Made by a program: the position numbers and the translations under genes | Shown: piece after piece, positions 1 through 64,000 of the stretch | Layout of the letters: each line of letters opens with the position of its first letter | Position numbering within the stretch: the first letter of the stretch is position 1 | Notes under the pieces: generated by a model | Told to the model about the DNA's origin: nothing | The model's database searches: none | Seen by the model: the letters and a program-made list of their open reading frames with translations, nothing else | NCBI GenBank assembly: GCA_900550105.1 | Contig: URQW01000004.1 | Location: 9,575 to 73,574 of the forward strand | From: an uncultured Pelosinus sp. | GTDB taxonomy: Bacteria > Bacillota > Negativicutes > UMGS1260 | Length of the DNA: 64,000 bases | Direction: 5' to 3'

Positions 1-192
1 TTCGAACAATGGTCTTTGTCTTAACACCAGTAGCCTCATGAATCTCGTCCACCGAAGCATAATCTACCACATCACGCAAGTAAGCTACTACCTTGAGTTC
101 GTCCTCTTCTTGCGCCCGAATACACTCTGGACACATATTAAAATTGTTTTCTAAATATAACTTTCCGCATTGACGACAATTTGCAAGTCCCA
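1..192 (-). CDS. N-terminal part (gene continues past window start) of a small zinc-ribbon protein resembling the Bacillus flagellar-operon protein YvyF family (CxxC...CxxC)
   Basis: Reverse translation from 192 gives MGLANCRQCGKLYLENNFNMCPECIRAQEEDELKVVAYLRDVV. Two CxxC pairs. It lies next to comFC, as yvyF does in Bacillus gene order. Family assignment is from memory. Confidence 0.45.
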
Positions 193-357
193 TGGTAATG
201 CCCCCTTACATCTACTACTTGTATTATACAATATTTTTTTATAATTCGCCTAGCTATTCTAGGTGCTATTCGCAAATTAATTCTGACAATAGGCAGGAAT
301 CACAAAGTTTTTGCCTAACAAGATAGGGAATCCCTTACGAAAGGCAGTTTACCGATT

Positions 358-954
358 ATGCTGACACTTATTCAATTTCCCGAAATGTATGAAGAACTCA
401 GCGAAGAAGTCCAACAGATCGTGGGCCAGCTGCTTCATCTTTTAGAAATTAAGAATCCCAAGCTTCATCTCCATAGCTATCAGGTAGCCAATTACGCTGT
501 CAGTATTGCCGCTAAAATGCGTTTACCGAAAGAGGAAATCGAGCGAATCCGCATAGCTGCCATGCTGCATGACATTGGCCACTTGACTGTTCCTAATATG
601 ATTCTGTCCAAAGCGCCTTATCTCACCCAGCGAGAGCTTGCGGCCTACAAAAACCACTGTAATGCTGGCAGTTTCATGCTGGAAAATTTGCCATCCTGCC
701 AGGAAATCAGCCTCTATATCCGGCATCATCACGAACAGTTTGACGGCAAGGGCTATCCGAAGCGGTTAAAAGGGGTAAACATTCCGCTTGGCGCCCGAAT
801 TATCGCTGTAGCCAATCACTATGACCGTTATATCAATCCCTGCACGCAGCACTGGACTAAAACACCGGAAGACGCCGTGAAAGAATTAAATGATAAAGCC
901 GGCACGGCCTTTGATACAGAAATTGTCCGGGCCTTCATCGAAGCGCTTGGCTAA
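358..954 (+). CDS. standalone HD-GYP domain phosphohydrolase (probable c-di-GMP phosphodiesterase)
   Basis: 198-aa ORF with HDIGH metal-binding motif and HHHEQFDGKGYP (HD-GYP signature). Confidence 0.75.
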   Translation: MLTLIQFPEMYEELSEEVQQIVGQLLHLLEIKNPKLHLHSYQVANYAVSIAAKMRLPKEEIERIRIAAMLHDIGHLTVPNMILSKAPYLTQRELAAYKNHCNAGSFMLENLPSCQEISLYIRHHHEQFDGKGYPKRLKGVNIPLGARIIAVANHYDRYINPCTQHWTKTPEDAVKELNDKAGTAFDTEIVRAFIEALG

Positions 955-989
955 TCTTGGCTATGAAAAGTAGTACAGCCGCCAACTTC

Positions 990-1697
990 CTATCTCGCAC
1001 TGCTTGCCAACACAACAGCCGAAACAGCCTTGGCCCCAGCGGCCAGTAACGTATGGGCACAAGCATCAATCGTAGCGCCTGATGTAAAAATATCATCCAC
1101 TAAAAAAATAGTCTGATCCTTGACCTGACTGGGGCGCGTTACATAAAACGCGCCTTTTACATTTTCCCGCCGTTCCATTGGCTTAAAGAAATACTGCGGC
1201 GCCGTTGGCCGCAACCGCACTAACAGTTCCGTCTGCCAGTACGCATCGCCAAACATCGCCTTTACCCATGTTGCGAAAATCACTTCCGTTTGATTATAGC
1301 CCCGCTGGCGACGCTTTGCTTGGTGAATTGGCACAGGCATAAACGAGCATGTAGCAGATTCTGTGAGGACCGGAAAAAACTGTTCTAATTCGTCTCGTTT
1401 TGGCAAAAAAGCTTGTAAATATCGCGCCGCTTCAGGTCTTTGTCCATACTTTAAGGCTTGCAGTTTTTGGCGCACCGCCCCCTGATAGTCGGCTAACAAC
1501 AGAATTTGATCAACATAGAAGAGGCCTCGGTCTTCGCCTGTTAACAGTAGTTTCACCATATAGTGGTTCTGACAAGGGGCGCACCACTGGCCAAAAGACG
1601 CCTGACTGCGACCGCAGTGGGGACAGCGCGGCGGCAAGATAATATCTAAGAGGGCCTGATACCAAGAATGAAACCAAGCTGCTGAAAAATTCACCAA
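990..1697 (-). CDS. comFC: ComF family protein (ComFC-like phosphoribosyltransferase-domain competence protein)
   Basis: N-terminal double CxxC zinc finger (CPHCGR...CAPCQ). C-terminal PRTase motif IFLVDDIFTSGATI. 4-nt overlap with the upstream helicase gene. Confidence 0.8.
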   Translation of the reverse strand: MVNFSAAWFHSWYQALLDIILPPRCPHCGRSQASFGQWCAPCQNHYMVKLLLTGEDRGLFYVDQILLLADYQGAVRQKLQALKYGQRPEAARYLQAFLPKRDELEQFFPVLTESATCSFMPVPIHQAKRRQRGYNQTEVIFATWVKAMFGDAYWQTELLVRLRPTAPQYFFKPMERRENVKGAFYVTRPSQVKDQTIFLVDDIFTSGATIDACAHTLLAAGAKAVSAVVLASSAR

Positions 1698-3883
1698 TCT
1701 TCGCCTCGCAGCCGTTCCGCCAATAAAGAGTAGCGTCGCCTAGTACGATCATTGGCCACAGCCGTATTGAGAGCGGCTTTCGTCCCAAGGAGAATGACTA
1801 GTTTTTTAGCGCGCGTTACAGCCGTATACAGCAAATTACGCTGCAGCATCCGATAATGGCCCGCCACTAACGGCAAGATTACTGCTGCATATTCACTGCC
1901 TTGGCTCTTATGAACGCTCATCGCATAGGCTAGATGAAGTTCATCCCATTCACTTTTATGATAGGCTACTGTTCCTTCAGGATAGGCGACGATCGCCGTC
2001 TCGCTGTCAAGATGGTCAATATAACCAATATCACCATTAAAAACGCCCTTTTCATAGTTGTTGCGCATCTGCATGACCTTATCGCCCTGCCGCAGGCAGA
2101 CTCCCATAGAAAGAACCTCGCTCTTTTCCGGCTGCGGCGGATTCAAAGCAGCTTGCAGTAATCTATTTAAATTTTCTACACCACATTCCAATTTGTGCAT
2201 TGGTGATAAAACCTGCAGATCCTTGCCCCAATCATAGCCGATTTTCGGCAGTTGCTCGCCGCAAAGACTTACAATCGCTCTAGCTGCAGCGGCTTCACTC
2301 TCTAGCTCATAGAAAATAAAATCGCCATCATCGCATTGCGGCAAAAGCCCCTGATTAATTCGATGAGCATTGAGAACGATCGGGCTTTCGCCCGCTTGAC
2401 GAAAGATTTCCGTAAGGCGTACAACAGGAACGGCTTCAGAACGAATAATATCCTTGAGCACACTTCCCGGACCCACAGCAGGCAATTGATCCACATCGCC
2501 TACGAGCACAAGACGGCAGCCTGATGGCACTGCCTGCAAAAAATCGTGCATTAACAAAATATCCATCATCGATACTTCATCTAAAATAACAGCATCCGCA
2601 TCTAAGGGATGGTTCGCATTGCGGGCAAAATAAGGCGCCCCTTCCGAACCGCCTGTCGATTCAAGCAAGCGATGGACCGTCATGGCTTCACGGCCTGTAG
2701 CTTCACTGAGACGCTTGGCTGCTCGCCCTGTTGGCGCGCCCAGCAGAATTTTTAAACCTGCTGCGGCCAAAACCTCTAGTATCCCCTTGACGGTAGTAGT
2801 TTTGCCGGTACCAGGACCGCCGGTCAGAACGAGAATCCCATGATCGAGGACGCTCACCAGTGCTTGGCGCTGCGCCTTTGCCAAAGTCACTGCCGCTTTT
2901 GCCTCCCACTGCGCCACAAGCTTATATTTATCGGCACAGAGGGCCGATTTCGCTTCCATTTGCAGCTCGCTAAGACGTGCCGCTACATTTTTTTCAGCTT
3001 GATAGAGCGGATATAAATAAATAAGATACGTTCCTTGCCAAGATTCGGCACATAAGAAGCCGTTTTTTATAAACTGACTGATCAAGCAAGCCACTTCATA
3101 CTGATCAGCCTGCAAAAGTTTGGCTGTTTCCTTGACTAGCAATTCTTCGGGCACACAGGAATGTCCCGCTTGGGTTGTCTGAAACAAAGCAAAATCAATG
3201 CCAGCTTCCAGCCGCGCTTCGTCATTTTTGCCAAAGCCTAAAGCCATAGCAATTTGATCGGCTGTACGAAACCCAATGCCTGGTACCTCTTTGGCCAAAC
3301 GATAGGGATTCGCGCGCAGAACGTCTAGTGTATCGCGGCCATAAGCGCCATGAATTTTTGCCGCATAAGCACCGGATACGCCGTGGGTCTCCAAAAACAG
3401 CATGATTTCCCGCAAATCCGATTGGGCGGCATAAGAGGCGCGAATCTGTTCCGCTTTTTTCGTACCGATCCCTTCGACCTCAGTCAGACGGTGCGGTGCG
3501 GCCGCAATCACTTCAAGTACCTGCTCGCCAAAATAAGCGACAAGTCGTGACGCCATAGCCGCCCCGATCCCCTTGACAGCGCCTGACGCTAAAAACCGTT
3601 CAATACCAGCCGCTGTAGTCGGCTCGATACGACGACACGAAAGAGCTTGAAACTGTCTACCGAATTTAGCATGATCCACCCACTTGCCTGTGAGAACAAC
3701 CTGTTCGCCGATAAGCGGTGCAGCAATCCGGCCCGTTACGGCTGCTTGCTGCTTCTGCCCATCTGGCGTAATTTTAAAGACAGCAAATGCGCCGTCAGGG
3801 CTCTGAAAAGTAATCGCCGCAACGACGCCTGTCAATTCTTCCATACAAATCCCGCCTACTTCCATTCTCAAAACAGAACACAC
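1691..3883 (-). CDS. recD2: RecD2-type ATP-dependent DNA helicase (RecD/TraA family)
   Basis: 730 aa. HhH region near N-terminus. Walker A GGPGTGKTT, DEVSMMD Walker B, and C-terminal SH3/helicase motifs typical of RecD2. Confidence 0.85.
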   Translation of the reverse strand: MCSVLRMEVGGICMEELTGVVAAITFQSPDGAFAVFKITPDGQKQQAAVTGRIAAPLIGEQVVLTGKWVDHAKFGRQFQALSCRRIEPTTAAGIERFLASGAVKGIGAAMASRLVAYFGEQVLEVIAAAPHRLTEVEGIGTKKAEQIRASYAAQSDLREIMLFLETHGVSGAYAAKIHGAYGRDTLDVLRANPYRLAKEVPGIGFRTADQIAMALGFGKNDEARLEAGIDFALFQTTQAGHSCVPEELLVKETAKLLQADQYEVACLISQFIKNGFLCAESWQGTYLIYLYPLYQAEKNVAARLSELQMEAKSALCADKYKLVAQWEAKAAVTLAKAQRQALVSVLDHGILVLTGGPGTGKTTTVKGILEVLAAAGLKILLGAPTGRAAKRLSEATGREAMTVHRLLESTGGSEGAPYFARNANHPLDADAVILDEVSMMDILLMHDFLQAVPSGCRLVLVGDVDQLPAVGPGSVLKDIIRSEAVPVVRLTEIFRQAGESPIVLNAHRINQGLLPQCDDGDFIFYELESEAAAARAIVSLCGEQLPKIGYDWGKDLQVLSPMHKLECGVENLNRLLQAALNPPQPEKSEVLSMGVCLRQGDKVMQMRNNYEKGVFNGDIGYIDHLDSETAIVAYPEGTVAYHKSEWDELHLAYAMSVHKSQGSEYAAVILPLVAGHYRMLQRNLLYTAVTRAKKLVILLGTKAALNTAVANDRTRRRYSLLAERLRGEDW

Positions 3884-4067
3884 GTTTCACTTTGTATGAT
3901 TATTTCGCAAACCCCAAGAAAAAATCCTTTTTTTCCAGTAAAAAGAGGAGGACTTTTTGTAAAAAAAGAGTATAATAAATTGTTGTATCCACTCAATAAG
4001 TGGTAGCGGCATAGAATGAATATCATGAGCCAGCACCGAATGAATCGGCTGGCTAGGAATTCATATT

Positions 4068-4295
4068 ATGATTACAATGAATGTTATTATTATGGGAGAG
4101 GCCTGTATGCGAGAAGTTCTTATGCGAGAAGTCCCTGTGCGCGAAATTTCTATGCGCGAAGACATGTATACCTATCATTATTTTAAACGCCGTTGCCTAA
4201 ACCAATCGATCCAGAAAAAAACGGTTCTCATGTCTGCTATTTTGTTATTCAGTGTTTTATATTTTGCCTCGACTTTGTTTCTACTAACCAAATAG
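4068..4295 (+). CDS. hypothetical small membrane protein with tandem MRE(V) peptide repeats (possibly not a real gene)
   Basis: 75-aa ORF. N-terminus is encoded by direct DNA repeats of atgcg(a/c)gaag. C-terminal hydrophobic helix. No obvious RBS. Confidence 0.25.
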   Translation: MITMNVIIMGEACMREVLMREVPVREISMREDMYTYHYFKRRCLNQSIQKKTVLMSAILLFSVLYFASTLFLLTK

Positions 4296-4321
4296 TCCTT
4301 CATTCCAACGATGTTTTGCGT

Positions 4322-4369
4322 AAAAGAGGATGTTTCTCATAAAAATGCTTATGAGAAACATCCTCTTTT
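4322..4369. terminator. bidirectional rho-independent terminator: perfect 19-bp stem (aaaagaggatgtttctcat / atgagaaacatcctctttt), 10-nt loop, T/A tracts on both sides
   Basis: Inverted repeat read directly from the sequence. Located between convergent ORFs. Confidence 0.7.
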
Positions 4370-4542
4370 ACTATTCCCTATTCTTGCTACTTTACCTGAC
4401 CGACAAGGCCTTCGCCAAATTGTTAATGCTGTCCGACAGAGCATCAAGCCGCTTTTCGATCCGGACTAAAAGATAGATTGATACTACCATAGGAAAGCCA
4501 TAGTTGGCGGCGGCTGTCAAGAGCGGCGCTACATCCATCGTA

Positions 4543-4758
4543 CTATTCTAAGGGCGCTGTTTCATTAACCCGGATCTTAGCCCCTATGATCTGTACGAGA
4601 TCGCCATTTTTCGAAGCAAAAATTCCTTTGGTCACAATATCCTGCATAACCGGCTGCGCCTGAGCTAACGTCAGGTTGTCTACAGGATCAGGCAAATTCA
4701 GCGTGACCTGTTTCCCTGATTGATCATGAAACAATAGTTGCAATGTCTTGGCCATCAC
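4543..4758 (-). CDS. small conserved protein, DUF1659-like
   Basis: 71 aa. Paired with the next small ORF and a sigma factor, as seen in Bacilli/Clostridia. DUF assignment is from memory. Confidence 0.4.
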   Translation of the reverse strand: MMAKTLQLLFHDQSGKQVTLNLPDPVDNLTLAQAQPVMQDIVTKGIFASKNGDLVQIIGAKIRVNETAPLE

Positions 4759-4791
4759 ATATCCTCCTTGTTAGTTTTTATAAATGAATGC

Positions 4792-5016
4792 TTACGAATT
4801 ACTAAGTGTGCCTTCGTCAAGACGTTCCACTACGAAGGGCGTATGCTGCTGCAAAGCGCCTAGCGCTGTGCCGACAGCATAGACGTCAGCGTCAGCCGCA
4901 CTTGCTTTCAGGCCGGACAGAGTCCGCTGTTTATATACCGGTTTTCCTGCCGTATTCACGCCTGTCTGCACTTTCAAAATCAGTTTACCAAGCTGCGTTT
5001 CTTTATTGACTGCCAT
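4792..5016 (-). CDS. small conserved protein, DUF2922-like
   Basis: 74 aa. Forms a pair with the DUF1659-like ORF. DUF assignment is from memory. Confidence 0.4.
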   Translation of the reverse strand: MAVNKETQLGKLILKVQTGVNTAGKPVYKQRTLSGLKASAADADVYAVGTALGALQQHTPFVVERLDEGTLSNS

Positions 5017-5022
5017 AACCTC

Positions 5023-5664
5023 TCACCTCCCCTCACTCTCTACCATTCCGTTAAGGCTCACTTTTAAACGGCGTAGGGAACGTTTTTTCAACTGCGATAC
5101 AGCTTGCGGCGTAAGTGACAGACTACTAGCAATCTCGGTAAGGCTCCAACCTAAAGCCCAAGCTTTCAGCACTAACTGTTGCCGCTCTGATAAAGATTTT
5201 AGCGCTCGCTGCACTAAGTCGAACCGCAACCGTTGTATAACTGTGTCTTCCAAATTATGCGGATCGGCGAAAAGAGCCGTATCGCTAACCTCACCGCGAA
5301 TTCTGCCAGTAGACTCATCCTGATCATCCCAGGCATCATAAGAAAAAACACTTTGCCACAGATGCCGCTCTTTTTTAAACAAATTCCATAAAGCGTATTT
5401 GACGCGGCTTGCCACATAAGCGGCAAAAGGAATGTTCTTATCCTTATCAAAGCATTGAATTGCCTCAGCTACAGTCAGACGAGCCACGGAAAGCGCTTCC
5501 TCGCCGAGGGCTTGTAAGTGAGAAGCTCTGGTATAATGAACAACCAACGGATCAAAGTAGTGGCACAAAGCCGCAAAAGCTGCTTTGTCACCGGACTGAG
5601 CTAAACGGAGTTGTTCTGCTAAGGGTTTCTTACTTTGTCCCTGAGATTGCACAGTACACTGCAT
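5023..5664 (-). CDS. sigma-70 family RNA polymerase sigma factor (region 2 + region 4)
   Basis: 213 aa. Region 2-like FAALCHYFDPLVVHY segment and a C-terminal HTH (LTEIASSLSLTPQAVSQLKKRSLRRL). Confidence 0.75.
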   Translation of the reverse strand: MQCTVQSQGQSKKPLAEQLRLAQSGDKAAFAALCHYFDPLVVHYTRASHLQALGEEALSVARLTVAEAIQCFDKDKNIPFAAYVASRVKYALWNLFKKERHLWQSVFSYDAWDDQDESTGRIRGEVSDTALFADPHNLEDTVIQRLRFDLVQRALKSLSERQQLVLKAWALGWSLTEIASSLSLTPQAVSQLKKRSLRRLKVSLNGMVESEGR

Positions 5665-5684
5665 TTTTTACTGCACCTTCTAGT

Positions 5685-5698
5685 GAGTAACGTTACTC
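5685..5698. promoter_or_regulatory. perfect 14-bp palindrome gagtaacgttactc in the 5' leader, about 21 nt upstream of the sigma-factor start codon, just before the GAAGGTG RBS
   Basis: Read from the sequence. Candidate operator or RNA hairpin. Confidence 0.3.
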
Positions 5699-5870
5699 TA
5701 ATTTAGCGCTTGCCTTCAGCATAAACACAAATCAGCCTGCAAGCAAAACCTGGCTTAGCGCTAAGTCAGACGCGACAAATATTGCTATCGTGGCTTAAAC
5801 AAACAGAAAAGTCCCTCAGCAATTCGCTGAGAGACTATAAAATACAATATATAAAGTAACTGCATAAAAA

Positions 5871-7844
5871 TTACTCTTCCTGTGTCATCAGCCAAGTTTC
5901 ATAGACTTCGTCCAGTTCGGCTTTCATGGCTTCATATTCCTCGTATAAAGCTTGACTTACGGCAAGATCAGCCTGATTTTCCGGCAAGTTAATCTCTTTT
6001 TCCTTGAATTTGAGCATGACCTCCAGCTCGCGAATCCGCAGCTCCAACTTCTCCATAGCGGCTGCATCGCGCCGCACAGAACGACTTGCTGTACTCTTCG
6101 TAGCGCTGCTCGTAGATTCGGCTACGTTCTCTGAAGATACCTTATTGGGAGAAACTTGCGACGACGCCATAGCCTTCGCTAGGCCTGATGACGCCTTGCC
6201 TTGACCCGTTTTAGGAGCCGCTTCCGCTGCTAAAGCTGCTTCTTTCGCCCGTTTTTCGCAAAAATGCTTATAATCACTGTAATTGCCGGGATAATCGCTA
6301 ATAGCGCCATCTTTTAATTCGATCACTCGCTCAGCTACTTTGTCGAGGAAATAGCGATCATGAGACACCGTTAAAAAGGTGCCAGGGAACACGGCAAGCG
6401 CTTCTTCCACGGCTTCTTTCGCCGGAATATCTAGATGGTTCGTCGGTTCGTCAAGAATCAAAAAGTTCGCCCCGGTAAGCATGAGCTTCAATAAAGCCAA
6501 CCTTGCCTCTTCACCGCCGGACAGACTGCCGACCTCTTTGAAAACATCATCACCGCGAAATAAAAACGCGCCAAGATAATGCCGGGCTCGTTCTTCGCTC
6601 ATGCCAAAATCGCGCACAATTTCATCAAGAACCTGCCAGTCTGGATGAAGGTTTTCATGCTGCTGAGCAAAATAACCGACCTGCACGCGACTGCCCAGCT
6701 TCAACGATCCTTTACGCAGCTCTAATTCTCCCGTAATAGCTTTGAGAAGTGTTGTTTTACCTGCGCCATTCGGTCCAATTAAGGCCACGCCTTCTCCTCT
6801 GCGAATTGCCAAGGCGAGGTCTTGAAAAATCATAGTTTCGCCATACCCTGCCGCTGCATCTTGAATATCTAATACTCGTTGAGCTGAATCGCCGAGAGCA
6901 TTAAATTCAAAGAAATCGAACTGCGCTTGACCGCCCACCGCTTCGAGCCGTTCCAACCGACTAAGCTGCTTGGCTCGTCCTCTAGCTTGTTTTGATTTAA
7001 TCCCGGCGCCGTAACGGCGAATATATTCTTCTGTTTTAGCAATCTGATCCTGCTGCTTGGCATACGCCCGTTCCGCCGCTAAGGTTAAAGCGACCTTTTT
7101 ATCTAAATAGGTACTATAATTGCCTTGATACTCTCGCAAACTGCCTGCTTCCAGCTCCCAGGTCTTCGTAGTGACTTGATCAAGAAAGTACCTGTCATGG
7201 GAAATAATTAAGAGTCCGCCGCGAAAAGCTGCCAAATAGTTTTCTAGCCACTCTACCATAACTAAATCAAGATGATTCGTCGGTTCATCGAGAAACAAGT
7301 AATCAGGATCTCGCACCAGCGCCTTTGCGAGCGCAATCCGTGTTTGCTGTCCGCCAGAAAAAGAAGTTACTGGTCGAGCTAGTTCTGCTTCAGTAAAACC
7401 AAGCCCCGTAATAATTTTTGCCAAACGCTGCTCATACTCATAGCCGCCGCCACTATCAAACGCCTGCGACAGCGTACCATAAGACTGCATCAATTTATCA
7501 AGTTCTGCGCCGGATGCGCTGGCAATTAAGGCTTCCAATTCGTGAAGCTTATTTTGCAGGATTAATAGCTCAGAAAAAGCCCCAAGCAGTTCTTCCTGCA
7601 ATGTTCCCGTACCAAAATCGCTTTGTTGTTCCACATAGGCCAGCGTTTCGCCTGGTGACAAAGCAACTTCACCGCCATCATATTCTTCTAGCCCCAGCAA
7701 ACACCGCAACAGCGTCGTCTTGCCTGTCCCATTAGCACCGATCAACCCAATTCTATCGCCAGGACGAATTTCAGCCGAAACGCCTTCAAATACGCGCCGA
7801 ATGCCAAAGAACTTGCTCAGTCCCTTAATCTGAATCAATCCCAT
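5871..7844 (-). CDS. ABC-F family ATPase (two ABC ATPase domains with linker and C-terminal coiled coil; no transmembrane domain)
   Basis: Two Walker A motifs (GANGTGKTT, GPNGAGKTT), two LSGG signatures, C-terminal charged coiled coil. Start set at the internal MGLIQIKGL, preceded by GAGGTG. Confidence 0.85.
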   Translation of the reverse strand: MGLIQIKGLSKFFGIRRVFEGVSAEIRPGDRIGLIGANGTGKTTLLRCLLGLEEYDGGEVALSPGETLAYVEQQSDFGTGTLQEELLGAFSELLILQNKLHELEALIASASGAELDKLMQSYGTLSQAFDSGGGYEYEQRLAKIITGLGFTEAELARPVTSFSGGQQTRIALAKALVRDPDYLFLDEPTNHLDLVMVEWLENYLAAFRGGLLIISHDRYFLDQVTTKTWELEAGSLREYQGNYSTYLDKKVALTLAAERAYAKQQDQIAKTEEYIRRYGAGIKSKQARGRAKQLSRLERLEAVGGQAQFDFFEFNALGDSAQRVLDIQDAAAGYGETMIFQDLALAIRRGEGVALIGPNGAGKTTLLKAITGELELRKGSLKLGSRVQVGYFAQQHENLHPDWQVLDEIVRDFGMSEERARHYLGAFLFRGDDVFKEVGSLSGGEEARLALLKLMLTGANFLILDEPTNHLDIPAKEAVEEALAVFPGTFLTVSHDRYFLDKVAERVIELKDGAISDYPGNYSDYKHFCEKRAKEAALAAEAAPKTGQGKASSGLAKAMASSQVSPNKVSSENVAESTSSATKSTASRSVRRDAAAMEKLELRIRELEVMLKFKEKEINLPENQADLAVSQALYEEYEAMKAELDEVYETWLMTQEE

Positions 7845-8067
7845 AATACACCTCATTGCTCTCTCTTTATATCCCAGCCAGCCTAAGCTAACTCTACTAG
7901 TTACTCTAAATCGAATGAAATTATTATACCACAAAAAGTCCTGATAAGACCGTATCGTAGTTGTACTTGACTTCGTCTTGTCTTATGATAAATTTTATAT
8001 CAAGCACTTTTAAACGTATCTCGTTTGAGGTACAATAAGATTATAATCATGCAAGGAGGCTTCCATC

Positions 8068-8325
8068 ATGAAGACTACTTTTATAAGAGCACGCATTGAC
8101 CCGGGACTAAAACAATCTACAGAAGGAATTCTTGCTAAACTAGGACTTACGCCAACAGAAGCAATACGCTTATTCTATCAGCAAGTAGAACTTCACAACG
8201 GGCTGCCCTTTGAGATTAAGCTGCCTAACCCGGAAACCTTAGAGACATTTAAAAAGACAGATAAAGGTGAGGACCTAATAGAATGTAAAGATGCTTCAGA
8301 TCTGTTTAATAAGTTGGGAATCTAA
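8068..8325 (+). CDS. dinJ: type II antitoxin, DinJ/RelB family
   Basis: 85 aa. Overlaps the downstream toxin by 1 nt. AAGGAGG RBS. Confidence 0.7.
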   Translation: MKTTFIRARIDPGLKQSTEGILAKLGLTPTEAIRLFYQQVELHNGLPFEIKLPNPETLETFKKTDKGEDLIECKDASDLFNKLGI

Positions 8326-8594
8326 TGACCTTAACTCCGATTTACACAAAAAAATTTGCAAAAGATGTAGACCTTGCAAAACGTCGTGGCAAAGATACTG
8401 AGAAACTCAAAAAAGTCATGACTGCTCTTATTCATCAACTACCTTTAGAGCCATCCTACAGAGATCACCTATTGACCGGAAACTATCGCGGGCGGCGCGA
8501 ATGCCATATCGAATCAGACTGGTTATTGATCTACCAGTCTGATGAAGAATCAATTATTTTTGAAAGAACTGGAACTCATAGCGATTTATTTTGA
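8325..8594 (+). CDS. yafQ: type II toxin, YafQ/RelE family mRNA interferase
   Basis: 89 aa. HIESDWLLIY and C-terminal H...F motifs typical of YafQ. Confidence 0.75.
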   Translation: MTLTPIYTKKFAKDVDLAKRRGKDTEKLKKVMTALIHQLPLEPSYRDHLLTGNYRGRRECHIESDWLLIYQSDEESIIFERTGTHSDLF

Positions 8595-8642
8595 GCAAAA
8601 ATGAATATCAAAATTATCAATCTACTTCAGTTTAAACGCAAA

Positions 8643-8700
8643 AATCCCGGTAAGACAAGCCGAAGTCAAGTGACAACGGTGAGGCGGTCTTACCGGGATT
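8643..8700. terminator. hairpin with 14-bp perfect stem (aatcccggtaagac / gtcttaccgggatt) and ~30-nt loop, between convergent TA and encapsulin genes
   Basis: Read from the sequence. The loop is long for a canonical terminator. Confidence 0.5.
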
Positions 8701-8742
8701 CTTTGCGTATATAAAGCGTATATAAAGCTTTGTTATCCTTTT

Positions 8743-9579
8743 TTACTCAATAGTACAAATCGCATTGGGACGACGAATCAGTAAAGAACAGGTTTCCATC
8801 ACGCGGAACATGTGATTCATACTGACAGGTCCCAAGTAGGCTGTGACCATATCCTGTCCAATCGCCAGACTCACATTTTGTGCGCCAGCAGCAACAAGCA
8901 CTGCTTCATTGTCTTTCAAAACGCCTGTTGCATAAACACCGCCACCCACAAGGGTTTTGATCTGATCTAATTCCAAAATGCCTGATGCGCTATGTACGCG
9001 AATCATACGACCAAAAAGAACCGGACTAACAGCCAATGCATAGGGGCCATAGTAGCCAGCGCTAGTTAGCTTACTAACGGCAGCAACAATGCTATCTAAA
9101 GCACCGCCGTTTACATTCCAGTCAGCTGCCTTAGCAATGAGGCGACCTTTTGCATTTAAAAGACCTTCCTGTCCTAATTCTTCATTACCGCGAAATACTA
9201 GTTCGTCTTCCTGCACAGACAAGACTTCTGCCGCTACAGCCGCGGCACTTACATCAAGGGGCAAGCCAAGTTTCCGGTCTGTCTCGACATCACGCCACTG
9301 AATTTTAAAATCTTTATAGATAAGCGGAAATTGCGCCATTTTACGATTTTCCGCCGCTACAACGTCGCCTTCTTTATCGCCGGTCAAATTGACCTCAGCG
9401 GCTCCGGCGTTGCCAAATACCGAATAAGGCAGTGTATAAATACCGGAACCAAGCGGTCCGAGCACATCAATCATTTTACGACCTACTAGCTGCTGACGAG
9501 CGGCCACGATCACGGCATTGTCTAAATTGGCCCAATCTTCCTTCGTAAATGGCGCCGATTCTCTATCTAAATAATCCAT
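8743..9579 (-). CDS. enc: family 1 encapsulin nanocompartment shell protein (linocin M18-like, HK97 fold)
   Basis: 278 aa. N-terminal MDYLDRESAPFTKEDW and overall length typical of family 1 encapsulins. Immediately downstream of a ferritin-like cargo gene. Confidence 0.75.
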   Translation of the reverse strand: MDYLDRESAPFTKEDWANLDNAVIVAARQQLVGRKMIDVLGPLGSGIYTLPYSVFGNAGAAEVNLTGDKEGDVVAAENRKMAQFPLIYKDFKIQWRDVETDRKLGLPLDVSAAAVAAEVLSVQEDELVFRGNEELGQEGLLNAKGRLIAKAADWNVNGGALDSIVAAVSKLTSAGYYGPYALAVSPVLFGRMIRVHSASGILELDQIKTLVGGGVYATGVLKDNEAVLVAAGAQNVSLAIGQDMVTAYLGPVSMNHMFRVMETCSLLIRRPNAICTIE

Positions 9580-9629
9580 AATAAATCCCTCCTTAATATC
9601 TTCGTTGGCTTCCTTAACGCCTTAACGCC

Positions 9630-9971
9630 TTAACGCAATTTTCCGACCGTCGGTTCACTATCAGCAGGAGCGCTAGCTGACACGACAACTTTTTCGTCAT
9701 GACCGACCGTATGATCTTCCAAAAACTTCTGTTTTTGAATCTCGTCAATCCGCGCAATAATATGCATAAGCTCAGCGACATGTTCTTTTTCATCGTCGCG
9801 AATATGAGCTAAAAGATCTTTAATTTCTTCATTATCGATATTATCAATATGGAGCTGATATTGATTTATGGCCTCAAATTCACCAATCAAATCCTCTCTC
9901 AACCAAATTAGGAGCTGCTCAAACTTTGTCGCCTGGATTGATGTATCTTGTTTTCCTTGTCCATAAGCCAT
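9630..9971 (-). CDS. encapsulated ferritin-like protein (EncFtn/Flp cargo) with C-terminal cargo-loading peptide
   Basis: 113 aa. ExxH-type di-iron motifs (EFEAINQY, DEKEHVAELMH). C-terminal tail ...SEPTVGKLR resembles the encapsulin targeting-peptide consensus. Confidence 0.7.
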   Translation of the reverse strand: MAYGQGKQDTSIQATKFEQLLIWLREDLIGEFEAINQYQLHIDNIDNEEIKDLLAHIRDDEKEHVAELMHIIARIDEIQKQKFLEDHTVGHDEKVVVSASAPADSEPTVGKLR

Positions 9972-10205
9972 AATTCATTGCCTCCTTCAAAATATCTACA
10001 ATTTTTACAAAGTAACACAAATCGATACTTTTTATTAATTACTTCGTGTTATCGTTAAGAAAGTCCTGCTAATAAATTGAACACAAAAACTAAATTTAAC
10101 GACAAAAAATGCAATAGTGGAACTTACGATTCCCACATTTTTGAATTTTACGTCTATTTTTGTTAAAATAGAAAGAAAATGTAGTCGGTAAGGGGGATCT
10201 CAAGG

Positions 10206-10739
10206 ATGTCAATTGTTAAACCTGACGCTGTCATTAGCGCCTTACTGCCTTGTTACACAAACCAAGGCGATCATAGCCTGCTATGCTTCGCCACAGGAAA
10301 AACAGCAGAGTTTACCTGCAGCGTAGAAACTGTACTAAAGCAACTTGCTGTTGCCTACCAAATCAATCTAGTGAGCCTACGTCAAGAAGGACGTCGCCGC
10401 ACTGGCCGCCAAGAATACATACCGTTGCCCTTTGCACCGGAGCTTTTACTCACACCGATAAAACTGCGTCAACCCCGCCTGATTGGCGATGGTTCGCTTG
10501 GCTATATAAATACTTACCTGATTCGTTCCATCCAAGATGCTCCCCCGCCTTATGAAAGTGAGATCCAGCTTTCCTGCGGTCAGCGAATTCTTGCCTACTG
10601 GAAAAAAATCAACGTAGAAAAGCAAATTCGCCGCTCCCGCATTACCACAGTCGATCCTGGTGAAAGTAATGAAGACCGGCGTTGCCGCCTGCTGATCACG
10701 AATATTTTAGCTTTACTCCACACGTTTCCAGCTATGTAG
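10206..10739 (+). CDS. hypothetical protein, possibly ComK-like competence transcription factor
   Basis: 177 aa. Weak recollected similarity to the ComK family (IPLPF...LLTPI, EIQLSCGQRIL blocks). Not verifiable here. Confidence 0.25.
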   Translation: MSIVKPDAVISALLPCYTNQGDHSLLCFATGKTAEFTCSVETVLKQLAVAYQINLVSLRQEGRRRTGRQEYIPLPFAPELLLTPIKLRQPRLIGDGSLGYINTYLIRSIQDAPPPYESEIQLSCGQRILAYWKKINVEKQIRRSRITTVDPGESNEDRRCRLLITNILALLHTFPAM

Positions 10740-11175
10740 TTAATATGCGGTGTACTAGCGCAATGCAGACACTGGGTTTCGTGCGATGAACTAAGTCAAA
10801 AAAGTGAATGGTGTCGCCACGACACAGCGGCAGCCAATCCTGGATACCGCGAAAAGCGCCATGGACTAAAAGGAGCCGTTCGGCAAAACGGGTCTCACCA
10901 ATTCTTAAAATAATCGGGACGGTAAGATCCTTCGATCCGCCATCGACCACAACAAGTTCTACTTCCCGCGAAGTTTTATCAAACTCTAACAGTAGCGCAG
11001 CAAGCAGCCCTTCAATCATGCCTTCGCCGTCGCGTACAAAAAGAACAATCGTTAGACTAGGCGGCTGCAACCGCTCTGATAAAATGAGCCATTCACTGAC
11101 ATCTCGCAGCATCTGCCATAGTCCGTACAAGGCCAAGGCAAGTAAAATTACACTAACTGTATAAGAAAAAAACAA
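10732..11175 (-). CDS. hypothetical membrane-anchored protein
   Basis: 147 aa. N-terminal transmembrane helix. Short LVVVDGGSKD segment reminiscent of, but too short for, a GT2 domain. Confidence 0.3.
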   Translation of the reverse strand: MFFSYTVSVILLALALYGLWQMLRDVSEWLILSERLQPPSLTIVLFVRDGEGMIEGLLAALLLEFDKTSREVELVVVDGGSKDLTVPIILRIGETRFAERLLLVHGAFRGIQDWLPLCRGDTIHFFDLVHRTKPSVCIALVHRILTT

Positions 11176-11234
11176 ACTATCCCCTCCCTGTTCTGGGATA
11201 GAATAGTTTATGAAATCTCTGATTGTGCTGCTAC

Positions 11235-11909
11235 TTAATCAAGCAGCACAATTTTATTTTTAATAGCATATAAGACAGCCTGGGTCCGGTCATTCACCTT
11301 CAGTTTGCGGAAAATATTCGTTAAATGATTCTTCACAGTCTTTTCACTTAAAAACAATTTATTCGCAATTTCCTGATTGCTCATGCCTTGACAAATAAGC
11401 TGCAGCACATCAATTTCTCGATAAGTAAGACGTTCTTCTCGACGACGCTGCTGTAACTTTGAGGCAGCATAAAGGTCTTCCTCGCGGCGGCGGTTCATTT
11501 CGCCAAAGAGCCGCTTGGCCAGAGTCGGATAAATAAAGGTATCGCCCTTACAAACGGAGCGAATGGCCTGCACAAGCATACCAGGCTCAATATCCTTTAA
11601 TAAATAACCGGATGCCCCGGCTTTAATCATTTCCATTACATACGTCTCATCATCATTAATTGTCAAAATAATAACCTTGCTTTTCGATGGTGACAACATG
11701 AGCTGTTTCGTCACTTCTAAGCCGTTCAGTTTCGGCATATTAATATCAAGCAAAAGCACATCAGGCTTATGCTCCTGTACCAGTCGAATGGCCTCTTCGC
11801 CATCCATGGCTTCAGCAACGACTTTAAGGTCCGACTCCAACTCTAATACATTTTTAATCCCCTGTCTTAGCAGCATATGATCATCTGCTATTACAATCGT
11901 ATATGGCAC
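11235..11909 (-). CDS. two-component response regulator, NarL/LuxR family (REC + HTH_LuxR)
   Basis: IVIADDH...LLLDINMP receiver motifs. C-terminal LuxR HTH (LSEKTVKNHLTNIFRKL). Start moved to an in-frame GTG 6 nt after AGGGGGA, which removes the overlap with the secretin gene. Confidence 0.8.
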   Translation of the reverse strand: MPYTIVIADDHMLLRQGIKNVLELESDLKVVAEAMDGEEAIRLVQEHKPDVLLLDINMPKLNGLEVTKQLMLSPSKSKVIILTINDDETYVMEMIKAGASGYLLKDIEPGMLVQAIRSVCKGDTFIYPTLAKRLFGEMNRRREEDLYAASKLQQRRREERLTYREIDVLQLICQGMSNQEIANKLFLSEKTVKNHLTNIFRKLKVNDRTQAVLYAIKNKIVLLD

Positions 11910-11922
11910 CAAAAATCCCCCT

Positions 11923-13320
11923 TTATTTTGCCACAGCCTGCGAATCTTGCGCTGTTTTCCCCTCATGCATAATACGGGCCGTCAAAAAGATGACAAGTTC
12001 TTGCCCTTCCCTGTTTTCCACTCTATGAGTAAACAAGCCGCCGATCAAAGGAATATCTCCTAAAATGGGCACCTTCGTTGTTTGTTCTGTTGCCAGCCGA
12101 TTCATTAAACCGGCTATTGCAATCGTTTCACCATCAGCCATACGGACCTCCGAACTGGCAATCCGCTTCGAGAATTGATAGGTTTTAAGGTCACTCACCC
12201 AAGTGGGCGCGCTGACTTCCATGTCAATCTCAGCCGTAATAAAATGATCGGCTTGAATATAGGGTATATAGGTTAAAATAATGCCGGAATCGGCATAATC
12301 ATAGCTTGTTGTTGTCTCAACCTCTGTGGTTGTCGTCTTCGGAATTGGTAAGGTATCGCCAACATGGATAAAGGCGGCTTTGCCGTTTACAGCCATAATT
12401 CGCGGTTTGGCCACTAGCTTAGCGCTTCCCTCCGTCAGCAAAGCCTCTAGCGTTGCTGCATAGGAAACGGCATAGCGACCGCCTTGCGGGTTGCGTCCAA
12501 ATAAAAGAACGCCGCCATAATTAGAGCTATTTGTCCCAGTCCCTTGCGGAATATCAGACCAGCGCCACTCTAAGCCGAGCTTTTCAGCCGCCTGTTTATC
12601 GATACTGACGATTTGCGCCTCTACCATGACTTGCGGCGCAGCTACATCTAATTTTTCAACTAAAGCCTGCAGCGCTGCCGCGGCTCTGTCGGAAGAACGA
12701 AAAACCAGGGAATTCGTTGTGGCATCAATTTTAATAGATTCATAAGCCCGATCCACCTTTAGGGCCTGTTTTGTATTCAAGCCAGTGATGGGCGACAATT
12801 TTTTGGTCTTAACAGCGCCTTTACGCCCACTTGGTTCGGAAACAGCAGTTTGATTATCAAACTCGGCCGTTGATCCAGCCGACGCCGCCGCTTGCGAATT
12901 GCCTTTATCCCGCAGTAGCAGCGCCGCCTTATCAATCACCTCTTCGGCTCGCACATGATGCAACATGATAATATGCAGCGGCTCAATGAGCCGTTTTTCT
13001 TTCGCCTCATCGACAATGAGAACATCACTACCGCGCTGTTCATAGCGCAATCCCTTGGCTTCTGTGATTAAGTCAAGAACCTGCGCAAAAGGAAGGTTCT
13101 GTACGGCAAGCGAGATTTTTCCCTGGACCGAATCATCAATGACCATGTTGACCGAACTGAGGCGTCCTAACGCAAGCAACACATCGCGAACTGACGCATC
13201 TGACGCAGTTAAAGTAACAAGGGGACTAAGCTCGCCAAGACGGGTACTCCCAACGAGTAGCCATAGTACACAAAAAAGTATTCGATACAATCCAAAATGG
13301 CATTTTTGCTGTTTGCTCAC
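11923..13320 (-). CDS. secretin (GspD/PilQ/CpaC superfamily outer-membrane channel)
   Basis: 465 aa. Signal peptide, N-terminal secretin-N-like domain, C-terminal secretin domain motifs (VPILGDIPLIGGLF). Confidence 0.75.
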   Translation of the reverse strand: MSKQQKCHFGLYRILFCVLWLLVGSTRLGELSPLVTLTASDASVRDVLLALGRLSSVNMVIDDSVQGKISLAVQNLPFAQVLDLITEAKGLRYEQRGSDVLIVDEAKEKRLIEPLHIIMLHHVRAEEVIDKAALLLRDKGNSQAAASAGSTAEFDNQTAVSEPSGRKGAVKTKKLSPITGLNTKQALKVDRAYESIKIDATTNSLVFRSSDRAAAALQALVEKLDVAAPQVMVEAQIVSIDKQAAEKLGLEWRWSDIPQGTGTNSSNYGGVLLFGRNPQGGRYAVSYAATLEALLTEGSAKLVAKPRIMAVNGKAAFIHVGDTLPIPKTTTTEVETTTSYDYADSGIILTYIPYIQADHFITAEIDMEVSAPTWVSDLKTYQFSKRIASSEVRMADGETIAIAGLMNRLATEQTTKVPILGDIPLIGGLFTHRVENREGQELVIFLTARIMHEGKTAQDSQAVAK

Positions 13321-13334
13321 TGCTTCCTACCTTC

Positions 13335-13958
13335 TTAGTTGCCGACAGTGAGTACTAAAGTTCCCTCCGGACCCGTCAAAGTAACAGCTTGATCGCCAAT
13401 TTCAGCCAAAGTATAGCTCCCAATCGGATCTCCGAGAAAATACAACTGGCTTGCTGCGCCTGTTGCAATGACAGCAGCCTGACTGCTCCCTGTCGTTACA
13501 ATCGCGGTGACTCGATACATTGCGGCGGCGGTATACTGTACGCCTTGCTCTGGCTGCTTGACTTCCGTAGTAGCTTTCTTAGCACTGCTTGCCGCTTCTG
13601 TCGGCGAAATTTCACGGCTTGTACTATTGCGGTCAGACTGCAACGGTAGCGGCGGTGGTTTGGCCGACAGTTCGGCTGGTTCTTGGCGAGAAAATCCTGA
13701 CGGCGGCTGAAAGGGATCACGCCCCAGCCTTTGACCGTCTGGCCCCGCCGGATTCACAAGATTGGTAGGTTTTATCGGATTTGTTGAATTTAGCGAATTT
13801 CTTGCGGCGCCTTCTAACGCCGCTGTGCTTGGTTCTACCGAATCGCGCGGCAAAAAGTATGCTTCTTGCCAACCGTGATTCGCAGTAAAGATCAGACAGC
13901 TGCCGCCAACTAGAGCGGCAGCTAGTGCTTTCTTCATCCAAGCTTTCACAATGAACAC
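13335..13958 (-). CDS. secreted Pro-rich protein, possible PilP-like secretin-associated pilotin/assembly protein
   Basis: 207 aa. N-terminal signal/TM, low-complexity P/S-rich linker, C-terminal beta-rich domain. Immediately upstream of the secretin. Confidence 0.35.
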   Translation of the reverse strand: MFIVKAWMKKALAAALVGGSCLIFTANHGWQEAYFLPRDSVEPSTAALEGAARNSLNSTNPIKPTNLVNPAGPDGQRLGRDPFQPPSGFSRQEPAELSAKPPPLPLQSDRNSTSREISPTEAASSAKKATTEVKQPEQGVQYTAAAMYRVTAIVTTGSSQAAVIATGAASQLYFLGDPIGSYTLAEIGDQAVTLTGPEGTLVLTVGN

Positions 13959-14068
13959 CAGGATTCTTTCTAGTCTTAATTTACTATTTGTTTATCTATT
14001 ATTTTATAGTATTCTGTCAAAAAGACCAATCACTTTTTTAATTTACTATAAAAAGGGTAAGTCCAATT

Positions 14069-15553
14069 CTATTTATATTCTTTTAACTTGGGCCCTAAAA
14101 TCCGCTTATAGGCCTCAACGCCAGGCTGATCAAAGGCATCGACCTGAGCCAATTCGCCCTCGTAAGCAATCGATAAAGCCAGAAGATACAAGAGTTCGCC
14201 GAGATGATAGGCCGATAGCTTCGGCAGCTGGAAAGTACCATTTAACCGATTTTCCTTGGCAAGTGCTTCCGCGTTAGAAAGCAGCGCCGCCTGCAAGGCC
14301 TTACTCATGGGAATCCCGGCCATAGCCGCAAGCGGGCCAATCTCAGGATATAAGTTGGGGATAACCGGATCAATCGGCCACTCCAACACTTCCACAAACT
14401 GGACGACTTTATCAAGACTGCCATCTTGATGAAGCTGTGTCTGCGAATGCATATCGGTCGTACCAACAGCCACTACAGGCGTTCTACCGTAATAAACAGT
14501 CTCACCAGCGCGGTTCGTTCGTTTGCCCAAAGATTCAGCCAGAAGCTGAATATACCATTCGGCTGTAGATTTCAGATAATCGCCATAGGGCATAAATACT
14601 TCAATATGGCGACCGTACTCTTTGGCAGCCACATATTTAATCGCTGCATTGAGCATCGCTGGATTTTCGGTTAATACTTCAGAGCGACAGGCTTCATCCA
14701 TCGCTTTCGCTCCGGCCAGAAACGCATCAATATCAAAGCCGATGCAAGCGCCGGTTACGAGCCCGACCTCAGAAAAGACACTAAAGCGACCGCCGACGCC
14801 ATCAGGTACGCTGAAGGTCGTCCAGCCTTCAGACTGAGCGAGCTTTTTAAGCAGCGTCGCCTTATGGCCTTCTGCGGGATCGGTTACCGCCACAACCTGC
14901 AGCGAAATGGCTGGATTCTGCTTCAATTGTTCATAAGCAACTAAAAAATTGGACATGGTGTCAAGGGTCGAGCCCGATTTAGAAATCACCACAAGGAGCA
15001 GTTCATAGACAGCACTGTCGCCCATGCCTGCCGCAAAGTGAGCCGCTTTCACTTTCGCCTCGGCTTCAATCTGGCTAATGAGCTGGCTAGTCCTTAGCGG
15101 ATCAATATTATTGCCGCTAAAATAGAGTTTGGGATAGCCATCACGTTCCGCGGCGCTTTTACTATTCCAAAACTCGCCGCAATGTACATCAAACAGAACT
15201 TTATTACCTAAAAATGAACCGCCAATCCCGAAGGAAATAACAGCATCCGTGTGATAGCGCAGCGACGCCGAAAACTCTTTCAACCGCGCTAGCGACGAAG
15301 GACTATTCAAATGGTCGGCCGTCACAAACGGCAGCTCTGTAAACAAAACTGGTTCGGGCGTACCGTCTTTTGATAAATGCCCTGTGACTTCGCCAGTCTG
15401 ACGCATATGAGAAATGGCGGCATGAGCTGCTTTCAATTTTTGGGAAAGCGCCGCAAGATCCTGTTCCTTAACCTTGCCTTCACCAACTAAATTGCCATAA
15501 TCGAAAGTAAAACCAGAATCTAGAGTCAACTGCTTTGTCTGCTTTTCTATCAT
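14069..15553 (-). CDS. pgi: glucose-6-phosphate isomerase
   Basis: 494 aa with typical PGI length and conserved blocks. Confidence 0.8.
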   Translation of the reverse strand: MIEKQTKQLTLDSGFTFDYGNLVGEGKVKEQDLAALSQKLKAAHAAISHMRQTGEVTGHLSKDGTPEPVLFTELPFVTADHLNSPSSLARLKEFSASLRYHTDAVISFGIGGSFLGNKVLFDVHCGEFWNSKSAAERDGYPKLYFSGNNIDPLRTSQLISQIEAEAKVKAAHFAAGMGDSAVYELLLVVISKSGSTLDTMSNFLVAYEQLKQNPAISLQVVAVTDPAEGHKATLLKKLAQSEGWTTFSVPDGVGGRFSVFSEVGLVTGACIGFDIDAFLAGAKAMDEACRSEVLTENPAMLNAAIKYVAAKEYGRHIEVFMPYGDYLKSTAEWYIQLLAESLGKRTNRAGETVYYGRTPVVAVGTTDMHSQTQLHQDGSLDKVVQFVEVLEWPIDPVIPNLYPEIGPLAAMAGIPMSKALQAALLSNAEALAKENRLNGTFQLPKLSAYHLGELLYLLALSIAYEGELAQVDAFDQPGVEAYKRILGPKLKEYK

Positions 15554-15608
15554 CTTGTGTCACTCCTTCTATCGATTTTGGGTGGCTGCTCATCACATTA
15601 CCTAGGAC

Positions 15609-16610
15609 TCACTCGTCGCCATAGCCATCAGGATAGGCTTGATGCCATTCCCAGGCCGATGCGACAATCTCTTGAACCGAGCTGTGCTGTGGTTGCCAGC
15701 CTAATTCGGCGCGAATTTTGGCGCTAGAAGCCACAAGCACCGCTGGATCGCCAGCGCGACGAGCCGCTTCTTTTACCGGAAAATCAACACCTGTCACTTC
15801 TTTGGCTACGGCAATAATTTCTTTAACACTAAAGCCGTGCTCACTGCCAAGATTATAAACCGCCGAAGCGCCGCCTGCCAATAAATGTCTAAGCGCCAGC
15901 ACGTGAGCGTCAGCTAAGTCAGTAACATGAACATAGTCGCGAATACACGTTCCGTCAGGCGTCGGATAGTCTGTGCCAAAAACAGAAATCGCTTCTCTTT
16001 GGCCTAAAGCCGTCTTTAAAATTAGCGGAATCAGATGCGTTTCTGTGGCATGATCTTCGCCGATAAACCCGCCTTCTAGCGCGCCGGCAGCATTAAAATA
16101 GCGTAGAACAGCATACTTTAGGCCATAAGCTGCTTCATAATCGGCCAGCATCCCTTCAATAACAAGCTTCGTCCGACCATACACATTCGTTGGCGCCTGT
16201 TTCGCCGTTTCCAAAATAGGTACAGCTTCCGGTTCGCCATATACAGCCGCGGTAGAAGAAAACACGATTTTCTTCACCTTAGCTGCTACGAGAGCATTGA
16301 GGAGCGATAGAGTTCCAGCCACATTATTTTGATAATAATAAGCAGGATTTTTCATGGACTCGCCTACAAGACTCGCTGCGGCAAAATGGACGACAGCATC
16401 AATTTTTTCTTCGTGCAGCACCGACTCTAACAGCTCCGTATCGGCAATATCGCCAAGGACAAACTGGACTTTTTCCGCTTCAGCTGGTACAGCGTCTACA
16501 TGACCTGTCACCAGGCTATCATAAACGACGATCTTATCCGCATCGGCTAACAGCGCCTGCACTGTATGCGAGCCAATATAGCCAGCTCCGCCTGTTACTA
16601 AAATATTCAT
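15609..16610 (-). CDS. galE: UDP-glucose 4-epimerase
   Basis: MNILVTGGAGYIGSH Rossmann motif, YxxxK. Start set at the internal MNILV. Confidence 0.85.
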   Translation of the reverse strand: MNILVTGGAGYIGSHTVQALLADADKIVVYDSLVTGHVDAVPAEAEKVQFVLGDIADTELLESVLHEEKIDAVVHFAAASLVGESMKNPAYYYQNNVAGTLSLLNALVAAKVKKIVFSSTAAVYGEPEAVPILETAKQAPTNVYGRTKLVIEGMLADYEAAYGLKYAVLRYFNAAGALEGGFIGEDHATETHLIPLILKTALGQREAISVFGTDYPTPDGTCIRDYVHVTDLADAHVLALRHLLAGGASAVYNLGSEHGFSVKEIIAVAKEVTGVDFPVKEAARRAGDPAVLVASSAKIRAELGWQPQHSSVQEIVASAWEWHQAYPDGYGDE

Positions 16611-16654
16611 CAATACCACTCCATTTTTAAACTGGCTCTGACAATTGCCAAAGT

Positions 16655-17566
16655 TTAATCGCAATTATTCAAGAGCGGTTTTACTGTCCGTACAAGATAC
16701 TCCAAAAAGGGATCTCTAAGATCAGGCCGTTTCAAGGCGTATTCCACAGTCGCCTCTAAAAAGCCCTGTTTATCGCCAATATCATAGCGCCGTCCTTCAA
16801 ACTGAAAGGCATAGACGGATCGATCAAGAGCTAACTTCTGCAGTGCATCAGTCAGTTGAATCTCCCCACCGCGGCCTGGCTCTGTTGTTTCGAGTAAAGC
16901 AAAGATCTCCGGCTCAATAATATAGCGTCCCAATACAGCAAGTCGTGATGGCGCTTCGCTCACATCAGGCTTTTCTACCAAAGATTCAGCCTGCCAAAGA
17001 CGCGGCTTTAAAGCCTTTGGCTTCACAATGCCATAACTCGACACCTTATTTTGCGGCACTTCCTGAACACCGAGAATCGTACCAGGATTCGACTCATACA
17101 CATCAATAAGCTGCTTTAAGCAGGGAACGGAAGAATCGACAATATCATCTCCTAAGAGAACGGCAAAAGGCTCATTGCCCACAAACTGCTTGGCGCAAAG
17201 GACAGCATGACCCAGCCCCCGGGCCTCTTTCTGACGAATATAATGAATCTCTACATTAGAGATTTCTTCAATCAAACCAAGCAAATCGTATTTACCACTG
17301 GCTTTTAGTGAAAGCTCTAGTTCAATAGACCGATCAAAGTGATCTTCAATGGCCCGTTTGTTCCGTCCAGTAATAATTAAAATTTCCTCAATTCCAGAAT
17401 GAATCGCCTCTTCAATAATATACTGAATCGCCGGCTTATCAATAATTGGCAGCATTTCCTTTGGCTGCGCCTTCGTCGCCGGCAAAAAACGAGTTCCCAG
17501 ACCTGCTGCCGGAATGACAGCTTTACGGACTGTCTGATTTGGTTTTCTAATTACCACAGGCAACAC
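16655..17566 (-). CDS. galU: UTP--glucose-1-phosphate uridylyltransferase
   Basis: VRKAVIPAAGLGTRFLPATK nucleotidyltransferase motif. Confidence 0.85.
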   Translation of the reverse strand: MLPVVIRKPNQTVRKAVIPAAGLGTRFLPATKAQPKEMLPIIDKPAIQYIIEEAIHSGIEEILIITGRNKRAIEDHFDRSIELELSLKASGKYDLLGLIEEISNVEIHYIRQKEARGLGHAVLCAKQFVGNEPFAVLLGDDIVDSSVPCLKQLIDVYESNPGTILGVQEVPQNKVSSYGIVKPKALKPRLWQAESLVEKPDVSEAPSRLAVLGRYIIEPEIFALLETTEPGRGGEIQLTDALQKLALDRSVYAFQFEGRRYDIGDKQGFLEATVEYALKRPDLRDPFLEYLVRTVKPLLNNCD

Positions 17567-17747
17567 TCCATTGTTATTAGATTAGTTTTTGTATTCGCTC
17601 ATAGTAGAAGTGAATCCTGCCCTAGGCATACCCTACACCAGTGAATAGAGGAAAAAAGTCACAGGAAAATAAAGAGGATTCTCGACAAAACCAGCGAAAT
17701 TCTTTCTAATGCTATATTTACCTATTGTTGCTATCATTTAAGAGGAG

Positions 17748-18644
17748 ATGAAGTTTGTGCACCGTTTTACAAAGAAAACCACTCTAGTTACACTTGCGCT
17801 CATGATCGGCTGCTTTCTGCTGACTGTAGCCACAGCTTCGGCAGCGCCGAAGCGAATTGGTATCACTAAGTTTGAAACAAACAACTACACAGTCCGTGTT
17901 CGCGGCGGCTACTACGATATTGGACTTGGCGCTTCCGATATGCTCACAACTGAACTGGCCAAAAATAGAAATTTTGAAGTCGTAGAAAGAGAACAAATTC
18001 GTTCCGTATTACAAGAGCAGGGTTTTGGCGCATCTGGCGCAGTGGATCCTAGCACGGCCCCGCAGATGGGCAAACTGCTTGGCTTAAAATACATTGTCTA
18101 CGGTAAAATTCTGTCAGCTGGCGCAGAAGAAAAACATGACCAAATTATGGGCCTGCATATTGATAAATTAACAGCCAAAGTCCGTATTTCCGTACGCATG
18201 ATCGATGCTACGACAGGCTCCATCGTCTGGGCGGATCAGGTCGAAGGGAAAGTCGAAAAAAGCGGCGGCGGCATTGAAGGCCTTGGCGGCACCTCAACTG
18301 AAGTATCAGCAAGCATTTATGACGATGCTCTGCATGGCGCCATTAACCAGATTGTCAGCCACATCAATCAAGGCGCTCCTACGGAAGGCGCCATCGCGAA
18401 AGTCAGTGGCCGCAAAGTATATCTTGACATCGGCGTAGACCAAGGCGTACAGCCTGGCCAAACCTATGTAGTATATCGTGAAGGCGAAGCCATTACGAAT
18501 AGCGCTGGTCAAGTCATCGGCGTTGATAAAACCGATCTTTGCACGGTAAAAGTGACCCGCGTAGACGGCGGCATGGCCATCGCTGAAATTCAAGACAAAA
18601 GTATGCCGCTATTGCAAGCTGGCGATAAAGTCCGTTCCAACTAA
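17748..18644 (+). CDS. CsgG-family lipoprotein/outer-membrane channel-like protein
   Basis: 298 aa. Signal peptide (possible lipobox LMIGC). CsgG-like block GASDMLTTELAKNRNFEVVEREQ. Start may be the GTG at 17757, which has better RBS spacing. Confidence 0.65.
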   Translation: MKFVHRFTKKTTLVTLALMIGCFLLTVATASAAPKRIGITKFETNNYTVRVRGGYYDIGLGASDMLTTELAKNRNFEVVEREQIRSVLQEQGFGASGAVDPSTAPQMGKLLGLKYIVYGKILSAGAEEKHDQIMGLHIDKLTAKVRISVRMIDATTGSIVWADQVEGKVEKSGGGIEGLGGTSTEVSASIYDDALHGAINQIVSHINQGAPTEGAIAKVSGRKVYLDIGVDQGVQPGQTYVVYREGEAITNSAGQVIGVDKTDLCTVKVTRVDGGMAIAEIQDKSMPLLQAGDKVRSN

Positions 18645-18757
18645 ATTTACAGACTAACTAAATCTACAGAATCATTAGGTTAATAGATTCTAAAACTGAT
18701 CATAACCAAAAGGCGCTCTAACTTAGAGTGCCTTTTTCAGAAGGGAGTTTTTTTTGC

Positions 18758-19855
18758 ATGAAAAAGAGTCTTCTGGCAAGCTTTTTTGCTCTCTTACTAT
18801 TTCTAACAGCGCAGACCGTTTTTGCGCAAAGTGTGACCGTCACAGGCAATGGCGTCTCCCGTGAAGATGCGATTCGCGATGGATTACGTCTAGCCGTGGA
18901 ACAGGCCGTCGGCACCTTAGTTGACTCACAAACCTTATCGCGAAACAACCAGATTGTAAACGATGAAGTCTATACAAAATCATCAGGCTTTGTACAGGAT
19001 TATCAGGTCGTCAGCGAACAGCGAAATGGCGGTGTTTACACCGTGGATCTTGCTGTCACTGTGGATACGGATCCAAGCTCGGCCTTATACACGAAGCTGC
19101 AAAAGCTGCGCCTCATCGAAGTAATGCTGCGCGATCCGCGCATTGCCGTCTTTATTCCCGAGCGCTACCAATCTGGCGCTTTCCCTGATCCGGCTGGTGA
19201 AACAGCCGTCATCCAGAAATTGCGTGATGCCGGCTTTAAGCATGTCCTTGACGCGCGTCAGACAGCCAATATTCAAGAAAATCAGATTGTCCGCGCCATC
19301 CTTGACGGTAACCTCCGTGACGCTCGCTCCATGGCTACCACCTATCAGCTAGACTTCGTCATTGTCGGCGAAGCTACGGCCCAATATGCTGGCGATCTGT
19401 ATGACAGTGGCATTAAATCAAGTCGGGCTCATATTGACGCCAAGGTACTCAAAGTGGATACAGGTGAAATTATTGCCGCGCAAGGTTTTGAAGCAGGCGG
19501 CGTTGACATTACGCCGCGGATTGCCGCTAAAAAAGCCCTAGCTGCGGCGGGAGCGCAAGTCGGCGATTATATGGTCCAACAGCTCATGCAGTATGCAAGT
19601 GATCCTGATAAACCACTGACCATCTATGTCAGCCGCGCTAGTTTTAATAAGCTTAACCTTATGCAAAACGCGTTAAAACAAGTACCTGGCGTAAAATCAG
19701 TCTTTTTGCGTTCTTATACGAATGGCGTCGCCCAAATTGACGTGACCTATACAGGTTCGCCAAAAGTCCTGGCTGATGCACTACAAAACACGGACGGCGT
19801 ATCGCTTGATGTAACGTCTATCTCGAACAGCACAGTGCAAGTCACGCTGCGTTAA
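18758..19855 (+). CDS. secreted protein with repeated LPP20-like domains
   Basis: Start set at MKKSLLASFF, a clear signal peptide ending AQS. Two internally similar modules (AIRDGLRLAVEQAVG / AKKALAAAGAQVGDY). Confidence 0.45.
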   Translation: MKKSLLASFFALLLFLTAQTVFAQSVTVTGNGVSREDAIRDGLRLAVEQAVGTLVDSQTLSRNNQIVNDEVYTKSSGFVQDYQVVSEQRNGGVYTVDLAVTVDTDPSSALYTKLQKLRLIEVMLRDPRIAVFIPERYQSGAFPDPAGETAVIQKLRDAGFKHVLDARQTANIQENQIVRAILDGNLRDARSMATTYQLDFVIVGEATAQYAGDLYDSGIKSSRAHIDAKVLKVDTGEIIAAQGFEAGGVDITPRIAAKKALAAAGAQVGDYMVQQLMQYASDPDKPLTIYVSRASFNKLNLMQNALKQVPGVKSVFLRSYTNGVAQIDVTYTGSPKVLADALQNTDGVSLDVTSISNSTVQVTLR

Positions 19856-19930
19856 ATAAGACGATAGCAAAATCGGCCGCAAGCGACAATAAAACGATGT
19901 CGTCAAAACGAAAGCTCACGACCACAAACA

Positions 19931-19976
19931 AAGCCTCAGCCTTTTCCCAAACGGAAATGACTGAGGCTTTTGCTTT
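19931..19976. terminator. rho-independent terminator (aagcctcag...ctgaggctt followed by a T-tract)
   Basis: 9-bp stem and T-rich tail between convergent genes. Confidence 0.6.
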
Positions 19977-20008
19977 GTAACTTTACGTACGAATCACAAT
20001 TCTATTGT

Positions 20009-22666
20009 CTATTTCGTACCGTGATTTTCCCCTTTGCTTACAGCCGCTTGGGCTGCCGCCAGTCTAGCTACGGGAACACGATAAGGTGAGCAGCTCACAT
20101 AATCAAGCCCGATCTGGTGGCAAAACTCGACAGAACTCGGTTCACCGCCATGCTCGCCGCAAATGCCAATAAGCATGCCTGGCCGCGTCTTCCGGCCCCG
20201 TTCTACGGCAATCTGCATCAATTGACCGACGCCGTCGCGATCGAGAACAATAAAGGGGCTTTCCTTAAAGATTTTCGCATCAATATAATCGGCCAAGAAC
20301 TTGCCTTCGGCATCGTCACGACTAAAGCCGAGCGTCGTCTGGGTCAAGTCATTCGTCCCAAAACTGAAGAACTCTGCTTCCTTAGCCATGCGATCTGCTA
20401 AGAGAGCCGCTCGCGGCAATTCAATCATTGAGCCGATTGTATACTCAAATTCGACTTTCATTTCCTGCATAACATCCGTAGCAATCCCTTCAATCCGTTC
20501 CTTGAAGAAAGCCATTTCTTTCGGATCAATCGGTAGCGGAATTTCGACTTCCGGCATGACCTTCACGCCTTCTTTCACGAGTCTTGCTACAGCCTGGAAA
20601 ATAGCGCGGCTCTGCATATCGTAAATGGCTGGGAAGGTAATGCCAAGGCGACAACCGCGATGGCCCAACATCGGATTAAATTCATGGAGCGCCCGGACCT
20701 TCTTTAAAATTTGCATCCTGGCTTCCAGTCTTGCCGGATCCTTGCCAGTCACCCGCAGTTCTGTCGTCTCTACAAGCAAATCTTCTAAGCTTGGCAAAAA
20801 CTCATGAAGCGGCGGATCTAAGAGACGAATGGTTACGGGATAGCCAGCCATAGCCTTAAAAATGCCGTAAAAATCGCCTTCTTGCATAGGGAGCAGCTTA
20901 TCAAGAGCATCTTGCCGTTCTGCTTCATCTTCCGCTAAAATCATCTTCTGGACAAAAGGCAGGCGATCTTGCGCCATAAACATATGTTCCGTCCGGGTTA
21001 AGCCAATTCCAGTTGCGCCAAATTGCCGTGCCTTCAGCGCATCTTCCGGCGTATCGGCATTGGCCCGTACTTCCAGGCGTTTGACTTCATCAGCCCACTG
21101 TAAAATCGCCAGATATTCTTCAGACAGTTTCGGCTCTAACATCGGAACCGTACCGCCGATGACTCGTCCGGTAGCGCCATCAATGGAAATCATGGCTCCT
21201 TTGGCAAAGACCTGGCCGCCGACAACAAATTCTTGCTTGTCATAATCAATCTTTACAGCATCGCATCCGCAGACACAAGGCTTGCCCATACCACGAGCTA
21301 CCACAGCGGCATGGCTCGTCATACCACCGCGACTTGTCAAAATCCCTTGAGCCGCTACAATCCCATGAATATCATCAGGCGTCGTTTCGTTGCGAACAAG
21401 AATCACTTTTACGCCATTTTTGCCAAGGCGCTCTGCTTCATCGGCATCAAAAACAACTTCACCCGACGCAGCGCCAGGCGACGCTGGAAGTCCTGTTGCC
21501 AGCACATTGAGCTTCGCTGAGTCATCAATCCGCCGATGCAGCAGCTGGTCAAGCTGACCAGGATCAACTAGGAGCAAGGCGTCCCGTTTCTCCACCATAC
21601 CTGATTGAACCATATCATAAGCAATCTGAATCGAAGCCGCCGCTGTCCGTTTCCCATTCCGAGTCTGGAGAATATACAGCTTACCCCGCTCAACAGTAAA
21701 CTCAATATCCTGCATATTTTTATAATGCCGCTCCAGCTGGCGAGAGATTTTATGGAATTCCTTATAAATCGTTGGCATTTCTTCCGCCAGTTTGGCAATA
21801 GGCTGCGGCGTCCGAATCCCAGCTACCACATCTTCCCCCTGCGCATTGGTCAAATACTCGCCATAAAGCACATTCTCGCCCGTCGAAGGGTTACGACTAA
21901 AAGCAACACCCGTACCAGAATCGTCACCCATATTGCCAAAGACCATCTCTTGAATATTGACAGCCGTGCCAAGGTCATGAGCAATCTTATTGATATTCCG
22001 ATAGATAATGGCCCGGTTGTTATTCCAGGAACGAAATACAGCTTCCACCGCCATAAAGAGCTGCTCGACCGGATCTTCCGGGAAGGGCTTGCCGCTCCGC
22101 TGTGCCACGAGCTTCTTATAATCGGCAATGACTAGGCGCAGTGTGTCGGCAGACAGTTCCTGATCGAGTTTTACGCCCTGCTTTTCCTTATGGTCCGCTA
22201 AAATCAGTTCAAAGTCATGCTTGGGAATTTCGAGCACCACATCACCGAACATTTGAATGAAGCGGCGATAGCAATCGCAAGCAAAGCGCGGATTTTTCGT
22301 ATTTTTGGCCACAGCCGCCATAGTCTGTTCATTTAAGCCCAGATTTAAAATGGTATCCATCATGCCAGGCATGGAAAACATGGCGCCAGACCGAACCGAA
22401 ACAAGCAGCGGATTCTCGGCATCTCCTAGCTTTTTCCCACTCTTTTTTTCGACAGCTTTCAAACAAAAGCTCACTTCATCCTTTAAGCCGTCAGGCCATT
22501 TTTTACCGGCCTTATAGTAGTCATTGCAGGCGGCCGTCGTGATTGTCATCCCTGTCGGCACAGGCAGGCCCATGCGAGTCATTTCGGCCAAATTGGCCCC
22601 CTTACCGCCTAAAAGCGCTTTCATTTCGGCCTTGCCCTCATCAAAAAAATACACATACTTTGCCAC
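20009..22666 (-). CDS. ppdK: pyruvate, phosphate dikinase
   Basis: 885 aa. N-terminal ATP-grasp motif GGKGANLAEM, central phosphohistidine domain, C-terminal PEP-utilising domain. Confidence 0.9.
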   Translation of the reverse strand: MAKYVYFFDEGKAEMKALLGGKGANLAEMTRMGLPVPTGMTITTAACNDYYKAGKKWPDGLKDEVSFCLKAVEKKSGKKLGDAENPLLVSVRSGAMFSMPGMMDTILNLGLNEQTMAAVAKNTKNPRFACDCYRRFIQMFGDVVLEIPKHDFELILADHKEKQGVKLDQELSADTLRLVIADYKKLVAQRSGKPFPEDPVEQLFMAVEAVFRSWNNNRAIIYRNINKIAHDLGTAVNIQEMVFGNMGDDSGTGVAFSRNPSTGENVLYGEYLTNAQGEDVVAGIRTPQPIAKLAEEMPTIYKEFHKISRQLERHYKNMQDIEFTVERGKLYILQTRNGKRTAAASIQIAYDMVQSGMVEKRDALLLVDPGQLDQLLHRRIDDSAKLNVLATGLPASPGAASGEVVFDADEAERLGKNGVKVILVRNETTPDDIHGIVAAQGILTSRGGMTSHAAVVARGMGKPCVCGCDAVKIDYDKQEFVVGGQVFAKGAMISIDGATGRVIGGTVPMLEPKLSEEYLAILQWADEVKRLEVRANADTPEDALKARQFGATGIGLTRTEHMFMAQDRLPFVQKMILAEDEAERQDALDKLLPMQEGDFYGIFKAMAGYPVTIRLLDPPLHEFLPSLEDLLVETTELRVTGKDPARLEARMQILKKVRALHEFNPMLGHRGCRLGITFPAIYDMQSRAIFQAVARLVKEGVKVMPEVEIPLPIDPKEMAFFKERIEGIATDVMQEMKVEFEYTIGSMIELPRAALLADRMAKEAEFFSFGTNDLTQTTLGFSRDDAEGKFLADYIDAKIFKESPFIVLDRDGVGQLMQIAVERGRKTRPGMLIGICGEHGGEPSSVEFCHQIGLDYVSCSPYRVPVARLAAAQAAVSKGENHGTK

Positions 22667-23464
22667 TTACTTTTCCCCCTTCCGATATATCTCCATAATC
22701 ATCGCTGCCGTCTCTTCTACCGCCTTATTGGTCACATCAATCGTAGGACAGCCAATGCGGCGCATAATCGAAGCAGCGTAATCAAGCTCAGCTAAGATTC
22801 TTTCCAGGTTTGCATAGTCGCTGTTTGGCGATAATTTCATCGACCGCAACCGTTCCTTGCGAATTTCATAAAGCTGCATGGGATCAATCGTAAGACCGAA
22901 AACTTTTCGTTTTGGCACTTCAAAGAGTTCTTCCGGTAAAGGCGTTTCCGGTACGAGCGGAACATTGGCTGCTTTTAGGCCCTTATGAGCCATATACATA
23001 CATAACGGGGTCTTCGAGGTACGCGATACGCCCGTAAAAACAATATCAGCCTTTAGCAAGCCCCGCGGCTCCTTGCCGTCATCAAATTTTACGGCAAACT
23101 CAATGGCCTCTACCCGTGTAAAATAATCATGGTCAATTCGGCGTATCAGGCCAGGTTCATGCGTCGCTTCCTGCTGCACCAAACCGCCCAACATAGCGAT
23201 GACAGGCCCCATAATATCGGTACAGGGAATATCAATCTCCGCTGCCTTTCGTTCTAGATACTCTTTCAGAGTGGGTGTTACGAGCGTATAGACAACAGCC
23301 GCTCCTGACGCTTCCGCCGCCTGTAAGGCTTCATCGATTTCTTCGGGTGTACTGATGTAGGGAACACGGCGAAATTCAAAGCGTACCTGCCGAAATTGGC
23401 TGGCAGCAGCCTTGACCACAATCTCGCCAGTCTCGCCGATGGAATCAGACAGAACATACACCAC
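22667..23464 (-). CDS. pyruvate, phosphate dikinase regulatory protein (PDRP, kinase/pyrophosphorylase, DUF299)
   Basis: 265 aa with P-loop-like GVSRTSKTP. Immediately upstream of ppdK with no gap. Confidence 0.8.
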   Translation of the reverse strand: MVYVLSDSIGETGEIVVKAAASQFRQVRFEFRRVPYISTPEEIDEALQAAEASGAAVVYTLVTPTLKEYLERKAAEIDIPCTDIMGPVIAMLGGLVQQEATHEPGLIRRIDHDYFTRVEAIEFAVKFDDGKEPRGLLKADIVFTGVSRTSKTPLCMYMAHKGLKAANVPLVPETPLPEELFEVPKRKVFGLTIDPMQLYEIRKERLRSMKLSPNSDYANLERILAELDYAASIMRRIGCPTIDVTNKAVEETAAMIMEIYRKGEK

Positions 23465-23820
23465 AGTGACTTCTCTGTTACTAATACATGCCGCCTCCCT
23501 TCAGACTAGAACAAGTGTAATTTAATTTTATGAGCTGTAAATTAACTTTATTTTTGGAATATTTTCTTATTTCTATTATACCACAAAATTTGCCTATACC
23601 TTAAATTTATGAATCTCCGCCTGAAGATTATCGGCTAATTTGGCCAAAGCCTAACTAGCCGAAGCAATTTGCGCGATGGCTGTTTTTCTCTAAACATTCT
23701 CTGCTACAGCTCCTTTAGTATACAATCAGCCAAACTTATTGCCTTTACATTCTTCGTCAAAAAACACCAATTACCTTCGAAACATTACATGACTTATTTC
23801 CTGTTTTATAAAAATACTAC

Positions 23821-23863
23821 AAAAAAACAGCAAGCGCTGTCGATTTAGCGCTTGCTGTTTTTA
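23821..23863. terminator. bidirectional rho-independent terminator (acagcaagcgct / agcgcttgctgt, flanked by A7 and T5)
   Basis: 12-bp perfect stem read from the sequence. Confidence 0.7.
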
Positions 23864-23914
23864 TAGACTACAGAAATATAGATTTATTATGTTGACCGTG
23901 ATTCTCTTTCCCGC

Positions 23915-25306
23915 TTACTTCGCTGACCAATTCTGGCCATCAGCCGCTACTTGATACATTTTGCCGCCGATATTAAAAGAGTTCAACTGGTAGCCGCCGC
24001 CCTTCGCCCAGTCCTGGAGCGTCAGAGTGTCACTACTGCCATCTAGCGAAATGACCAGATCATTGCCACTCAGCTGACTATGGATGCTACTTAGGGGTGT
24101 ATTATAGAGCATCAAGGCATCTTGACTATTATCAGAACGTCCCGTAATCACATCCTGCCCATCCGTCCGCCCCCACCAATAGGTATCCTGACCGCTACCG
24201 CCAGTCATAGTATCACTCCCAGCAGCGCCCCACATTTGACTGCCGCCAGAACCGGCTATCATAATATCGTCACTGCTACTACCGCGAAGTATCGAGTTAC
24301 CACTGCTTGCCCCTATGACTTCATGAAGACCATTTGCTTTATAGCAAGGCTTCGACAAATCAATTACAGCTTCTTCTCCATCATTCCAAGCCACAACGCT
24401 CCTACCAAAAACCCAGCCTTGAATTCTTGCTTTCGCATCCATACCATACCAATCACTTAAAGTTAAACTGGAACCATCAGCGATTGTTAGCACCAAATCA
24501 TCAGTCTGACGTCCCAAGGTATAACTGCCACGAGTAATATTAGAGAAATAAAGAGCATCACCGCTATTATTTCCTGCCTGGTAGACTCTATCATGACCAT
24601 TATTCTGGGCCCACCAGAAACAGTTACTGCCACTGCCGCCCATCAACTGGTCATCACCGCCAGCGCCCCAGAGTTGATTATTACCGCTGCCGCCGTCAAT
24701 CGCATTATTGCCACCGTTACCGCGAAAGATATCATCCCCACTACCTCCCACAATATTGCGGCTCTCACTCCCTGTCAGATTCACGGTCTGCGGCATCGTA
24801 GTATCAGAAAAATTAAGTGTGACGTCCTGCATTGGATCATGCGTAATTGATAACGTCTTGACTACACCGCTTGAAACAGATAGTCCATCTAAATCCGTAA
24901 TGGTCACATAAAACATAACCTCGCGTGAATTGGCGTCAGCCTGAGGTATAAATGCAAGATTTGCCAAAAGAAGATTCACCTGAGGTACAGTAAGCAGGTT
25001 CTCACAGGTATAAGTTCCAGTAGCGCTATCATAGTGATCAGAAATCCCTGCCAAACCAGCTGCATCCGCCACTTTCACCTGATCTCCTGGCAACAACTTT
25101 CCCATTAACGCTACAGTAACTGTGTCGCATCCTCCACTCGGGTCAGTTACATATAGCCCCTGGGAAAAAATATTCTTTATCTCGCTATCTTTCAAAGAAT
25201 CCTCGGTTGAACCGCGTTGCGTAATCATCGGCCCAGCATCAACCGGCGGGTACTGAGCCGCTAGAACAAAACTTATGTTTTCGCCCATATCTAAATTTTG
25301 AAACAT
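23915..25306 (-). CDS. RTX-type calcium-binding repeat protein, short paralog of the downstream giant adhesin (T1SS substrate-like)
   Basis: 463 aa. No signal peptide. GGxGxD nonapeptide repeats. C-terminal ~300 aa almost identical to the 1277-aa neighbour. Confidence 0.75.
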   Translation of the reverse strand: MFQNLDMGENISFVLAAQYPPVDAGPMITQRGSTEDSLKDSEIKNIFSQGLYVTDPSGGCDTVTVALMGKLLPGDQVKVADAAGLAGISDHYDSATGTYTCENLLTVPQVNLLLANLAFIPQADANSREVMFYVTITDLDGLSVSSGVVKTLSITHDPMQDVTLNFSDTTMPQTVNLTGSESRNIVGGSGDDIFRGNGGNNAIDGGSGNNQLWGAGGDDQLMGGSGSNCFWWAQNNGHDRVYQAGNNSGDALYFSNITRGSYTLGRQTDDLVLTIADGSSLTLSDWYGMDAKARIQGWVFGRSVVAWNDGEEAVIDLSKPCYKANGLHEVIGASSGNSILRGSSSDDIMIAGSGGSQMWGAAGSDTMTGGSGQDTYWWGRTDGQDVITGRSDNSQDALMLYNTPLSSIHSQLSGNDLVISLDGSSDTLTLQDWAKGGGYQLNSFNIGGKMYQVAADGQNWSAK

Positions 25307-25495
25307 AAACTACGCCTCCCTGCACCGCCTATTCCCGGCTAACCAAAATGGGGCCGCGACATTAAGGAAATTTTCGCTTAGTGCCACAGCCCGATACGAC
25401 TTACCGTGAAATACATTCTCGTTTTAACATATCATAAATAGTTTAACTTGTACACGATCTATATGAATAGGGACTATTCTTACCTTGTTAGAATC

Positions 25496-28400
25496 TTACT
25501 TTGCTGACCAACTCTTGCCATCAGCCGCTACTTGATACATTTTACCGCCGATATTAAAAGAATTCAGTTGATAGCCGCCGCCCCTCGCCCAGTCTTGAAT
25601 CGTCAGCGTGTCACTACTGCCATCCAGCGAAATGACTAGATCATTGCCACTCAGCTGGCTGTGGATACTACTTAAAGGCGTGTTGTACAGCATGATGGAG
25701 TCCTGACTATTGTCCGCCCGACTCGTAATCACATCATGATCATCGCTCGATCCCCACCAGTACTCATCCTTACCGCTGCCGCCTGTCATAACGTCATTCC
25801 CGGCGCCACTCCACATCTGACTGCCACCAATTCCCCCTAACAATACATCATCACCGCCGCTGCCGCGCAATATACTATTGCCAGCGGCACTACCAATGGC
25901 AATATGCATATCTAATTGCGCATAGCAAGGCTTTGCCAAATCAACAATAGCTTCTTCCCCATCATTCCAGGCGACAGCGGTCCTACCAAAAACCCAGCCT
26001 TGAATTCTTGCTTTCGCATCCATACCATACCAATCACTTACGGTTAAACTAGAGCCATCGGCGATTGTTAGCACCAAATCATTCGCCTGCCGCTCTAAAA
26101 TATAGCCCCCACGACTAATATTGGAGAAATAAAGGGCATCACCGCTATTATTTCCTGCCTGTTGGACTATATCATGACCGTTATTCTGGGCCCACCAGTA
26201 ACCGTTACTACCACTACCGCCAATCAGTTTGTCATCACCAGCAGCGCCCCAAAGCTGATTATTGCCGCTGCCGCCATCTAACACATTATTCCCGCTGTTG
26301 CCGCGAAACACATCATCGCCGGCGCCGCCTACTATATTGCGGTTCTCACTGCCCATGAGATTCACTTCTTGCGCCGTCGTCGAACCAGAATAATTATCGG
26401 TCGGCGTAGAATCCGTTGAAGAGCCGCCGGAACCGCCACTGCCGCCGGAACTTGCCGCCGTTACACTCACTGTTATATTTGCGCCAAGGGAAGGAACATT
26501 CGATCCATCTTTCGTCTGTATTTGTACTGTTGCCGCACTAGTCTGGCCCGCTACGGGATGATAACTCAGAGAACGTAACAGCGTCTGCGCAGCGGCTACA
26601 GACATCGAATTCCAACTATAAGTCCTAGTTGTTCCTGCCCCAGTACCGCTACTACTCGCAGTCGCCGATTGCGAAGCGCTTATCGTGCCTTCACCCGTTA
26701 CAGTCACAGTAATTGCTTCGGTCTCCTGAAAGTCCGGATCAGTTAGCGTAGCCTGAGGACACAATGCTAAAGTTCCCGTATTCTGTACTGATTGCGTTGC
26801 GAGAATCTGTGATAGAACAGGCGTATCATTTATAGAGGTAATCCGTACTGACATAGACGAGTTCAGACTTGGTGTATCACTCGAAGTAATGGTAAAGGCA
26901 TCTGTCGACGAATCGCCGGCCAATGTCAAGTTTGCTACAGGCTGAAATAAAATGTTGCCGCTCTGTAAGTCAGCTTGAATCTGGACTCCTGTACCTTTAA
27001 GAGTCAGCTTCCCCTGAGGGCCGATAGAAACCTGGGATTGAAAAGATGCATCACTCGCTAAGGAAAAAACGCCCTTTGAAGGATCACCGTTATTAATAGT
27101 AAGTGAACTATTAGCCGAACCGCCGCTTAATTGAATCCCCGAAAATAAGTTATTTGCTGTCCTGTCATCATCGATAGAAATAGAAGCTGGAACCTGAGTA
27201 ATTCTTAAGTCATGAGTTGTGTCATGAGTAATAGAAAAACTTGTTACATTTGATTGACTAAATGACTGGTTTTGTGAATCTGTAATCGTCACATTACAGG
27301 ATACAAATTGCGGATTAGCCGAAGCTTGCGGTATAAATTCAAGATTATTTAAAAGCACACTCGCCTGAGCTGCCGTAAGATTACTACAAGTATATATTCC
27401 AGTAGCACTGTTGTAGTATTCCGTAATTCCGGTCAAACCACTTCCAGCAGCCAAATGCAGATTCGCTCCAGATCCCCCTCCATTTAACTGTACAGTAACT
27501 GTCTCCGTATCACCAGCATCAGGGTCAGTCACCGTCGCCCCATTATAAATAAGCTTCACCGTTTCACTATCTTTTATAGTCTTGACAGGACCAGGAGTAA
27601 TCAAGCCAAACATCACTGTCGGCGCATCATCCACAGGCGTAATTTTGACAGATTGAGTGTTTGTGGCACTGCCACTACCGCCAGTGTTCGTTGCCGAAAT
27701 ACCAAAAGTATCTGTTTGTGTTGTTCCAAGCGAAATTGTATTTTGGGGAATCGCCACCGTAATACTGCCAGCTCGCTGCAGATAAGTTGTAATATCGCCA
27801 CTAGTTCCAGTTAGTGTAATCGTATTATTAGCTACTGTCACGCCAACACCCGGGCTGCCTGAAGTAAGCGCCGAAAAGCCGAAACCTTGAGGAATAGTAA
27901 GCGTAGCCATTACTGTACCAGATCCAGTAATTGTTACTTGGCTAAAAGGATTCATTCTCTCCACTGTATCATTATAATCTAGCTCGGTAGCCGTTACTGA
28001 AATTGACGGCGCCCTATACAGCTCGACAACAGCTACATCTGTTGTTACCGGAGTAGCTAGCGTCGCTCCCAAACTATCTTTGATACTTGCACTAATCGTT
28101 CTATCTCCACTGCCAAGAGATGTCGCGGTAAAAGTCATATTCTTTAGTGTAGTCTGTATTTGAGCTACAGTGCCTATATAAGTATAAGTATAAGTGTGAG
28201 TTGCAGCATCATAACTGCCACTGCCCCCAGAGCTCGCAATAGAATCGCCGCTAGTATAATTACTGCTAATCGTTACAGTGAGTGTATCTACATCGTTACT
28301 ATCAATAGGGTCATCACTAACAGTCATACTACCAAACAGAGAAACAGAAGCCCCTCCTATGGTAAAAGTAGGACTCGACATGGTCCCCGAAAGCATTGGC

Positions 28401-29329
28401 GCCTGATTATTATGAATGGTGAGCTGCTTTGATGCTGATTGCCCTGCTGCATCGGTTGCCGTAAGTGTAAACGTTGTATCCTGGGTTTGGTCCACAGTAA
28501 CAGCCAGACTTCGCAGCTGGCTTTGTAGGGCAGCCGCCCCATTGCCTGTCAAGGTAAGAGGCGTCGAGCTATTATTTGTATAGGTAGTTCCATTATATTT
28601 AAAGCTGCCAGAACTCACCGCAACAGTTACTGTCATGGGATCATAGTAATTCTCATCTGTAAGCGTAACCGCCGAAAAAACAGTTTGCGAATTTGGGCTA
28701 GCTGCTACGGCAACCTTAGGAGTCGGAATTGCTAAAACAGGGCCCTGCTCCGTCCACTTTGTTACGGGAGAAACAGTTCGCGGACTGGATTGCATACTGT
28801 TATCATAATATAAAAGTCCAGAAAAAGGATCCCATACACCATAGGTTACCGTGATCGGTATTGAAGACTTATCACTCCAATTGCCTTGCTTTACAAACAC
28901 AAGTTTATTTTGTAGTAGATCATTCACATCATTCATTGTACCGACAATTTGGTAATAAGGCACACCAGGATCAGGAATATAGTATAAAATAGCGCCAGTA
29001 GTATTGGTGGGGTCTTGCCAGAGATTATCTTCAGGCACCCCATTAGCCAAAGTACTATAGACGATTTGCCCCGTCTTACCCAGATATCCACTAAAATAAT
29101 CGCTTGCAGTACGTTCCGAAATCGTTCTAGGCCTTCCTGACGCATCAAGGGCTGTCAAAAAGCCATCGCCATTCAGTGTCTGCAGATCAATCTTAAGTCC
29201 TACTAAATCCGTACTTACGTTATTAGAACCCGAAACATTCTTAAAAGGATGTTGAACCGATAAATCAATCGTCGTACTTGAATTAATATTGTTTAAACTT
29301 ATAGCCATAACTACGCCTCCGTGCTCCAT
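25496..29329 (-). CDS. giant RTX-type surface adhesin with tandem Ig/cadherin-like beta domains and C-terminal calcium-binding repeat + T1SS secretion module
   Basis: 1277 aa. T/S/G-rich repeated ~100-aa modules. No N-terminal signal. GGAGDD.F.G..GN RTX repeats. Poly-Gly/Ser linker (SSGGSGGSGGSS). Confidence 0.75.
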   Translation of the reverse strand: MEHGGVVMAISLNNINSSTTIDLSVQHPFKNVSGSNNVSTDLVGLKIDLQTLNGDGFLTALDASGRPRTISERTASDYFSGYLGKTGQIVYSTLANGVPEDNLWQDPTNTTGAILYYIPDPGVPYYQIVGTMNDVNDLLQNKLVFVKQGNWSDKSSIPITVTYGVWDPFSGLLYYDNSMQSSPRTVSPVTKWTEQGPVLAIPTPKVAVAASPNSQTVFSAVTLTDENYYDPMTVTVAVSSGSFKYNGTTYTNNSSTPLTLTGNGAAALQSQLRSLAVTVDQTQDTTFTLTATDAAGQSASKQLTIHNNQAPMLSGTMSSPTFTIGGASVSLFGSMTVSDDPIDSNDVDTLTVTISSNYTSGDSIASSGGSGSYDAATHTYTYTYIGTVAQIQTTLKNMTFTATSLGSGDRTISASIKDSLGATLATPVTTDVAVVELYRAPSISVTATELDYNDTVERMNPFSQVTITGSGTVMATLTIPQGFGFSALTSGSPGVGVTVANNTITLTGTSGDITTYLQRAGSITVAIPQNTISLGTTQTDTFGISATNTGGSGSATNTQSVKITPVDDAPTVMFGLITPGPVKTIKDSETVKLIYNGATVTDPDAGDTETVTVQLNGGGSGANLHLAAGSGLTGITEYYNSATGIYTCSNLTAAQASVLLNNLEFIPQASANPQFVSCNVTITDSQNQSFSQSNVTSFSITHDTTHDLRITQVPASISIDDDRTANNLFSGIQLSGGSANSSLTINNGDPSKGVFSLASDASFQSQVSIGPQGKLTLKGTGVQIQADLQSGNILFQPVANLTLAGDSSTDAFTITSSDTPSLNSSMSVRITSINDTPVLSQILATQSVQNTGTLALCPQATLTDPDFQETEAITVTVTGEGTISASQSATASSSGTGAGTTRTYSWNSMSVAAAQTLLRSLSYHPVAGQTSAATVQIQTKDGSNVPSLGANITVSVTAASSGGSGGSGGSSTDSTPTDNYSGSTTAQEVNLMGSENRNIVGGAGDDVFRGNSGNNVLDGGSGNNQLWGAAGDDKLIGGSGSNGYWWAQNNGHDIVQQAGNNSGDALYFSNISRGGYILERQANDLVLTIADGSSLTVSDWYGMDAKARIQGWVFGRTAVAWNDGEEAIVDLAKPCYAQLDMHIAIGSAAGNSILRGSGGDDVLLGGIGGSQMWSGAGNDVMTGGSGKDEYWWGSSDDHDVITSRADNSQDSIMLYNTPLSSIHSQLSGNDLVISLDGSSDTLTIQDWARGGGYQLNSFNIGGKMYQVAADGKSWSAK

Positions 29330-29573
29330 TCTTTTCTTCCCTGTTCAAAAAAGAAACCTCTATATTAACAATTATAATGTTCTTCAGTTCCATCGTTATT
29401 CAAGCTATTTTTCAAATAGATCCCTACTTTTACCATACCATATTCATTCAACTTATACACTATCTAAAAGTATAGGAACCAGTCCTGATTTTCCTAGGAA
29501 AAAAGTCACTTTTTTAATAAAAAAAACAGCTCCCCTTCAGCGGACTTGCTGATTGAGAGCTGTTCTTTTATTC

Positions 29574-30413
29574 TTACCCTACCAGTTTTTCAGCTGTATT
29601 TTGTCGCAATTGAAACTCAGCCAAGGGATAACCAAAAACTTCCCCAAAAGCTGCTTCCACGCCTGCTTGGACTGACAAACGGTAAAAAGTCAAAACCTTG
29701 GCAAAGCCGTAATCATCCCAAAGCTGCAACACCATAAGAGCTGCCGTCCGATAAGTCACCTGCGTACCATAGGTCTGTAGCGCTTGCGCCCAGCCATCGC
29801 GGCTAGCTATCATCGCCAGCGACGGTGAACCGGACTTAGCCCCCGCTAGCATCGCCTGCCAGCGAGCCTTATATTGATCCACACTGCGCCGCCCCGTTTT
29901 TTCCGTAACATGGACGGCCACCGCATCAGCCATGCCTTCGACCAGCCAGACCGCATCTTTCGGAAAGCCGATTTGATTTTGATATTGATGAACCATTTCA
30001 TGCGACACAAGAAAAATCCGGTCACTATCACTATTAGCCGCGGCGGCATTTCGCAAAATTAAATGGCCGCCCGATACCGCGTCTGTCGTTCTCGCCCAAC
30101 GCGCCGCAGCCAACTCGTCCAAGTGAAAAATACGTTGCAACTCCTGCTGATAGCGAGTACGATCCGTCAGTAGTCGTACAGTTACCGGTTGTGCCAAAGA
30201 AAACCCAAACGATTCCTTACAAAAAGTTGTCGTCTCTGTTAGGGCCAAATCCGTATCAGTCACCATAAGAGGATCTACCCCCGCTTCAGCGACAACTTGA
30301 TACTCTACTGGAGTATCGGCAGCCAAAGCCATGCTAGTCATCGTAACAAAAGCTATCACCACGGCGATCCAAAACTTGCTTACCAAACGGCCTTGTCTAA
30401 GCCACTGTTTCAT
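29574..30413 (-). CDS. secreted/membrane-anchored putative zinc metallopeptidase (HExxH...E gluzincin-like motif)
   Basis: 279 aa. N-terminal signal/TM. HEMVHQYQ followed by EGMADA 18 residues later. Confidence 0.4.
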   Translation of the reverse strand: MKQWLRQGRLVSKFWIAVVIAFVTMTSMALAADTPVEYQVVAEAGVDPLMVTDTDLALTETTTFCKESFGFSLAQPVTVRLLTDRTRYQQELQRIFHLDELAAARWARTTDAVSGGHLILRNAAAANSDSDRIFLVSHEMVHQYQNQIGFPKDAVWLVEGMADAVAVHVTEKTGRRSVDQYKARWQAMLAGAKSGSPSLAMIASRDGWAQALQTYGTQVTYRTAALMVLQLWDDYGFAKVLTFYRLSVQAGVEAAFGEVFGYPLAEFQLRQNTAEKLVG

Positions 30414-31789
30414 TGCGCCTCCTCCTGATCAATCAGCTGTAAAAGCTCTGCTGTCTTTTTCATCATCAGCGCTTCATCGCCGCGGCTTTCTACATTAAGG
30501 CGAAGTAACGGCTCTGTGTTAGACATACGGACATTAAACCGCCAAGTATCATACTCCACACTAAGGCCATCGGTGCGATCTACTGTAAGCGCTGTCGGAA
30601 GATAAATTGCTTCAATCTGGCGTAATACCGCTTTGGCATCTGTCACTTCCCGATTGATCTCGCCGCTTACAGGATAACGAGCAATCCTCTCCTTCACTAG
30701 CGCCGACAGCGACTGCCCGCAAAGTGACAGACTCTCAACAATTAATAACCACGGAATCATGCCGCTGTCGCAGTAGAAAAAATCTCTAAAATAATGATGC
30801 GCTGACATTTCACCGCCATAAACAGCATCTTCCGCCCGCATTCGTTCTTTAATAAAAGCATGCCCCGTCTTACTCTGCACAGGAACTCCGTCAGCCTGTT
30901 CAACCAGTTCCCGCGTATTCCATGTCAGTCGGGGATCATGAATAATCTTGGCTTTAGGATAACGGCGCAAAAAAGCCTCGCCTAAAAAGCCGACTAAGTA
31001 ATAGCCTTCAATAAAATGACCGGTTTCGTCAAAAAGGAAGCAACGGTCAAAATCACCGTCCCAGGCAATCCCCAGGTCGGCCTTGTAAGCGCGAACGGCG
31101 TCCGCTGTAACACTTTGATTTTCTTTTAACAGCGGATTCGGAATGCCATGAGGAAACGTTCCGTTCGGCTCATGCTGTATTTTAATGAATTCAATCGGAA
31201 GCTCATCTTGCAGCGCATCAAGCACCGGACCGGCGCAACCATTGCCGCTATTCACGACAACTTTTAAAGGGCGTAGCGCCGTTTTATCAATATAGCTAAG
31301 CAAATGAGCCACATAGTCACGCATAATACTCGTCTCAATGACCAAACCTTGCTGCTCTACCGGTAAAGGCTCCGCTAAAAACTGGCCTTGTACGACTCGA
31401 TCTTCCAATTCGCGAAGGCCCGTATCGCCGCTAATGGGCTTCGAGTCTTTCCGTACCAGCTTTAGTCCATTATAATCGATGGGGTTATGACTCGCCGTAA
31501 CCATAATGCCGCCGTCTAGGTGTAAGTGCGAAGTGGCAAAATAAATCTGTTCCGTACCGCACAGACCAATATCAACAACATCACAGCCAGACTCGACGAG
31601 ACCACGGATCAAAGCTTTGGCCAAAGGCTCACTAGAAAGACGGACATCACGGCCTACTGCCACCTTCTTAGCGTCTAGAAGCTCAGCAAAAACACGGCCA
31701 ATCCGATATGTCATAACTTCATTTAATTCATCAGGTACGCGGCCTCGAATATCATAAGCCTTAAAGGCCTTACGTGAAACTTCCATCAT
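30410..31789 (-). CDS. manB: phosphomannomutase/phosphoglucomutase
   Basis: Alpha-D-phosphohexomutase blocks (TASHNP active-site Ser region, GGEMSAHH). Start set at the internal MMEV to avoid overlap with manC. Confidence 0.85.
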   Translation of the reverse strand: MMEVSRKAFKAYDIRGRVPDELNEVMTYRIGRVFAELLDAKKVAVGRDVRLSSEPLAKALIRGLVESGCDVVDIGLCGTEQIYFATSHLHLDGGIMVTASHNPIDYNGLKLVRKDSKPISGDTGLRELEDRVVQGQFLAEPLPVEQQGLVIETSIMRDYVAHLLSYIDKTALRPLKVVVNSGNGCAGPVLDALQDELPIEFIKIQHEPNGTFPHGIPNPLLKENQSVTADAVRAYKADLGIAWDGDFDRCFLFDETGHFIEGYYLVGFLGEAFLRRYPKAKIIHDPRLTWNTRELVEQADGVPVQSKTGHAFIKERMRAEDAVYGGEMSAHHYFRDFFYCDSGMIPWLLIVESLSLCGQSLSALVKERIARYPVSGEINREVTDAKAVLRQIEAIYLPTALTVDRTDGLSVEYDTWRFNVRMSNTEPLLRLNVESRGDEALMMKKTAELLQLIDQEEAQ

Positions 31790-31796
31790 GTCCCCC

Positions 31797-33188
31797 TTAT
31801 ACCCGGCCATAGCTGTCTTCAAAACGAACAATATCATCTTCACCTAAGTAATCGCCATTTTGCACTTCAATGATCTCCAAGGGAATCTTGCCAGGATTTT
31901 CGAGCCGATGCTTCGTAGAAGACGGAATAAAGACGCTTTCATTCTTATGCACCATCTGCTCCGCTTCGCCCACCGTGACCTTGGCGGTACCGCCAATGAC
32001 AATCCAGTGCTCACTGCGATGGTAATGGAGTTGCAGACTGAGTTTCTGCCCTGGGGTTACAACAATTTTCTTCATCTTATAGCCAGGACCTTCGCCCATA
32101 ACCGTGTAGCTTCCCCAGGGGCGGTACATGGTCGTATGCTCCGTTGCTTCCTTACGTTTCCGCTTTTTTAGTTCATGGACAAGATCCTTTACCTGCTGGG
32201 ATTCCCCTTTACGAGCAACTAAAATCACATCATCCGTCTCCACCACCAGTAAATCCTCAAGGCCAATTCCGGCAATGAGCCTGCTACGAGACATCAAGAG
32301 GGAATTAGAGCAATTCATGGGCAGGCAATCGCCCTTTATGGCATTTCCAGCTTCGTCTTTGTCCATCACTTCATAGATCGCATCCCAGGAACCAATATCA
32401 TTCCAATAGGCTGCAAAAGGAATAATAACAGCATTCTGTGATTTTTCCGCTACAGCATAGTCAATTGAGATATCTGGCATTTCGCTAAAGCGTTCCTGGA
32501 GTTCTAGAAAGGGCAGCTGAAGCAAAGCAGCAATCGGTGTAAAGTGAAGCTGCAACTCCTGCATAATCAATTGGATCGAAAAAGCAAACATTCCGGAGTT
32601 CCAATAATAGCCGCCTGCCGTCAAATAGGCTTCGGCAGTAGCTAAATCAGGTTTTTCCTTAAAAGATTCCACAGTGTAACCATTAAAAGCACCGCTACAA
32701 GTCTTGCCTGCATGAATATAGCCATATCCAGTTTCCGGTTTGTCTGGTGAAATGCCAAACGTTACAAAGTTCCCTATCTCCGCCGCAATTTTTGCTTGCG
32801 CCACAGCCGCTTCAAAAGCCTTGTCAGAACGAATCACGTGATCCGATGGTGAAACAAAGATGGTTTCTGCTGCATCAGAGCCGAGGATATCAAGGCAATA
32901 GCGAACAGCAAAGGCAATTGCTGGCGCTGTGTTTCTCCCCACAGGTTCGAGCAAAATATGAGCATCTGATGCACCGACCGATTTCAATTCAGCTTGTACA
33001 TGATGAAAATAAGCAGAACTTGTAACAACCAAAATATCTTGCGGCTCAACAACCTGTAAAAAACGTTCCACAGTCTGTGCTAACAGCGATTTTTCGCTGT
33101 CAATCTGTAGAAACTGCTTCGGGTAAGAAGTTCGTGACAAAGGAAATAGTCTTGTTCCACCGCCGCCTGCTAAAATGACTACCTTCAT
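31797..33188 (-). CDS. manC: bifunctional mannose-1-phosphate guanylyltransferase / mannose-6-phosphate isomerase (cupin C-terminus)
   Basis: N-terminal ILAGGGGTRLFPLS nucleotidyltransferase motif. C-terminal cupin (HYHRSEHW). Confidence 0.85.
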   Translation of the reverse strand: MKVVILAGGGGTRLFPLSRTSYPKQFLQIDSEKSLLAQTVERFLQVVEPQDILVVTSSAYFHHVQAELKSVGASDAHILLEPVGRNTAPAIAFAVRYCLDILGSDAAETIFVSPSDHVIRSDKAFEAAVAQAKIAAEIGNFVTFGISPDKPETGYGYIHAGKTCSGAFNGYTVESFKEKPDLATAEAYLTAGGYYWNSGMFAFSIQLIMQELQLHFTPIAALLQLPFLELQERFSEMPDISIDYAVAEKSQNAVIIPFAAYWNDIGSWDAIYEVMDKDEAGNAIKGDCLPMNCSNSLLMSRSRLIAGIGLEDLLVVETDDVILVARKGESQQVKDLVHELKKRKRKEATEHTTMYRPWGSYTVMGEGPGYKMKKIVVTPGQKLSLQLHYHRSEHWIVIGGTAKVTVGEAEQMVHKNESVFIPSSTKHRLENPGKIPLEIIEVQNGDYLGEDDIVRFEDSYGRV

Positions 33189-34219
33189 TCTCTCGCCACC
33201 CTTTCAAAATTTCGATTTATAATCCGATCCAAATCATCGGCCATCTTCGCAAAAACAGGTCCCCACTTTCCTTCGGTACGCTGACGATACAGTTTTATGG
33301 TAGGATACCAAGGAGAATCTTCGCGATCGCGCAGCCAGCGCCATTCATTGAGTTTTGGCAAAACAAGCCAGGTAGGCTTTCCCATCGCACCAGAGAGATG
33401 GGGTACCGATGTATCAATAGAAATGATAAGATCGAGATTTGCAATCGCCCCTGCCGTATCGGCAAAGTCCTGAATTTGACCTGACAAATCAGTAACAGTA
33501 AAATCCGCCGGCAGTTTCTTTAAGTCACTCGCCTCTTCCCCTACCTGCAGACTATAAAAAGCTGTATTTTTCACGCGAAAGAGCGGATAAAAATCGCTCA
33601 ACTCACAAGAACGGTTTAAAATCGTATTTTTCTTTCCTGACCAGACAAAGCCAATCTTACAAACCCGCTCCGGCCTTATATAAGGTTTCCATTGATCAAC
33701 CCACTCTGGCTCTAACTCAATATAAGGAACTCGATTCGGAATCGTATGTAAAGTAGTACCAAAAATCATGGGCAGGCTGAGCAGAGGAATAAATAAATCA
33801 AAATCTCGTAAACGAATTTCATCAGCTACACAATCGACAACAGCATGTAACGATTTCTTAGCTATTCTGCGCAATGAATGAGGCGGCAAAAAAGTCACAT
33901 GTCCGCCGCGACTTTTCACGAACCCCAAATAACGCATAAACTGCAGTGTATCGCCAAGTCCCTGCTCTCGATAGACTAATAGCTTCTTACCAGAAAAGGT
34001 CTCTCCCTGCCAGCGTGGATATGACAAAGGTACATATACATGTCTTGACGTCTGATGCAGAATACGCCCTTCATACTTTTTAAAGCCTTCATATAAATTT
34101 CCTGATTTTAAATCCGTAATTGCGCTTGAAAGCAGCTGATTCATTGACTGGAAAAGCTCTTCCTGAGATATTTCAATGCCAGTATTGTCTTCTTTTGTCT
34201 GCTCCATTTGTCCTCTCAT
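33185..34219 (-). CDS. glycosyltransferase family 9 (heptosyltransferase-like)
   Basis: GLGDTLQFMRYL and DTSVPHLSGAMGKPTWLV blocks typical of GT9. Confidence 0.65.
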   Translation of the reverse strand: MRGQMEQTKEDNTGIEISQEELFQSMNQLLSSAITDLKSGNLYEGFKKYEGRILHQTSRHVYVPLSYPRWQGETFSGKKLLVYREQGLGDTLQFMRYLGFVKSRGGHVTFLPPHSLRRIAKKSLHAVVDCVADEIRLRDFDLFIPLLSLPMIFGTTLHTIPNRVPYIELEPEWVDQWKPYIRPERVCKIGFVWSGKKNTILNRSCELSDFYPLFRVKNTAFYSLQVGEEASDLKKLPADFTVTDLSGQIQDFADTAGAIANLDLIISIDTSVPHLSGAMGKPTWLVLPKLNEWRWLRDREDSPWYPTIKLYRQRTEGKWGPVFAKMADDLDRIINRNFERVARE

Positions 34220-34223
34220 CCTG

Positions 34224-35138
34224 CTATTGTCGCCAATAGCCTTTGCACATGCTAAACTTTTTCTTTAAGTATAAAGGAATTTTACTTTCTTTAAAACCAA
34301 GACGATACCCTAAAAACTTAGCCAGCGTGCGTAGCATCGCCCCAGGAATTTGCAGTATAGCTCCTTTGCACCACAAATAAGCAAGTTCAGATTTGACAAA
34401 GCGCGCCCCTTCTCCTTCCGCTTGGCCAAAGGTTTCGCGAATCCAAAGCTCGCGCGCTTGAAAAACGCCAATATCAAAATAACGCTGAAACTCCTGCAAC
34501 ATTGTATAATCATGAGAATGATAAACTTTCGCTTCTGCCTGATAAGCAATCTTTTTGCCAGCAAGAAGCAATTTTGCCGCCACATACATATCTTCACTTA
34601 AAATCGTCGTCGCCGGAAAACCGCCTACAGCGATTAAATCACTACGCCGATAGGCCGCAAAGGAATTAGATAAGAAAGCCGTCTTTAAACCATAGCGCGG
34701 CGCATCATCTAATGACTTTACGACTGATTCCGGTCCATAATTAAAGATTCTCGCATGGGCTCCCAAAAGTCCGGCGTTCTGATGGGGCAACTGTCTGCCA
34801 TAGACAGCGCTGACAGAAGAATCCTGAAAGGGTCGCAACAGTTTGGCAAAAGCTTCGCTGTCTGCCAGTAAAACATCCTGCGTCAAATAGATAAGAAACG
34901 ATACGGCAAGCTGAGTTGCCGCACTTTGCCGCGTGCCGCCGTGATTAAAAGATGCCGCCGGAATGATCTCTAGATGAAAGCCAAATTCTTTGGCCCAAGC
35001 GGCCGTTTGATCTTTTGATGTAGAATCAATAACAAGAACCTGTTGCGGCTGCAAGGACTGCGCTTGCAAAGAAGCAAAAAGCCTTTGCACCTGTGCGCCG
35101 CCATTACGAGTTGGAATAACTACGGCAAAATCGTCCAT
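34224..35138 (-). CDS. glycosyltransferase family 2
   Basis: N-terminal VVIPTRNGG...IDSTSKD GT-A motif. Confidence 0.75.
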   Translation of the reverse strand: MDDFAVVIPTRNGGAQVQRLFASLQAQSLQPQQVLVIDSTSKDQTAAWAKEFGFHLEIIPAASFNHGGTRQSAATQLAVSFLIYLTQDVLLADSEAFAKLLRPFQDSSVSAVYGRQLPHQNAGLLGAHARIFNYGPESVVKSLDDAPRYGLKTAFLSNSFAAYRRSDLIAVGGFPATTILSEDMYVAAKLLLAGKKIAYQAEAKVYHSHDYTMLQEFQRYFDIGVFQARELWIRETFGQAEGEGARFVKSELAYLWCKGAILQIPGAMLRTLAKFLGYRLGFKESKIPLYLKKKFSMCKGYWRQ

Positions 35139-35142
35139 TGTT

Positions 35143-36627
35143 CTACCGATCTCGCTCTATCATAAAATTTTTTTCAATTCCCTGAGCCACACGCCGCCAA
35201 AGATCCAGCCATGATTCCGTCGGTTCCTTGCGAACAAGGCGCATCGTCGGGTACCAAGGGGAATCAGTACGCTTCGCTAGCCAACGCCAGTCAGCTTCTT
35301 CCGATAGCAAAGTCAATACAGGACGGCCTAAAGCGCCTGCCAAATGAGCTGTCGATGTATCTGTCGAAATAATCAGGTCCAAGTTAAGCATTACTGCCGC
35401 CGTATCGGCGAAATCAGAAAGCTCCTCATCTAAATTGATCATAGACAAAGCTGCAGGCTTTTCGGGCCACTCTGAAGCGCCAGTCCCTTTCTGTAAGCTT
35501 ACAAAGTTGACTTTAGCTAGTTCTGATAACGGCGCTAAATCACCAATATGGCAAGTATTGTGAGAGTTGCCACTCCAAATCACACCAATTTTAGGACCAG
35601 AAAGTGCCGCAAGCTTCTCTTGCCATGCGGTTACAAGCGGTCGAGGCGTTTTGATATAAGGCGTCGACGCAGGAATCGTAGCAAGACTTGTCCCAAAAAT
35701 CATGGGGAGCGACAAGAGCGCTACCGATAAATCATAATCCTTCCACTCACAAGAATTGACTACGGCATCAACGCCAGGCAAAGCTTCAAAGAGACGCAAT
35801 AAAGGCTTTTGACAGGCAAGGGTTACATGACCGCCTCGTAGCTTTACCAGCGGTAAATAGCGGACAAACTGCACCGTATCGCCAAGACCTTCCTCGCAAT
35901 ATATTAAAAGTTTCTTACCAGAAAAAATCTCGCCCTGCCACTGGGGCAGATTCTGATCAAACTGGTCATAAAAATCTTTGCCTTTCGGCAACTTCTTGCG
36001 CCATTCTAGCTCCTTAAAGCCTTCTGGCAAATGGCCGAAATAAAGTAGCGCTTCCAGCAGATAGCCATGATATTCAGCATTTTCCGGATCTTTGTCTATG
36101 GCCTGGCGAAAATAAGCTAGAGCTTCTGTTTCCTTCAGAGAATAACGGGAAATATTGCCCATTTCAGCATAAGCTTCCGCCAGATCAGGCTGCCATAAAG
36201 CGACTTTTTCATAATAAGAAAAAGCCAAATCAAATTCATGGTCCTGCTTATGAAGCCTTCCTAACAGCAGCGCTGCTTGCCAATTCTTCTCTTCTAGTTC
36301 CAACAGGTCTTTGAGCAGTATCTTGGCTTTCGCAAAGTTTCCTGTCTCAATATAAAGCCGACTTAGTTTATCGCCAAGACGCGGGTCTCGCGGCGCTAAT
36401 AAAAAAGCCTCTTCATAGGCGGCAATCGCTTTATCTTTTTGATTCGTTTCGTAAATTAATCCTAGATTTGCCTGGGCTTCAAACTTTTGCGGATTGTCGC
36501 GTAAGGTTCGTTCATAAGCGCGAACCGCCTCCTCGAGTTTTCCTGCCTGATGCAATGCTAATGCTTTGGCAAATTGTTTTTCCGCTTCTTTTCGTTTTCG
36601 TTCTTGTCGCGTACTTTGCTGCGCCAT
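35143..36627 (-). CDS. TPR-repeat domain fused to a glycosyltransferase family 9 domain
   Basis: N-terminal ~230 aa of TPR repeats. C-terminal domain paralogous to the 344-aa GT9 (GLGDTVQFVRYL, DTSTAHLAGALGRPVLTLL). Confidence 0.65.
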   Translation of the reverse strand: MAQQSTRQERKRKEAEKQFAKALALHQAGKLEEAVRAYERTLRDNPQKFEAQANLGLIYETNQKDKAIAAYEEAFLLAPRDPRLGDKLSRLYIETGNFAKAKILLKDLLELEEKNWQAALLLGRLHKQDHEFDLAFSYYEKVALWQPDLAEAYAEMGNISRYSLKETEALAYFRQAIDKDPENAEYHGYLLEALLYFGHLPEGFKELEWRKKLPKGKDFYDQFDQNLPQWQGEIFSGKKLLIYCEEGLGDTVQFVRYLPLVKLRGGHVTLACQKPLLRLFEALPGVDAVVNSCEWKDYDLSVALLSLPMIFGTSLATIPASTPYIKTPRPLVTAWQEKLAALSGPKIGVIWSGNSHNTCHIGDLAPLSELAKVNFVSLQKGTGASEWPEKPAALSMINLDEELSDFADTAAVMLNLDLIISTDTSTAHLAGALGRPVLTLLSEEADWRWLAKRTDSPWYPTMRLVRKEPTESWLDLWRRVAQGIEKNFMIERDR

Positions 36628-36636
36628 GATGATTCC

Positions 36637-37203
36637 TCACTTTCCAAACAGGGGTAATTTAGCTTGATCCATTTCGTCAAGGCAAGGATAAACCGTATCT
36701 TTTTCCGATAAAGAAACATCCTGTAATGGCCATTGAATGCCAATTTTCGGATCATTCCAAGCGATACCGCCCTCATCTGCCGGACTATAAAGCTCTGTAC
36801 ATTTATAAGTAAAATAAGCCGTATCACTGACGACGCAAAAGCCATGAGCAAAGCCTGCCGGAATCCAAAACTGACGATGATTTTCGCCTGATAAAATGAC
36901 TCCGGTCCACTGACCGAAAGTGGGCGAACCGCGCCGAATATCTACAGCCACATCAAAGACCTCACCGGCAATCACTGAGACAAGCTTTCCCTGACCATGG
37001 GGATTTTGAAAATGCAACCCCCGTAAAACGCCTTTCGTCGAAAACGATAAATTATCTTGCACGAAAGGGGCTCTAATCCCCATCGCTTCATACCGTTCTT
37101 TTTGCCAGGTTTCCTGGAAAAAACCGCGATGATCGCCAAAAACCTTTGGCTCTATAATGAATACGCCTGATAAATTTGTTTCCAAAACATTCATAATGGT
37201 CAC
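36637..37203 (-). CDS. rfbC: dTDP-4-dehydrorhamnose 3,5-epimerase
   Basis: 188 aa with RmlC cupin motifs (FGDHRGFF, RGLHFQ). Confidence 0.85.
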   Translation of the reverse strand: MTIMNVLETNLSGVFIIEPKVFGDHRGFFQETWQKERYEAMGIRAPFVQDNLSFSTKGVLRGLHFQNPHGQGKLVSVIAGEVFDVAVDIRRGSPTFGQWTGVILSGENHRQFWIPAGFAHGFCVVSDTAYFTYKCTELYSPADEGGIAWNDPKIGIQWPLQDVSLSEKDTVYPCLDEMDQAKLPLFGK

Positions 37204-37272
37204 TTCCTCTTCTTACTTACTATATAAAAATAGAGAAGGCAGGATAGCCAAACGATTCTCCTGCCTTCTCAC

Positions 37273-39447
37273 TTACTTACTGTCACCTAAGGAAGAATCA
37301 TGGGACGATTCCCGTTCCTGCTGGTTATATAAGTCATAATAGCTGCCCTTACTTGCTATAAGATCTTCATGGGTTCCCGACTCTACGATCTGTCCATGAT
37401 CCATCACAAAGATCTTGTGACAATGACGAACGGTAGAAAGTCGATGCGCAATCATAATCATCGTACGACCGGCAGCAATTTGGGCCAAATTATTCATAAT
37501 AATTCGCTCAGACTCATAATCCAGAGCGCTAGTGGCTTCATCAAAAATCAAGATTTTCGGATCGGTCATCAAAGCCCGGGCAATTGCAATGCGCTGCCGC
37601 TGTCCACCTGAAAGCAAAGCGCCACGCTCGCCGACAGGCGTATCATAGCCTTCAGGCAGTTGTTCAATAAATTCATGAGCGCCTGCCGCCTGTGCCACGC
37701 GCACAATATCTTCTAAGGTTGCATGGGGCGCGGCAACAGCAATATTTTCGCGAATGGAACCGCCAAATAGGAAGTTTTCCTGCAGCACTACACCGATCTG
37801 TCGCCGCAGCCACGCTGGTTCTACCTGTACAAGATCGACACCGTCAATCAACACACGGCCTGCTTCGGGCACATACAAACGCTGAATCAATTTTGTCAGC
37901 GTGCTTTTTCCGGAACCGGAGCGACCTACAATCCCGATCGACTGCCCAGCAGCAATATGAAGTCCCACTTGTCGCAGCGTTTCACTGCCGTCTTTACGAT
38001 AGCGAAAGGTCACACGATCCAGCAGAATTTCGCCAGACAAAGCCGGTAGCGTTGTTCTAGCTGGATCAAAGGAAGGTTCCGGCGTTTCCCTCATAATATC
38101 GCCAAGGCGATCCACAGATACCATGGTCTGCTGGAATTGCTGCCACATACTGACAAGGCGGAGAATCGGTGCAATGACCTGGCCAGCCATCATTTGGAAG
38201 GCAATGAGTTCGCCGACTGACAATTTTTCATCAAGGACGGCGTGAGCGCCCACCCACAAAATGGCGATCGTAAAGAGATTCTGTAGCAAGGTTCCTAAGT
38301 TTCCCGCTACATTGCCAACTTGTATAGCGGAAAAAGAAGCTTTGGCATAGCGGGCCAAAAGCCCTTCATACTTATCAATAAACTGTTTCTCTACAGCCAT
38401 AGATTTAATCGTCTGAATCCCCGTGACTGCTTCAATCAAAAAAGACTGATTTTCAGCACCAGCAAAAAACCGCTTATTCAAGCGATCTTTCAGAATCGGT
38501 GTCACAATGAGACTTAAGAGCAAATAAAGCGCCACTGTAATGCCTGTGACAATGCTCAGCATACCACTGTAGGCTACCATGACGGTCACATAAACGACGG
38601 CAAAGACCAGATCAAGCACGACAGTCAGAGCGGATCCAGTAATAAACTGTCGAATCGTATCAAGCTCCCTTACACGGGAAACTACATCACCAACTTGCCA
38701 CGTTTCGAAATACTTGATCGACAAAGTGGCGATCCGACGAAATAAATGACTGCCTAGCGTCACATCAATCTTATTCGTCGTATGAGTAAACAAGTAAGAT
38801 CGAAGCGCCGTCATCCAGGACTGGAAAAAGCTGACGAGTACCATGCCAAGTAATAAAATATCAAGCGTTCCTGTACTATGATGTACCAGGACTTTATCAA
38901 TGATAACCTGCATAAATAACGGACTAGCCAAACCGAACAGTTGTAATAAAAAAGAAATAAGCAAAACTTGCAGGAAAAACCGTTTATACTTGGAAATGAC
39001 CGGAATAAACCAGGACAACCCAAACTGTGCGGCCTGTTCCTTGAGGCCATAGCGGCGTGCTAGTAGAATCATTTCGCCGCTCCAGACCTCGAAAAACTTA
39101 TCAATCGTCACGGTAAAGGGCTGAGGCTGACAAGGATCATAAATGACAGCCTTTTGTCCGTCGCACTGCATCAGCAGGGCAAACGCGCCATTTTTTAAAA
39201 TAGCAATCGCCGGAAGGGGAAGTTTTCCAATCACTTCCCTTGCGGGTCTGAGTAGCCGCGCTTTGAGGCTTAAATCGCGAGCTGCTCGCAGCAAAGTGAC
39301 CGAATCCATGCCGCTATTCGAAACAACATAGGCTCTGGCAAGCTGCTCCCGATCAGCGGCTATGCCCAAGAGTTGGGCCGCTCCGACCAGGCAGGCAAGA
39401 CCTGTATCAATGGGGCGACCTGCTTTTTGTTCGCTATGATCTGCCAT
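37273..39447 (-). CDS. type I secretion ABC transporter (HlyB/RtxE-like): N-terminal C39-like domain + 6 TM + NBD
   Basis: 724 aa. GRSGSGKST Walker A, LSGGQRQR signature, ILIFDEATSALD Walker B. N-terminal ~130-aa peptidase-like domain apparently lacking the catalytic Cys position. Confidence 0.8.
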   Translation of the reverse strand: MADHSEQKAGRPIDTGLACLVGAAQLLGIAADREQLARAYVVSNSGMDSVTLLRAARDLSLKARLLRPAREVIGKLPLPAIAILKNGAFALLMQCDGQKAVIYDPCQPQPFTVTIDKFFEVWSGEMILLARRYGLKEQAAQFGLSWFIPVISKYKRFFLQVLLISFLLQLFGLASPLFMQVIIDKVLVHHSTGTLDILLLGMVLVSFFQSWMTALRSYLFTHTTNKIDVTLGSHLFRRIATLSIKYFETWQVGDVVSRVRELDTIRQFITGSALTVVLDLVFAVVYVTVMVAYSGMLSIVTGITVALYLLLSLIVTPILKDRLNKRFFAGAENQSFLIEAVTGIQTIKSMAVEKQFIDKYEGLLARYAKASFSAIQVGNVAGNLGTLLQNLFTIAILWVGAHAVLDEKLSVGELIAFQMMAGQVIAPILRLVSMWQQFQQTMVSVDRLGDIMRETPEPSFDPARTTLPALSGEILLDRVTFRYRKDGSETLRQVGLHIAAGQSIGIVGRSGSGKSTLTKLIQRLYVPEAGRVLIDGVDLVQVEPAWLRRQIGVVLQENFLFGGSIRENIAVAAPHATLEDIVRVAQAAGAHEFIEQLPEGYDTPVGERGALLSGGQRQRIAIARALMTDPKILIFDEATSALDYESERIIMNNLAQIAAGRTMIMIAHRLSTVRHCHKIFVMDHGQIVESGTHEDLIASKGSYYDLYNQQERESSHDSSLGDSK

Positions 39448-39450
39448 AGT

Positions 39451-40812
39451 CTATCTCTCCCTTAATCCTTCACTTTGATACTTGCGGAACGGATCAAGGA
39501 AGAACTCCATAATTCGTTTTTCACGGATTTTAATTTCTGCCGTAACGGTCATACCTGGCGTAAGCGGCTGATTGGCATCATTGACAAGGACATGTCCTTG
39601 ATCCATCGTCAACACGACGCGGTACTTGCGGTCTCTTTCCTTATCCTTTTGATCCTCAATGGCATCAGGACTGATTTCTGATACAACAGCCGACAATGTG
39701 CCGTACTTTTGGAAATTAAATGTGTCTACTTTCAAGGCGGCCGTCTGGCCGATTTTTACGAAGCCAATATCCTTATTAGCAACCCAAGCTTCTATTTCCA
39801 AGGTCGCGTCTTCCGGTACGATCGCCATGAGAGGCTGCGCTGCTGTTACAACACCACCGACCGTATGAATAGAAAGCTGACCAACACGACCATCAACCGG
39901 TGCTATAATACGGGCTAGACGATTCTTATCTTCCGCCTTTTTCAATTCTTCCGTATATTGCAAGAGCTGTTTGCGATCTTCTGTCAGCTTTGTATCAATA
40001 TCTTTATCATAAGAAGCTGAGGAATTTAAGAGGCGCTGACGGCTTTCTTCCATAGTGGCCTGACTTTTGGCAATCTCACCATCCTGGGCAATAACACTCT
40101 GCTCCAAGCTCTTGCGTTTTGCTCTTTGCTCTAACAATTGAAAATAAGCCACAGCATTTTGCTGATACAGCGTTTCACTGCGTTCTTCCATTTCTCTGGC
40201 AACTTCGAGCTGCTGAGCGTAATTTTCCCGATTTGCCTGAGCAGCCGCATAAGCCGCCGCACTTTGTTGAATCGTTGCTTGGCCTTCACCTAGCTTGGCC
40301 TGCCGTTCCATGAGCCAACTCTGATACAAACTCACCTGAGCAGCTAAATCCTTCGGATCAAGATCAGGCGACGTAGGTGGCGAGAAGGAGCTACCCGTTT
40401 TTTGGGCCATCAAACGAGCTATTTCGAGATTATAATAAGCAATCTGTTTGCGAATACTAGCTAAGTCCGCTTCTGACACCGTTCTATCCAGTTCTACCAG
40501 GACATCGCCTTTTTTCACAGTCTGTCCTTCTTGTACGTAAATCTGGCGAATCACACCTTTGTCTTCCGCCTGAATCACCTTTACCTGACCAGATGGAATG
40601 ACTTTGCCGTTAGCCACAGCTACTTCATCGACATGGCCAAGAAAAGACCAAAGTAACGCCGCTGCGAGCAGCACCATCAGTGAGAAAAGCAGCAAACGGC
40701 CTACTGGCGATGGCGGCGTTTCCGTCACTTCTAGTACAGCCGGCAAAAATTCTACTTCATCACGGGTCAGCTCATCTTGCTTTTTGGGGAAAATCCATTT
40801 TTTCCAATTCAT
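39451..40812 (-). CDS. HlyD-family type I secretion membrane fusion (periplasmic adaptor) protein
   Basis: 453 aa. N-terminal TM, long coiled-coil middle, C-terminal beta-barrel/lipoyl region. Confidence 0.8.
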   Translation of the reverse strand: MNWKKWIFPKKQDELTRDEVEFLPAVLEVTETPPSPVGRLLLFSLMVLLAAALLWSFLGHVDEVAVANGKVIPSGQVKVIQAEDKGVIRQIYVQEGQTVKKGDVLVELDRTVSEADLASIRKQIAYYNLEIARLMAQKTGSSFSPPTSPDLDPKDLAAQVSLYQSWLMERQAKLGEGQATIQQSAAAYAAAQANRENYAQQLEVAREMEERSETLYQQNAVAYFQLLEQRAKRKSLEQSVIAQDGEIAKSQATMEESRQRLLNSSASYDKDIDTKLTEDRKQLLQYTEELKKAEDKNRLARIIAPVDGRVGQLSIHTVGGVVTAAQPLMAIVPEDATLEIEAWVANKDIGFVKIGQTAALKVDTFNFQKYGTLSAVVSEISPDAIEDQKDKERDRKYRVVLTMDQGHVLVNDANQPLTPGMTVTAEIKIREKRIMEFFLDPFRKYQSEGLRER

Positions 40813-40813
40813 A

Positions 40814-42940
40814 TTATCCCTCTTGTTGTAAATATAAATGATAATATAAGCCCTGCAAAGCCATCAACTGGTCATGAGTACCAGCTTCAACCAGACGGCC
40901 GTGATCTAATACTGCAATGGCGTCAAAATTCTGTACTGTCGAAAGGCGATGAGCAATCATAAAGAAGGTGCGCCCAGCGCATATCTGTCCGAGATGATCC
41001 ATAATGATCCGTTCCGACTCATAATCAAGGGCGCTAGTAGCTTCATCAAAAATCAACACACGCGGATTAATCAAGAGTGCTCTGGCAATAGCAACCCGCT
41101 GACGTTGACCGCCAGACAGGGAAGCTCCCCGCTCACCCACTTTCGTATCATACCCCTCAGGCAATTCCAGAATAAATTCATGGGCACCAGCAATCTGCGC
41201 TGCCGCAATGACTTCACTCATAGACGCACTAGGCCGACTCAGGGCGATATTGTCACGAACGCTCCCATTGAAGAGATAGTTTTCCTGGAGGACTACGCCA
41301 ATCTGACTGCGTAGCCAATACGGCGGCACTGTGGCAATATCCATTCCATCGACTAACACGCGACCGCTGTCAGGTATGTACATATGCTGAATGAGTTTCG
41401 TCAGCGTACTCTTCCCAGAGCCAGAGCGTCCCACAATTCCTACCTTGGCGCCAGGAGGCACCTGAAAAGAAATATTCTCAAGTACAGGCGGCAAGTCTAA
41501 GCGATAGCGAAAAGCAATATTTTCAAAGACAATCTCGCCCCGTAAGGGAGGCGCGTCAGGTCGAACCGGCGCCAAGACTGGCTCTGCCTTTGTATTTAAA
41601 ATATCACTAAGACGCTCCATCGACAAAGCAGACTGCTGAACCTGCTGCCACATGCCGATGAGTGTCAATAGCGGCGAAGTGGCCTGTGCCGCTAGCATCT
41701 GAAAGGCAATAAACTGACCGAGAGTCATTTTGCCGTCCATGACGAGATGACCACCGACCCAGAGAATACTCATGGACGATAAAACCTGAATGACAGAAGC
41801 GCCGCCGTTAATCCCAATTCCGAGCTTTGCCGTATCAAAGGTTTTACCTACATAGCGGGCTAGCAAATTCTCCCACTTATGAACAAACTGCGGTTCCAAG
41901 GCCAAAGCCTTGATGGTATGCATACCAGTCACGGCTTCGACGAGAAAGGCATTGTTTGCCGCGCCAGCTTCCCACATGGTTTCAAGCCGTTTTTGGTACA
42001 AGGGCGTCACAAAAACATTCATGGCGAGATAAAAAGGAACTACCGCCAAGGCAACCCAAGTTAACAGCGGACTAAAGGTAAACATAACGGCAATAAAGAC
42101 CACAGAAAAAATCACATCTAAGATGACCGTAATTGCCGTACCTGTCAAAAACTCACGAATGCTGGCAAGAGCACCCACACGCATCATCGTATCGCCCACA
42201 CGGCGGTGCTCAAAGTAAGGCATTGGCAGGGCCGACAAGTGGCGAAACAGCCTTGTCCCTAAAATAACATCAAGCTTATTCGTCGTATGAGTCAATATGT
42301 AGGTACGTAAGATGCCCAAACCACATTGAAAGACACTTAACACCAAAAGAACCAGAGCTAAGATATCGAGGGTCGAGACACCATTATTGCCAATGACTTT
42401 ATCGACAATAACCTGCGTAAATAGAGGGACGACCACCCCAAAGAGCTGCAAGAAGAATGAAGCGGCAAAAACTTCCGCAAAATACTGTTTATAATGCATA
42501 ATAACAGCATAAAACCATTTGAGATTGTATTTACGAATGACTCGCTGCCAATCAAACTTGCGTGTAAAGAGTAGCAGCTCACCTGTCCATTCAGCAGCAA
42601 ACTCTTCCACTGGAACTGCTACAGGTTTTTCTTGTAATGGATCTGATACAAAAACATGTTTCTCGTTGTTCCAACCGACAACGACAAAATGCCCGTCTTT
42701 CATACGGGCAATAGCTGGTATAGGTATACCAGGCAATTCTTCGATTTTTACCCGTTTTGCTTGGGCCTGAAAACGATAATCCTTGGCAAGCTTCTGTAAG
42801 AAAAGCAGCGCCTCTTCTCCCTGCCAGCGGGCCGCTAAAATTTCCGGCTCCACTTTCACCTCTAGATAAGAAGCCGCAATCGAAAAACAAGTCAAGGCTG
42901 TCTTCTCTTGGGGACTCATTTCATTTCGTTTCGTTTGCAA
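40814..42940 (-). CDS. second type I secretion ABC transporter (HlyB/RtxB-like) with N-terminal C39-like domain
   Basis: 708 aa. GRSGSGKST, LSGGQRQR, LIFDEATSALD. Paralog of the 724-aa transporter. Confidence 0.8.
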   Translation of the reverse strand: MQTKRNEMSPQEKTALTCFSIAASYLEVKVEPEILAARWQGEEALLFLQKLAKDYRFQAQAKRVKIEELPGIPIPAIARMKDGHFVVVGWNNEKHVFVSDPLQEKPVAVPVEEFAAEWTGELLLFTRKFDWQRVIRKYNLKWFYAVIMHYKQYFAEVFAASFFLQLFGVVVPLFTQVIVDKVIGNNGVSTLDILALVLLVLSVFQCGLGILRTYILTHTTNKLDVILGTRLFRHLSALPMPYFEHRRVGDTMMRVGALASIREFLTGTAITVILDVIFSVVFIAVMFTFSPLLTWVALAVVPFYLAMNVFVTPLYQKRLETMWEAGAANNAFLVEAVTGMHTIKALALEPQFVHKWENLLARYVGKTFDTAKLGIGINGGASVIQVLSSMSILWVGGHLVMDGKMTLGQFIAFQMLAAQATSPLLTLIGMWQQVQQSALSMERLSDILNTKAEPVLAPVRPDAPPLRGEIVFENIAFRYRLDLPPVLENISFQVPPGAKVGIVGRSGSGKSTLTKLIQHMYIPDSGRVLVDGMDIATVPPYWLRSQIGVVLQENYLFNGSVRDNIALSRPSASMSEVIAAAQIAGAHEFILELPEGYDTKVGERGASLSGGQRQRVAIARALLINPRVLIFDEATSALDYESERIIMDHLGQICAGRTFFMIAHRLSTVQNFDAIAVLDHGRLVEAGTHDQLMALQGLYYHLYLQQEG

Positions 42941-43072
42941 TGTTCATACCTCATTGATGAATTTTACTCACTAGTTCTTATTATGGCAGAAATTAGTCTT
43001 ATGGTCAATAAAGAAAAGAGGCGCAGCCCTTAGGCCACACCTCTTCATAAACATCACTTAAGCAATAATTGT

Positions 43073-45787
43073 TTATGCTTTTACCAATTGGTAAGTTCCT
43101 TGTACATTCGACACTTTATAAGTGTTGTCAGTTGTTTGTTTTGTTCCCAAAACAAAAGTATTTACGCTAGTCGTAGCGTCCCAACCAGTAATTTTCAAAG
43201 AATCAGAACCAATAGTCAGCGTTAAGTCTGCAGCACCTACGGCACTTAATTTCACATCAGATGCAGTCAGGCCATTTGTATAAAGCATAACTTTATCTGT
43301 TTTATCGCTACCATTAGCAGTAATTGTATCAGTACCGTCACCAGCACCAAAATAGAATACATCAGCGCCTTTACCACCAGTCAAAGTATCAGTACCTGCA
43401 CCGCCCCAAATCAAAGCGCCACCGTCTCCAGCTACAATTGTATTGGCAGCACTATTACCACGAAGAGTATCGCTACCTGCACCGCCTTTGATATTGTTGA
43501 TACCTTGATATTTAGCTGTGTCATACAAGCTGATTGTTACACCAGCAGTCTGAGCAGTAGCGTCAATAACGTCACCTTGTCCTGCAGTAGCACCTGTTAC
43601 GGCTACATACGCTAAAGCTTTTGCATCATATTTCACAGCAGAAGTAGTACTTGCAGCAGCCACTACATCAAAGCCAGTGTTATCTGTCGTAGCAAAGGTC
43701 GGACGAACTGTTGATGCTGCATAGCCAGCTACGGTCAGTTTGCTTGCACTACTATCGCCTTTAAACGATACAGTAAGATCGGTACCATCATTAGCAAATA
43801 CCAAATCGGTTGCTTTTGCACTATAAAGCTTAACTAAATCTTCTTTACCATAGCTATCCACTTTCACAGTACCATCGCCAGCACCGAAGAAGTACGTATC
43901 AGCTACGCCATCATCTACACCAGTAGTTCCACCGGAAAGAACACTATTTACAGCTCCTTTTCCAGCCCACAACTGATCACTACCGCCGCCACCAATTAAG
44001 GTGCTAGTTTTTCCAGCAACACCGCGAAGAATATCATTACCAGAGCCACCAGTAGCATTCAAAATACCGCTATATTTTGTAGTATCGCCTAAAGTAGCTG
44101 TGATACCCGTGGATACTGCAGACGCATCCAGCGTTCCAACTGCTGTATCAAGATAAAAGCCAGCTTTAGCATCATATTTTTCCGCTGCATTAGTTCCCTT
44201 TACTACAGTAAAACCAGCATTGTCTTTCGTAACGAAAGTTACAGAAGGTTTTGCATTAAAGTCAACAATATCAAGACTATCTGTCGAATTGTTTTTAAAA
44301 GTTACTTTAAGACCTGCAGCTGCATCATCAGCAAACACAAGATCCGCTACATTAACATTGTATAATTTAACGACATCTTTACCGCCATTACCAGTTACAG
44401 CATCAACACCATCGCCTGAACCAAAGAAGAAAGTATCATCGCCAGTACCGCCTTTTAATGTATCAGTACCACCTACACCGCCCCACAACTGATTACCGTT
44501 GGTATTAAGAGATGCATCTAGAACACTCGATTTAAAGCCACCTACACCGCGAAGAATATCACCAGCAGTACTAGCAGCGCTCGTTACTTTTACGATGTTA
44601 GAGTACTTTGTCGTATCATAGAGAGTAACCGTATCTCCCTTACCATCTGTTGTAAGAACAGTACTTCCATCTGAGTTGCCAACATATTTTTGAATTTTGG
44701 CATCATAGGTAATAGCAGCACCTACGCCGACTTTAAATCCAGCAGCATTATCACTAGTGACGAATGTAGGTTGAGTTGCAGCTGTTGACCAGTCAGCAAT
44801 AACTAATTTGTCAGCAGTATTTCCGTTAAACGTTACTTCTAAGGTTGCACCAACGCTAGTAAATGTAACATCAGAAGCTTTTACATTATAAAGTTTAATG
44901 GTATCTTTACCGCTATTTGCACCACCAAGTGTAACGGTATCAGTACCGTCACCAGTACCAAAGTAGAAAGTATCATCGCCCTTTCCACCTTTGAGCGTAT
45001 CATTTCCAGCTTTACCCCAAATTAAATTATTACCCGTACTAGCAGAATAATCAATTGTATTATTGCCTGCATCACCACGAACAATATCAGCGTATGCCGT
45101 TCCGCCTTTTACATTCGTAACGTTTTTAAATTTAGTTGTATCTGACAAATCAATAGTAACAGCATTTACAGCAGAAGAATCATCTACAGTATTTGCAGTA
45201 GTTGCTTTGCCACCATCAACAAACTTTTCAGTGCCGTAATATTTAATTACATCGTCACCGTCTAAGCCAACAACATATGCTCCGGCAGCAGCGGCAGCAC
45301 TACCAGCATCAATAGTATTGCCCGCATTATCTTTACCAAATACAAATTTACCATTATCTGCAGTCACAAAATCTTTAACGAATGCACTCAAATCCGTGAA
45401 AGGAGCAGCTCCATGCAGTGTAATGCTATTATTGGCATCTAATGAAACAACAACATCGCCACCACCAGTCAGAGAAAAACTTAGCTGACTTGCATTTACA
45501 TTACCAAATTTAATTGTTTGCTTTGTTGGGTCAAAACCATTAATTGTATCTTTGCCTTCACCAGCATTATATACAACTATGTCTTTACCACTACCAACAC
45601 CAAATTTAATGGTATCGTCGCCACTCAAACCATGAATCGTCGTACCATCAGCAGTATTATTACTTACATCAATTGTATTAGCGCTCGAATCGCCCCATAC
45701 TTCTAGAGCAACTGCAGCGTCACCAACTACACTCGTGTAATTATGAGTACCAGAATCAACCGCCACTTGTTTCAATGTTGTTGCCAT
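43073..45787 (-). CDS. RTX-repeat secreted protein, candidate T1SS-exported S-layer protein
   Basis: 904 aa. No signal peptide. No cysteine and only 2 Met. T/G/A/D/V-rich. Four ~100-aa modules each with GGxGDDTFYFGxGDGxD repeats. First gene of the ABC-MFP-ABC operon. Confidence 0.65.
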   Translation of the reverse strand: MATTLKQVAVDSGTHNYTSVVGDAAVALEVWGDSSANTIDVSNNTADGTTIHGLSGDDTIKFGVGSGKDIVVYNAGEGKDTINGFDPTKQTIKFGNVNASQLSFSLTGGGDVVVSLDANNSITLHGAAPFTDLSAFVKDFVTADNGKFVFGKDNAGNTIDAGSAAAAAGAYVVGLDGDDVIKYYGTEKFVDGGKATTANTVDDSSAVNAVTIDLSDTTKFKNVTNVKGGTAYADIVRGDAGNNTIDYSASTGNNLIWGKAGNDTLKGGKGDDTFYFGTGDGTDTVTLGGANSGKDTIKLYNVKASDVTFTSVGATLEVTFNGNTADKLVIADWSTAATQPTFVTSDNAAGFKVGVGAAITYDAKIQKYVGNSDGSTVLTTDGKGDTVTLYDTTKYSNIVKVTSAASTAGDILRGVGGFKSSVLDASLNTNGNQLWGGVGGTDTLKGGTGDDTFFFGSGDGVDAVTGNGGKDVVKLYNVNVADLVFADDAAAGLKVTFKNNSTDSLDIVDFNAKPSVTFVTKDNAGFTVVKGTNAAEKYDAKAGFYLDTAVGTLDASAVSTGITATLGDTTKYSGILNATGGSGNDILRGVAGKTSTLIGGGGSDQLWAGKGAVNSVLSGGTTGVDDGVADTYFFGAGDGTVKVDSYGKEDLVKLYSAKATDLVFANDGTDLTVSFKGDSSASKLTVAGYAASTVRPTFATTDNTGFDVVAAASTTSAVKYDAKALAYVAVTGATAGQGDVIDATAQTAGVTISLYDTAKYQGINNIKGGAGSDTLRGNSAANTIVAGDGGALIWGGAGTDTLTGGKGADVFYFGAGDGTDTITANGSDKTDKVMLYTNGLTASDVKLSAVGAADLTLTIGSDSLKITGWDATTSVNTFVLGTKQTTDNTYKVSNVQGTYQLVKA

Positions 45788-45986
45788 CTTATAAAAGCCC
45801 CCTTGTTTTTATCTGTTTTGTGTAAAAATATGATAGCAGAATCTCATAAAAAGATATGAGCCTGTAACATTCCCCCTTTGCCCGACTGAAATGGCGCATG
45901 GTTTTTGACTGTTTTTGTCACAATGTATTCTTATTATATCATGCGCCTATGGCAAATAAAAGGTAAAACTGAAAATTTATCCAGAC

Positions 45987-46022
45987 CAATTGGCAGGGTG
46001 CGCGCTTTCTCCCTGCCAATTG
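45987..46022. promoter_or_regulatory. 12-bp perfect inverted repeat caattggcaggg-N12-ccctgccaattg in the intergenic region upstream of the RTX/S-layer-like gene
   Basis: Read from the sequence. No flanking T-tract, so more likely an operator than a terminator. Confidence 0.3.
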
Positions 46023-46135
46023 CTGGATTCCAGAGAAATTCCAGTTTTATTAGTATTTCACTTCTACACAAGTGCAAATTTTCCTTTTTTTTCTCGTATT
46101 TTTTTTATTTTTTTAAGGTTTTTTCTAGATTTTTT

Positions 46136-47761
46136 CTAATTTCCCTCTAGCCATTTCATAATTTTTCCATTTTGAGTCTCTATATTTGCTTCGAAAACAG
46201 TATGATTTTTTAATTTTATATCTTGAAGCAGTTCATTGCCTAGAGTCTGATCAAAATGCAGCAGATCTTTATAATGTGACAAATCACCTATATATTTCGG
46301 CTCTGCTTGAAAATCATGAACAATTGCATTGGGATAGTTCTTTAAAGCTTGACATAAATAAATTCTCGCCTGCAGCCAAGCGTCAATCGTCGCCGGGTCT
46401 TTCTGACGAAAAAGTTCATAAAAATACAACGTGCTCGGCGGCAGCAAGAGATCAAATTGGGTCGTCGGATTCGCCGCAATAAAAGGAAGAATATTTCTAT
46501 CGATATTTGCTTTGAACTGATCGAATGTATAAGGCGCTGCTTCATAGTAGCGGCGGGCTTGCGGCATATCATGAAAATCATCAGCACGCAGTTTTTCAAA
46601 GCTGCGCACTACCGGTCCTTGGCCAAAGTCGCGCGTCTTGGCCTGCCAATTGTTTAATAGCTGGAGACTCGGACCATAGATCGCTTTCAGGCGCAGGCGT
46701 TCTAAGAGAAGATCGCTGCTTTGCCGCGTGGTCGTGCCATTAAAAAGATACTCCCAATCATTCCAGAAATTTTGATCATAGAGATAAAAAGGAAAATGAC
46801 TTGTCACTGCTTCGACCTGATCAGAAGGACCGCCGAGCGACATAAAGTCCAGCTCCCACAGGACGGACTGGACTTTGCCTGTAGCTAGCGCCGCTGTAAG
46901 CGTGAGCGCTTGCTCATGGACACTAGAGCCGCTCATGGCTAGCTTGACGCTTTTGCCGCCAAGAATCTCATCCACTTCCTCCGGGATATAATTTTCTACA
47001 GCCGAGGTGCCGAGAATGACGCGATCATATGGCAGGTTTCGTAATAAGCCAGGATTTTGATACCGCTGTTCCGCTGACCAATGGGGCAAAGTCCGATTTA
47101 GGCGGTAAAACTGCAGCGGGTCCAGCACATAGTTAAACAGCAAAATCAGACTGCTGCCGCCCACAAGCAAAGCCGCCCACAAAAAAAGCCAGCGGCGCGC
47201 CGCCAAACGGCTCAACTTCTTTTCTTGGCGCTGCCAGCGACGCCAGCAGGCAGCAACACCGCCAAGAACGAGATAGGAGCTGAAGAAAAGGACGACAAAG
47301 GCGCCGCCATAGGATACGACCTGTCTTAGACCACTTTGGGGCGACAGTTCGGATCGGATTGGTATCGTCCAACTCAGATCGCCGGAAAGCGGCAACGCCT
47401 TCGACAGTGCTTGACCGTTTAGTTTGACGACGGCCTGCCCGCCATCCTCATCTTGGAGGAGTAAAAAACAATCCTTTCGGCCATAGCCCTGCCACAAAAG
47501 CGAACCGGTACCGCCCCGGCTAGCAACCCAATTACCTTGCTCACTCTGCCAAGTATGAAAATCGACTTGAAAGGCGGTTGGCGGCAGTCTTTCGCCATCG
47601 ACAAAAAAGGCTTTCACTTTCAGCATCTGACCAGGATAAGCTGGTGAAATTTCAAGGGTAAACGGCTGCAACGGCTGCCAATGAGTGAGATAAAACGCCC
47701 CACACAAAGCAAAGAGTAAACTGGCAATCAGCCGAAATCTACTCAAAGCAATTTTGCTCAT
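46136..47761 (-). CDS. membrane protein with C-terminal DltD-like (SGNH-like) extracytoplasmic domain
   Basis: 541 aa. Three predicted TM helices. C-terminal block LPYDRVILGTSAVENY resembles the DltD N-terminal GSSE block. Directly downstream of an MBOAT gene. Confidence 0.5.
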   Translation of the reverse strand: MSKIALSRFRLIASLLFALCGAFYLTHWQPLQPFTLEISPAYPGQMLKVKAFFVDGERLPPTAFQVDFHTWQSEQGNWVASRGGTGSLLWQGYGRKDCFLLLQDEDGGQAVVKLNGQALSKALPLSGDLSWTIPIRSELSPQSGLRQVVSYGGAFVVLFFSSYLVLGGVAACWRRWQRQEKKLSRLAARRWLFLWAALLVGGSSLILLFNYVLDPLQFYRLNRTLPHWSAEQRYQNPGLLRNLPYDRVILGTSAVENYIPEEVDEILGGKSVKLAMSGSSVHEQALTLTAALATGKVQSVLWELDFMSLGGPSDQVEAVTSHFPFYLYDQNFWNDWEYLFNGTTTRQSSDLLLERLRLKAIYGPSLQLLNNWQAKTRDFGQGPVVRSFEKLRADDFHDMPQARRYYEAAPYTFDQFKANIDRNILPFIAANPTTQFDLLLPPSTLYFYELFRQKDPATIDAWLQARIYLCQALKNYPNAIVHDFQAEPKYIGDLSHYKDLLHFDQTLGNELLQDIKLKNHTVFEANIETQNGKIMKWLEGN

Positions 47762-47799
47762 AGATAGCCTCCCTTCTGCTGTATTTCATAAAGATGCTA

Positions 47800-49200
47800 T
47801 TAGAATTTAAAATATAAGAATTCACTCACTTGATTGAGATTGAGCAGAGCCGCTAAGAGAAGCAATGCAAGCAGCAAGGCGCTTGTCCAGCTAGGCGACA
47901 GTGAGTCGGCCGTATCCTGAGAGTTCTTGCCGCAAAAGGCTAGAGCGGCGCCAACGCCAAAAAGGATCGCGACTTCCATCGTAAGATATTCAGGCGTAGT
48001 ACCGCCGGAGCGGCCCAGCATAGCCCGAAAAAAAGTAAAGGCTGTTGTGAGGTCTGGACTGCGCAGAATCACTAAGGTGCCATTTACAAAGAGAAACGTT
48101 GCCGCCCAAGCCAGAGCAGCGGGCACCTTCCAGCCCTGGCGTCGCCACCAGTGATTGACGACAAGGCCAGTGGCGTGAAGAGCATAAAACAACAAAAAGC
48201 CCCAGCCAGCCTGATGCCAAAGTCCAGCGATCATCATAGCCAGAAAAGTAGCCGCCATAGCATAAGGGAAGGTAAACTTACCAAAGGCGCGAAAAATCGG
48301 CGTATAGAGATAGGTCGTAATAAACTGCGTCAAAGAAATGTGCCAGCGCTGCCAAAATTCAATAATCGTTTTGGCCTTATAGGGGCTGTTGAAGTTAATC
48401 GGCAACCGGATATTGAACATGCGACCAATGCCAAGGGCCATATCGGAGTAACCGGAAAAGTCAAAATAAAGCTGAAAAGTATACGCAAAGCTAACGACCC
48501 AGGCAGCCCCGGAAGAAAGCATTTCAGGTGCGACAAAGCCGGGATTGGCGATGCGGGCGAAGGCATCGGCCAGCAGCACTTTTTTTGCCAGGCCTAAGGT
48601 AAATAAGGCAATGCCGCTCATAAACCAATCCGCTTGAAAAAGTTTACTACGCAGACGATCAAACTGCGGCATCATCTGCTTATGGTGTAAGATTGGTCCC
48701 ATAAGCAGATGGGGAAAGAAGGTGACAAATAAGAAATAATCGAGAAAGTCGGACTTTTTGACAAGACCTTCATAACTGTCGACAAGGTAGGTAAGCTGAG
48801 TAATTGTAAAAAAGCTAATGCCAAGAGGCAGTACGAGATTCCACAGAGGCCAGTCTGAACCGAATAAGAGATTGATATTCTCTAGGAAAAAGTCCGTATA
48901 TTTAAAATAGACAAGTACAGAAATATTGACTGCTAAAGCAAATTGCAAGAGTCGTTTCCGCCCTTGACTCTTTCGCTCCTGCCGTGTGGCAATCAAGCGT
49001 TTCCCTAGAAAAAAATTAAAGAAAATACTCCCTAAAAGAATCGGTATGTACTGCAAATTGAACCAGCCGTAAAAGAATAGCGAAGCCGCCGCCAGCCAGC
49101 CTTTGGCAGCCAGCGTTAAATGACGGCGGTTCAAGTAGAAATAACATAGGAGTGTAACAGGCAGAAACACAAAAATAAAGGGATAGGAATTAAAGAGCAT
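47800..49200 (-). CDS. MBOAT family membrane O-acyltransferase (DltB/AlgI-like)
   Basis: Start set at MLFNSYPFIFVFL, the typical MBOAT N-terminus. Multi-pass membrane protein. Conserved His in the RWHISL block. Confidence 0.8.
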   Translation of the reverse strand: MLFNSYPFIFVFLPVTLLCYFYLNRRHLTLAAKGWLAAASLFFYGWFNLQYIPILLGSIFFNFFLGKRLIATRQERKSQGRKRLLQFALAVNISVLVYFKYTDFFLENINLLFGSDWPLWNLVLPLGISFFTITQLTYLVDSYEGLVKKSDFLDYFLFVTFFPHLLMGPILHHKQMMPQFDRLRSKLFQADWFMSGIALFTLGLAKKVLLADAFARIANPGFVAPEMLSSGAAWVVSFAYTFQLYFDFSGYSDMALGIGRMFNIRLPINFNSPYKAKTIIEFWQRWHISLTQFITTYLYTPIFRAFGKFTFPYAMAATFLAMMIAGLWHQAGWGFLLFYALHATGLVVNHWWRRQGWKVPAALAWAATFLFVNGTLVILRSPDLTTAFTFFRAMLGRSGGTTPEYLTMEVAILFGVGAALAFCGKNSQDTADSLSPSWTSALLLALLLLAALLNLNQVSEFLYFKF

Positions 49201-49582
49201 GGCGTTCCTCCTGAAGTAGCTCCATGAGACCGAGCGGCGTATAGACAAAAGCCACTTCCCTGCCACCAAACAGCGGCGCTGGTTTCGGCGGCGAAATCAG
49301 TCGAGCGCCTTCTCGGCTAAGCTGCTCAATCGCTGGAAGAAGATCAGGAACTTCCCAGCATAAATGGTAGAGATAGACCCCTTTCTTCACATAGCTTGCT
49401 ACGACTGGCCCCGCAATGAGCTCAATGGACAGACCAGCCGCCGTCTCAATCATACAAAGCTCCGCTTGCTGAGCCGCATCAGCTACTACAGGACTGATTG
49501 ATAGCACCGGCTGGGTTCGACGAACAAAGTCAGCGGCAGCGGCGATATCGCCGCAAGCAATGCCTGCATGGTGAAATTTCAT
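49190..49582 (-). CDS. VOC/glyoxalase-fold family protein (methylmalonyl-CoA epimerase-like)
   Basis: 130 aa. MKFHHAGIA N-terminus typical of VOC enzymes. Confidence 0.6.
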   Translation of the reverse strand: MKFHHAGIACGDIAAAADFVRRTQPVLSISPVVADAAQQAELCMIETAAGLSIELIAGPVVASYVKKGVYLYHLCWEVPDLLPAIEQLSREGARLISPPKPAPLFGGREVAFVYTPLGLMELLQEERHAL

Positions 49583-49812
49583 GCTAGTTTTTCCTCGATC
49601 AAAACCAGCATCTCGCCAACGTTCTGCAAACTTTGCAGTTCCCCTAAGGCAAAGCGGATCTCAAAGGCTTCTTCGACAGCGATCACCAGCCGGATATGAG
49701 CAATAGAGTCCCATTCGGCAATATCAGCAGCTGTCGTCTCGCCCGTAATGGTAAGATTCGCATCATCAAAAACCTCTTGAAACACGGTTTGCAGCTTGTC
49801 TAATGTATTCAT
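49579..49812 (-). CDS. acyl/peptidyl carrier protein
   Basis: 77 aa, acidic. Phosphopantetheine-site-like motif EWDSIAH. Confidence 0.7.
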   Translation of the reverse strand: MNTLDKLQTVFQEVFDDANLTITGETTAADIAEWDSIAHIRLVIAVEEAFEIRFALGELQSLQNVGEMLVLIEEKLA

Positions 49813-49813
49813 C

Positions 49814-50719
49814 CTAATATACCTCCAATAACGCAGAATAAGAAACGTCGAGTTTTTGTTTTTCCATCCAAGCTAAGTCTTTCGCCAGTGAGGGCGCGAC
49901 AAGTTCATCGACAATCCGATAGCCAGCATCACGTAAAAGCTGGCGAATTTCTTCGACCGTACGGAAATGGTAGAGATGGTCAATGGCCGGACTGTTGGCG
50001 CAAGTCGTCACAAAGAGACGGCTGCCCTCATGCATCAGTCTAGCTAAACCGCGCAAAATCGCTGTCGGGTCGGGCACATGTTCCAAGACCTCGCCCATCG
50101 TAATAAAATCATATTGTTTTCCTGGCTGAAAAGCCACGACATCGGCTAAGACGAGTGATAGCCGCTCTTTCGCTTCCGGCTGCAGGGCGGCAATAATCTC
50201 TGTCGTAATGGCTAGCGAGGTTTTACTAATATCGACAATGTCCATATGCGCAAAGCCCGGTCCTTCTGTCAGCATGGCCAAAGTGTAGAGGCCGTGGCCG
50301 CTGCCCACTTCAAGCACTTGCTGCTGCGGCGAAAGTTCTTGCAAAATGCGGCGGTAATGGCAAAAGATCTGATAATGGTGGGGCCAGAGAAACTGCGATA
50401 AGGCTAACCCAAGCATATACTGCTGCATAAGTTTAGGATTATCGTAGACCTTTTCTACCGCTTCTGCTTGAGACTGAGCCGGATAGCGGCCTGTCCGCAA
50501 AAACTCCATCCTGGCATGCATTGTTTGATTGAGCATATCCAAATAAGACTGGGCCAGTGCTGCAGGCGTAATGCCTTGGCGCGCCATAAAGACGCTGTAC
50601 TTGCTCAGAAAGCGGTCTAGTTCGCCTTCCATGGCTGGTTCTGCGGTAAAAGCGGCTTCAATTTTCTTTTGCTGTGTCGGCATTTGGGTAAATATATAAT
50701 CAAGGATTTCTTGTTTCAT
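49814..50719 (-). CDS. class I SAM-dependent methyltransferase
   Basis: LEVGSGHGLY motif I. 301 aa. Start may be the internal MPTQQ at 50683. Confidence 0.7.
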   Translation of the reverse strand: MKQEILDYIFTQMPTQQKKIEAAFTAEPAMEGELDRFLSKYSVFMARQGITPAALAQSYLDMLNQTMHARMEFLRTGRYPAQSQAEAVEKVYDNPKLMQQYMLGLALSQFLWPHHYQIFCHYRRILQELSPQQQVLEVGSGHGLYTLAMLTEGPGFAHMDIVDISKTSLAITTEIIAALQPEAKERLSLVLADVVAFQPGKQYDFITMGEVLEHVPDPTAILRGLARLMHEGSRLFVTTCANSPAIDHLYHFRTVEEIRQLLRDAGYRIVDELVAPSLAKDLAWMEKQKLDVSYSALLEVY

Positions 50720-52502
50720 GGTTCACCTCGATCCACTGATTTTGTTTCTCATAAACATCGGGAATGGTAAACTGCCAAAGCGTTTCGCCGTCAAGTCCTT
50801 CGCCTGCCGGAATAAATCCCAGTGATGCATAAAGGCTAGCAACCATGGCATTTTTCGCTGTTGGCCGATAGACGCCGCAAATGGTCTCAATCTGCCGTTT
50901 TTGGCAGAGCGCCACAAGTTCGTCAAAAAGGGCTTGCTCTAACGACCGCTTTAAGACGCGACAGCTCATAATCCAGAGCTCAAGCAAAAGTGTATTCGCT
51001 TCCTGGCGACCAATCAAAGCAGTTACCAGCCCATTATCGCCAAATTGATCGGCCAATCTTCCATAAAGAGTGACATAGTCTGACCGCTGCGAAAGAGCTT
51101 CTACTTCCGCAAAGGTATAACGGCGCGTCGTCAAATTAAACTGATTCGTTTTATTAATGAGCTGGGTCAGTCTTTCCCAATGCAACGGCGCAAAGGGCTT
51201 TATTTCGGCCTTCATCTTTAAAGACAGTAAAAACTCCTCATAGCTGGCAAAAGCAGCCGACTGTTCTTCCCGCTTTGCTTTCTCCTGATAAAAGCGCGCC
51301 CGCTGTAAATCATCGGCTGACAAGAGGGCCGGCTCAAAATAGCCGCTGCGGCTAAGCTGCGACACATAGTAGGCTACATCAGAGCCAATATCCGGCACAG
51401 AGACAAGAGGTAGCTGCTGCGCCACAATCTGCCGTTCCGCCGGATTATCATCAAAAAAGACGAAGCTGTCTAGGCCCAGCTGCAGCGTTGTCGCCATTGC
51501 CTGCAGATTATCTGATTTAGCCTGCCAATTGGCCGTAAAGTTAGCAAAGTCACTCAGGCTCAAGACGCTACTCGGATGCGTGAAGCCTTCCTTAGCAATG
51601 TGGGGCTCATTTTTCGAACAAACCGCTAAAACAACGCCGCGCTGTCCAAGCTCTTTTACATAGCGCTGCAAAGCGCTATGGGCTTCGCCAGATGGCGTTT
51701 CCGGTCCCAGTTCAATGTGATCTAGACCATCATCGCCGATGGTCCCGCCCCACAAAGTATTATCAAGATCAAGAACGAGACACTTCTTGCTCTTGCCATA
51801 AAGCGCCAAAATCATGATAGAAAGATTCGCCGCGATCTCGACAAGCCCTTCCATTCCCATGGCATATTTATAGGCATACCAAAGTTTTTCATCATGCCAA
51901 TGTTTTAGCCCGATTGTGCTGGCCAGTGTATGCAAATCCTGCACGAAAAAATGCGCTGTCTGCTGTGCATAGTCGGCGAGGCGCTGATTTAACTCGCGCA
52001 CAAAGCGAGTATGACCGCGCCAGTCAGACTGGTCTAGATTGCCAAGCAGGCGATAAGGCGGCAGTTCCCAGTTGTTCTGAATCACTGTGCAGCCATAAGC
52101 GGCGGCTGTCTTTTCCCAGATTCGTTTATGGTGCTGAAACTGAAGCGCTAATTTCTCTTCTGCACTGGCTTTTGTATCGGTCATAGCAGGCCAGTAGCGA
52201 ATGTTGCGGACTGATGTATGAAAATAGAGCAAATCGGGGGCAAAATCCTTTAACTTTGGATTGTCAAAAAGTATATCTTCTTCATATTGATTATAATCAC
52301 TTTCATAAAAAACTGGCTTGATCCCCTGACTCATCAGAAAAACAGCCATAAGGTCAGCTAACTGGGCTGTGGTCGAACCTCCCAGAATAGCGATTTTCAG
52401 CGACAACGAGTAGTTTTTTTGATCAAGCTGTTTTTTCCAGCTCCGGTAGTGCTTTAGCACCGTCTGATACTGGAAGGAATATGGATTTGCCATGCTTTCC
52501 AC
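50700..52502 (-). CDS. FkbH-like HAD-IIIC family enzyme (N-terminal domain, HAD phosphatase core, C-terminal Cys-containing acyltransferase-like domain)
   Basis: 600 aa. HAD motif I LVLDLDNTLWGG. C-terminal MSCRVLKR Cys block. Located next to the carrier-protein gene. Confidence 0.65.
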   Translation of the reverse strand: MESMANPYSFQYQTVLKHYRSWKKQLDQKNYSLSLKIAILGGSTTAQLADLMAVFLMSQGIKPVFYESDYNQYEEDILFDNPKLKDFAPDLLYFHTSVRNIRYWPAMTDTKASAEEKLALQFQHHKRIWEKTAAAYGCTVIQNNWELPPYRLLGNLDQSDWRGHTRFVRELNQRLADYAQQTAHFFVQDLHTLASTIGLKHWHDEKLWYAYKYAMGMEGLVEIAANLSIMILALYGKSKKCLVLDLDNTLWGGTIGDDGLDHIELGPETPSGEAHSALQRYVKELGQRGVVLAVCSKNEPHIAKEGFTHPSSVLSLSDFANFTANWQAKSDNLQAMATTLQLGLDSFVFFDDNPAERQIVAQQLPLVSVPDIGSDVAYYVSQLSRSGYFEPALLSADDLQRARFYQEKAKREEQSAAFASYEEFLLSLKMKAEIKPFAPLHWERLTQLINKTNQFNLTTRRYTFAEVEALSQRSDYVTLYGRLADQFGDNGLVTALIGRQEANTLLLELWIMSCRVLKRSLEQALFDELVALCQKRQIETICGVYRPTAKNAMVASLYASLGFIPAGEGLDGETLWQFTIPDVYEKQNQWIEVNHETRNP

Positions 52503-52507
52503 TGCCT

Positions 52508-54043
52508 TTATCCCTCCTTGTCGCGAACTACGCCAATCCCACTGATCCGTTCGACAAAGTATTCATTGTCAAGTAAATTTCGATTCCAGCAGATCAGGCT
52601 GTTACGATCCCAGATAAAAGAATCTTCTGGCGTAAATTGATCATATTGGATATGCCAGCCCTTCCCTTCTTTTTCAGCTGGCAAAAAGCGACCTTTTCGA
52701 TCAGCAAAGATTTTTTTCCGCGCCTGTTCCGGGCTGCGAAGCGGATAGTGACGCAGCAAAAATTTAATCGGATAAACTTTTTGATCGGCAAATTCGGCAA
52801 TATGACCGCCGCTTGCGGCAAGATTTACCGCTACGCCAGATTGGTTCTTCCAAGCTTTCACCTGAGCAAAATGGCCTGGCCGCTTGCCAAATTCAAAAAA
52901 GAGTAAATTATTCTGCATCCCGCCGGGTCTGTCAGACTGCGGCGCAACTGGACGAAAATCAAGTACGGTAAAATCAATTGCATTAAAGCCTAATTCATCA
53001 ATAAAAGCAATCGCTGCGCCTAAGGTAACCCCTTTCCAGGGCGATTCGCGGATTTCGTCAGCGTCTTGATGAATAATCCAATCATAGCCGCTGGCAGCGC
53101 CAACCTCTACGGTATGCTTAAGCAGACGTTCCCATTCATAGTACTGACCTGGCTGCTCAGGAAAACGGCAGGAAAAAACCCGCCCCGGATAGGCCGCTTC
53201 CAGCGACTGAATGGCTTCGTAGGTACCATCATTAGACCAGTTATCAACAACTTGGACATCCACATCTTGTCGTAAAAGATGCTCTACGACTTCGCCGATC
53301 ATGTCAACTTCATTATAAGCGTTTACGACTGCCAGAACTCGACAAGGTTTCGTTGCTGGCTGGTAAAGATGAGTCCCCGTCAGTGCCAGGATTGTATTTT
53401 TTTGTAGGTGATAGCTTGTATTAATCGTATGTCCCAACATAAAAGGGGCAAAGTCATAGCGGCGGAGCAGCAAATCAAATTCATCAGCTGTCCATTCCCT
53501 GACGTGACAACGATTCGCTGGCGGACCAAAGTCGCCAAGGCCACGGCATTTCACTCGGTCTGGCGTCGAGATTAAAATATAAGGGCATTGGTGACTGAGT
53601 GAACTGAGACTCGCTAGCAACTTATGGGGATTCACTAAATGTTCCACTACATCGGATATGATAATCAGCGTTTTCGCTAGCGCCACTGGCGGCAGGGATG
53701 GCAGCCCTTCTTCGAGATTCGCCTCAACAAAATGCATACTAGGTAGATTTTTCCGGATAATTTCTTGATTCCCGCCATAATCGATGCAAATCAGCTGATA
53801 GTCGTCACTGAAGGGTTTCAGCTTGATACCATTGCCGCTGCCAATATCAATAATGGTTTCAATCTGCGACCGTTTTGCCAGATAACGGGCCAGTTCGTAG
53901 ACATCAGGCTGGTAAATAAACTGATCGGCCACATCCAGATAATATTCGGTCTCGCGATTTATCGCATAGCCTTCTTTCAGGCAGAATCGATCTTCTTCTA
54001 TATTGTCGCTTGCCCTTTTGGCAAAAAAATCAAAGAAGCCCAT
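52508..54043 (-). CDS. bifunctional class I SAM methyltransferase / family 2 glycosyltransferase
   Basis: N-terminal IIDIGSGNG MTase motif. C-terminal GT-A region (VVNAYNE...VVDNWSNDGT). Confidence 0.6.
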   Translation of the reverse strand: MGFFDFFAKRASDNIEEDRFCLKEGYAINRETEYYLDVADQFIYQPDVYELARYLAKRSQIETIIDIGSGNGIKLKPFSDDYQLICIDYGGNQEIIRKNLPSMHFVEANLEEGLPSLPPVALAKTLIIISDVVEHLVNPHKLLASLSSLSHQCPYILISTPDRVKCRGLGDFGPPANRCHVREWTADEFDLLLRRYDFAPFMLGHTINTSYHLQKNTILALTGTHLYQPATKPCRVLAVVNAYNEVDMIGEVVEHLLRQDVDVQVVDNWSNDGTYEAIQSLEAAYPGRVFSCRFPEQPGQYYEWERLLKHTVEVGAASGYDWIIHQDADEIRESPWKGVTLGAAIAFIDELGFNAIDFTVLDFRPVAPQSDRPGGMQNNLLFFEFGKRPGHFAQVKAWKNQSGVAVNLAASGGHIAEFADQKVYPIKFLLRHYPLRSPEQARKKIFADRKGRFLPAEKEGKGWHIQYDQFTPEDSFIWDRNSLICWNRNLLDNEYFVERISGIGVVRDKEG

Positions 54044-54045
54044 AG

Positions 54046-55419
54046 TTAGTCCTCCGTCTCTTGCTGTTGCTCAATAAAATCAATCTGCGCATCTGTCACT
54101 ATAACGGCGCCATGCTGTCGACCGAAACGGTCTTGTCTATTTACTTTAAGAGAAAAACAGTCACTCACATGATGAACCACTGTATGATCCTCCATAGTTC
54201 CTTCATCAAGTCCAATACTGATAAAGTAGGTTCCAGGCCTTAGTCCTGGCAGCTTTAAGCAGTAGCGAATACAAAACGGCTCCGTCGACTCATGCAGGCA
54301 CTGTACCTGCGTCAAGGCCGTATCGCTATTAAAATGAACAAGTGGCACACCTTTATCATTAAAGATGCCAAACCCAAAGAGCGGCTGATAAACTGGCTTT
54401 TGTACAGCAACTCTGGTATAGAGAGTCAATAGCTCATCACCTTGTAGATCCTGGCTGTCTTTCCCTTCCGGCAGAACCAGCGCCGCTGCGATAAAGCGCG
54501 TTGCTTCGCCGCCCAAAGCGGCAAAGGGAGAAAGGTCCAGCCAGTTTAAGCCTGTTTCTTTAGAAGTATCACTACAGTCGCCGGTCATAGCGCTCCCTGC
54601 TTCTCGCTGAGCTTCGCCGTTGCTTTCGCCTGTTACGGTTATTTCTTCTCGTTCACACGGTTCGGCTTTTTCTTCCGGCAATATGCCATGAATCATGAAA
54701 TCCTCATAAAGTCTGGCTACTTTTTTCGGTTCGCCGCTTTGAAACAAGCGTCCGTCAGCCAGCCAAATGACGCGATTGCAAAAGGTGCGGACAGAGCGCA
54801 TGTCATGAGAAACAAACAAAATAGCTTTTGCTTTCGCCATAAGTTCTTTCATCTTGCGAATCGCCTTTTGCTGAAACCGCAAGTCACCAACAGCTAGTGC
54901 TTCATCAATAATCAGAATTTCCGGCTCTACAGCAATAGCTACAGCAAAAGCCAGCCGGACGAACATCCCGCTGGAATAGGTTTTTACAGGTTGTTCAATA
55001 AATTGGCCAATATCGGCGAATTCCAAAATGGCATCAACCTTGCTGTCCATTTCTTCTTTCGTATAGCCCATAATCGTGCCATGAAAATAAATATTTTCCC
55101 GTCCCGTAAATTCTGGGTTAAAACCGGCTCCCAGTTCAAGCAGCGCTGATACGCGGCCTGTCATGTCAATTTGTCCGCTCGTGGGCGTCAAAACGCCTGT
55201 AAGCATTTTTAAAAGAGTTGATTTACCTGATCCATTGCGACCGATGATGCCTACCATTTCGCCTTTACGGATCGAAAAGGAGAGATCCTTTACAGCGAAA
55301 AATTCCTGATGGTACTGGCGTCCCAAGGGATGAAGCGACTCTTTTAGACGGTCAACTGGCTTATTATAGATTTTATAAGCTTTTGATAAATTTTTTACAT
55401 CAATTACGACTTCATTCAT
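54046..55419 (-). CDS. wzt: polysaccharide ABC exporter ATP-binding protein (Wzt/TagH type) with C-terminal carbohydrate-binding extension
   Basis: N-terminal NBD (GRNGSGKSTLLK, SSGMFVRLAFA, IIDEALAVGD) plus ~200-aa C-terminal beta domain. Confidence 0.8.
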   Translation of the reverse strand: MNEVVIDVKNLSKAYKIYNKPVDRLKESLHPLGRQYHQEFFAVKDLSFSIRKGEMVGIIGRNGSGKSTLLKMLTGVLTPTSGQIDMTGRVSALLELGAGFNPEFTGRENIYFHGTIMGYTKEEMDSKVDAILEFADIGQFIEQPVKTYSSGMFVRLAFAVAIAVEPEILIIDEALAVGDLRFQQKAIRKMKELMAKAKAILFVSHDMRSVRTFCNRVIWLADGRLFQSGEPKKVARLYEDFMIHGILPEEKAEPCEREEITVTGESNGEAQREAGSAMTGDCSDTSKETGLNWLDLSPFAALGGEATRFIAAALVLPEGKDSQDLQGDELLTLYTRVAVQKPVYQPLFGFGIFNDKGVPLVHFNSDTALTQVQCLHESTEPFCIRYCLKLPGLRPGTYFISIGLDEGTMEDHTVVHHVSDCFSLKVNRQDRFGRQHGAVIVTDAQIDFIEQQQETED

Positions 55420-55422
55420 AAC

Positions 55423-56271
55423 TTAGCGTCTCCTCCAGGTCCAAAGACCAATCCAGCGGGATGTAATGCATAGGCGACTATAAGTCCGTTTAACGGAATC
55501 GCCGCTCACTAAGGCCTGTAAAAAACGCAGTGAGTGATAGCAAAGAGCGGCTGTAAATAGTCCAAAAATCGGCAAACTCCAATTTTTCCGGCAGAAACCG
55601 CCAAAACCAAGACCGTAGGAAAAGGCTTTCGCCGCAGCATCAGGTGCGCCTGGCGGATGATATACCGTAATCGACGGAACAAAAAACACTGCTTTTTGCG
55701 CTTTTAGCATTTGATAAATATAGTCAGCATCTTCGGCCGCGCCAAAATGAGCGCCAGCCCCAAGTTGCTCACAAAAAAACTGTTCGCTGTTCACTTCGCG
55801 CTTCACAAATAAGCCCACGGAAGAAAACTTCGTATAAAAGTTCATGGTATGCAATTGAATCGGTTCTGTGGGCCACTGTCTGATAGAAGCGGCGCCGTCA
55901 GCCGTCTTCACTGCGCCAATAATAGCAGAAGCCTTGTCGTATTGAGCAAAAGCGGCGACGACGTTCCTAAGGGTCTGTGGATCATATTCACAATCATCAT
56001 CAGGAAAGCCTACAATCCGTCCGCTGCAAAGAGCTAATCCCTGATTACGGGCAAGTGAAAGTCCTCTTGTCGCCAACCTGATATACTGGATTGTCAGCCT
56101 CTCATGATACGGTATCAGCCGCTCTTGCAGTGCATCTGTTTCATTTTGGTCGACAATAATAAGCTCGACAGTTGCCAAGTCAAACTGGGATTTTAATAGA
56201 CTTTGAATAAACAACTCCGGTTCTTCTAGTCGTCCCACTGTTGCCATCACTAAGGAAATTTCCTTGTTCAT
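55423..56271 (-). CDS. glycosyltransferase family 2
   Basis: 282 aa. GT-A fold motifs (IVDQNETD, FPDDDC). Confidence 0.65.
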   Translation of the reverse strand: MNKEISLVMATVGRLEEPELFIQSLLKSQFDLATVELIIVDQNETDALQERLIPYHERLTIQYIRLATRGLSLARNQGLALCSGRIVGFPDDDCEYDPQTLRNVVAAFAQYDKASAIIGAVKTADGAASIRQWPTEPIQLHTMNFYTKFSSVGLFVKREVNSEQFFCEQLGAGAHFGAAEDADYIYQMLKAQKAVFFVPSITVYHPPGAPDAAAKAFSYGLGFGGFCRKNWSLPIFGLFTAALCYHSLRFLQALVSGDSVKRTYSRLCITSRWIGLWTWRRR

Positions 56272-59000
56272 CCTTTTCGTCCCTGCACCAATTCTTGTAC
56301 TTTACGGCGAATTTCTCTTTCAGACTGTCCCTTTAAACCCATAAATCCATAAACGTATTCGTCCTGAATAATGAGCTGATTCCTCTCGTAAAAATGCAGG
56401 AGCGACTGAACAAAACCATCTTGCTTATACCGTGCTTGCATGTACTCTGTTTCTGTCTGAGCTTGCTTGGGATGATACATAATATGATGATGCACCACTT
56501 TGGCAGTGGGACAATTTACCATCGTTTTGCCTAGCCCTTTGATCTGCAGTGAAATATCGTTGTCTTCAAAGGCATTGACATAACCTGACGAGTAATCAAG
56601 CTCGTCAATGACCGAACGCTTAAACAAAGTCGCCCCGCCCGGAACCCAGCCGCACTCATGCCATAAGGCAGTTTCAAGCTCAGTTTCGTCTTTGCCTGTA
56701 TCAATCAATGAATAGATAACGAAATCATCCTGAATCGCAAGCGCACCGCCATTAAACTGCAGCTTGCCGTCTGGAAATACCGTTTTGCAGCAGACAGCGC
56801 CAATAGCTACATCAGATTCAGCCCGCACTAAAAGTTCTTCTACACAATGAGGCGTTACGAAGACATCATTGTCTAGCTGAATAATATAGTCACCATTGGC
56901 TAATTTCACAGCTTCCCGCCGACCGCCCGGACAGCCTAGATTTTGCGGCGAATAATGGACATGGACCTGTGCTTTCGTTTCAACATGCAGGCGCAAAAAC
57001 TCTTTCGTTGCTTCGCTTGAAGCATTATCAAAAATAATAATTTCGTAAGGCGCCTTTACAGTTCGTTCGATTGCTTCGACGCACTCTAATGTCATTTCCT
57101 TTTTCTCAAAGGAAAGAACCACAAAAGATATGAGTTTATCAAAAGTTCCTGTAGCGATTGCCTGACGCAATTTTGCTTCCCGTCGAATAGCTGCCACGAT
57201 TTTTTCGATTCGTGCTGCCGCTTCCTGGGTCGTCTGCTTGGCATGAATCCGGTGATGATAAACAGGCTCCGGCAAATAGCAAAAGGCCTTGTCGCCAAGA
57301 TGAAAAGCCGTTTTAAGGGCTATATCGTAATCCTGGGCCCCGTCAAAGCGACTTTCATGAAGACCAATTGTCAGGAAAACATCGCGATGAATGATTTTCA
57401 AATGGCTTGTATACATCCCAACAAGAAGTTCTTTAAAATATCTTTCTGTGGGGCGGCAGCGAAAGCTTTCTATCTCAGCCTGTTTTGTCGCCTCAAATTC
57501 ATTCACACGATCTGTATAGCCATACACAGCCGCTTCCGACTGATCGAGAGCTTGTACCAATTTGGCTACAGCCTGCTCATCAAGCCAGTCATCACAATCA
57601 AGAAAAGCAATCCACTGCCCTTTGGCGGCAATAATCGCTTCATTCATCGTAGCGCTGATGCCACTGTTTGCGGCTTTTTTAAACCAGCGAAAGCGAGGAT
57701 TTCCCTCAAAAGACCGCAAAATGTCATAGACAGCGGCGTCAGTTGAGCAGTCATCAACAGCTAGTACTTCTAAATTTTCATAGCTTTGTGCTAAAGCGCT
57801 TTCGATACAGCGTTGTAAGTATTCGGCGTTATTGTAAACCGGAATAGTGACCGTAACAAGAGCCTGCTTTTCCCGATGATAAAGCAAACGTTTCGTCTGG
57901 TCAGGGAGGTCACCTTGACTATCTAGTTCCCGTGAAAGACGCTCGCGGCTTTTTGTAAATAATGAAGCAATTTCACCGCGCAATAATTTCTTGCCCGCCT
58001 TCTTTGCATTGTCCAAGGTCAGTAAGGAGCTGAGTCGCAATAGCGGAATCCGTTTTGCAGCCTGCTCGAAAGTAAAATCACCTGTAAAGAGTTTGCCAAG
58101 TCGCACAAGCCGTCGATATTTATCAAGGCTCGCAAGTCTCGCATCAAGCTGAGTACCCCAGGCTGCAAGTTCTTCAATGCGGGCTTCTTTCTCGCGAATC
58201 ACTGCATCGAGTGAATTGCCCCAAGCTAATAATTCCGGGACACGCTGGCTATTGGCATAAATATCCTGAAACGATTCATAGCCTTTTAGATACTGAGAGG
58301 CATAACAATAAGGTTTGGTTTTGCCATGAACATAATTTTGAAACCCTTGTTCCATTCTATTAAAAGCAGCTAGCTGAGCATGATCCATCTGGAGCTGATC
58401 ATAAATTTCATCAAGAGTCATAAAGCCAGAAAAATAGTCTCGATATTTATGATAGAACACTTCCAGACTGCGATACAAAATAAAGTTAATAGGCATATTG
58501 GGAAAAACCCATTCATAGTCAATGATTGTTGGCAAATCGTTGTCTGACCAAAACACATTCTCAAAAATCAGGTCTATGTCTGCTGTTTCAAGACAGGGGA
58601 CTGCCTCAAGAGTGACCTTTGAATCAAAGGGATTGATGACATCTAGGGTCTTTAAGGGACTTAGGCTCGCAAGCCAAGACCGATACTGGTTTAATAGCTG
58701 CCAAAAAGCAGTTTTATCTTTTTGCCGCAGCGTTTTTGCTAATTCACTATCAAAGGAAAGTCCCTGCACATATTCAAAGAAAATCGCCTGATTTTTCAGC
58801 TCGGCAGTAGCAATTTTGACATTTTGATAGGTCAAGTTCAATTGCTGATAATTTGTATAAAGAGTCTGTATATGCTCTTTTGCCTGCTCACAAAGCGCTT
58901 TTTTTCGCACATGTTTCATGCCATTTTCTTCACACACAGCCGTTTCGGTCTGAAACTTTGGCAATCGTTCTCGGTTATATTTCGCATATAGTATTCGCAT
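56268..59000 (-). CDS. multidomain glycan polymerase-like protein: N-terminal domain of unknown function, coiled-coil segment, two tandem GT2 domains
   Basis: 910 aa. Heptad-like region (EKEARIEELAAWGTQLDARLASLDKYRRL). Two GT-A modules (VTIPVYNNAEYL...AVDDCSTD and FVVLSFEKK...IIIFDNASSE). Confidence 0.6.
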   Translation of the reverse strand: MRILYAKYNRERLPKFQTETAVCEENGMKHVRKKALCEQAKEHIQTLYTNYQQLNLTYQNVKIATAELKNQAIFFEYVQGLSFDSELAKTLRQKDKTAFWQLLNQYRSWLASLSPLKTLDVINPFDSKVTLEAVPCLETADIDLIFENVFWSDNDLPTIIDYEWVFPNMPINFILYRSLEVFYHKYRDYFSGFMTLDEIYDQLQMDHAQLAAFNRMEQGFQNYVHGKTKPYCYASQYLKGYESFQDIYANSQRVPELLAWGNSLDAVIREKEARIEELAAWGTQLDARLASLDKYRRLVRLGKLFTGDFTFEQAAKRIPLLRLSSLLTLDNAKKAGKKLLRGEIASLFTKSRERLSRELDSQGDLPDQTKRLLYHREKQALVTVTIPVYNNAEYLQRCIESALAQSYENLEVLAVDDCSTDAAVYDILRSFEGNPRFRWFKKAANSGISATMNEAIIAAKGQWIAFLDCDDWLDEQAVAKLVQALDQSEAAVYGYTDRVNEFEATKQAEIESFRCRPTERYFKELLVGMYTSHLKIIHRDVFLTIGLHESRFDGAQDYDIALKTAFHLGDKAFCYLPEPVYHHRIHAKQTTQEAAARIEKIVAAIRREAKLRQAIATGTFDKLISFVVLSFEKKEMTLECVEAIERTVKAPYEIIIFDNASSEATKEFLRLHVETKAQVHVHYSPQNLGCPGGRREAVKLANGDYIIQLDNDVFVTPHCVEELLVRAESDVAIGAVCCKTVFPDGKLQFNGGALAIQDDFVIYSLIDTGKDETELETALWHECGWVPGGATLFKRSVIDELDYSSGYVNAFEDNDISLQIKGLGKTMVNCPTAKVVHHHIMYHPKQAQTETEYMQARYKQDGFVQSLLHFYERNQLIIQDEYVYGFMGLKGQSEREIRRKVQELVQGRKG

Positions 59001-59009
59001 TTTATTCTC

Positions 59010-59936
59010 CTATTGTGCAAAAATCAGAAATGAGTTGGCAAAGAACTCAAACTGGTTATTTTCTATCAGGCCGTCGTAAACGAGATCTTCGCGAAACAAA
59101 GCAATCCGGTCTTGATCATAATTAGGAGTCATGGCGTCAAGCTGTCCGACTTTGGGCAGTTGGGCCTGCGAGTACACTTCTTTAGGCAGTTTATAGTCTG
59201 GCACTGGATAGTAATAATCTATATTAGTAAACCCAGCCTGCTGCAATAACGCTTGAAGCTCAGGTCGCCCAAAGGTCGCAATTCCCTGCGATGTAGGATA
59301 CCCTTCCACCCCTTCGAAAGGCTTACCAGTATGGTCTTCCGCTGCTCCGGCCCAATATTTAAGGCCAAATTTATTTTCAATAGCTAAAATAAGTTTACCC
59401 TGGGGCTTCAACATTTTTCTTACAGTTACCAAAAAATCTAAATAGGGCTGACGAGACGGCGTAAATTTACCAGCATACTCTAGTACGCCAATCAGTGTAA
59501 TATAATCAAATTGCTCTGTAAAATTTATTTTTTGCAGATCTCCTACTAAGATCGTCAGATTCTTGCACTGTTGATGACGCTGCGCTGTAATTTCTGCTCT
59601 TGTCTTGGAAAGTTCGACCGCAACAACATCCTTCACTTTTTCACAGAAAAGACCAGTCAAAGCCCCACAGCCTGCACCGATTTCCAAAAGCTTCGCCTCA
59701 GGCGAAAAGTCATACCATTCTAATAAGTTGCGCCTAGCTGGGCTAAAGTGACACAGGAAAGGCCAGTCTCGTTTTTGTCCAAGCACGTGGGTCCAATCCG
59801 GTGATTCTTTGGCAAGTCGAAGCATTTCTTGCTCGACAAGGCCGTCACTGTAAAGATCAAATCCTTCATAGGCTCTATAATCCATAACAACCTGCCCGAT
59901 TTTTTGACAGGCTGGTTCGTTTGTGTGCGTTTTCAT
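59010..59936 (-). CDS. class I SAM-dependent methyltransferase
   Basis: LEIGAGCGALTG motif I. 308 aa. Confidence 0.7.
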   Translation of the reverse strand: MKTHTNEPACQKIGQVVMDYRAYEGFDLYSDGLVEQEMLRLAKESPDWTHVLGQKRDWPFLCHFSPARRNLLEWYDFSPEAKLLEIGAGCGALTGLFCEKVKDVVAVELSKTRAEITAQRHQQCKNLTILVGDLQKINFTEQFDYITLIGVLEYAGKFTPSRQPYLDFLVTVRKMLKPQGKLILAIENKFGLKYWAGAAEDHTGKPFEGVEGYPTSQGIATFGRPELQALLQQAGFTNIDYYYPVPDYKLPKEVYSQAQLPKVGQLDAMTPNYDQDRIALFREDLVYDGLIENNQFEFFANSFLIFAQ

Positions 59937-59968
59937 GAGTGCCTTCCTATCTATCCCTAGAGATATTT

Positions 59969-60781
59969 TTACAATACATCGGCAAAATGCGGCCGCAGCC
60001 GTTTAAAAACAAAAATCCCTAACAAAAACATAGCGCCTGTAAACGTCCAAAAGTACAAAGTTAAGGACATATTTTCCCAAAACCATTTATGATAGACAAA
60101 ACAATCCCGATAGCCTTCCGTAAGATAATACACAGGATTTAAGACTAATAAAGAATGATACCGAGCGGGAATTGTTTTTAATGACCAGAGAATCGGCGTC
60201 ATCCAAAAGAGGAACTGCAACATCATCGTAATAAATTGACTAACATCACGTAAAAAAACAACTATGGCGGAAGTTAGCCAGGAAAAACCCAGCACAAAAA
60301 TCAAGGATGCAAACAAATAATAGACTACTTGAAGCGCATACAGATCGGGCTTATAGCCATAAATAAGAAACATAGAAACTAAAAAAATGAGAAAGAAAAA
60401 ATGCACAAATAAAGCAGATAAAACCTTGATAACAGGAAGTACATGAACAGGAAAAACAACCTTTTTGACGAGATAACTGCTTTCAAGCACGGAATTAGCA
60501 GCAGAAGACATGCTGTCAGAAAGGAAAAACCATGCAAGCATTCCTGGTAAAAACCACAAGATAAAAGGATAATTATCAACTGGCATCGATTTAAACCCGA
60601 CTTCAAAGACAAACCAAAAAATAAGTACGGTAATCGTCGGTTGAATAAATGCCCAAAGAATCCCCAAATAGGACCCTAAATATCTTGTTTGCAAATCTTT
60701 TTTTGTTAATTCCAAGATTAAGGAACGATTTTGGCTAATATCCCAAAGAAAAGCTCCTAGCTGTTTGATAAAGTTCACCAA
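59969..60781 (-). CDS. wzm: polysaccharide ABC exporter permease (ABC-2 type, Wzm/TagG)
   Basis: 270 aa. Six predicted TM helices. N-terminal DLQTRYLGSYLGILWAFIQP ABC-2 signature. Confidence 0.8.
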   Translation of the reverse strand: MVNFIKQLGAFLWDISQNRSLILELTKKDLQTRYLGSYLGILWAFIQPTITVLIFWFVFEVGFKSMPVDNYPFILWFLPGMLAWFFLSDSMSSAANSVLESSYLVKKVVFPVHVLPVIKVLSALFVHFFFLIFLVSMFLIYGYKPDLYALQVVYYLFASLIFVLGFSWLTSAIVVFLRDVSQFITMMLQFLFWMTPILWSLKTIPARYHSLLVLNPVYYLTEGYRDCFVYHKWFWENMSLTLYFWTFTGAMFLLGIFVFKRLRPHFADVL

Positions 60782-60804
60782 CGGCAGCTCCTATCGCTAT
60801 AAAA

Positions 60805-61653
60805 TCAAAAAGTTTCTTGCTCTGCAATATATTCTTGCAAAGCCTCTTCCCAATTACGCATATCGTGACCAAGTACTACACGTAAAAGGTTGTTCTGTAA
60901 CGGCGAATAGGGAGGCCGCGGCGCCGGACGATTCAGTTCTGCCGTCGTCTGCGGCAAGACCTGTATTTGCTGATTGCCGCTGAGTTCAAAGATTTTCTTC
61001 GCAAAATCAAACCATGTGGTAATTCCCTGATTCACGGCATGATAGGTACCATAGGCGTCTGTTGCCACTAGCGCGATAATCGCCTCAGCTAAGTCTACCG
61101 TCGACGTAGGACAGCCAAACTGGTCATTCACTACTTTCAAAACATCTCGTTCTTTGCCTAAACGTAGCATCGTACGGACAAAATTATTGCCATCGCCGTA
61201 CAGCCAAGATGTTCTCACAATGTAAGAACGAGCAACGATTTGCCGGGTAATCTGCTCACCAGCAAATTTACTTCGTCCATAAATCCCCTGCGGGTTTGTC
61301 TGATCATATTCATCATAAGCCCGTCCTAAAGAACCATCAAAAACATAATCCGTACTAACATACAGAAGTTTAGCGCCAGTTTTCAGACAAGCCGCCGCGA
61401 CGTTCTGCGTACCAATAGCATTAATCTGAAAAGCCTCGTTTCGTACTTTCTCTGCTTCATCAACATTTGTATAAGCAGCGGCCTGAATCACCGCATCAGG
61501 CATATACTCCTTAATAACCTGCAAAGTCTGTGCTGCATTGGTAATATCGAGTTCTTGTCTAGACGCTGCAAAAAAGGCAATATCCGTTTTTTTCAGTTGC
61601 CGCACTAATTCTCGCCCAAGCTGCCCCTGGGCACCCGTAATTAACAATTTCAT
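60805..61653 (-). CDS. rfbD: dTDP-4-dehydrorhamnose reductase
   Basis: MKLLITGAQGQLG Rossmann motif. 282 aa. Confidence 0.85.
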   Translation of the reverse strand: MKLLITGAQGQLGRELVRQLKKTDIAFFAASRQELDITNAAQTLQVIKEYMPDAVIQAAAYTNVDEAEKVRNEAFQINAIGTQNVAAACLKTGAKLLYVSTDYVFDGSLGRAYDEYDQTNPQGIYGRSKFAGEQITRQIVARSYIVRTSWLYGDGNNFVRTMLRLGKERDVLKVVNDQFGCPTSTVDLAEAIIALVATDAYGTYHAVNQGITTWFDFAKKIFELSGNQQIQVLPQTTAELNRPAPRPPYSPLQNNLLRVVLGHDMRNWEEALQEYIAEQETF

Positions 61654-61662
61654 AAACTTCTC

Positions 61663-62673
61663 CTACCGATTTTTATACATTCTCTCATAATAGCCCTGAT
61701 ATTCGCCGGATTTAATATTTTTCCACCAAGCTTGATGATTCACATACCACTTAACAGTTTCTTCTATTCCTGTTTCAAAAGTATATTGAGGTTCCCAGCC
61801 TAGTTCACTTCTGAGTTTTGTCGCATCAATGGCGTAGCGCCGATCATGACCCAAGCGATCAGTTACGTGACGAATTAACGTTTCCGGCTTTTTCAGTTGC
61901 TGTAAAATACTTTGTACAATATATAAATTGGTTCTTTCGTTATGACCGCCGATATTATATACTTCCCCTAATTTTCCTTGATGTAGTACCAAATCAATGG
62001 CACGACAATGATCCAATACATGCAACCAATCTCTAACCTGCTGACCATCGCCATATACAGGTATCTCTTTGTCCTCCATGGCATTCGTAATTACAAGCGG
62101 TATGAGTTTTTCAGGAAAGTGATAGGGACCGTAATTATTAGAACAACGCGTAATGTTGACTGGCAGACCATATGTTTCGTGATAAGCCCGTACAAGAAAG
62201 TCAGCCCCAGCTTTGCTTGCCGAATAGGGACTATTCGGCGCCAGCGGCGTTGTCTCACAAAAAAAGCCTGTAGCTCCCAGCGTACCGTATACTTCGTCTG
62301 TGGAAACCTGCAGGTATTTTTTTATGCTGTATTTTTTTGCCGCGTTGAGCAGATTTTGCGTCCCCATAATGTTGGTTCGGACAAAAAGATTTGGATCTTC
62401 TATGCTCCGGTCCACATGGGATTCCGCTGCGAAATTGACAATAGCGTCAACTCCCTGGTTCATAACGGCTTCAATATCCGAAGGAACCGTAATATCAGCT
62501 TTTATGAAATGATAGCGCGAATTTTGGCTTACATCTGCTAAATTTTCCAGATTGCCGGCATAAGTTAAGGCATCAAGATTAAATATTTCATAATCGCTAT
62601 GATTTTCCAACATATAGCGGACGAAGTTACTGCCAATGAAACCAGCTCCGCCTGTAACTAAGATCTTCTGCAT
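61663..62673 (-). CDS. rfbB: dTDP-glucose 4,6-dehydratase
   Basis: ILVTGGAGFIGSN motif, YxxxK. Start set at the internal MQKIL, 9 nt after GAGAGG, which removes the overlap with rfbA. Confidence 0.85.
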   Translation of the reverse strand: MQKILVTGGAGFIGSNFVRYMLENHSDYEIFNLDALTYAGNLENLADVSQNSRYHFIKADITVPSDIEAVMNQGVDAIVNFAAESHVDRSIEDPNLFVRTNIMGTQNLLNAAKKYSIKKYLQVSTDEVYGTLGATGFFCETTPLAPNSPYSASKAGADFLVRAYHETYGLPVNITRCSNNYGPYHFPEKLIPLVITNAMEDKEIPVYGDGQQVRDWLHVLDHCRAIDLVLHQGKLGEVYNIGGHNERTNLYIVQSILQQLKKPETLIRHVTDRLGHDRRYAIDATKLRSELGWEPQYTFETGIEETVKWYVNHQAWWKNIKSGEYQGYYERMYKNR

Positions 62674-62686
62674 CTGACTCATCCTC

Positions 62687-63562
62687 TCAAATCCCTTTTG
62701 CAACTTGCAGCAAGTACTGACCATAATTATTCTTTTTGAGGGGTTCTGCTAGTTGCATTAAGTGCTCAGCATCTATATAGCCCATACGGTAAGCGATCTC
62801 TTCCGGACAAGCTACTTTCAGACCCTGCCGTTGTTCAATCGTCTGCACAAAATTGGATGCCTGCAACAACGAATCATGCGTACCTGTATCGAGCCAAGCG
62901 TAGCCTCGCCCCAGCTTTTCTACTTTAAGCTGCTTATTGGCAAGATATACTTTATTTACATCGGTAATTTCCAGTTCGCCGCGAGCAGAAGGCTTTAAAC
63001 TTTTTGCAATTTCAACGACCTGATTATCATAAAAATAAAGTCCAGTTACCGCATAATTGGACTGAGGACGAAGGGGTTTTTCTTCTAAACTCACAGCTTG
63101 TCCTGCTTCATCAAAAGCAACCACGCCATAACTTTCAGGATTCTTCACCCAATAGGCAAATACGGTCGCTCCGTTTTCCTGGCTTGCCGCATGCTGCACA
63201 TATTTAGCCAAACGATTGCCATAAAAGACATTGTCTCCCAAAATCAAAGAGCAACTATCGGGGCCAATAAAAGTTTCCCCAATTAAAAAGGCCTGTGCTA
63301 AACCATCAGGACTTGGCTGCACAGCATATTGTATGTTAAGGCCCCACTGACTACCATCACTCAAAAGTCTTTGAAAGCCCTGACTATCCTGCGGCGTAGT
63401 GATGATTAAGATATCACGAATCCCAGCAAGCATTAAAGTGCAAAGGGGATAATAGATCATAGGTTTATCGTAAATTGGCATCATCTGCTTACTAATTACA
63501 CAGGTAAGCGGATGCAGCCTCGTTCCGGAACCGCCTGCTAGAATAATTCCTTTCTTAATCAA
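62687..63562 (-). CDS. rfbA: glucose-1-phosphate thymidylyltransferase
   Basis: [17 protein letters not shown] motif. 291 aa. Confidence 0.9.
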
Positions 63563-63597
63563 ACAACTCGCCTCATTTCTCTAAGGTCACCGCAGTA

Positions 63598-64000
63598 TTA
63601 ATAAGCGCCTTTGCGCTTTAAAACAACGCCAACTGTTTTAAATAGCGTCACTATATCAAGCCATAAAGACCAGTTTCTCACATACCAGGAATCAAGCTGT
63701 ACTCGCTCTTCATAACTAACATCACTGCGGCCGCTTACTTGCCACATACCAGTAATGCCTGGACGAACCATGTGATAATCCTGAATGTATTCACCATAGC
63801 GAACAACTTCTTCGGCAATAATTGGCCGCGGACCGACAAGACTCATTTCGCCGCGCAATACATTAAACAGCTGAGGAAGTTCATCAAGACTGGTCTTTCG
63901 CAAAAATTTCCCAATCGGTGTCACTCGTGGATCTTCTTTTAGTTTAAAATCAGTTTGCCATTCTTGGCAAGCGGTAGGATTTTCCTGTAAATATTGCGCC
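63598..64000 (-). CDS. C-terminal part (N-terminus outside window) of a polyprenyl-phosphate sugar phosphotransferase (WbaP/CpsE-type initiating enzyme)
   Basis: C-terminal bacterial sugar-transferase domain motifs (SLVGPRP, PGITGMWQVSGR). Confidence 0.75.
   Translation of the reverse strand, partial: AQYLQENPTACQEWQTDFKLKEDPRVTPIGKFLRKTSLDELPQLFNVLRGEMSLVGPRPIIAEEVVRYGEYIQDYHMVRPGITGMWQVSGRSDVSYEERVQLDSWYVRNWSLWLDIVTLFKTVGVVLKRKGAY

Follow-up and report, generated by a model that had tools for sequence, protein, structure and literature searches.

In Neisseria meningitidis, FrpA and FrpC belong to a polymorphic RTX protein family whose paralogous members are secreted by the type I route and have large C-terminal RTX parts in common; the number of RTX blocks varies from member to member and the N-terminal parts are unrelated or rearranged (PMC3034196). 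For CyaA of Bordetella pertussis, it is established that export works by a calcium-dependent ratchet and that folding is templated by, and proceeds from, the C-terminal cap (PMC8486122, PMC9120197, PMC10511787). The RTX adhesins LapA, SiiE, MpIBP and BapA combine a C-terminal RTX part and type I signal with a tandem Ig-like extender. In Campylobacter fetus, the paralogous S-layer genes of the sap locus, whose products leave the cell by type I export, share one conserved end and recombine with each other; in these genes it is the 5' end that is conserved, and a single promoter, moved by inversion, generates the variation. In Caulobacter crescentus, the genes for the RTX protein RsaA, for its type I secretion (RsaD/RsaE) and for O-polysaccharide are clustered. 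After its secretion RsaA is anchored by the O-antigen, as described in a review that also cites Thompson 2002 for the sap genes (PMC3034196).

In a stretch of 64,000 nt (the window) from a diderm Firmicute of the Negativicutes, a Sporomusaceae bacterium, we analysed two RTX genes, a short one (S, 463 aa) and a long one (L, 1277 aa from the first ATG), which are real open reading frames on the minus strand, adjacent and co-oriented as the first-pass annotation had recognized. Each encodes a different passenger fused to the same 308-aa C-terminal module. The S protein is identical to NCBI MDU2063380.1, a 'calcium-binding protein' of a Sporomusaceae bacterium, and L has the accession MDU2063379.1. 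A third paralogue, P0002, is found beside smpB; the neighbouring enolase and SmpB proteins are sequence-identical to MDU2063591.1 and MDU2063596.1, of the same accession series as S and L, and all are recorded on a 419,975-nt contig. From these identical neighbours, the accession order and the shared contig record we infer that P0002 resides in the same genome. The whole is best explained, at a probability that we put at roughly 75%, by old paralogues with a selected export module, patchy exchange between them and type I export of their products.

Such an arrangement is ordinary, as RTX paralogues that keep their C-terminal export device while the passengers diverge are well known. Like FrpA/FrpC, S, L and P0002 share a tail and differ in the number of RTX units (two, two and three) and in their passengers. 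The Frp proteins, however, share identical stretches, compared to 76% protein identity between S and L, come from a different phylum with different passenger domains, and possess a self-processing module and an FrpD partner, neither of which was seen for S/L. CyaA blocks IV-V (6sus, 5cxl, 9p0d) are likewise tandem beta-roll units with C-terminal caps, and the CyaA RTX region is the best match to the module in both sequence and fold, at an identity of just 23-28%; CyaA differs from S and L in its five blocks and in possessing enzyme, pore-forming and acylation domains. L resembles the LapA-type adhesins in its C-terminal RTX part, putative type I signal and candidate extender of tandem Ig-like domains, and its repeat domain recurs in giant multi-repeat proteins, L itself being small (1270 aa) with six diverged repeats. 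No N-terminal retention module was identified in the window, and neither a ligand-binding domain nor a LapG/LapD-type release control was found in L, S or the scanned window genes. The label 'adhesin', given in the first-pass annotation, is no more than plausible, from the repeat array. The gene cluster is reminiscent of the RsaA system, although no sequence relationship extends past the RTX repeats and two ABC genes are present here versus one in Caulobacter. Unlike the C. fetus sap genes, on which the idea of a cassette is modelled, S and L conserve the 3' export tail and are each equipped with start signals; neither an inversion system nor a variant allele was seen at the locus.

Table 1. 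Position of the features discussed (nt of the window) and the basis or extent of each
Feature	Position	Strand	Remarks
Gene L, long RTX protein	25496-29329	-	1277 aa from first ATG; ORF list and translation
Orphan N-terminal region of L	28718-29308	-	~200 aa
Six diverged beta-sandwich repeats of L	26456-28717	-	aa 205-958; ~110-125 aa each; domain HMM
Common export module in L	25499-26422	-	codons 970-1277 of the 1277-aa ORF
Low-divergence patch in L	25928-26200	-	partner of the S patch
60-nt exact run, L copy	25981-26040	-	partner of 24400-24459
Gene S, short RTX protein	23915-25306	-	463 aa; ORF list and translation
Single beta-sandwich (Ig-like) passenger domain of S	24842-25228	-	aa 27-155; AF2 pLDDT 75-90
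Common export module in S	23918-24841	-	codons 156-463; ungapped alignment with L
RTX block 1 of S module	~24572-24781	-	
Cap 1 of S module	~24332-24571	-	
RTX block 2 of S module	~24131-24331	-	
Cap 2 and C-terminal tail of S module	23918-24130	-	
Low-divergence patch in S, candidate gene-conversion tract	24347-24619	-	~270 nt, codons 230-320
60-nt exact run, S copy	24400-24459	-	identical to 25981-26040; encodes ...SDWYGMDAKARIQGWVFGR
Intrinsic-terminator-like hairpin and T-run	23816-23841	-	downstream of S; strong
HlyB-type ABC gene, first	40814-42940	-	TIGR01846; Pfam C39, ABC_membrane and ABC_tran
HlyD adaptor gene	39451-40812	-	TIGR01843 377 bits (cut-off 209); Pfam HlyD_3
HlyB-type ABC gene, second	37273-39447	-	TIGR01846; Pfam C39, ABC_membrane and ABC_tran
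Third RTX protein of the window	43073-45787		904 aa

The presence of a shared C-terminal RTX and secretion module, already noticed in the first-pass annotation, was borne out by the alignment of the last 308 codons of S and L in gap-free register (offset 1581 nt) and by Pfam matches to HemolysinCabind (PF00353; 43.4 bits for S and 44.7 bits for L, cut-off 23) and HCBP_related (32 and 32.8 bits, both above cut-off); RTX-family matches in NCBIfam were partial only, and BapA_N matches remained below cut-off and are located in the cap rather than at the N-terminus. The nonapeptide repeats of S start 9 residues apart, at aa 187, 196, 205, 214 and 223. In the AF2 model of S (pLDDT 87, above 90 in the module) two beta-rolls are each followed by a small sheet, and the module is accordingly predicted to consist of two cap-closed RTX beta-roll blocks and a conserved tail (Table 1). 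Foldseek matched it to RTX blocks IV-V of CyaA (6sus, E 7e-9) and to CyaA block V (5cxl, 9p0d) with a TM score of 0.75-0.82 and an rmsd of 2.1 A, and a sequence search likewise returned CyaA RTX block V with its cap as best PDB match.

Upstream of the module, the first-pass annotation had seen only one weaker shared domain, in agreement with the single BLAST match of S aa 21-218 to L aa 565-749 (38% identity). It had described an Ig-like array that the short gene lacks; six beta-sandwich repeats of ~120 aa are indeed found in L, and one in S. The copies in L were placed by the domain HMM at aa 215-305, 327-428, 498-564 (weak), 575-702, 710-833 and 837-956. The S passenger, all-beta plus one helix in the AF2 model, is closest to L repeat 4 (48% identity over aligned positions) and gave weak Foldseek matches to cohesin-like and PrgB Ig-like domains; overall, the S and L passengers show 30-48% protein identity and next to no DNA similarity. 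In an exhaustive search, 266 representative proteins, many of them giant multi-repeat proteins, matched the L repeat region only, with matches annotated as Big_9, Cadherin_4 and Cadherin_5. The N-terminal ~200 aa of L, with a pLDDT of ~32 in a single-sequence AF2 prediction, had no family match and were not covered by any match among 1.84 billion representatives.

A presumed export system for these proteins is at hand in the window, where three genes in the order HlyB-HlyD-HlyB lie 8-17 kb upstream of S and L on the same strand; the two HlyB-type genes score 834 and 909 bits against TIGR01846 (cut-off 725). No match to a TolC-like/OEP family was obtained among the scanned window ORFs of at least 150 aa. 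In many organisms the TolC-like gene is unlinked. Neither an acyltransferase gene nor a hydrophobic domain is present at the S/L locus. The last 58 codons are nearly identical in S, L and P0002, and this conserved tail would constitute an uncleaved type I secretion signal. S and L are probably calcium-binding RTX proteins exported by the nearby type I system; they would pass through the HlyB-HlyD-HlyB machinery 8 kb upstream, and calcium-driven folding may start at the C-terminal cap and act as an export ratchet, as in CyaA. The RTX and type I secretion genes of the window are clustered with an O-polysaccharide pathway, and the third RTX protein encoded there (904 aa) is acidic, lacks cysteine and has strongly biased codons, which are hallmarks of S-layer proteins.

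With respect to expression, a GGAGG motif at 29316-29320 precedes an ATG at 29308 in L and public gene calls give L 1270 aa (P0121), so that this ATG is probably the true start. S possesses an intact reading frame (ATG and 463 uninterrupted codons) with a strong ribosome binding site (GGGAGG at 25315-25320, -9 to -14 from the ATG), and the ribosome binding site context GGAGGCGTAGTT is common to both genes. No terminator-like site was detected in the 189-nt spacer between L and S, nor did a sigma-70 scan detect a consensus promoter upstream of L or in this spacer. Because no terminator separates the genes and a strong one follows S, L and S are probably co-transcribed.

Throughout the module, S and L are similar to an extent far beyond chance (BLAST, E = 0), with a DNA identity of 80% in the 911-nt BLAST alignment and of 77.5% across all 308 codons, at a protein identity of 75.6%. 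These values do not reach the ~90% that the first-pass annotation had ascribed to the 3' ends, a level which is approached in two sub-segments alone, 24347-24619 (87%) and 23918-24091 (90%). Synonymous divergence over the module amounts to dS ~0.83, with dN 0.17 and dN/dS ~0.2 (0.06 for the 58 codons at the 3' end); segment by segment, dS was estimated at 1.30, 0.41, 0.77, 2.63 and 0.52 from 50-90 codons each, near saturation in places, and the second RTX block, at dS 2.6, has a DNA identity of only 66%. The segments best conserved in DNA are those best conserved in protein (caps and tail). Since dN/dS is low and dS partly near saturation, S and L are old paralogues whose 3' likeness is mainly due to purifying selection acting on the export and folding device that they have in common.

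Superimposed on this selection, a patch of low divergence was found within the module, with a dS of ~0.4 compared to 1.2-2.6 in its flanks and a pS of 0.33 compared to 0.66 (Fisher P = 1.6e-4). P0002 places this patch in context. In the patch, S-L dS is low and both S and L are separated from P0002 by a dS above 1.5 (70 informative sites group S with L, 14 L with P0002 and 9 S with P0002), whereas in the flanks the nearer relative of L is P0002, not S. In the second RTX block it is L-P0002 dS that is low, both pairs with S standing at 2.6; in the last two segments dS(L,P0002) is 0.67 and 0.31 versus 2.63 and 0.52 for dS(S,L), the last 130 codons of L are nearer to P0002 than to S, and L shares 85% identity with P0002 in the final 373 nt, including an exact run of 56 nt. 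A three-sequence walk confirmed that the nearest paralogue switches along the module, as the observed value exceeded those of all 20,000 permutations (P<5e-5). No single tree fits the module of S, L and P0002, and these incongruent segments therefore point to at least one old gene-conversion event: the module is a mosaic, which one or more non-reciprocal exchanges between S, L and P0002, presumably by gene conversion, would explain, judging by these three paralogues and one distant out-group. The alignment gives S and L two RTX units, and P0002 and the out-group P0003 three; the junction of the RTX-plus-cap unit missing from S and L falls inside the patch. The patch also contains the 60-nt exact run, which the first-pass annotation had rightly noticed but with its first interval off by one (correctly 24400-24459), the two strings as given not being identical. 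This run is longer than amino acid conservation explains (codon-shuffle P of 0.004 in the module and 0.005 within the patch), RNA structure gave no significant signal there (z of -1.7, -1.4 and +0.7), and it may represent a later micro-conversion.

The mosaic could also be read without any conversion, the uneven divergence of old paralogues then reflecting local differences in mutation or in constraint, with synonymous sites among those constrained. This is in line with the coincidence of conserved DNA and protein segments, with the shortness of the segments and with the conservation of the C-terminal tail in all three paralogues. However, the ranking of low dS reverses between pairs (S-L in the patch, L-P0002 in the second RTX block) and site-specific constraint cannot explain a mosaic with opposite rankings; moreover, the amino acids do not lead one to expect the 60-nt run, which shows no RNA structure signal, and the grouping of L with P0002 in the flanks is at odds with the two-unit architecture common to S and L. 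We therefore consider this reading unlikely. Conversely, exchange might have a larger role, S, L and P0002 being a recombining family of surface proteins in which the exact runs of 56-60 nt in the export tails anchor the reshuffling and resizing of passengers, for instance by unequal crossover between L and S or by gain and loss of 369-nt repeats in P0002, and whose products decorate an RTX-type S-layer that the 904-aa protein would form, anchored on the O-polysaccharide which the surrounding cluster makes. P0002 was indeed encountered in versions of 594 and 717 aa in different assemblies and contains near-identical 369-nt repeats, from which it follows that repeats in this family either change copy number or collapse in assembly. 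We regard so extensive a scheme as rather improbable; if true, the Negativicutes would have an RTX-based S-layer system with variation built into it.

Some features of S are suggestive of a longer L-like gene in decay, of which a non-functional remnant, 5'-truncated and internally deleted, is carried along downstream of L: S begins in the final part of a repeat domain (by eye, its aa 11-42 look like L aa 557-587) and retains a single repeat, and P0002 has a truncated start of the same type. Yet its uninterrupted reading frame with a strong ribosome binding site, a module dN/dS of 0.2, well-packed AF2 domains (pLDDT 87) and the fact that a type I substrate requires only its C-terminal part for export (PMC3034196) make decay very unlikely. 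Still less credence can be given to a recent tandem duplication with 3' ends kept near-identical by ongoing gene conversion, as proposed in the first-pass annotation. The tandem, co-oriented arrangement, the 60-nt run, the high identity of patch (87%) and tail (90%) and the ribosome binding site context in common would fit, but the synonymous divergence is too high (dS 0.83 at 78-80% DNA identity, 2.6 in the second RTX block at 66% identity, and still ~0.4 in the best patch), the passengers are at 30-48% protein identity with hardly any DNA similarity, and the last 130 codons of L are nearer to a non-adjacent paralogue than to S. Judged by the refuting condition set in the first-pass annotation itself, most of the module is at the identity of old paralogues under purifying selection; what survives of the proposed homogenisation is some gene conversion, visible in the patch and the paralogue switch, and not its 'near-identical', 'recent' or 'ongoing' character (dS 0.83 overall, 1.2-2.6 in the flanks, ~0.4 in the patch).

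That S serves as a donor cassette for antigenic or phase variation of an exposed L, like silent surface-protein cassettes elsewhere, is scarcely credible: 60 nt of identity do exceed the usual minimal length for homologous recombination and P0002 does occur in 594- and 717-aa versions, but S is a complete gene with its own strong ribosome binding site under purifying selection, homology is confined to the conserved export tail and excludes the exposed passenger, no recombinase, invertase or inverted-repeat arrangement was present among the genes scanned, and the contigs with the locus differ by 1 nt at most. The cross-strain comparison suggested for this purpose covered six such contigs (99.995-100% identical), metagenome assemblies that represent in effect one population; among 15 billion proteins clustered at 90% identity, S and L each stand alone in their cluster, and therefore no variant or chimeric allele is on record.

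Old paralogues with a selected export module and patchy exchange thus make the S/L locus a clean case in which selection on the export module is separated from patchy conversion by means of synonymous divergence. The nearest database relative of such a gene can be a paralogue in the same genome, which alters how comparisons of this kind are to be read. The locus also puts on record that the O-polysaccharide cluster of a Sporomusaceae bacterium contains a HlyB/HlyD-type system for three or four presumed RTX substrates. For diderm Firmicutes of the Negativicutes type there are hardly any descriptions of type I secretion or of RTX surface proteins, and a limited literature search on RTX proteins and type I secretion in Negativicutes found no paper. 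Finally, S and L are both acidic, as RTX proteins are (pI 4.19 for S and 4.27 for L), but, unlike the 904-aa protein with its S-layer hallmarks, contain cysteines and have an ordinary codon usage.

The last 308 codons of the short (S) and long (L) RTX genes, hereafter the module, carry the RTX repeats and the presumed export tail and align without gaps at an offset of 1581 nt. The first-pass annotation had put the identity of these 3' ends at roughly 90 percent, a figure reached or approached only in codons 230-320 and 406-463 of S; over all 308 codons the DNA is 77.5% identical (80% over 911 nt by BLAST) and the protein 75.6%. The perfect run of 60 nt does exist, at 24400-24459 versus 25981-26040, the first interval having been shifted by one in the earlier reading, and a weaker upstream domain is indeed the sole other similarity between the proteins (S residues 21-218 versus L residues 565-749, 38% identical).

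Both S and L contain RTX nonapeptide repeats and an HCBP_related domain above the Pfam cut-off, and in a PDB sequence search residues 330-443 of S align to RTX block V of CyaA, including its C-terminal cap. Modelled with AlphaFold from a 30-sequence alignment (mean pLDDT 87), S has an N-terminal beta-sandwich followed by two beta-rolls with a small sheet after each; the top Foldseek match is CyaA blocks IV-V (6sus, E 7e-9), and block V alone matches the model with a TM of 0.75-0.82 and an rmsd of 2.1 A. Because of these matches, the module is predicted to consist of two RTX-block-plus-cap units and a C-terminal tail, a unit structure that is the same as that of CyaA, and its internal 438-nt periodicity is this unit.

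Features of the S and L locus and its surroundings (positions in the window; identities are DNA identities of S with L)
Feature	Position	Strand	Remark
Strong terminator	23816-23841	(-)	past S
S ORF	23915-25306	(-)	463 aa
S codons 406-463	23918-24091		90% identity
S codons 321-405	24092-24346		66% identity
S codons 230-320	24347-24619		87% identity
S codons 176-229	24620-24781		78% identity
S ribosome-binding site GGGAGG	25315-25320	(-)	ahead of the S start
L ORF	25496-29329	(-)	1277 aa counted from first ATG
Putative membrane-anchored HExxH protease	29574-30413	(-)	279 aa; immediately upstream of L
Second HlyB-type ABC gene	37273-39447	(-)	above curated NCBIfam cut-off
HlyD gene	39451-40812	(-)	above curated NCBIfam cut-off
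HlyB-type ABC gene	40814-42940	(-)	above curated NCBIfam cut-off
Third RTX protein	43073-45787	(-)	904 aa; directly upstream of type I secretion genes
Surface/O-polysaccharide cluster, rmlABCD and Wzm/Wzt	30410-63562 (62687-63562 down to 30410)	(-)	co-oriented with L and S

The true start of L is most likely the second ATG, at 29308, with GGAGG just ahead of it at 29316-29320; a start there would give a protein of 1270 aa, in agreement with the product of the public gene calls (P0121). Just before the ATG, S (25308-25319) and L (29309-29320) have in common a 12-nt start context on the (-) strand, GGAGGCGTAGTT, embedded in otherwise unrelated upstream DNA and possibly left over from a 5' end that the two genes once shared. 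The host of the sequence is a metagenome-assembled Sporomusaceae bacterium of the class Negativicutes, and two public contigs carry the locus with 100% and 99.995% identity to the window across 21.4 kb. Assembly chimerism was rejected, since the two assemblies differ by 1 nt in 21 kb and since the paralogues share no identical stretch longer than 60 nt.

A search of 5.8 billion proteins gives P0002 (594 aa) as the closest relative; its gene lies beside smpB on a contig other than that of the window (L003, 10001-11785). The enolase and SmpB encoded next to it have the same sequences as MDU2063591.1 and MDU2063596.1. These accessions run in one series with MDU2063380.1 (S) and MDU2063379.1 (L), and all these records lie on a contig of 419,975 nt, so P0002 is a third paralogue in the same organism, about 210 genes away. 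Because the neighbour proteins place P0002 in the same MAG/species, reading it as an orthologue from elsewhere was rejected, and with it the idea that S and L duplicated before a species split; the argument from mosaicism still holds, with paralogues as the things compared. Outside this organism the family has a single member, P0003 (718 aa, 42% identical; L004, 10001-12157), whose singleton gene is flanked by trmO and a sensor kinase gene. When S, the L passenger (the part N-terminal to the module) and full-length L served as queries in word-indexed protein searches, no close relative beyond these two was returned. Scanning the GTDB representative genomes gave nothing with the module and only RTX proteins of 26-28% identity with a four-sequence alignment; the JGI metagenome scan gave distant RTX proteins only, whose identity over most of the module did not exceed 31%.

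By the Nei-Gojobori method, the 308 codons of the module have a pS of 0.50, a dS of 0.83 and a dN of 0.17 (dN/dS about 0.2), with S-L dS values of 1.30 in codons 176-225, 0.41 in codons 226-305, 0.77 in codons 306-335, 2.63 in codons 336-405 and 0.52 in codons 406-463, where dN/dS is 0.06. A module dS of 0.83, rising to 2.63 by segment, contradicts the recent duplication with near-identity that had been proposed; S and L are old paralogues under purifying selection, not a recent duplicate.

Along the module, the nearest neighbour switches among S, L and P0002. In codons 226-305, 70 informative sites unite S with L, compared to 14 uniting L and 9 uniting S with P0002, and dS is at least 1.5 between either gene and P0002 versus 0.41 for S-L. 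In codons 336-463 the corresponding counts are 30, 49 and 23, with L-P0002 dS values of 0.67 and 0.31 compared to 2.63 and 0.52 for S-L. Since the ranking of the pairs reverses between segments, unequal constraint cannot explain the mosaic. A three-sequence walk delimits the S-L block to codons 230-320 (the patch, a candidate gene-conversion tract), the observed value being reached in 0 of 20,000 permutations, and between S and L by themselves pS drops from 0.66 in the flanks to 0.33 in the patch (Fisher P = 1.6e-4). Moreover, S and L have two units each compared to three in both P0002 and P0003, and the junction at which S and L lack a unit falls within the patch, the pattern that would be expected from a deletion transferred by conversion. 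The 60-nt exact run exceeds expectation even within the patch (P = 0.005) and may be a later micro-conversion; RNA structure as a reason for this identity was tested and not significant. L and P0002 in turn have a 56-nt exact run in common near the tail. From these sequence comparisons, at least one non-reciprocal exchange among S, L and P0002 is well supported, and the exchange events are old (dS 0.3-0.4). The first-pass annotation is hence borne out in part, both in what it observed and in how it read it: conversion is supported, as a patchy and old process, and recency, near-identity and a cassette role for S found no support.

As for that cassette role, in which S would serve recombinational variation of L, four observations argue against it: the gene is complete and has a ribosome-binding site of its own, the homology to L is in the conserved tail rather than in the exposed part, the window genes scanned include no recombinase or inverted-repeat arrangement, and neither S nor L clusters with any variant or chimeric allele. 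The features that define a variation cassette were not found here. Tandem Repeats Finder returned nothing between 23 and 46 kb, and Rfam had no match in the whole window. Within the S/L/P0002 family, length varies at the P0002 locus only (P0277-P0280), where assemblies give either 594 aa with one N-domain or 717 aa with two 123-aa domain copies that differ by one residue, a near-identical 369-nt repeat; three more versions are truncated by contig ends and several assemblies break there. Either a real difference in copy number or collapse of the repeat during assembly could account for this, and a database look-up of the 717-aa variant gave no record. In P0003, the two internal caps are closer in protein sequence to each other (48%; dS 1.44) than to those of P0002 (41-49%; dS >3), which hints at within-gene homogenisation or independent duplication.

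With a domain HMM built from S, L, P0002 and P0003, six repeat copies were located in L (residues 215-305, 327-428, 498-564, which is weak, 575-702, 710-833 and 837-956) and one in S, nearest to L repeat 4; the copies are 23-48% identical to one another. Searched exhaustively with HMMER, 1.84 billion representatives yielded 266 proteins matching the L array, many of them giant multi-repeat proteins. Pfam assigned no family above cut-off to the array or to the top repeat-domain matches, giving weak Big_9 matches only; since annotated matches of the array bear Big_9, Cadherin_4 and Cadherin_5 domains, the earlier wording "Ig-like repeat array" is a fair one. The N-terminal ~200 residues of L (28718-29308 (-)) have no detectable homologue among the 1.84 billion representative proteins, and single-sequence AF2 of residues 1-207 (pLDDT about 32) allowed no fold assignment. 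That L and S are adhesins is a guess, and LapA-type membership is not established.

L and S are probably one transcript, and no terminator was found in their 189-nt spacer; beyond the terminator of S, a PPDK regulator and PPDK follow on the same strand. The polysaccharide cluster upstream encloses the secretion genes and contains many glycosyltransferases (several of them GT2) and methyltransferases, a Wzt with Wzt_C, an FkbH-like protein, ManC, PGM/PMM and an acyltransferase of the MBOAT family together with its membrane partner of 541 aa. On either side of the single HlyD gene lies an ABC gene of the HlyB subfamily; the two have C39-like N-terminal domains and 49% mutual identity, pointing to either a heteromeric ABC component or two classes of substrate. 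The 904-aa RTX protein has a pI of 4.4, is cysteine-free, Gly/Thr/Ala/Asp-rich and codon-biased (GC3 0.23 versus 0.38-0.43 for S and L), and comprises about five or six units of RTX block plus cap, with 26-32% identity to the S/L module; such features are hallmarks of an abundant S-layer-type RTX protein. The 279-aa protein combines a hydrophobic N-terminal segment with the zinc-protease motif HEMVH; its matches to the BSP and M1 peptidase families are sub-threshold only, and it might process the RTX proteins.

On every feature that this analysis could test, save a linked TolC, S and L conform to the RTX class of type I substrates. Beyond what was observed here (domain make-up, neighbouring secretion genes, purifying selection and the mosaic), S and L may be exported C-terminus first through the HlyB/HlyD system, whereupon extracellular calcium would fold the C-terminal cap and then the beta-rolls and so keep the protein from sliding back, a mechanism established in CyaA (PMC8486122, PMC9120197, PMC10511787). 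The common tail may have been retained because all substrates share one machine. By analogy with RsaA of Caulobacter (PMC3034196), one could speculate that the 904-aa protein assembles on the O-polysaccharide into a surface layer, L and S having accessory roles at the surface. In the FrpA/FrpC family, the C-terminal RTX part is shared, block number varies and the N-termini are unrelated (PMC3034196). The arrangement of S, L and P0002 matches this type of RTX paralogue family.

Near the polysaccharide cluster we also noted a secretin gene at 11923-13320 (-) and a pair of CsgG/LpoB-like and FlgT-like lipoprotein genes at 17748-19855 (+). An encapsulin shell protein gene (Linocin_M18, E 1e-65) lies at 8743-9579 (-).

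Follow-up and report, generated by a model that had tools for sequence, protein, structure and literature searches.

A candidate glycan O-acylation cassette combining an FkbH-type carrier loader with an MBOAT-SGNH pair in a Sporomusaceae O-antigen locus

Described systems for loading and delivering small acyl groups

Characterised FkbH enzymes use 1,3-bisphosphoglycerate as their substrate and load acyl carrier proteins (ACPs). A variation on this chemistry is known from the AerB loading module (OMT-FkbH-PCP-ST) of suomilide and varlaxin, in which the FkbH-loaded glycerate is O-methylated on its carrier to give 2-O-methylglycerate (PMC10143770). Of the membrane-bound acyltransferases, a carrier protein can serve the MBOAT of the Dlt system as its acyl source (PMC12148441), while the MBOAT-SGNH O-acetyltransferase pairs of the PatA/AlgI type use acetyl-CoA as donor and are stated to lack carriers (PMC12148441). 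The cassette described here is apparently a hybrid of these, namely a PatA/AlgI-type MBOAT-SGNH pair fed by an FkbH-loaded carrier. In line with the original prediction that such an arrangement was new, no description of systems uniting an FkbH-loaded ACP with an MBOAT was found in the searchable literature, though similar gene sets occur in several phyla. If the reading offered below is correct, a dedicated ACP bearing a glycerate-derived acyl group here feeds a membrane acyltransferase pair acting on an exported sugar polymer.

Loader, carrier and tailoring enzymes

The cassette lies on the minus strand of the window, the whole 64,000-nucleotide stretch that was analysed, where positions 46136-52502 are filled exactly by six contiguous reading frames of the window's ORF list; seven genes had been counted originally, of which only six were named. 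Neighbouring genes either overlap or lie no more than 38 bp apart, a spacing consistent with one operon. All of the motifs on which the original prediction drew were found (DLDNTLW at residue 245 and MSCRV at 512 of the loader, EWDSIAH at 33 of the ACP with its Ser36, MLFNSYPF of the MBOAT, and VILGTSAVEN at 248 of its partner), and the catalytic residues tested across the cassette proteins are all conserved.

The loader (50700..52502, minus strand; 600 aa) matches the TIGR01686 FkbH domain model at 279.3 bits (cut-off 146.65) and FkbH_N at 48.4 bits in the family scan. Its N-terminal SGNH/flavodoxin-like domain (FkbH_N) is followed by a second, HAD-IIIC phosphatase domain and by a third domain of GNAT fold at the C-terminus. 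The HAD-IIIC residues (D245-x-D247-x-T249, K329 and D351-D352) and Cys514, located within the W-x-M-S-C-R-V motif of the GNAT-fold domain, are invariant, in a pattern identical to that of the FkbH domains of NRPS/PKS megasynthases. With this score and with its HAD motifs and Cys intact, the protein is a genuine FkbH-domain enzyme, as had been proposed. It shares these motifs, and the gene of a stand-alone ACP alongside, with the glyceryl-ACP synthases FkbH, OzmB, Mad7 and Mad14 of polyketide and tetronate pathways; however, its product apparently goes to a membrane-bound acyltransferase within a glycan locus. As the cassette encodes neither a ketosynthase nor a FabH-like enzyme nor an FkbI/FkbK-type dehydrogenase, it represents neither a methoxymalonyl-ACP nor a tetronate pathway.

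A class I SAM-dependent methyltransferase follows (49814..50719, minus strand; 301 aa; Methyltransf_23, 63.8 bits), for which 808 homologs were found. The four loci seeded with this enzyme all contain FkbH and ACP genes, and three of them the MBOAT and partner as well; the family is also present in two of the loci compared below, L001 and L005. Since it occurs beside FkbH-ACP genes in every context examined, it is presumed to be an O-methyltransferase of the carrier-bound acyl group. The O-methylation of FkbH-loaded, carrier-bound glycerate proposed here has its precedent in AerB, although AerB, as an NRPS module, builds its unit into a peptide by condensation, along with sulfation, whereas the proteins of this cassette are free-standing and their unit is presumably esterified to a polysaccharide.

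The ACP (49579..49812, minus strand; 77 aa) is recognised by the PP-binding model at 21.1 bits, a score that barely exceeds the 20.8 cut-off, and by an ACP model of NCBIfam (E = 2.6e-7). Its phosphopantetheinylation site is Ser36 in W34-D35-S36, and the expectation of a carrier with a pantetheinylation Ser is borne out by the invariance of D35 and S36 in 58 of 58 distinct cassette ACPs. The adjoining VOC-fold metalloenzyme (49190..49582, minus strand; 130 aa; Glyoxalase_4, 49.9 bits) has the metal ligands H5, E54, H73 and E121, kept in 18-20 of 20 sequences, and a conserved C75. It is presumed to act as an epimerase or isomerase on a 2-hydroxyacyl thioester; the methylmalonyl-CoA epimerase model matches only weakly (29.5 bits, cut-off 114.95), and the same VOC subfamily is fused directly ahead of the FkbH domain in an NRPS (L009).

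The MBOAT, its partner and the surrounding locus

The MBOAT gene (47800..49269, minus strand) encodes 489 aa from a TTG start, with the true start probably at M24, the first residue of MLFNSYPF, at 49200, giving 466 aa. The protein matches PF03062 at 74.3 bits, confirming its assignment, and bears conserved His310 (RWH) and His352 (GLWHQAGW), both motifs being included in its alignment to DltB (6bug; E = 3e-27). At its extreme C-terminus, preceded by extra hydrophobic segments at 429-447 and 460-478 in the hydropathy profile, is the acyl-shuttle motif F484-L-Y486-F-K-F489 (FXYXXF, as defined in PMC12148441), found in nearly all full-length FkbH-linked MBOATs.

The 541-aa partner (46136..47761, minus strand) displays a first transmembrane helix (3-26), a periplasmic β-sandwich (32-134), two further helices (141-213) and a periplasmic SGNH-fold domain (236-541). 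In the Pfam and NCBIfam scan no model matched this protein, so that the DltD profile search originally proposed gave no hit. The predicted SGNH fold is nonetheless present, visible by structure only, with DltD structures giving the longest structural alignments. Block I Ser253 (G-T-S) and Block V D499-x-x-H502 occur in canonical order, and the Ser and D-x-x-H are invariant; in contrast, the AlgX/DHHW proteins are circularly permuted. The family of the partner has neither a name nor a Pfam model and comprises 4,053 representative clusters.

On these features the cassette is no Dlt system, and the original description of it as Dlt-like fails for the membrane half. As in Dlt, there is a dedicated small carrier for an acyl group held as a phosphopantetheine thioester, an MBOAT to move the acyl group across the membrane, and a membrane-anchored SGNH-fold protein with a Ser nucleophile to deliver it to an envelope polymer. 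The acyl-Tyr intermediate of Dlt, formed in an FXYXXF motif (PMC12148441), would have its equivalent at Tyr486. [quoted passage not shown] Neither an adenylase nor DltX was found in the cassette system, the loader being an FkbH-type HAD/GNAT enzyme instead of an adenylating enzyme and the acyl group probably a C3 hydroxyacid instead of D-alanine. Tailoring enzymes (methyltransferase and VOC) are present, and in this diderm host the likely target is an O-polysaccharide and not teichoic acids. With PatA/PatB, AlgI/AlgJ/AlgX, WssH/WssI and PatA1/PatB1, which act on exported glycans, the pair shares the C-terminal FXYXXF on extra transmembrane segments of the MBOAT and an adjacent single-pass or membrane-anchored SGNH partner with a Ser/Asp/His triad, but, unlike them, it is encoded in an operon together with an ACP of its own, the loader of that ACP and enzymes for tailoring the acyl group.

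The surrounding region is a Sporomusaceae O-antigen locus. Directly upstream, across a 5-bp gap, is a 511-aa methyltransferase-GT2 fusion (52508..54043, minus strand; Glycos_transf_2, 34.5 bits; Methyltransf_23, 33.4 bits) that is part of the O-polysaccharide pathway and is syntenic in L001. Family scans agree with the Wzm/Wzt flanks originally proposed: a Wzt ABC-transporter ATPase with a C-terminal glycan-binding domain (54046..55419, minus strand; ABC_tran, 96.1 bits; Wzt_C, 59.8 bits), presumed to export the acceptor polymer, and a Wzm ABC-2 permease (59969..60781, minus strand; ABC2_membrane, 62 bits). Other flanking genes encode glycosyltransferases and rml products. Directly after the cassette are genes for an RTX-repeat protein and type I secretion, in the same synteny in L001.

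Recurrence, proposed pathway and rival readings

Recurrence was assessed in 58 non-redundant FkbH-like metagenomic loci, 29 of them with at least 3 kb of flank on both sides. An adjacent ACP occurs in 49 of the 58 clusters (84%), an MBOAT within 1.7 kb in 23 and a VOC gene in 14; among the well-flanked clusters, 18 (62%) have an MBOAT within 5 kb and eight have an ACP but no MBOAT. After the ACP, the MBOAT is the neighbour family met most often, at 39 loci, the next non-cassette families reaching 10-13; its gene begins no more than 60 bp from the ACP stop at 13 loci, and the FkbH gene abuts it with a 6-bp gap in L032 and L034. The predicted co-occurrence of FkbH, ACP and MBOAT is thereby upheld, the linkage being far more frequent than with any other neighbour family and extending across phyla. 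Tailoring does not belong to the core of the system, since none of the 80 metagenomic loci seeded on FkbH has the methyltransferase and only roughly a quarter have the VOC. Synteny with L001 covers the entire cassette, the partner there being 39% identical, and a spirochaete MAG (L005) has the same six-position gene order with a partner whose homology to that of the window is not demonstrable. Sinorhizobium meliloti pSymB plasmids hold a minimal cassette (VOC-MBOAT-partner-ACP-FkbH) with no recognisable glycan locus, and other cassettes are flanked by Glf, GT2, Wzx, Bac_transf or Wzt genes with no RTX gene nearby. The FkbH-linked MBOATs are highly diverse (22-66% identity) and have at least two partner types (AlgX/DHHW and G-x-S...D-x-x-H), suggesting that the module has been recruited repeatedly.

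It is considered moderately probable that the operon serves to O-acylate an exported glycan outside the cytoplasm, the acyl group being small and derived from glycerate. Judging from family chemistry, the FkbH-like enzyme would take a phosphorylated C3 glycolytic intermediate, which the HAD domain would dephosphorylate while it is bound in thioester linkage to Cys514 in the GNAT-fold domain, and the glyceryl group would pass to the ACP, onto the phosphopantetheine arm at Ser36. There it would be tailored by the VOC protein, probably either a C2 epimerase or an enediol isomerase, and by the methyltransferase, probably acting on oxygen, the likely product being an O-methyl-glyceryl thioester. 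By analogy with PatA/PatB and Dlt, the MBOAT would pick the acyl group directly off the carrier at the cytoplasmic face and, through catalysis by His352, pass it to Tyr486 of its own FLYFKF shuttle on the periplasmic side. Ser253 of the partner would then take it over and esterify a hydroxyl of the acceptor, most likely a rhamnose/mannose-type O-polysaccharide exported by the adjacent Wzm/Wzt.

Adjacency of genes in a glycan locus does not prove a common pathway, and two unrelated modules may lie side by side: an acetyl-CoA-dependent O-acetyltransferase pair of the PatAB/AlgIJ type, and FkbH-methyltransferase-ACP-VOC proteins feeding a C3 acyl group to a separate transferase in the cytoplasm, with a nucleotide sugar or the undecaprenyl-linked glycan as its acceptor. 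This reading is unlikely, yet it draws on several observations. Acetyl-CoA is the only donor demonstrated for the fused FXYXXF architecture, and, as the chief reservation about the preferred pathway, the pair's closest relatives are mostly stand-alone two-gene units: in contexts seeded with the partner, and so unbiased for FkbH, five of six independent loci are MBOAT-partner pairs without FkbH or ACP and outside glycan loci, and their MBOATs are the closest to that of the window after L001 (403-426 bits). FkbH-ACP genes, for their part, occur without an MBOAT, in the eight well-flanked clusters and also beside a different acyltransferase type, WcbI or hexapeptide; the presence of such a neighbour where the MBOAT is lacking speaks for the preferred pathway as well. 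Against such a separation, neither the cassette nor the annotated genes of the window showed a further acyltransferase (two proteins, of 344 and 279 aa, are without assignment), minimal cassettes outside glycan loci, such as that of S. meliloti, hold only VOC, MBOAT, partner, ACP and FkbH, and the close spacing of MBOAT to ACP or FkbH genes recurs in diverse clades with two partner types. An AlgI-type acetyltransferase acting without the ACP, named at the outset as the refuting case, is thus weakened, but only weakened, given the mostly ACP-less relatives.

The preferred pathway could also operate on an acceptor other than the Wzm/Wzt O-polysaccharide, for instance on peptidoglycan, on some other glycan, or on the secreted RTX-repeat protein encoded alongside, possibly an S-layer protein, whose gene keeps its place in L001. 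The S. meliloti cassette outside any recognisable glycan locus and the outer-membrane efflux protein (OEP) family genes, not glycan genes, that adjoin the stand-alone pairs are compatible with this, but the embedding of the cassette among O-polysaccharide genes, the RTX-free glycan-gene flanks of cassettes elsewhere and the glycopolymer targets of all characterised MBOAT-SGNH pairs (PMC12148441) make it rather improbable. In 12 loci with FkbH and MBOAT, with or without a partner, no ACP is detectable, and the ACP may not be an obligatory donor. The true donor of the MBOAT might instead be an acyl-CoA that the FkbH-like enzyme makes by loading CoA through its GNAT-fold domain, with the ACP a tailoring scaffold or dispensable; the Cys-bearing domain does share the fold of CoA-binding GNAT acetyltransferases, and PatA-type MBOATs are known users of acyl-CoA. 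This is nevertheless very unlikely, as ACPs are what characterised FkbH enzymes load, the ACP with its invariant Asp-Ser motif adjoins the great majority of FkbH genes, and its gene often directly abuts that of the MBOAT.

The proposed carrier-loading half of the cassette

The cassette was originally predicted as a contiguous run of seven minus-strand genes filling positions 46136-52502 of the window; its contiguity and extent hold, but the ORF listing contains six genes, which encode an FkbH-like loader (600 aa), a SAM methyltransferase (301 aa), an acyl carrier protein (ACP; 77 aa), a VOC-fold protein (130 aa), an MBOAT (489 aa) and a membrane protein of 541 aa (the partner; 46136-47761). 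Every motif quoted in that prediction is found in the translated ORFs, and neighbouring genes overlap or are separated by gaps of at most 38 bp. Family scans back five of the six gene assignments, the 541-aa protein having no family match. For both this protein and the loader, a database entry of 100% identity exists, in each case from a Sporomusaceae metagenome-assembled genome.

The FkbH domain of the loader matches TIGR01686 with 279.3 bits against a cut-off of 146.65, alongside matches to HAD-IIIC and FkbH_N, and D245-x-D247-x-T249, S296-K297-N298, K329, D351-D352 and Cys514 are invariant in an alignment of 40 homologs. An FkbH-type loader, as first proposed, is thus borne out, with both the HAD residues and the catalytic Cys intact. 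The same catalytic motifs recur where an FkbH domain forms part of an NRPS/PKS megasynthase and necessarily loads a carrier domain; a single-sequence FkbH scan of genome contigs returned seven loci, six of them such megasynthases, and these served as the catalytic-motif references. In GNAT enzymes the pantetheine arm binds at the β4 strand, and the predicted model of the loader (pLDDT 86.8; three domains) places Cys514 just after the GNAT β4 strand.

The 77-aa ACP, encoded two genes downstream of the loader, is a generic carrier rather than a DltC-specific one, barely exceeding the PP-binding cut-off (21.1 against 20.8 bits) and matching ACP models as well. Its D35 and S36 are invariant in all 58 distinct cassette ACPs, in keeping with the phosphopantetheinylation Ser assigned to it at the outset. 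The cassette therefore resembles the FkbH glyceryl-ACP synthases in its TIGR01686 score above the cut-off, its HAD motifs and Cys, and its nearby stand-alone carrier. Formation of glyceryl-S-ACP from 1,3-bisphosphoglycerate is established chemistry for the FkbH family (PMC7489565), by analogy with which the cassette loader would use 1,3-bisphosphoglycerate to produce a glyceryl-S-carrier.

Two further enzymes are candidates for tailoring. The family scan assigns the 301-aa protein to the class I SAM methyltransferases, with 808 detectable family members; contexts seeded with this family contain FkbH and ACP genes in all four cases, and in three of the four also an MBOAT that terminates in FXYXXF and has a partner gene behind it. 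The 130-aa protein is a VOC protein of the Glyoxalase_4 type with conserved metal ligands (H5, E54, H73 and E121) and a conserved Cys75. Identity as a methylmalonyl-CoA epimerase was rejected (TIGR03081, 29.5 bits against 114.95), the likeness being limited to VOC fold and metal ligands. In an NRPS from Catenovulum sediminis (L009:1-7692) the FkbH domain is immediately preceded, within the same chain, by a VOC domain of the window's subfamily (109 bits), giving the domain order A-T-C-VOC-FkbH-T-C. On-carrier tailoring also has a precedent in the OMT-FkbH-PCP module that yields 2-O-methylglycerate (PMC10143770).

Many other FkbH-ACP loci (L014, L021, L025, L028, L037, L098, L100 and L101) encode a MaoC-type dehydratase and an SDR, separate or fused, which replace or accompany the VOC and methyltransferase genes; some of these loci also carry the window's methyltransferase family. 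The combination suggests a different tailored acyl group, possibly of the lactyl type. A role of the cassette in tetronate or polyketide small-molecule synthesis was rejected because no condensing enzyme is present: unlike the methoxymalonyl-ACP (FkbGHIJK) and tetronate operons, neither the cassette nor the window yielded FkbI/FkbK-type dehydrogenases or a FabH-like condensing enzyme in family scans.

The MBOAT and its 541-aa partner

The MBOAT (PF03062, 74.3 bits) probably starts at M24 (MLFNSYPF, coordinate 49200), overlapping the VOC stop codon. Its best solved relative by sequence is DltB (E = 3e-27), with which its His motifs align, namely RWH (His310) and GLWHQAGW (His352), the latter against GFWHGITW in DltB. 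The score against the DltB equivalog TIGR04091 (151.8 bits) is nonetheless far under the 375-bit cut-off, and the C-terminus is approximately 50 residues longer than that of DltB; it contains two hydrophobic segments (429-447 and 460-478) and, at its extreme end, the sequence F484-L-Y-F-K-F489. This corresponds to FXYXXF, which was defined in 2025 as an acyl-shuttle motif; in Dlt it is carried by the separate microprotein DltX, whereas PatA, AlgI and their acetyl-CoA-using relatives carry it fused to the MBOAT C-terminus, on two extra TM helices absent from DltB (PMC12148441). The 64-kb window holds no other substantial ORF ending in FXYXXF, only a 10-residue fragment, and no DltX-like small ORF. 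With its fused motif, its extra hydrophobic segments and no DltX, the membrane half is therefore of the PatA/AlgI type and not of the Dlt type.

The partner falls in a large family for which no Pfam model exists, and none of the 10 members checked gave a significant Pfam match. A word-indexed search found 10 homologs, and a profile search of 1.84 billion representatives extended these to 4,053 clusters (1,535 with E <= 1e-30), thereby defining the family. An MBOAT gene lies directly upstream of the partner-family gene in all seven partner-seeded contexts, making this an MBOAT-partner family. Alignment reveals an invariant S253 (in G-T-S), D499 and H502 (in D-x-x-H) and an EQRYQNPG block. The AlphaFold model (pLDDT 74.7 on average and 85-96 in the C-terminal domain's core) predicts a TM helix, a β-sandwich (32-134), two TM helices and an α/β domain (236-541). 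This last domain has a five-stranded flavodoxin-like fold with the Block I Ser behind the first β-strand and the Block V D-x-x-H towards the C-terminus, the canonical, non-permuted SGNH order (PMC9487903). The absence of a DltD/SGNH fold, along with a carrier lacking its pantetheinylation Ser, had been named as grounds for abandoning the original prediction; the model and the invariant S36 point the opposite way. An Arg- and Lys-rich TM2-TM3 loop, read by the positive-inside rule, would place both the β-sandwich and the SGNH domain in the periplasm. Family members are mostly around 350 aa. Residues 1-213 of the long form, seen in the window and in the homologs P0002 and P0003, add the TM helix, the β-sandwich of about 100 residues and the two further TM helices, an extension lacking entirely from the short forms of some 350 aa; this region may be a glycan-binding module.

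An MBOAT with the conserved His and a C-terminal FXYXXF on extra TM helices, adjacent to an SGNH-fold protein of predicted extracytoplasmic location and with a Ser-His-Asp triad, resembles the PatA/AlgI pairs. With Dlt the cassette shares the small carrier with its predicted phosphopantetheinylation Ser. Unlike Dlt, the loader is an FkbH/HAD-IIIC protein and no AMP-binding, DltA-type adenylating protein was found in the cassette by family scans; the MBOAT carries FLYFKF itself, where in Dlt the motif is missing from DltB and sits on DltX; and the partner has no match to the DltD family (PF04914). A true Dlt system was accordingly rejected, and the label 'Dlt-like' given to the cassette initially is not sustained.

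Recurrence of the gene linkage and the case for coupling

FkbH-like gene sets are common, with at least 581 confirmed matches in a metagenome scan using the FkbH alignment, from human-gut and rumen samples, Chlorobi, Nitrospirae, Planctomycetota, PVC-group bacteria, Spirochaetes and Alphaproteobacteria. The best 80 of these at least 581 matches were analysed, collapsing at 80% identity or more into 58 clusters, 29 of which are well flanked, with at least 3 kb on both sides. Within this best-80 set an adjacent ACP occurs in 49 of the 58 clusters (24 of the 29 well flanked), an MBOAT within 5 kb of FkbH in 25 (18 of 29) and within 1.7 kb in 23, and a VOC gene nearby in 14 (8 of 29); the gene co-occurrence that had been proposed as a check is thereby recovered for FkbH-like, ACP and MBOAT genes. 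Among the matches analysed, MBOAT is the commonest neighbouring family after ACP (39 loci; the next families from outside the cassette reach 10-13), and in 13 loci its start lies within 60 bp of the ACP stop. The FkbH-linked MBOATs share only 22-66% identity with that of the window, and all full-length examples except two end in F-[ILMV]-Y-x-x-[FY]. Their partners are of the AlgX/DHHW type or of an unnamed G-x-S...D-x-x-H type.

The entire locus is reproduced in the loci L001 and L002, with a partner 39% identical. In a spirochaete MAG (L005) the order is FkbH-MTase-ACP-VOC-MBOAT, and the next gene codes for a membrane protein of 350 aa that has G-x-S and D-x-x-H motifs and shows no significant homology to the window's partner family by profile-profile comparison (probability 1.4%). 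Many Sinorhizobium meliloti pSymB plasmids carry VOC-MBOAT(FLYQGF)-partner-ACP-FkbH, the partner of which (L096:7215-8444, CP140883.1, WQO38805.1) is mis-annotated as a 'TonB-dependent receptor'; it belongs distantly to the SGNH-type MBOAT-partner family, matching at E = 5e-10 by BLASTP and at E = 3.8e-19 by profile. At FkbH-ACP loci without an MBOAT, a WcbI or hexapeptide acyltransferase adjoins instead. On the Niveispirillum cyanobacteriorum plasmid NZ_CP025615.1 (L097), which has no MBOAT at this locus, FkbH-ACP is followed by genes for a putative WcbI-family acyltransferase and an SDR, and a sulfotransferase gene lies close by.

We lean, with modest confidence, towards a single coupled pathway in which the FkbH/ACP module feeds the MBOAT-partner pair. 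The FkbH-like enzyme would convert 1,3-bisphosphoglycerate to glyceryl-S-ACP, and the VOC protein and methyltransferase would tailor the acyl group while on the carrier. From the ACP the group would pass through the MBOAT to Tyr486, a step for which Dlt is the model of carrier use and PatA that of the fused shuttle; Ser253 of the partner would then take the group over and deliver it to a hydroxyl on the exported O-polysaccharide. That the MBOAT-partner pair and the FkbH module are instead independent appears unlikely, yet it draws on contexts seeded with the partner, a choice of seed that introduces no bias towards FkbH: five of the six independent loci so recovered are stand-alone MBOAT and partner pairs, with no FkbH or ACP and outside glycan loci, and their MBOATs are the closest to that of the window after L001 (403-426 bits). 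The clade of the window and stand-alone MBOATs also includes FkbH-linked ones, such as those of the loci L099 (364 bits) and L028 (46% identity), such that either donor specificity shifts within this clade, or all pairs use acyl-CoA and the FkbH module is independent. For the window's own pair, gene context argues against a pure acyl-CoA donor and carrier-free operation, because the ACP and its loader share an operon with it.

Twelve loci (L020, L032, L034, L056, L061, L068, L069, L074, L082 and L088-L090), mostly with a partner gene, have FkbH and MBOAT adjacent with no ACP even at E < 0.1, and here the GNAT domain may load CoA or hand the acyl group over directly. FkbH abuts the MBOAT with a 6-bp gap in L032 and L034, and several of the ACP-less loci come from human-gut metagenomes.

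Wider implications and genomic setting

Current models allow two donors for MBOAT-SGNH systems, acetyl-CoA (PatAB, AlgIJ, Wss) and, in Dlt only, D-alanyl-DltC, and carriers are explicitly stated to be absent outside Dlt (PMC12148441). If the coupled pathway holds, a third donor type would be added, an FkbH-loaded carrier whose C3 unit derives from glycolysis and may undergo tailoring ahead of export, and glycan esters that have no genes assigned would be predicted. The searched literature contained no FkbH- or carrier-fed MBOAT-SGNH system other than Dlt, consistent with the novelty claimed at first.

It is possible, as a tentative generalization, that FkbH-ACP modules are a general, modular means of decorating exported glycans with small C3 hydroxyacyl esters from glycolysis. 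Exchangeable tailoring sets (a VOC epimerase/isomerase, an O-methyltransferase, or a MaoC dehydratase with an SDR) would then set the acyl group, with glyceryl, O-methyl-glyceryl or lactyl-type groups as possible products, and exchangeable transferases (PatA-type MBOAT-SGNH pairs, WcbI or hexapeptide enzymes) its destination. On this reading some PatA/AlgI-type MBOATs would take acyl-carrier-protein donors, against the current view of DltB alone, and such modules would provide candidate genes for the glycerate and lactate esters known from bacterial polysaccharides. Gellan carries an L-glycerate ester, and no gene paper on this glycerate was found in the searched literature. Acylation of surface polymers alters resistance to antimicrobial peptides, lysozyme, phage and immune recognition, and the presence of one such gene set on the pSymB megaplasmid of several S. 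meliloti strains, GR4, SM11 and BL225C among them, opens the hypothesis to genetics in a tractable organism.

Annotation of the window genes places the cassette within an ABC-transporter-type O-polysaccharide locus. Upstream lie rmlA, rmlB, rmlD, Wzm, a methyltransferase, a 910-aa double GT2, a GT2, Wzt with a Wzt_C domain and a methyltransferase-GT2 fusion; downstream are a 904-aa RTX-repeat protein, two C39-ABC exporters and HlyD, and further on rmlC, a GT2, ManC, a phosphomannomutase and two additional RTX proteins. No second acyltransferase is found among the annotated window genes, which include proteins of 344 and 279 aa with no family assignment, and a consensus promoter and terminator scan of the region gave nothing above noise. 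The Wzt (54046-55419) ends in a glycan-binding domain, and methyltransferase genes occupy 52508-54043 (fused to a GT2) and 59010-59936, an arrangement in line with export of an O-polysaccharide through recognition of its methyl-capped chain end.

Inside the same locus, RTX-repeat proteins are encoded at 23915-25306, 25496-29329 and 43073-45787, and a T1SS composed of the two C39-domain ABC exporters and HlyD at 37273-42940. This insertion (23915-45787) splits rmlC from rmlABD, with the same synteny in L001, and resembles the RTX-type S-layer proteins anchored to O-antigen, as in Caulobacter. The window also contains a gene for an encapsulin shell protein (8743-9579; Linocin_M18, 221.9 bits), which has no relation to the cassette.
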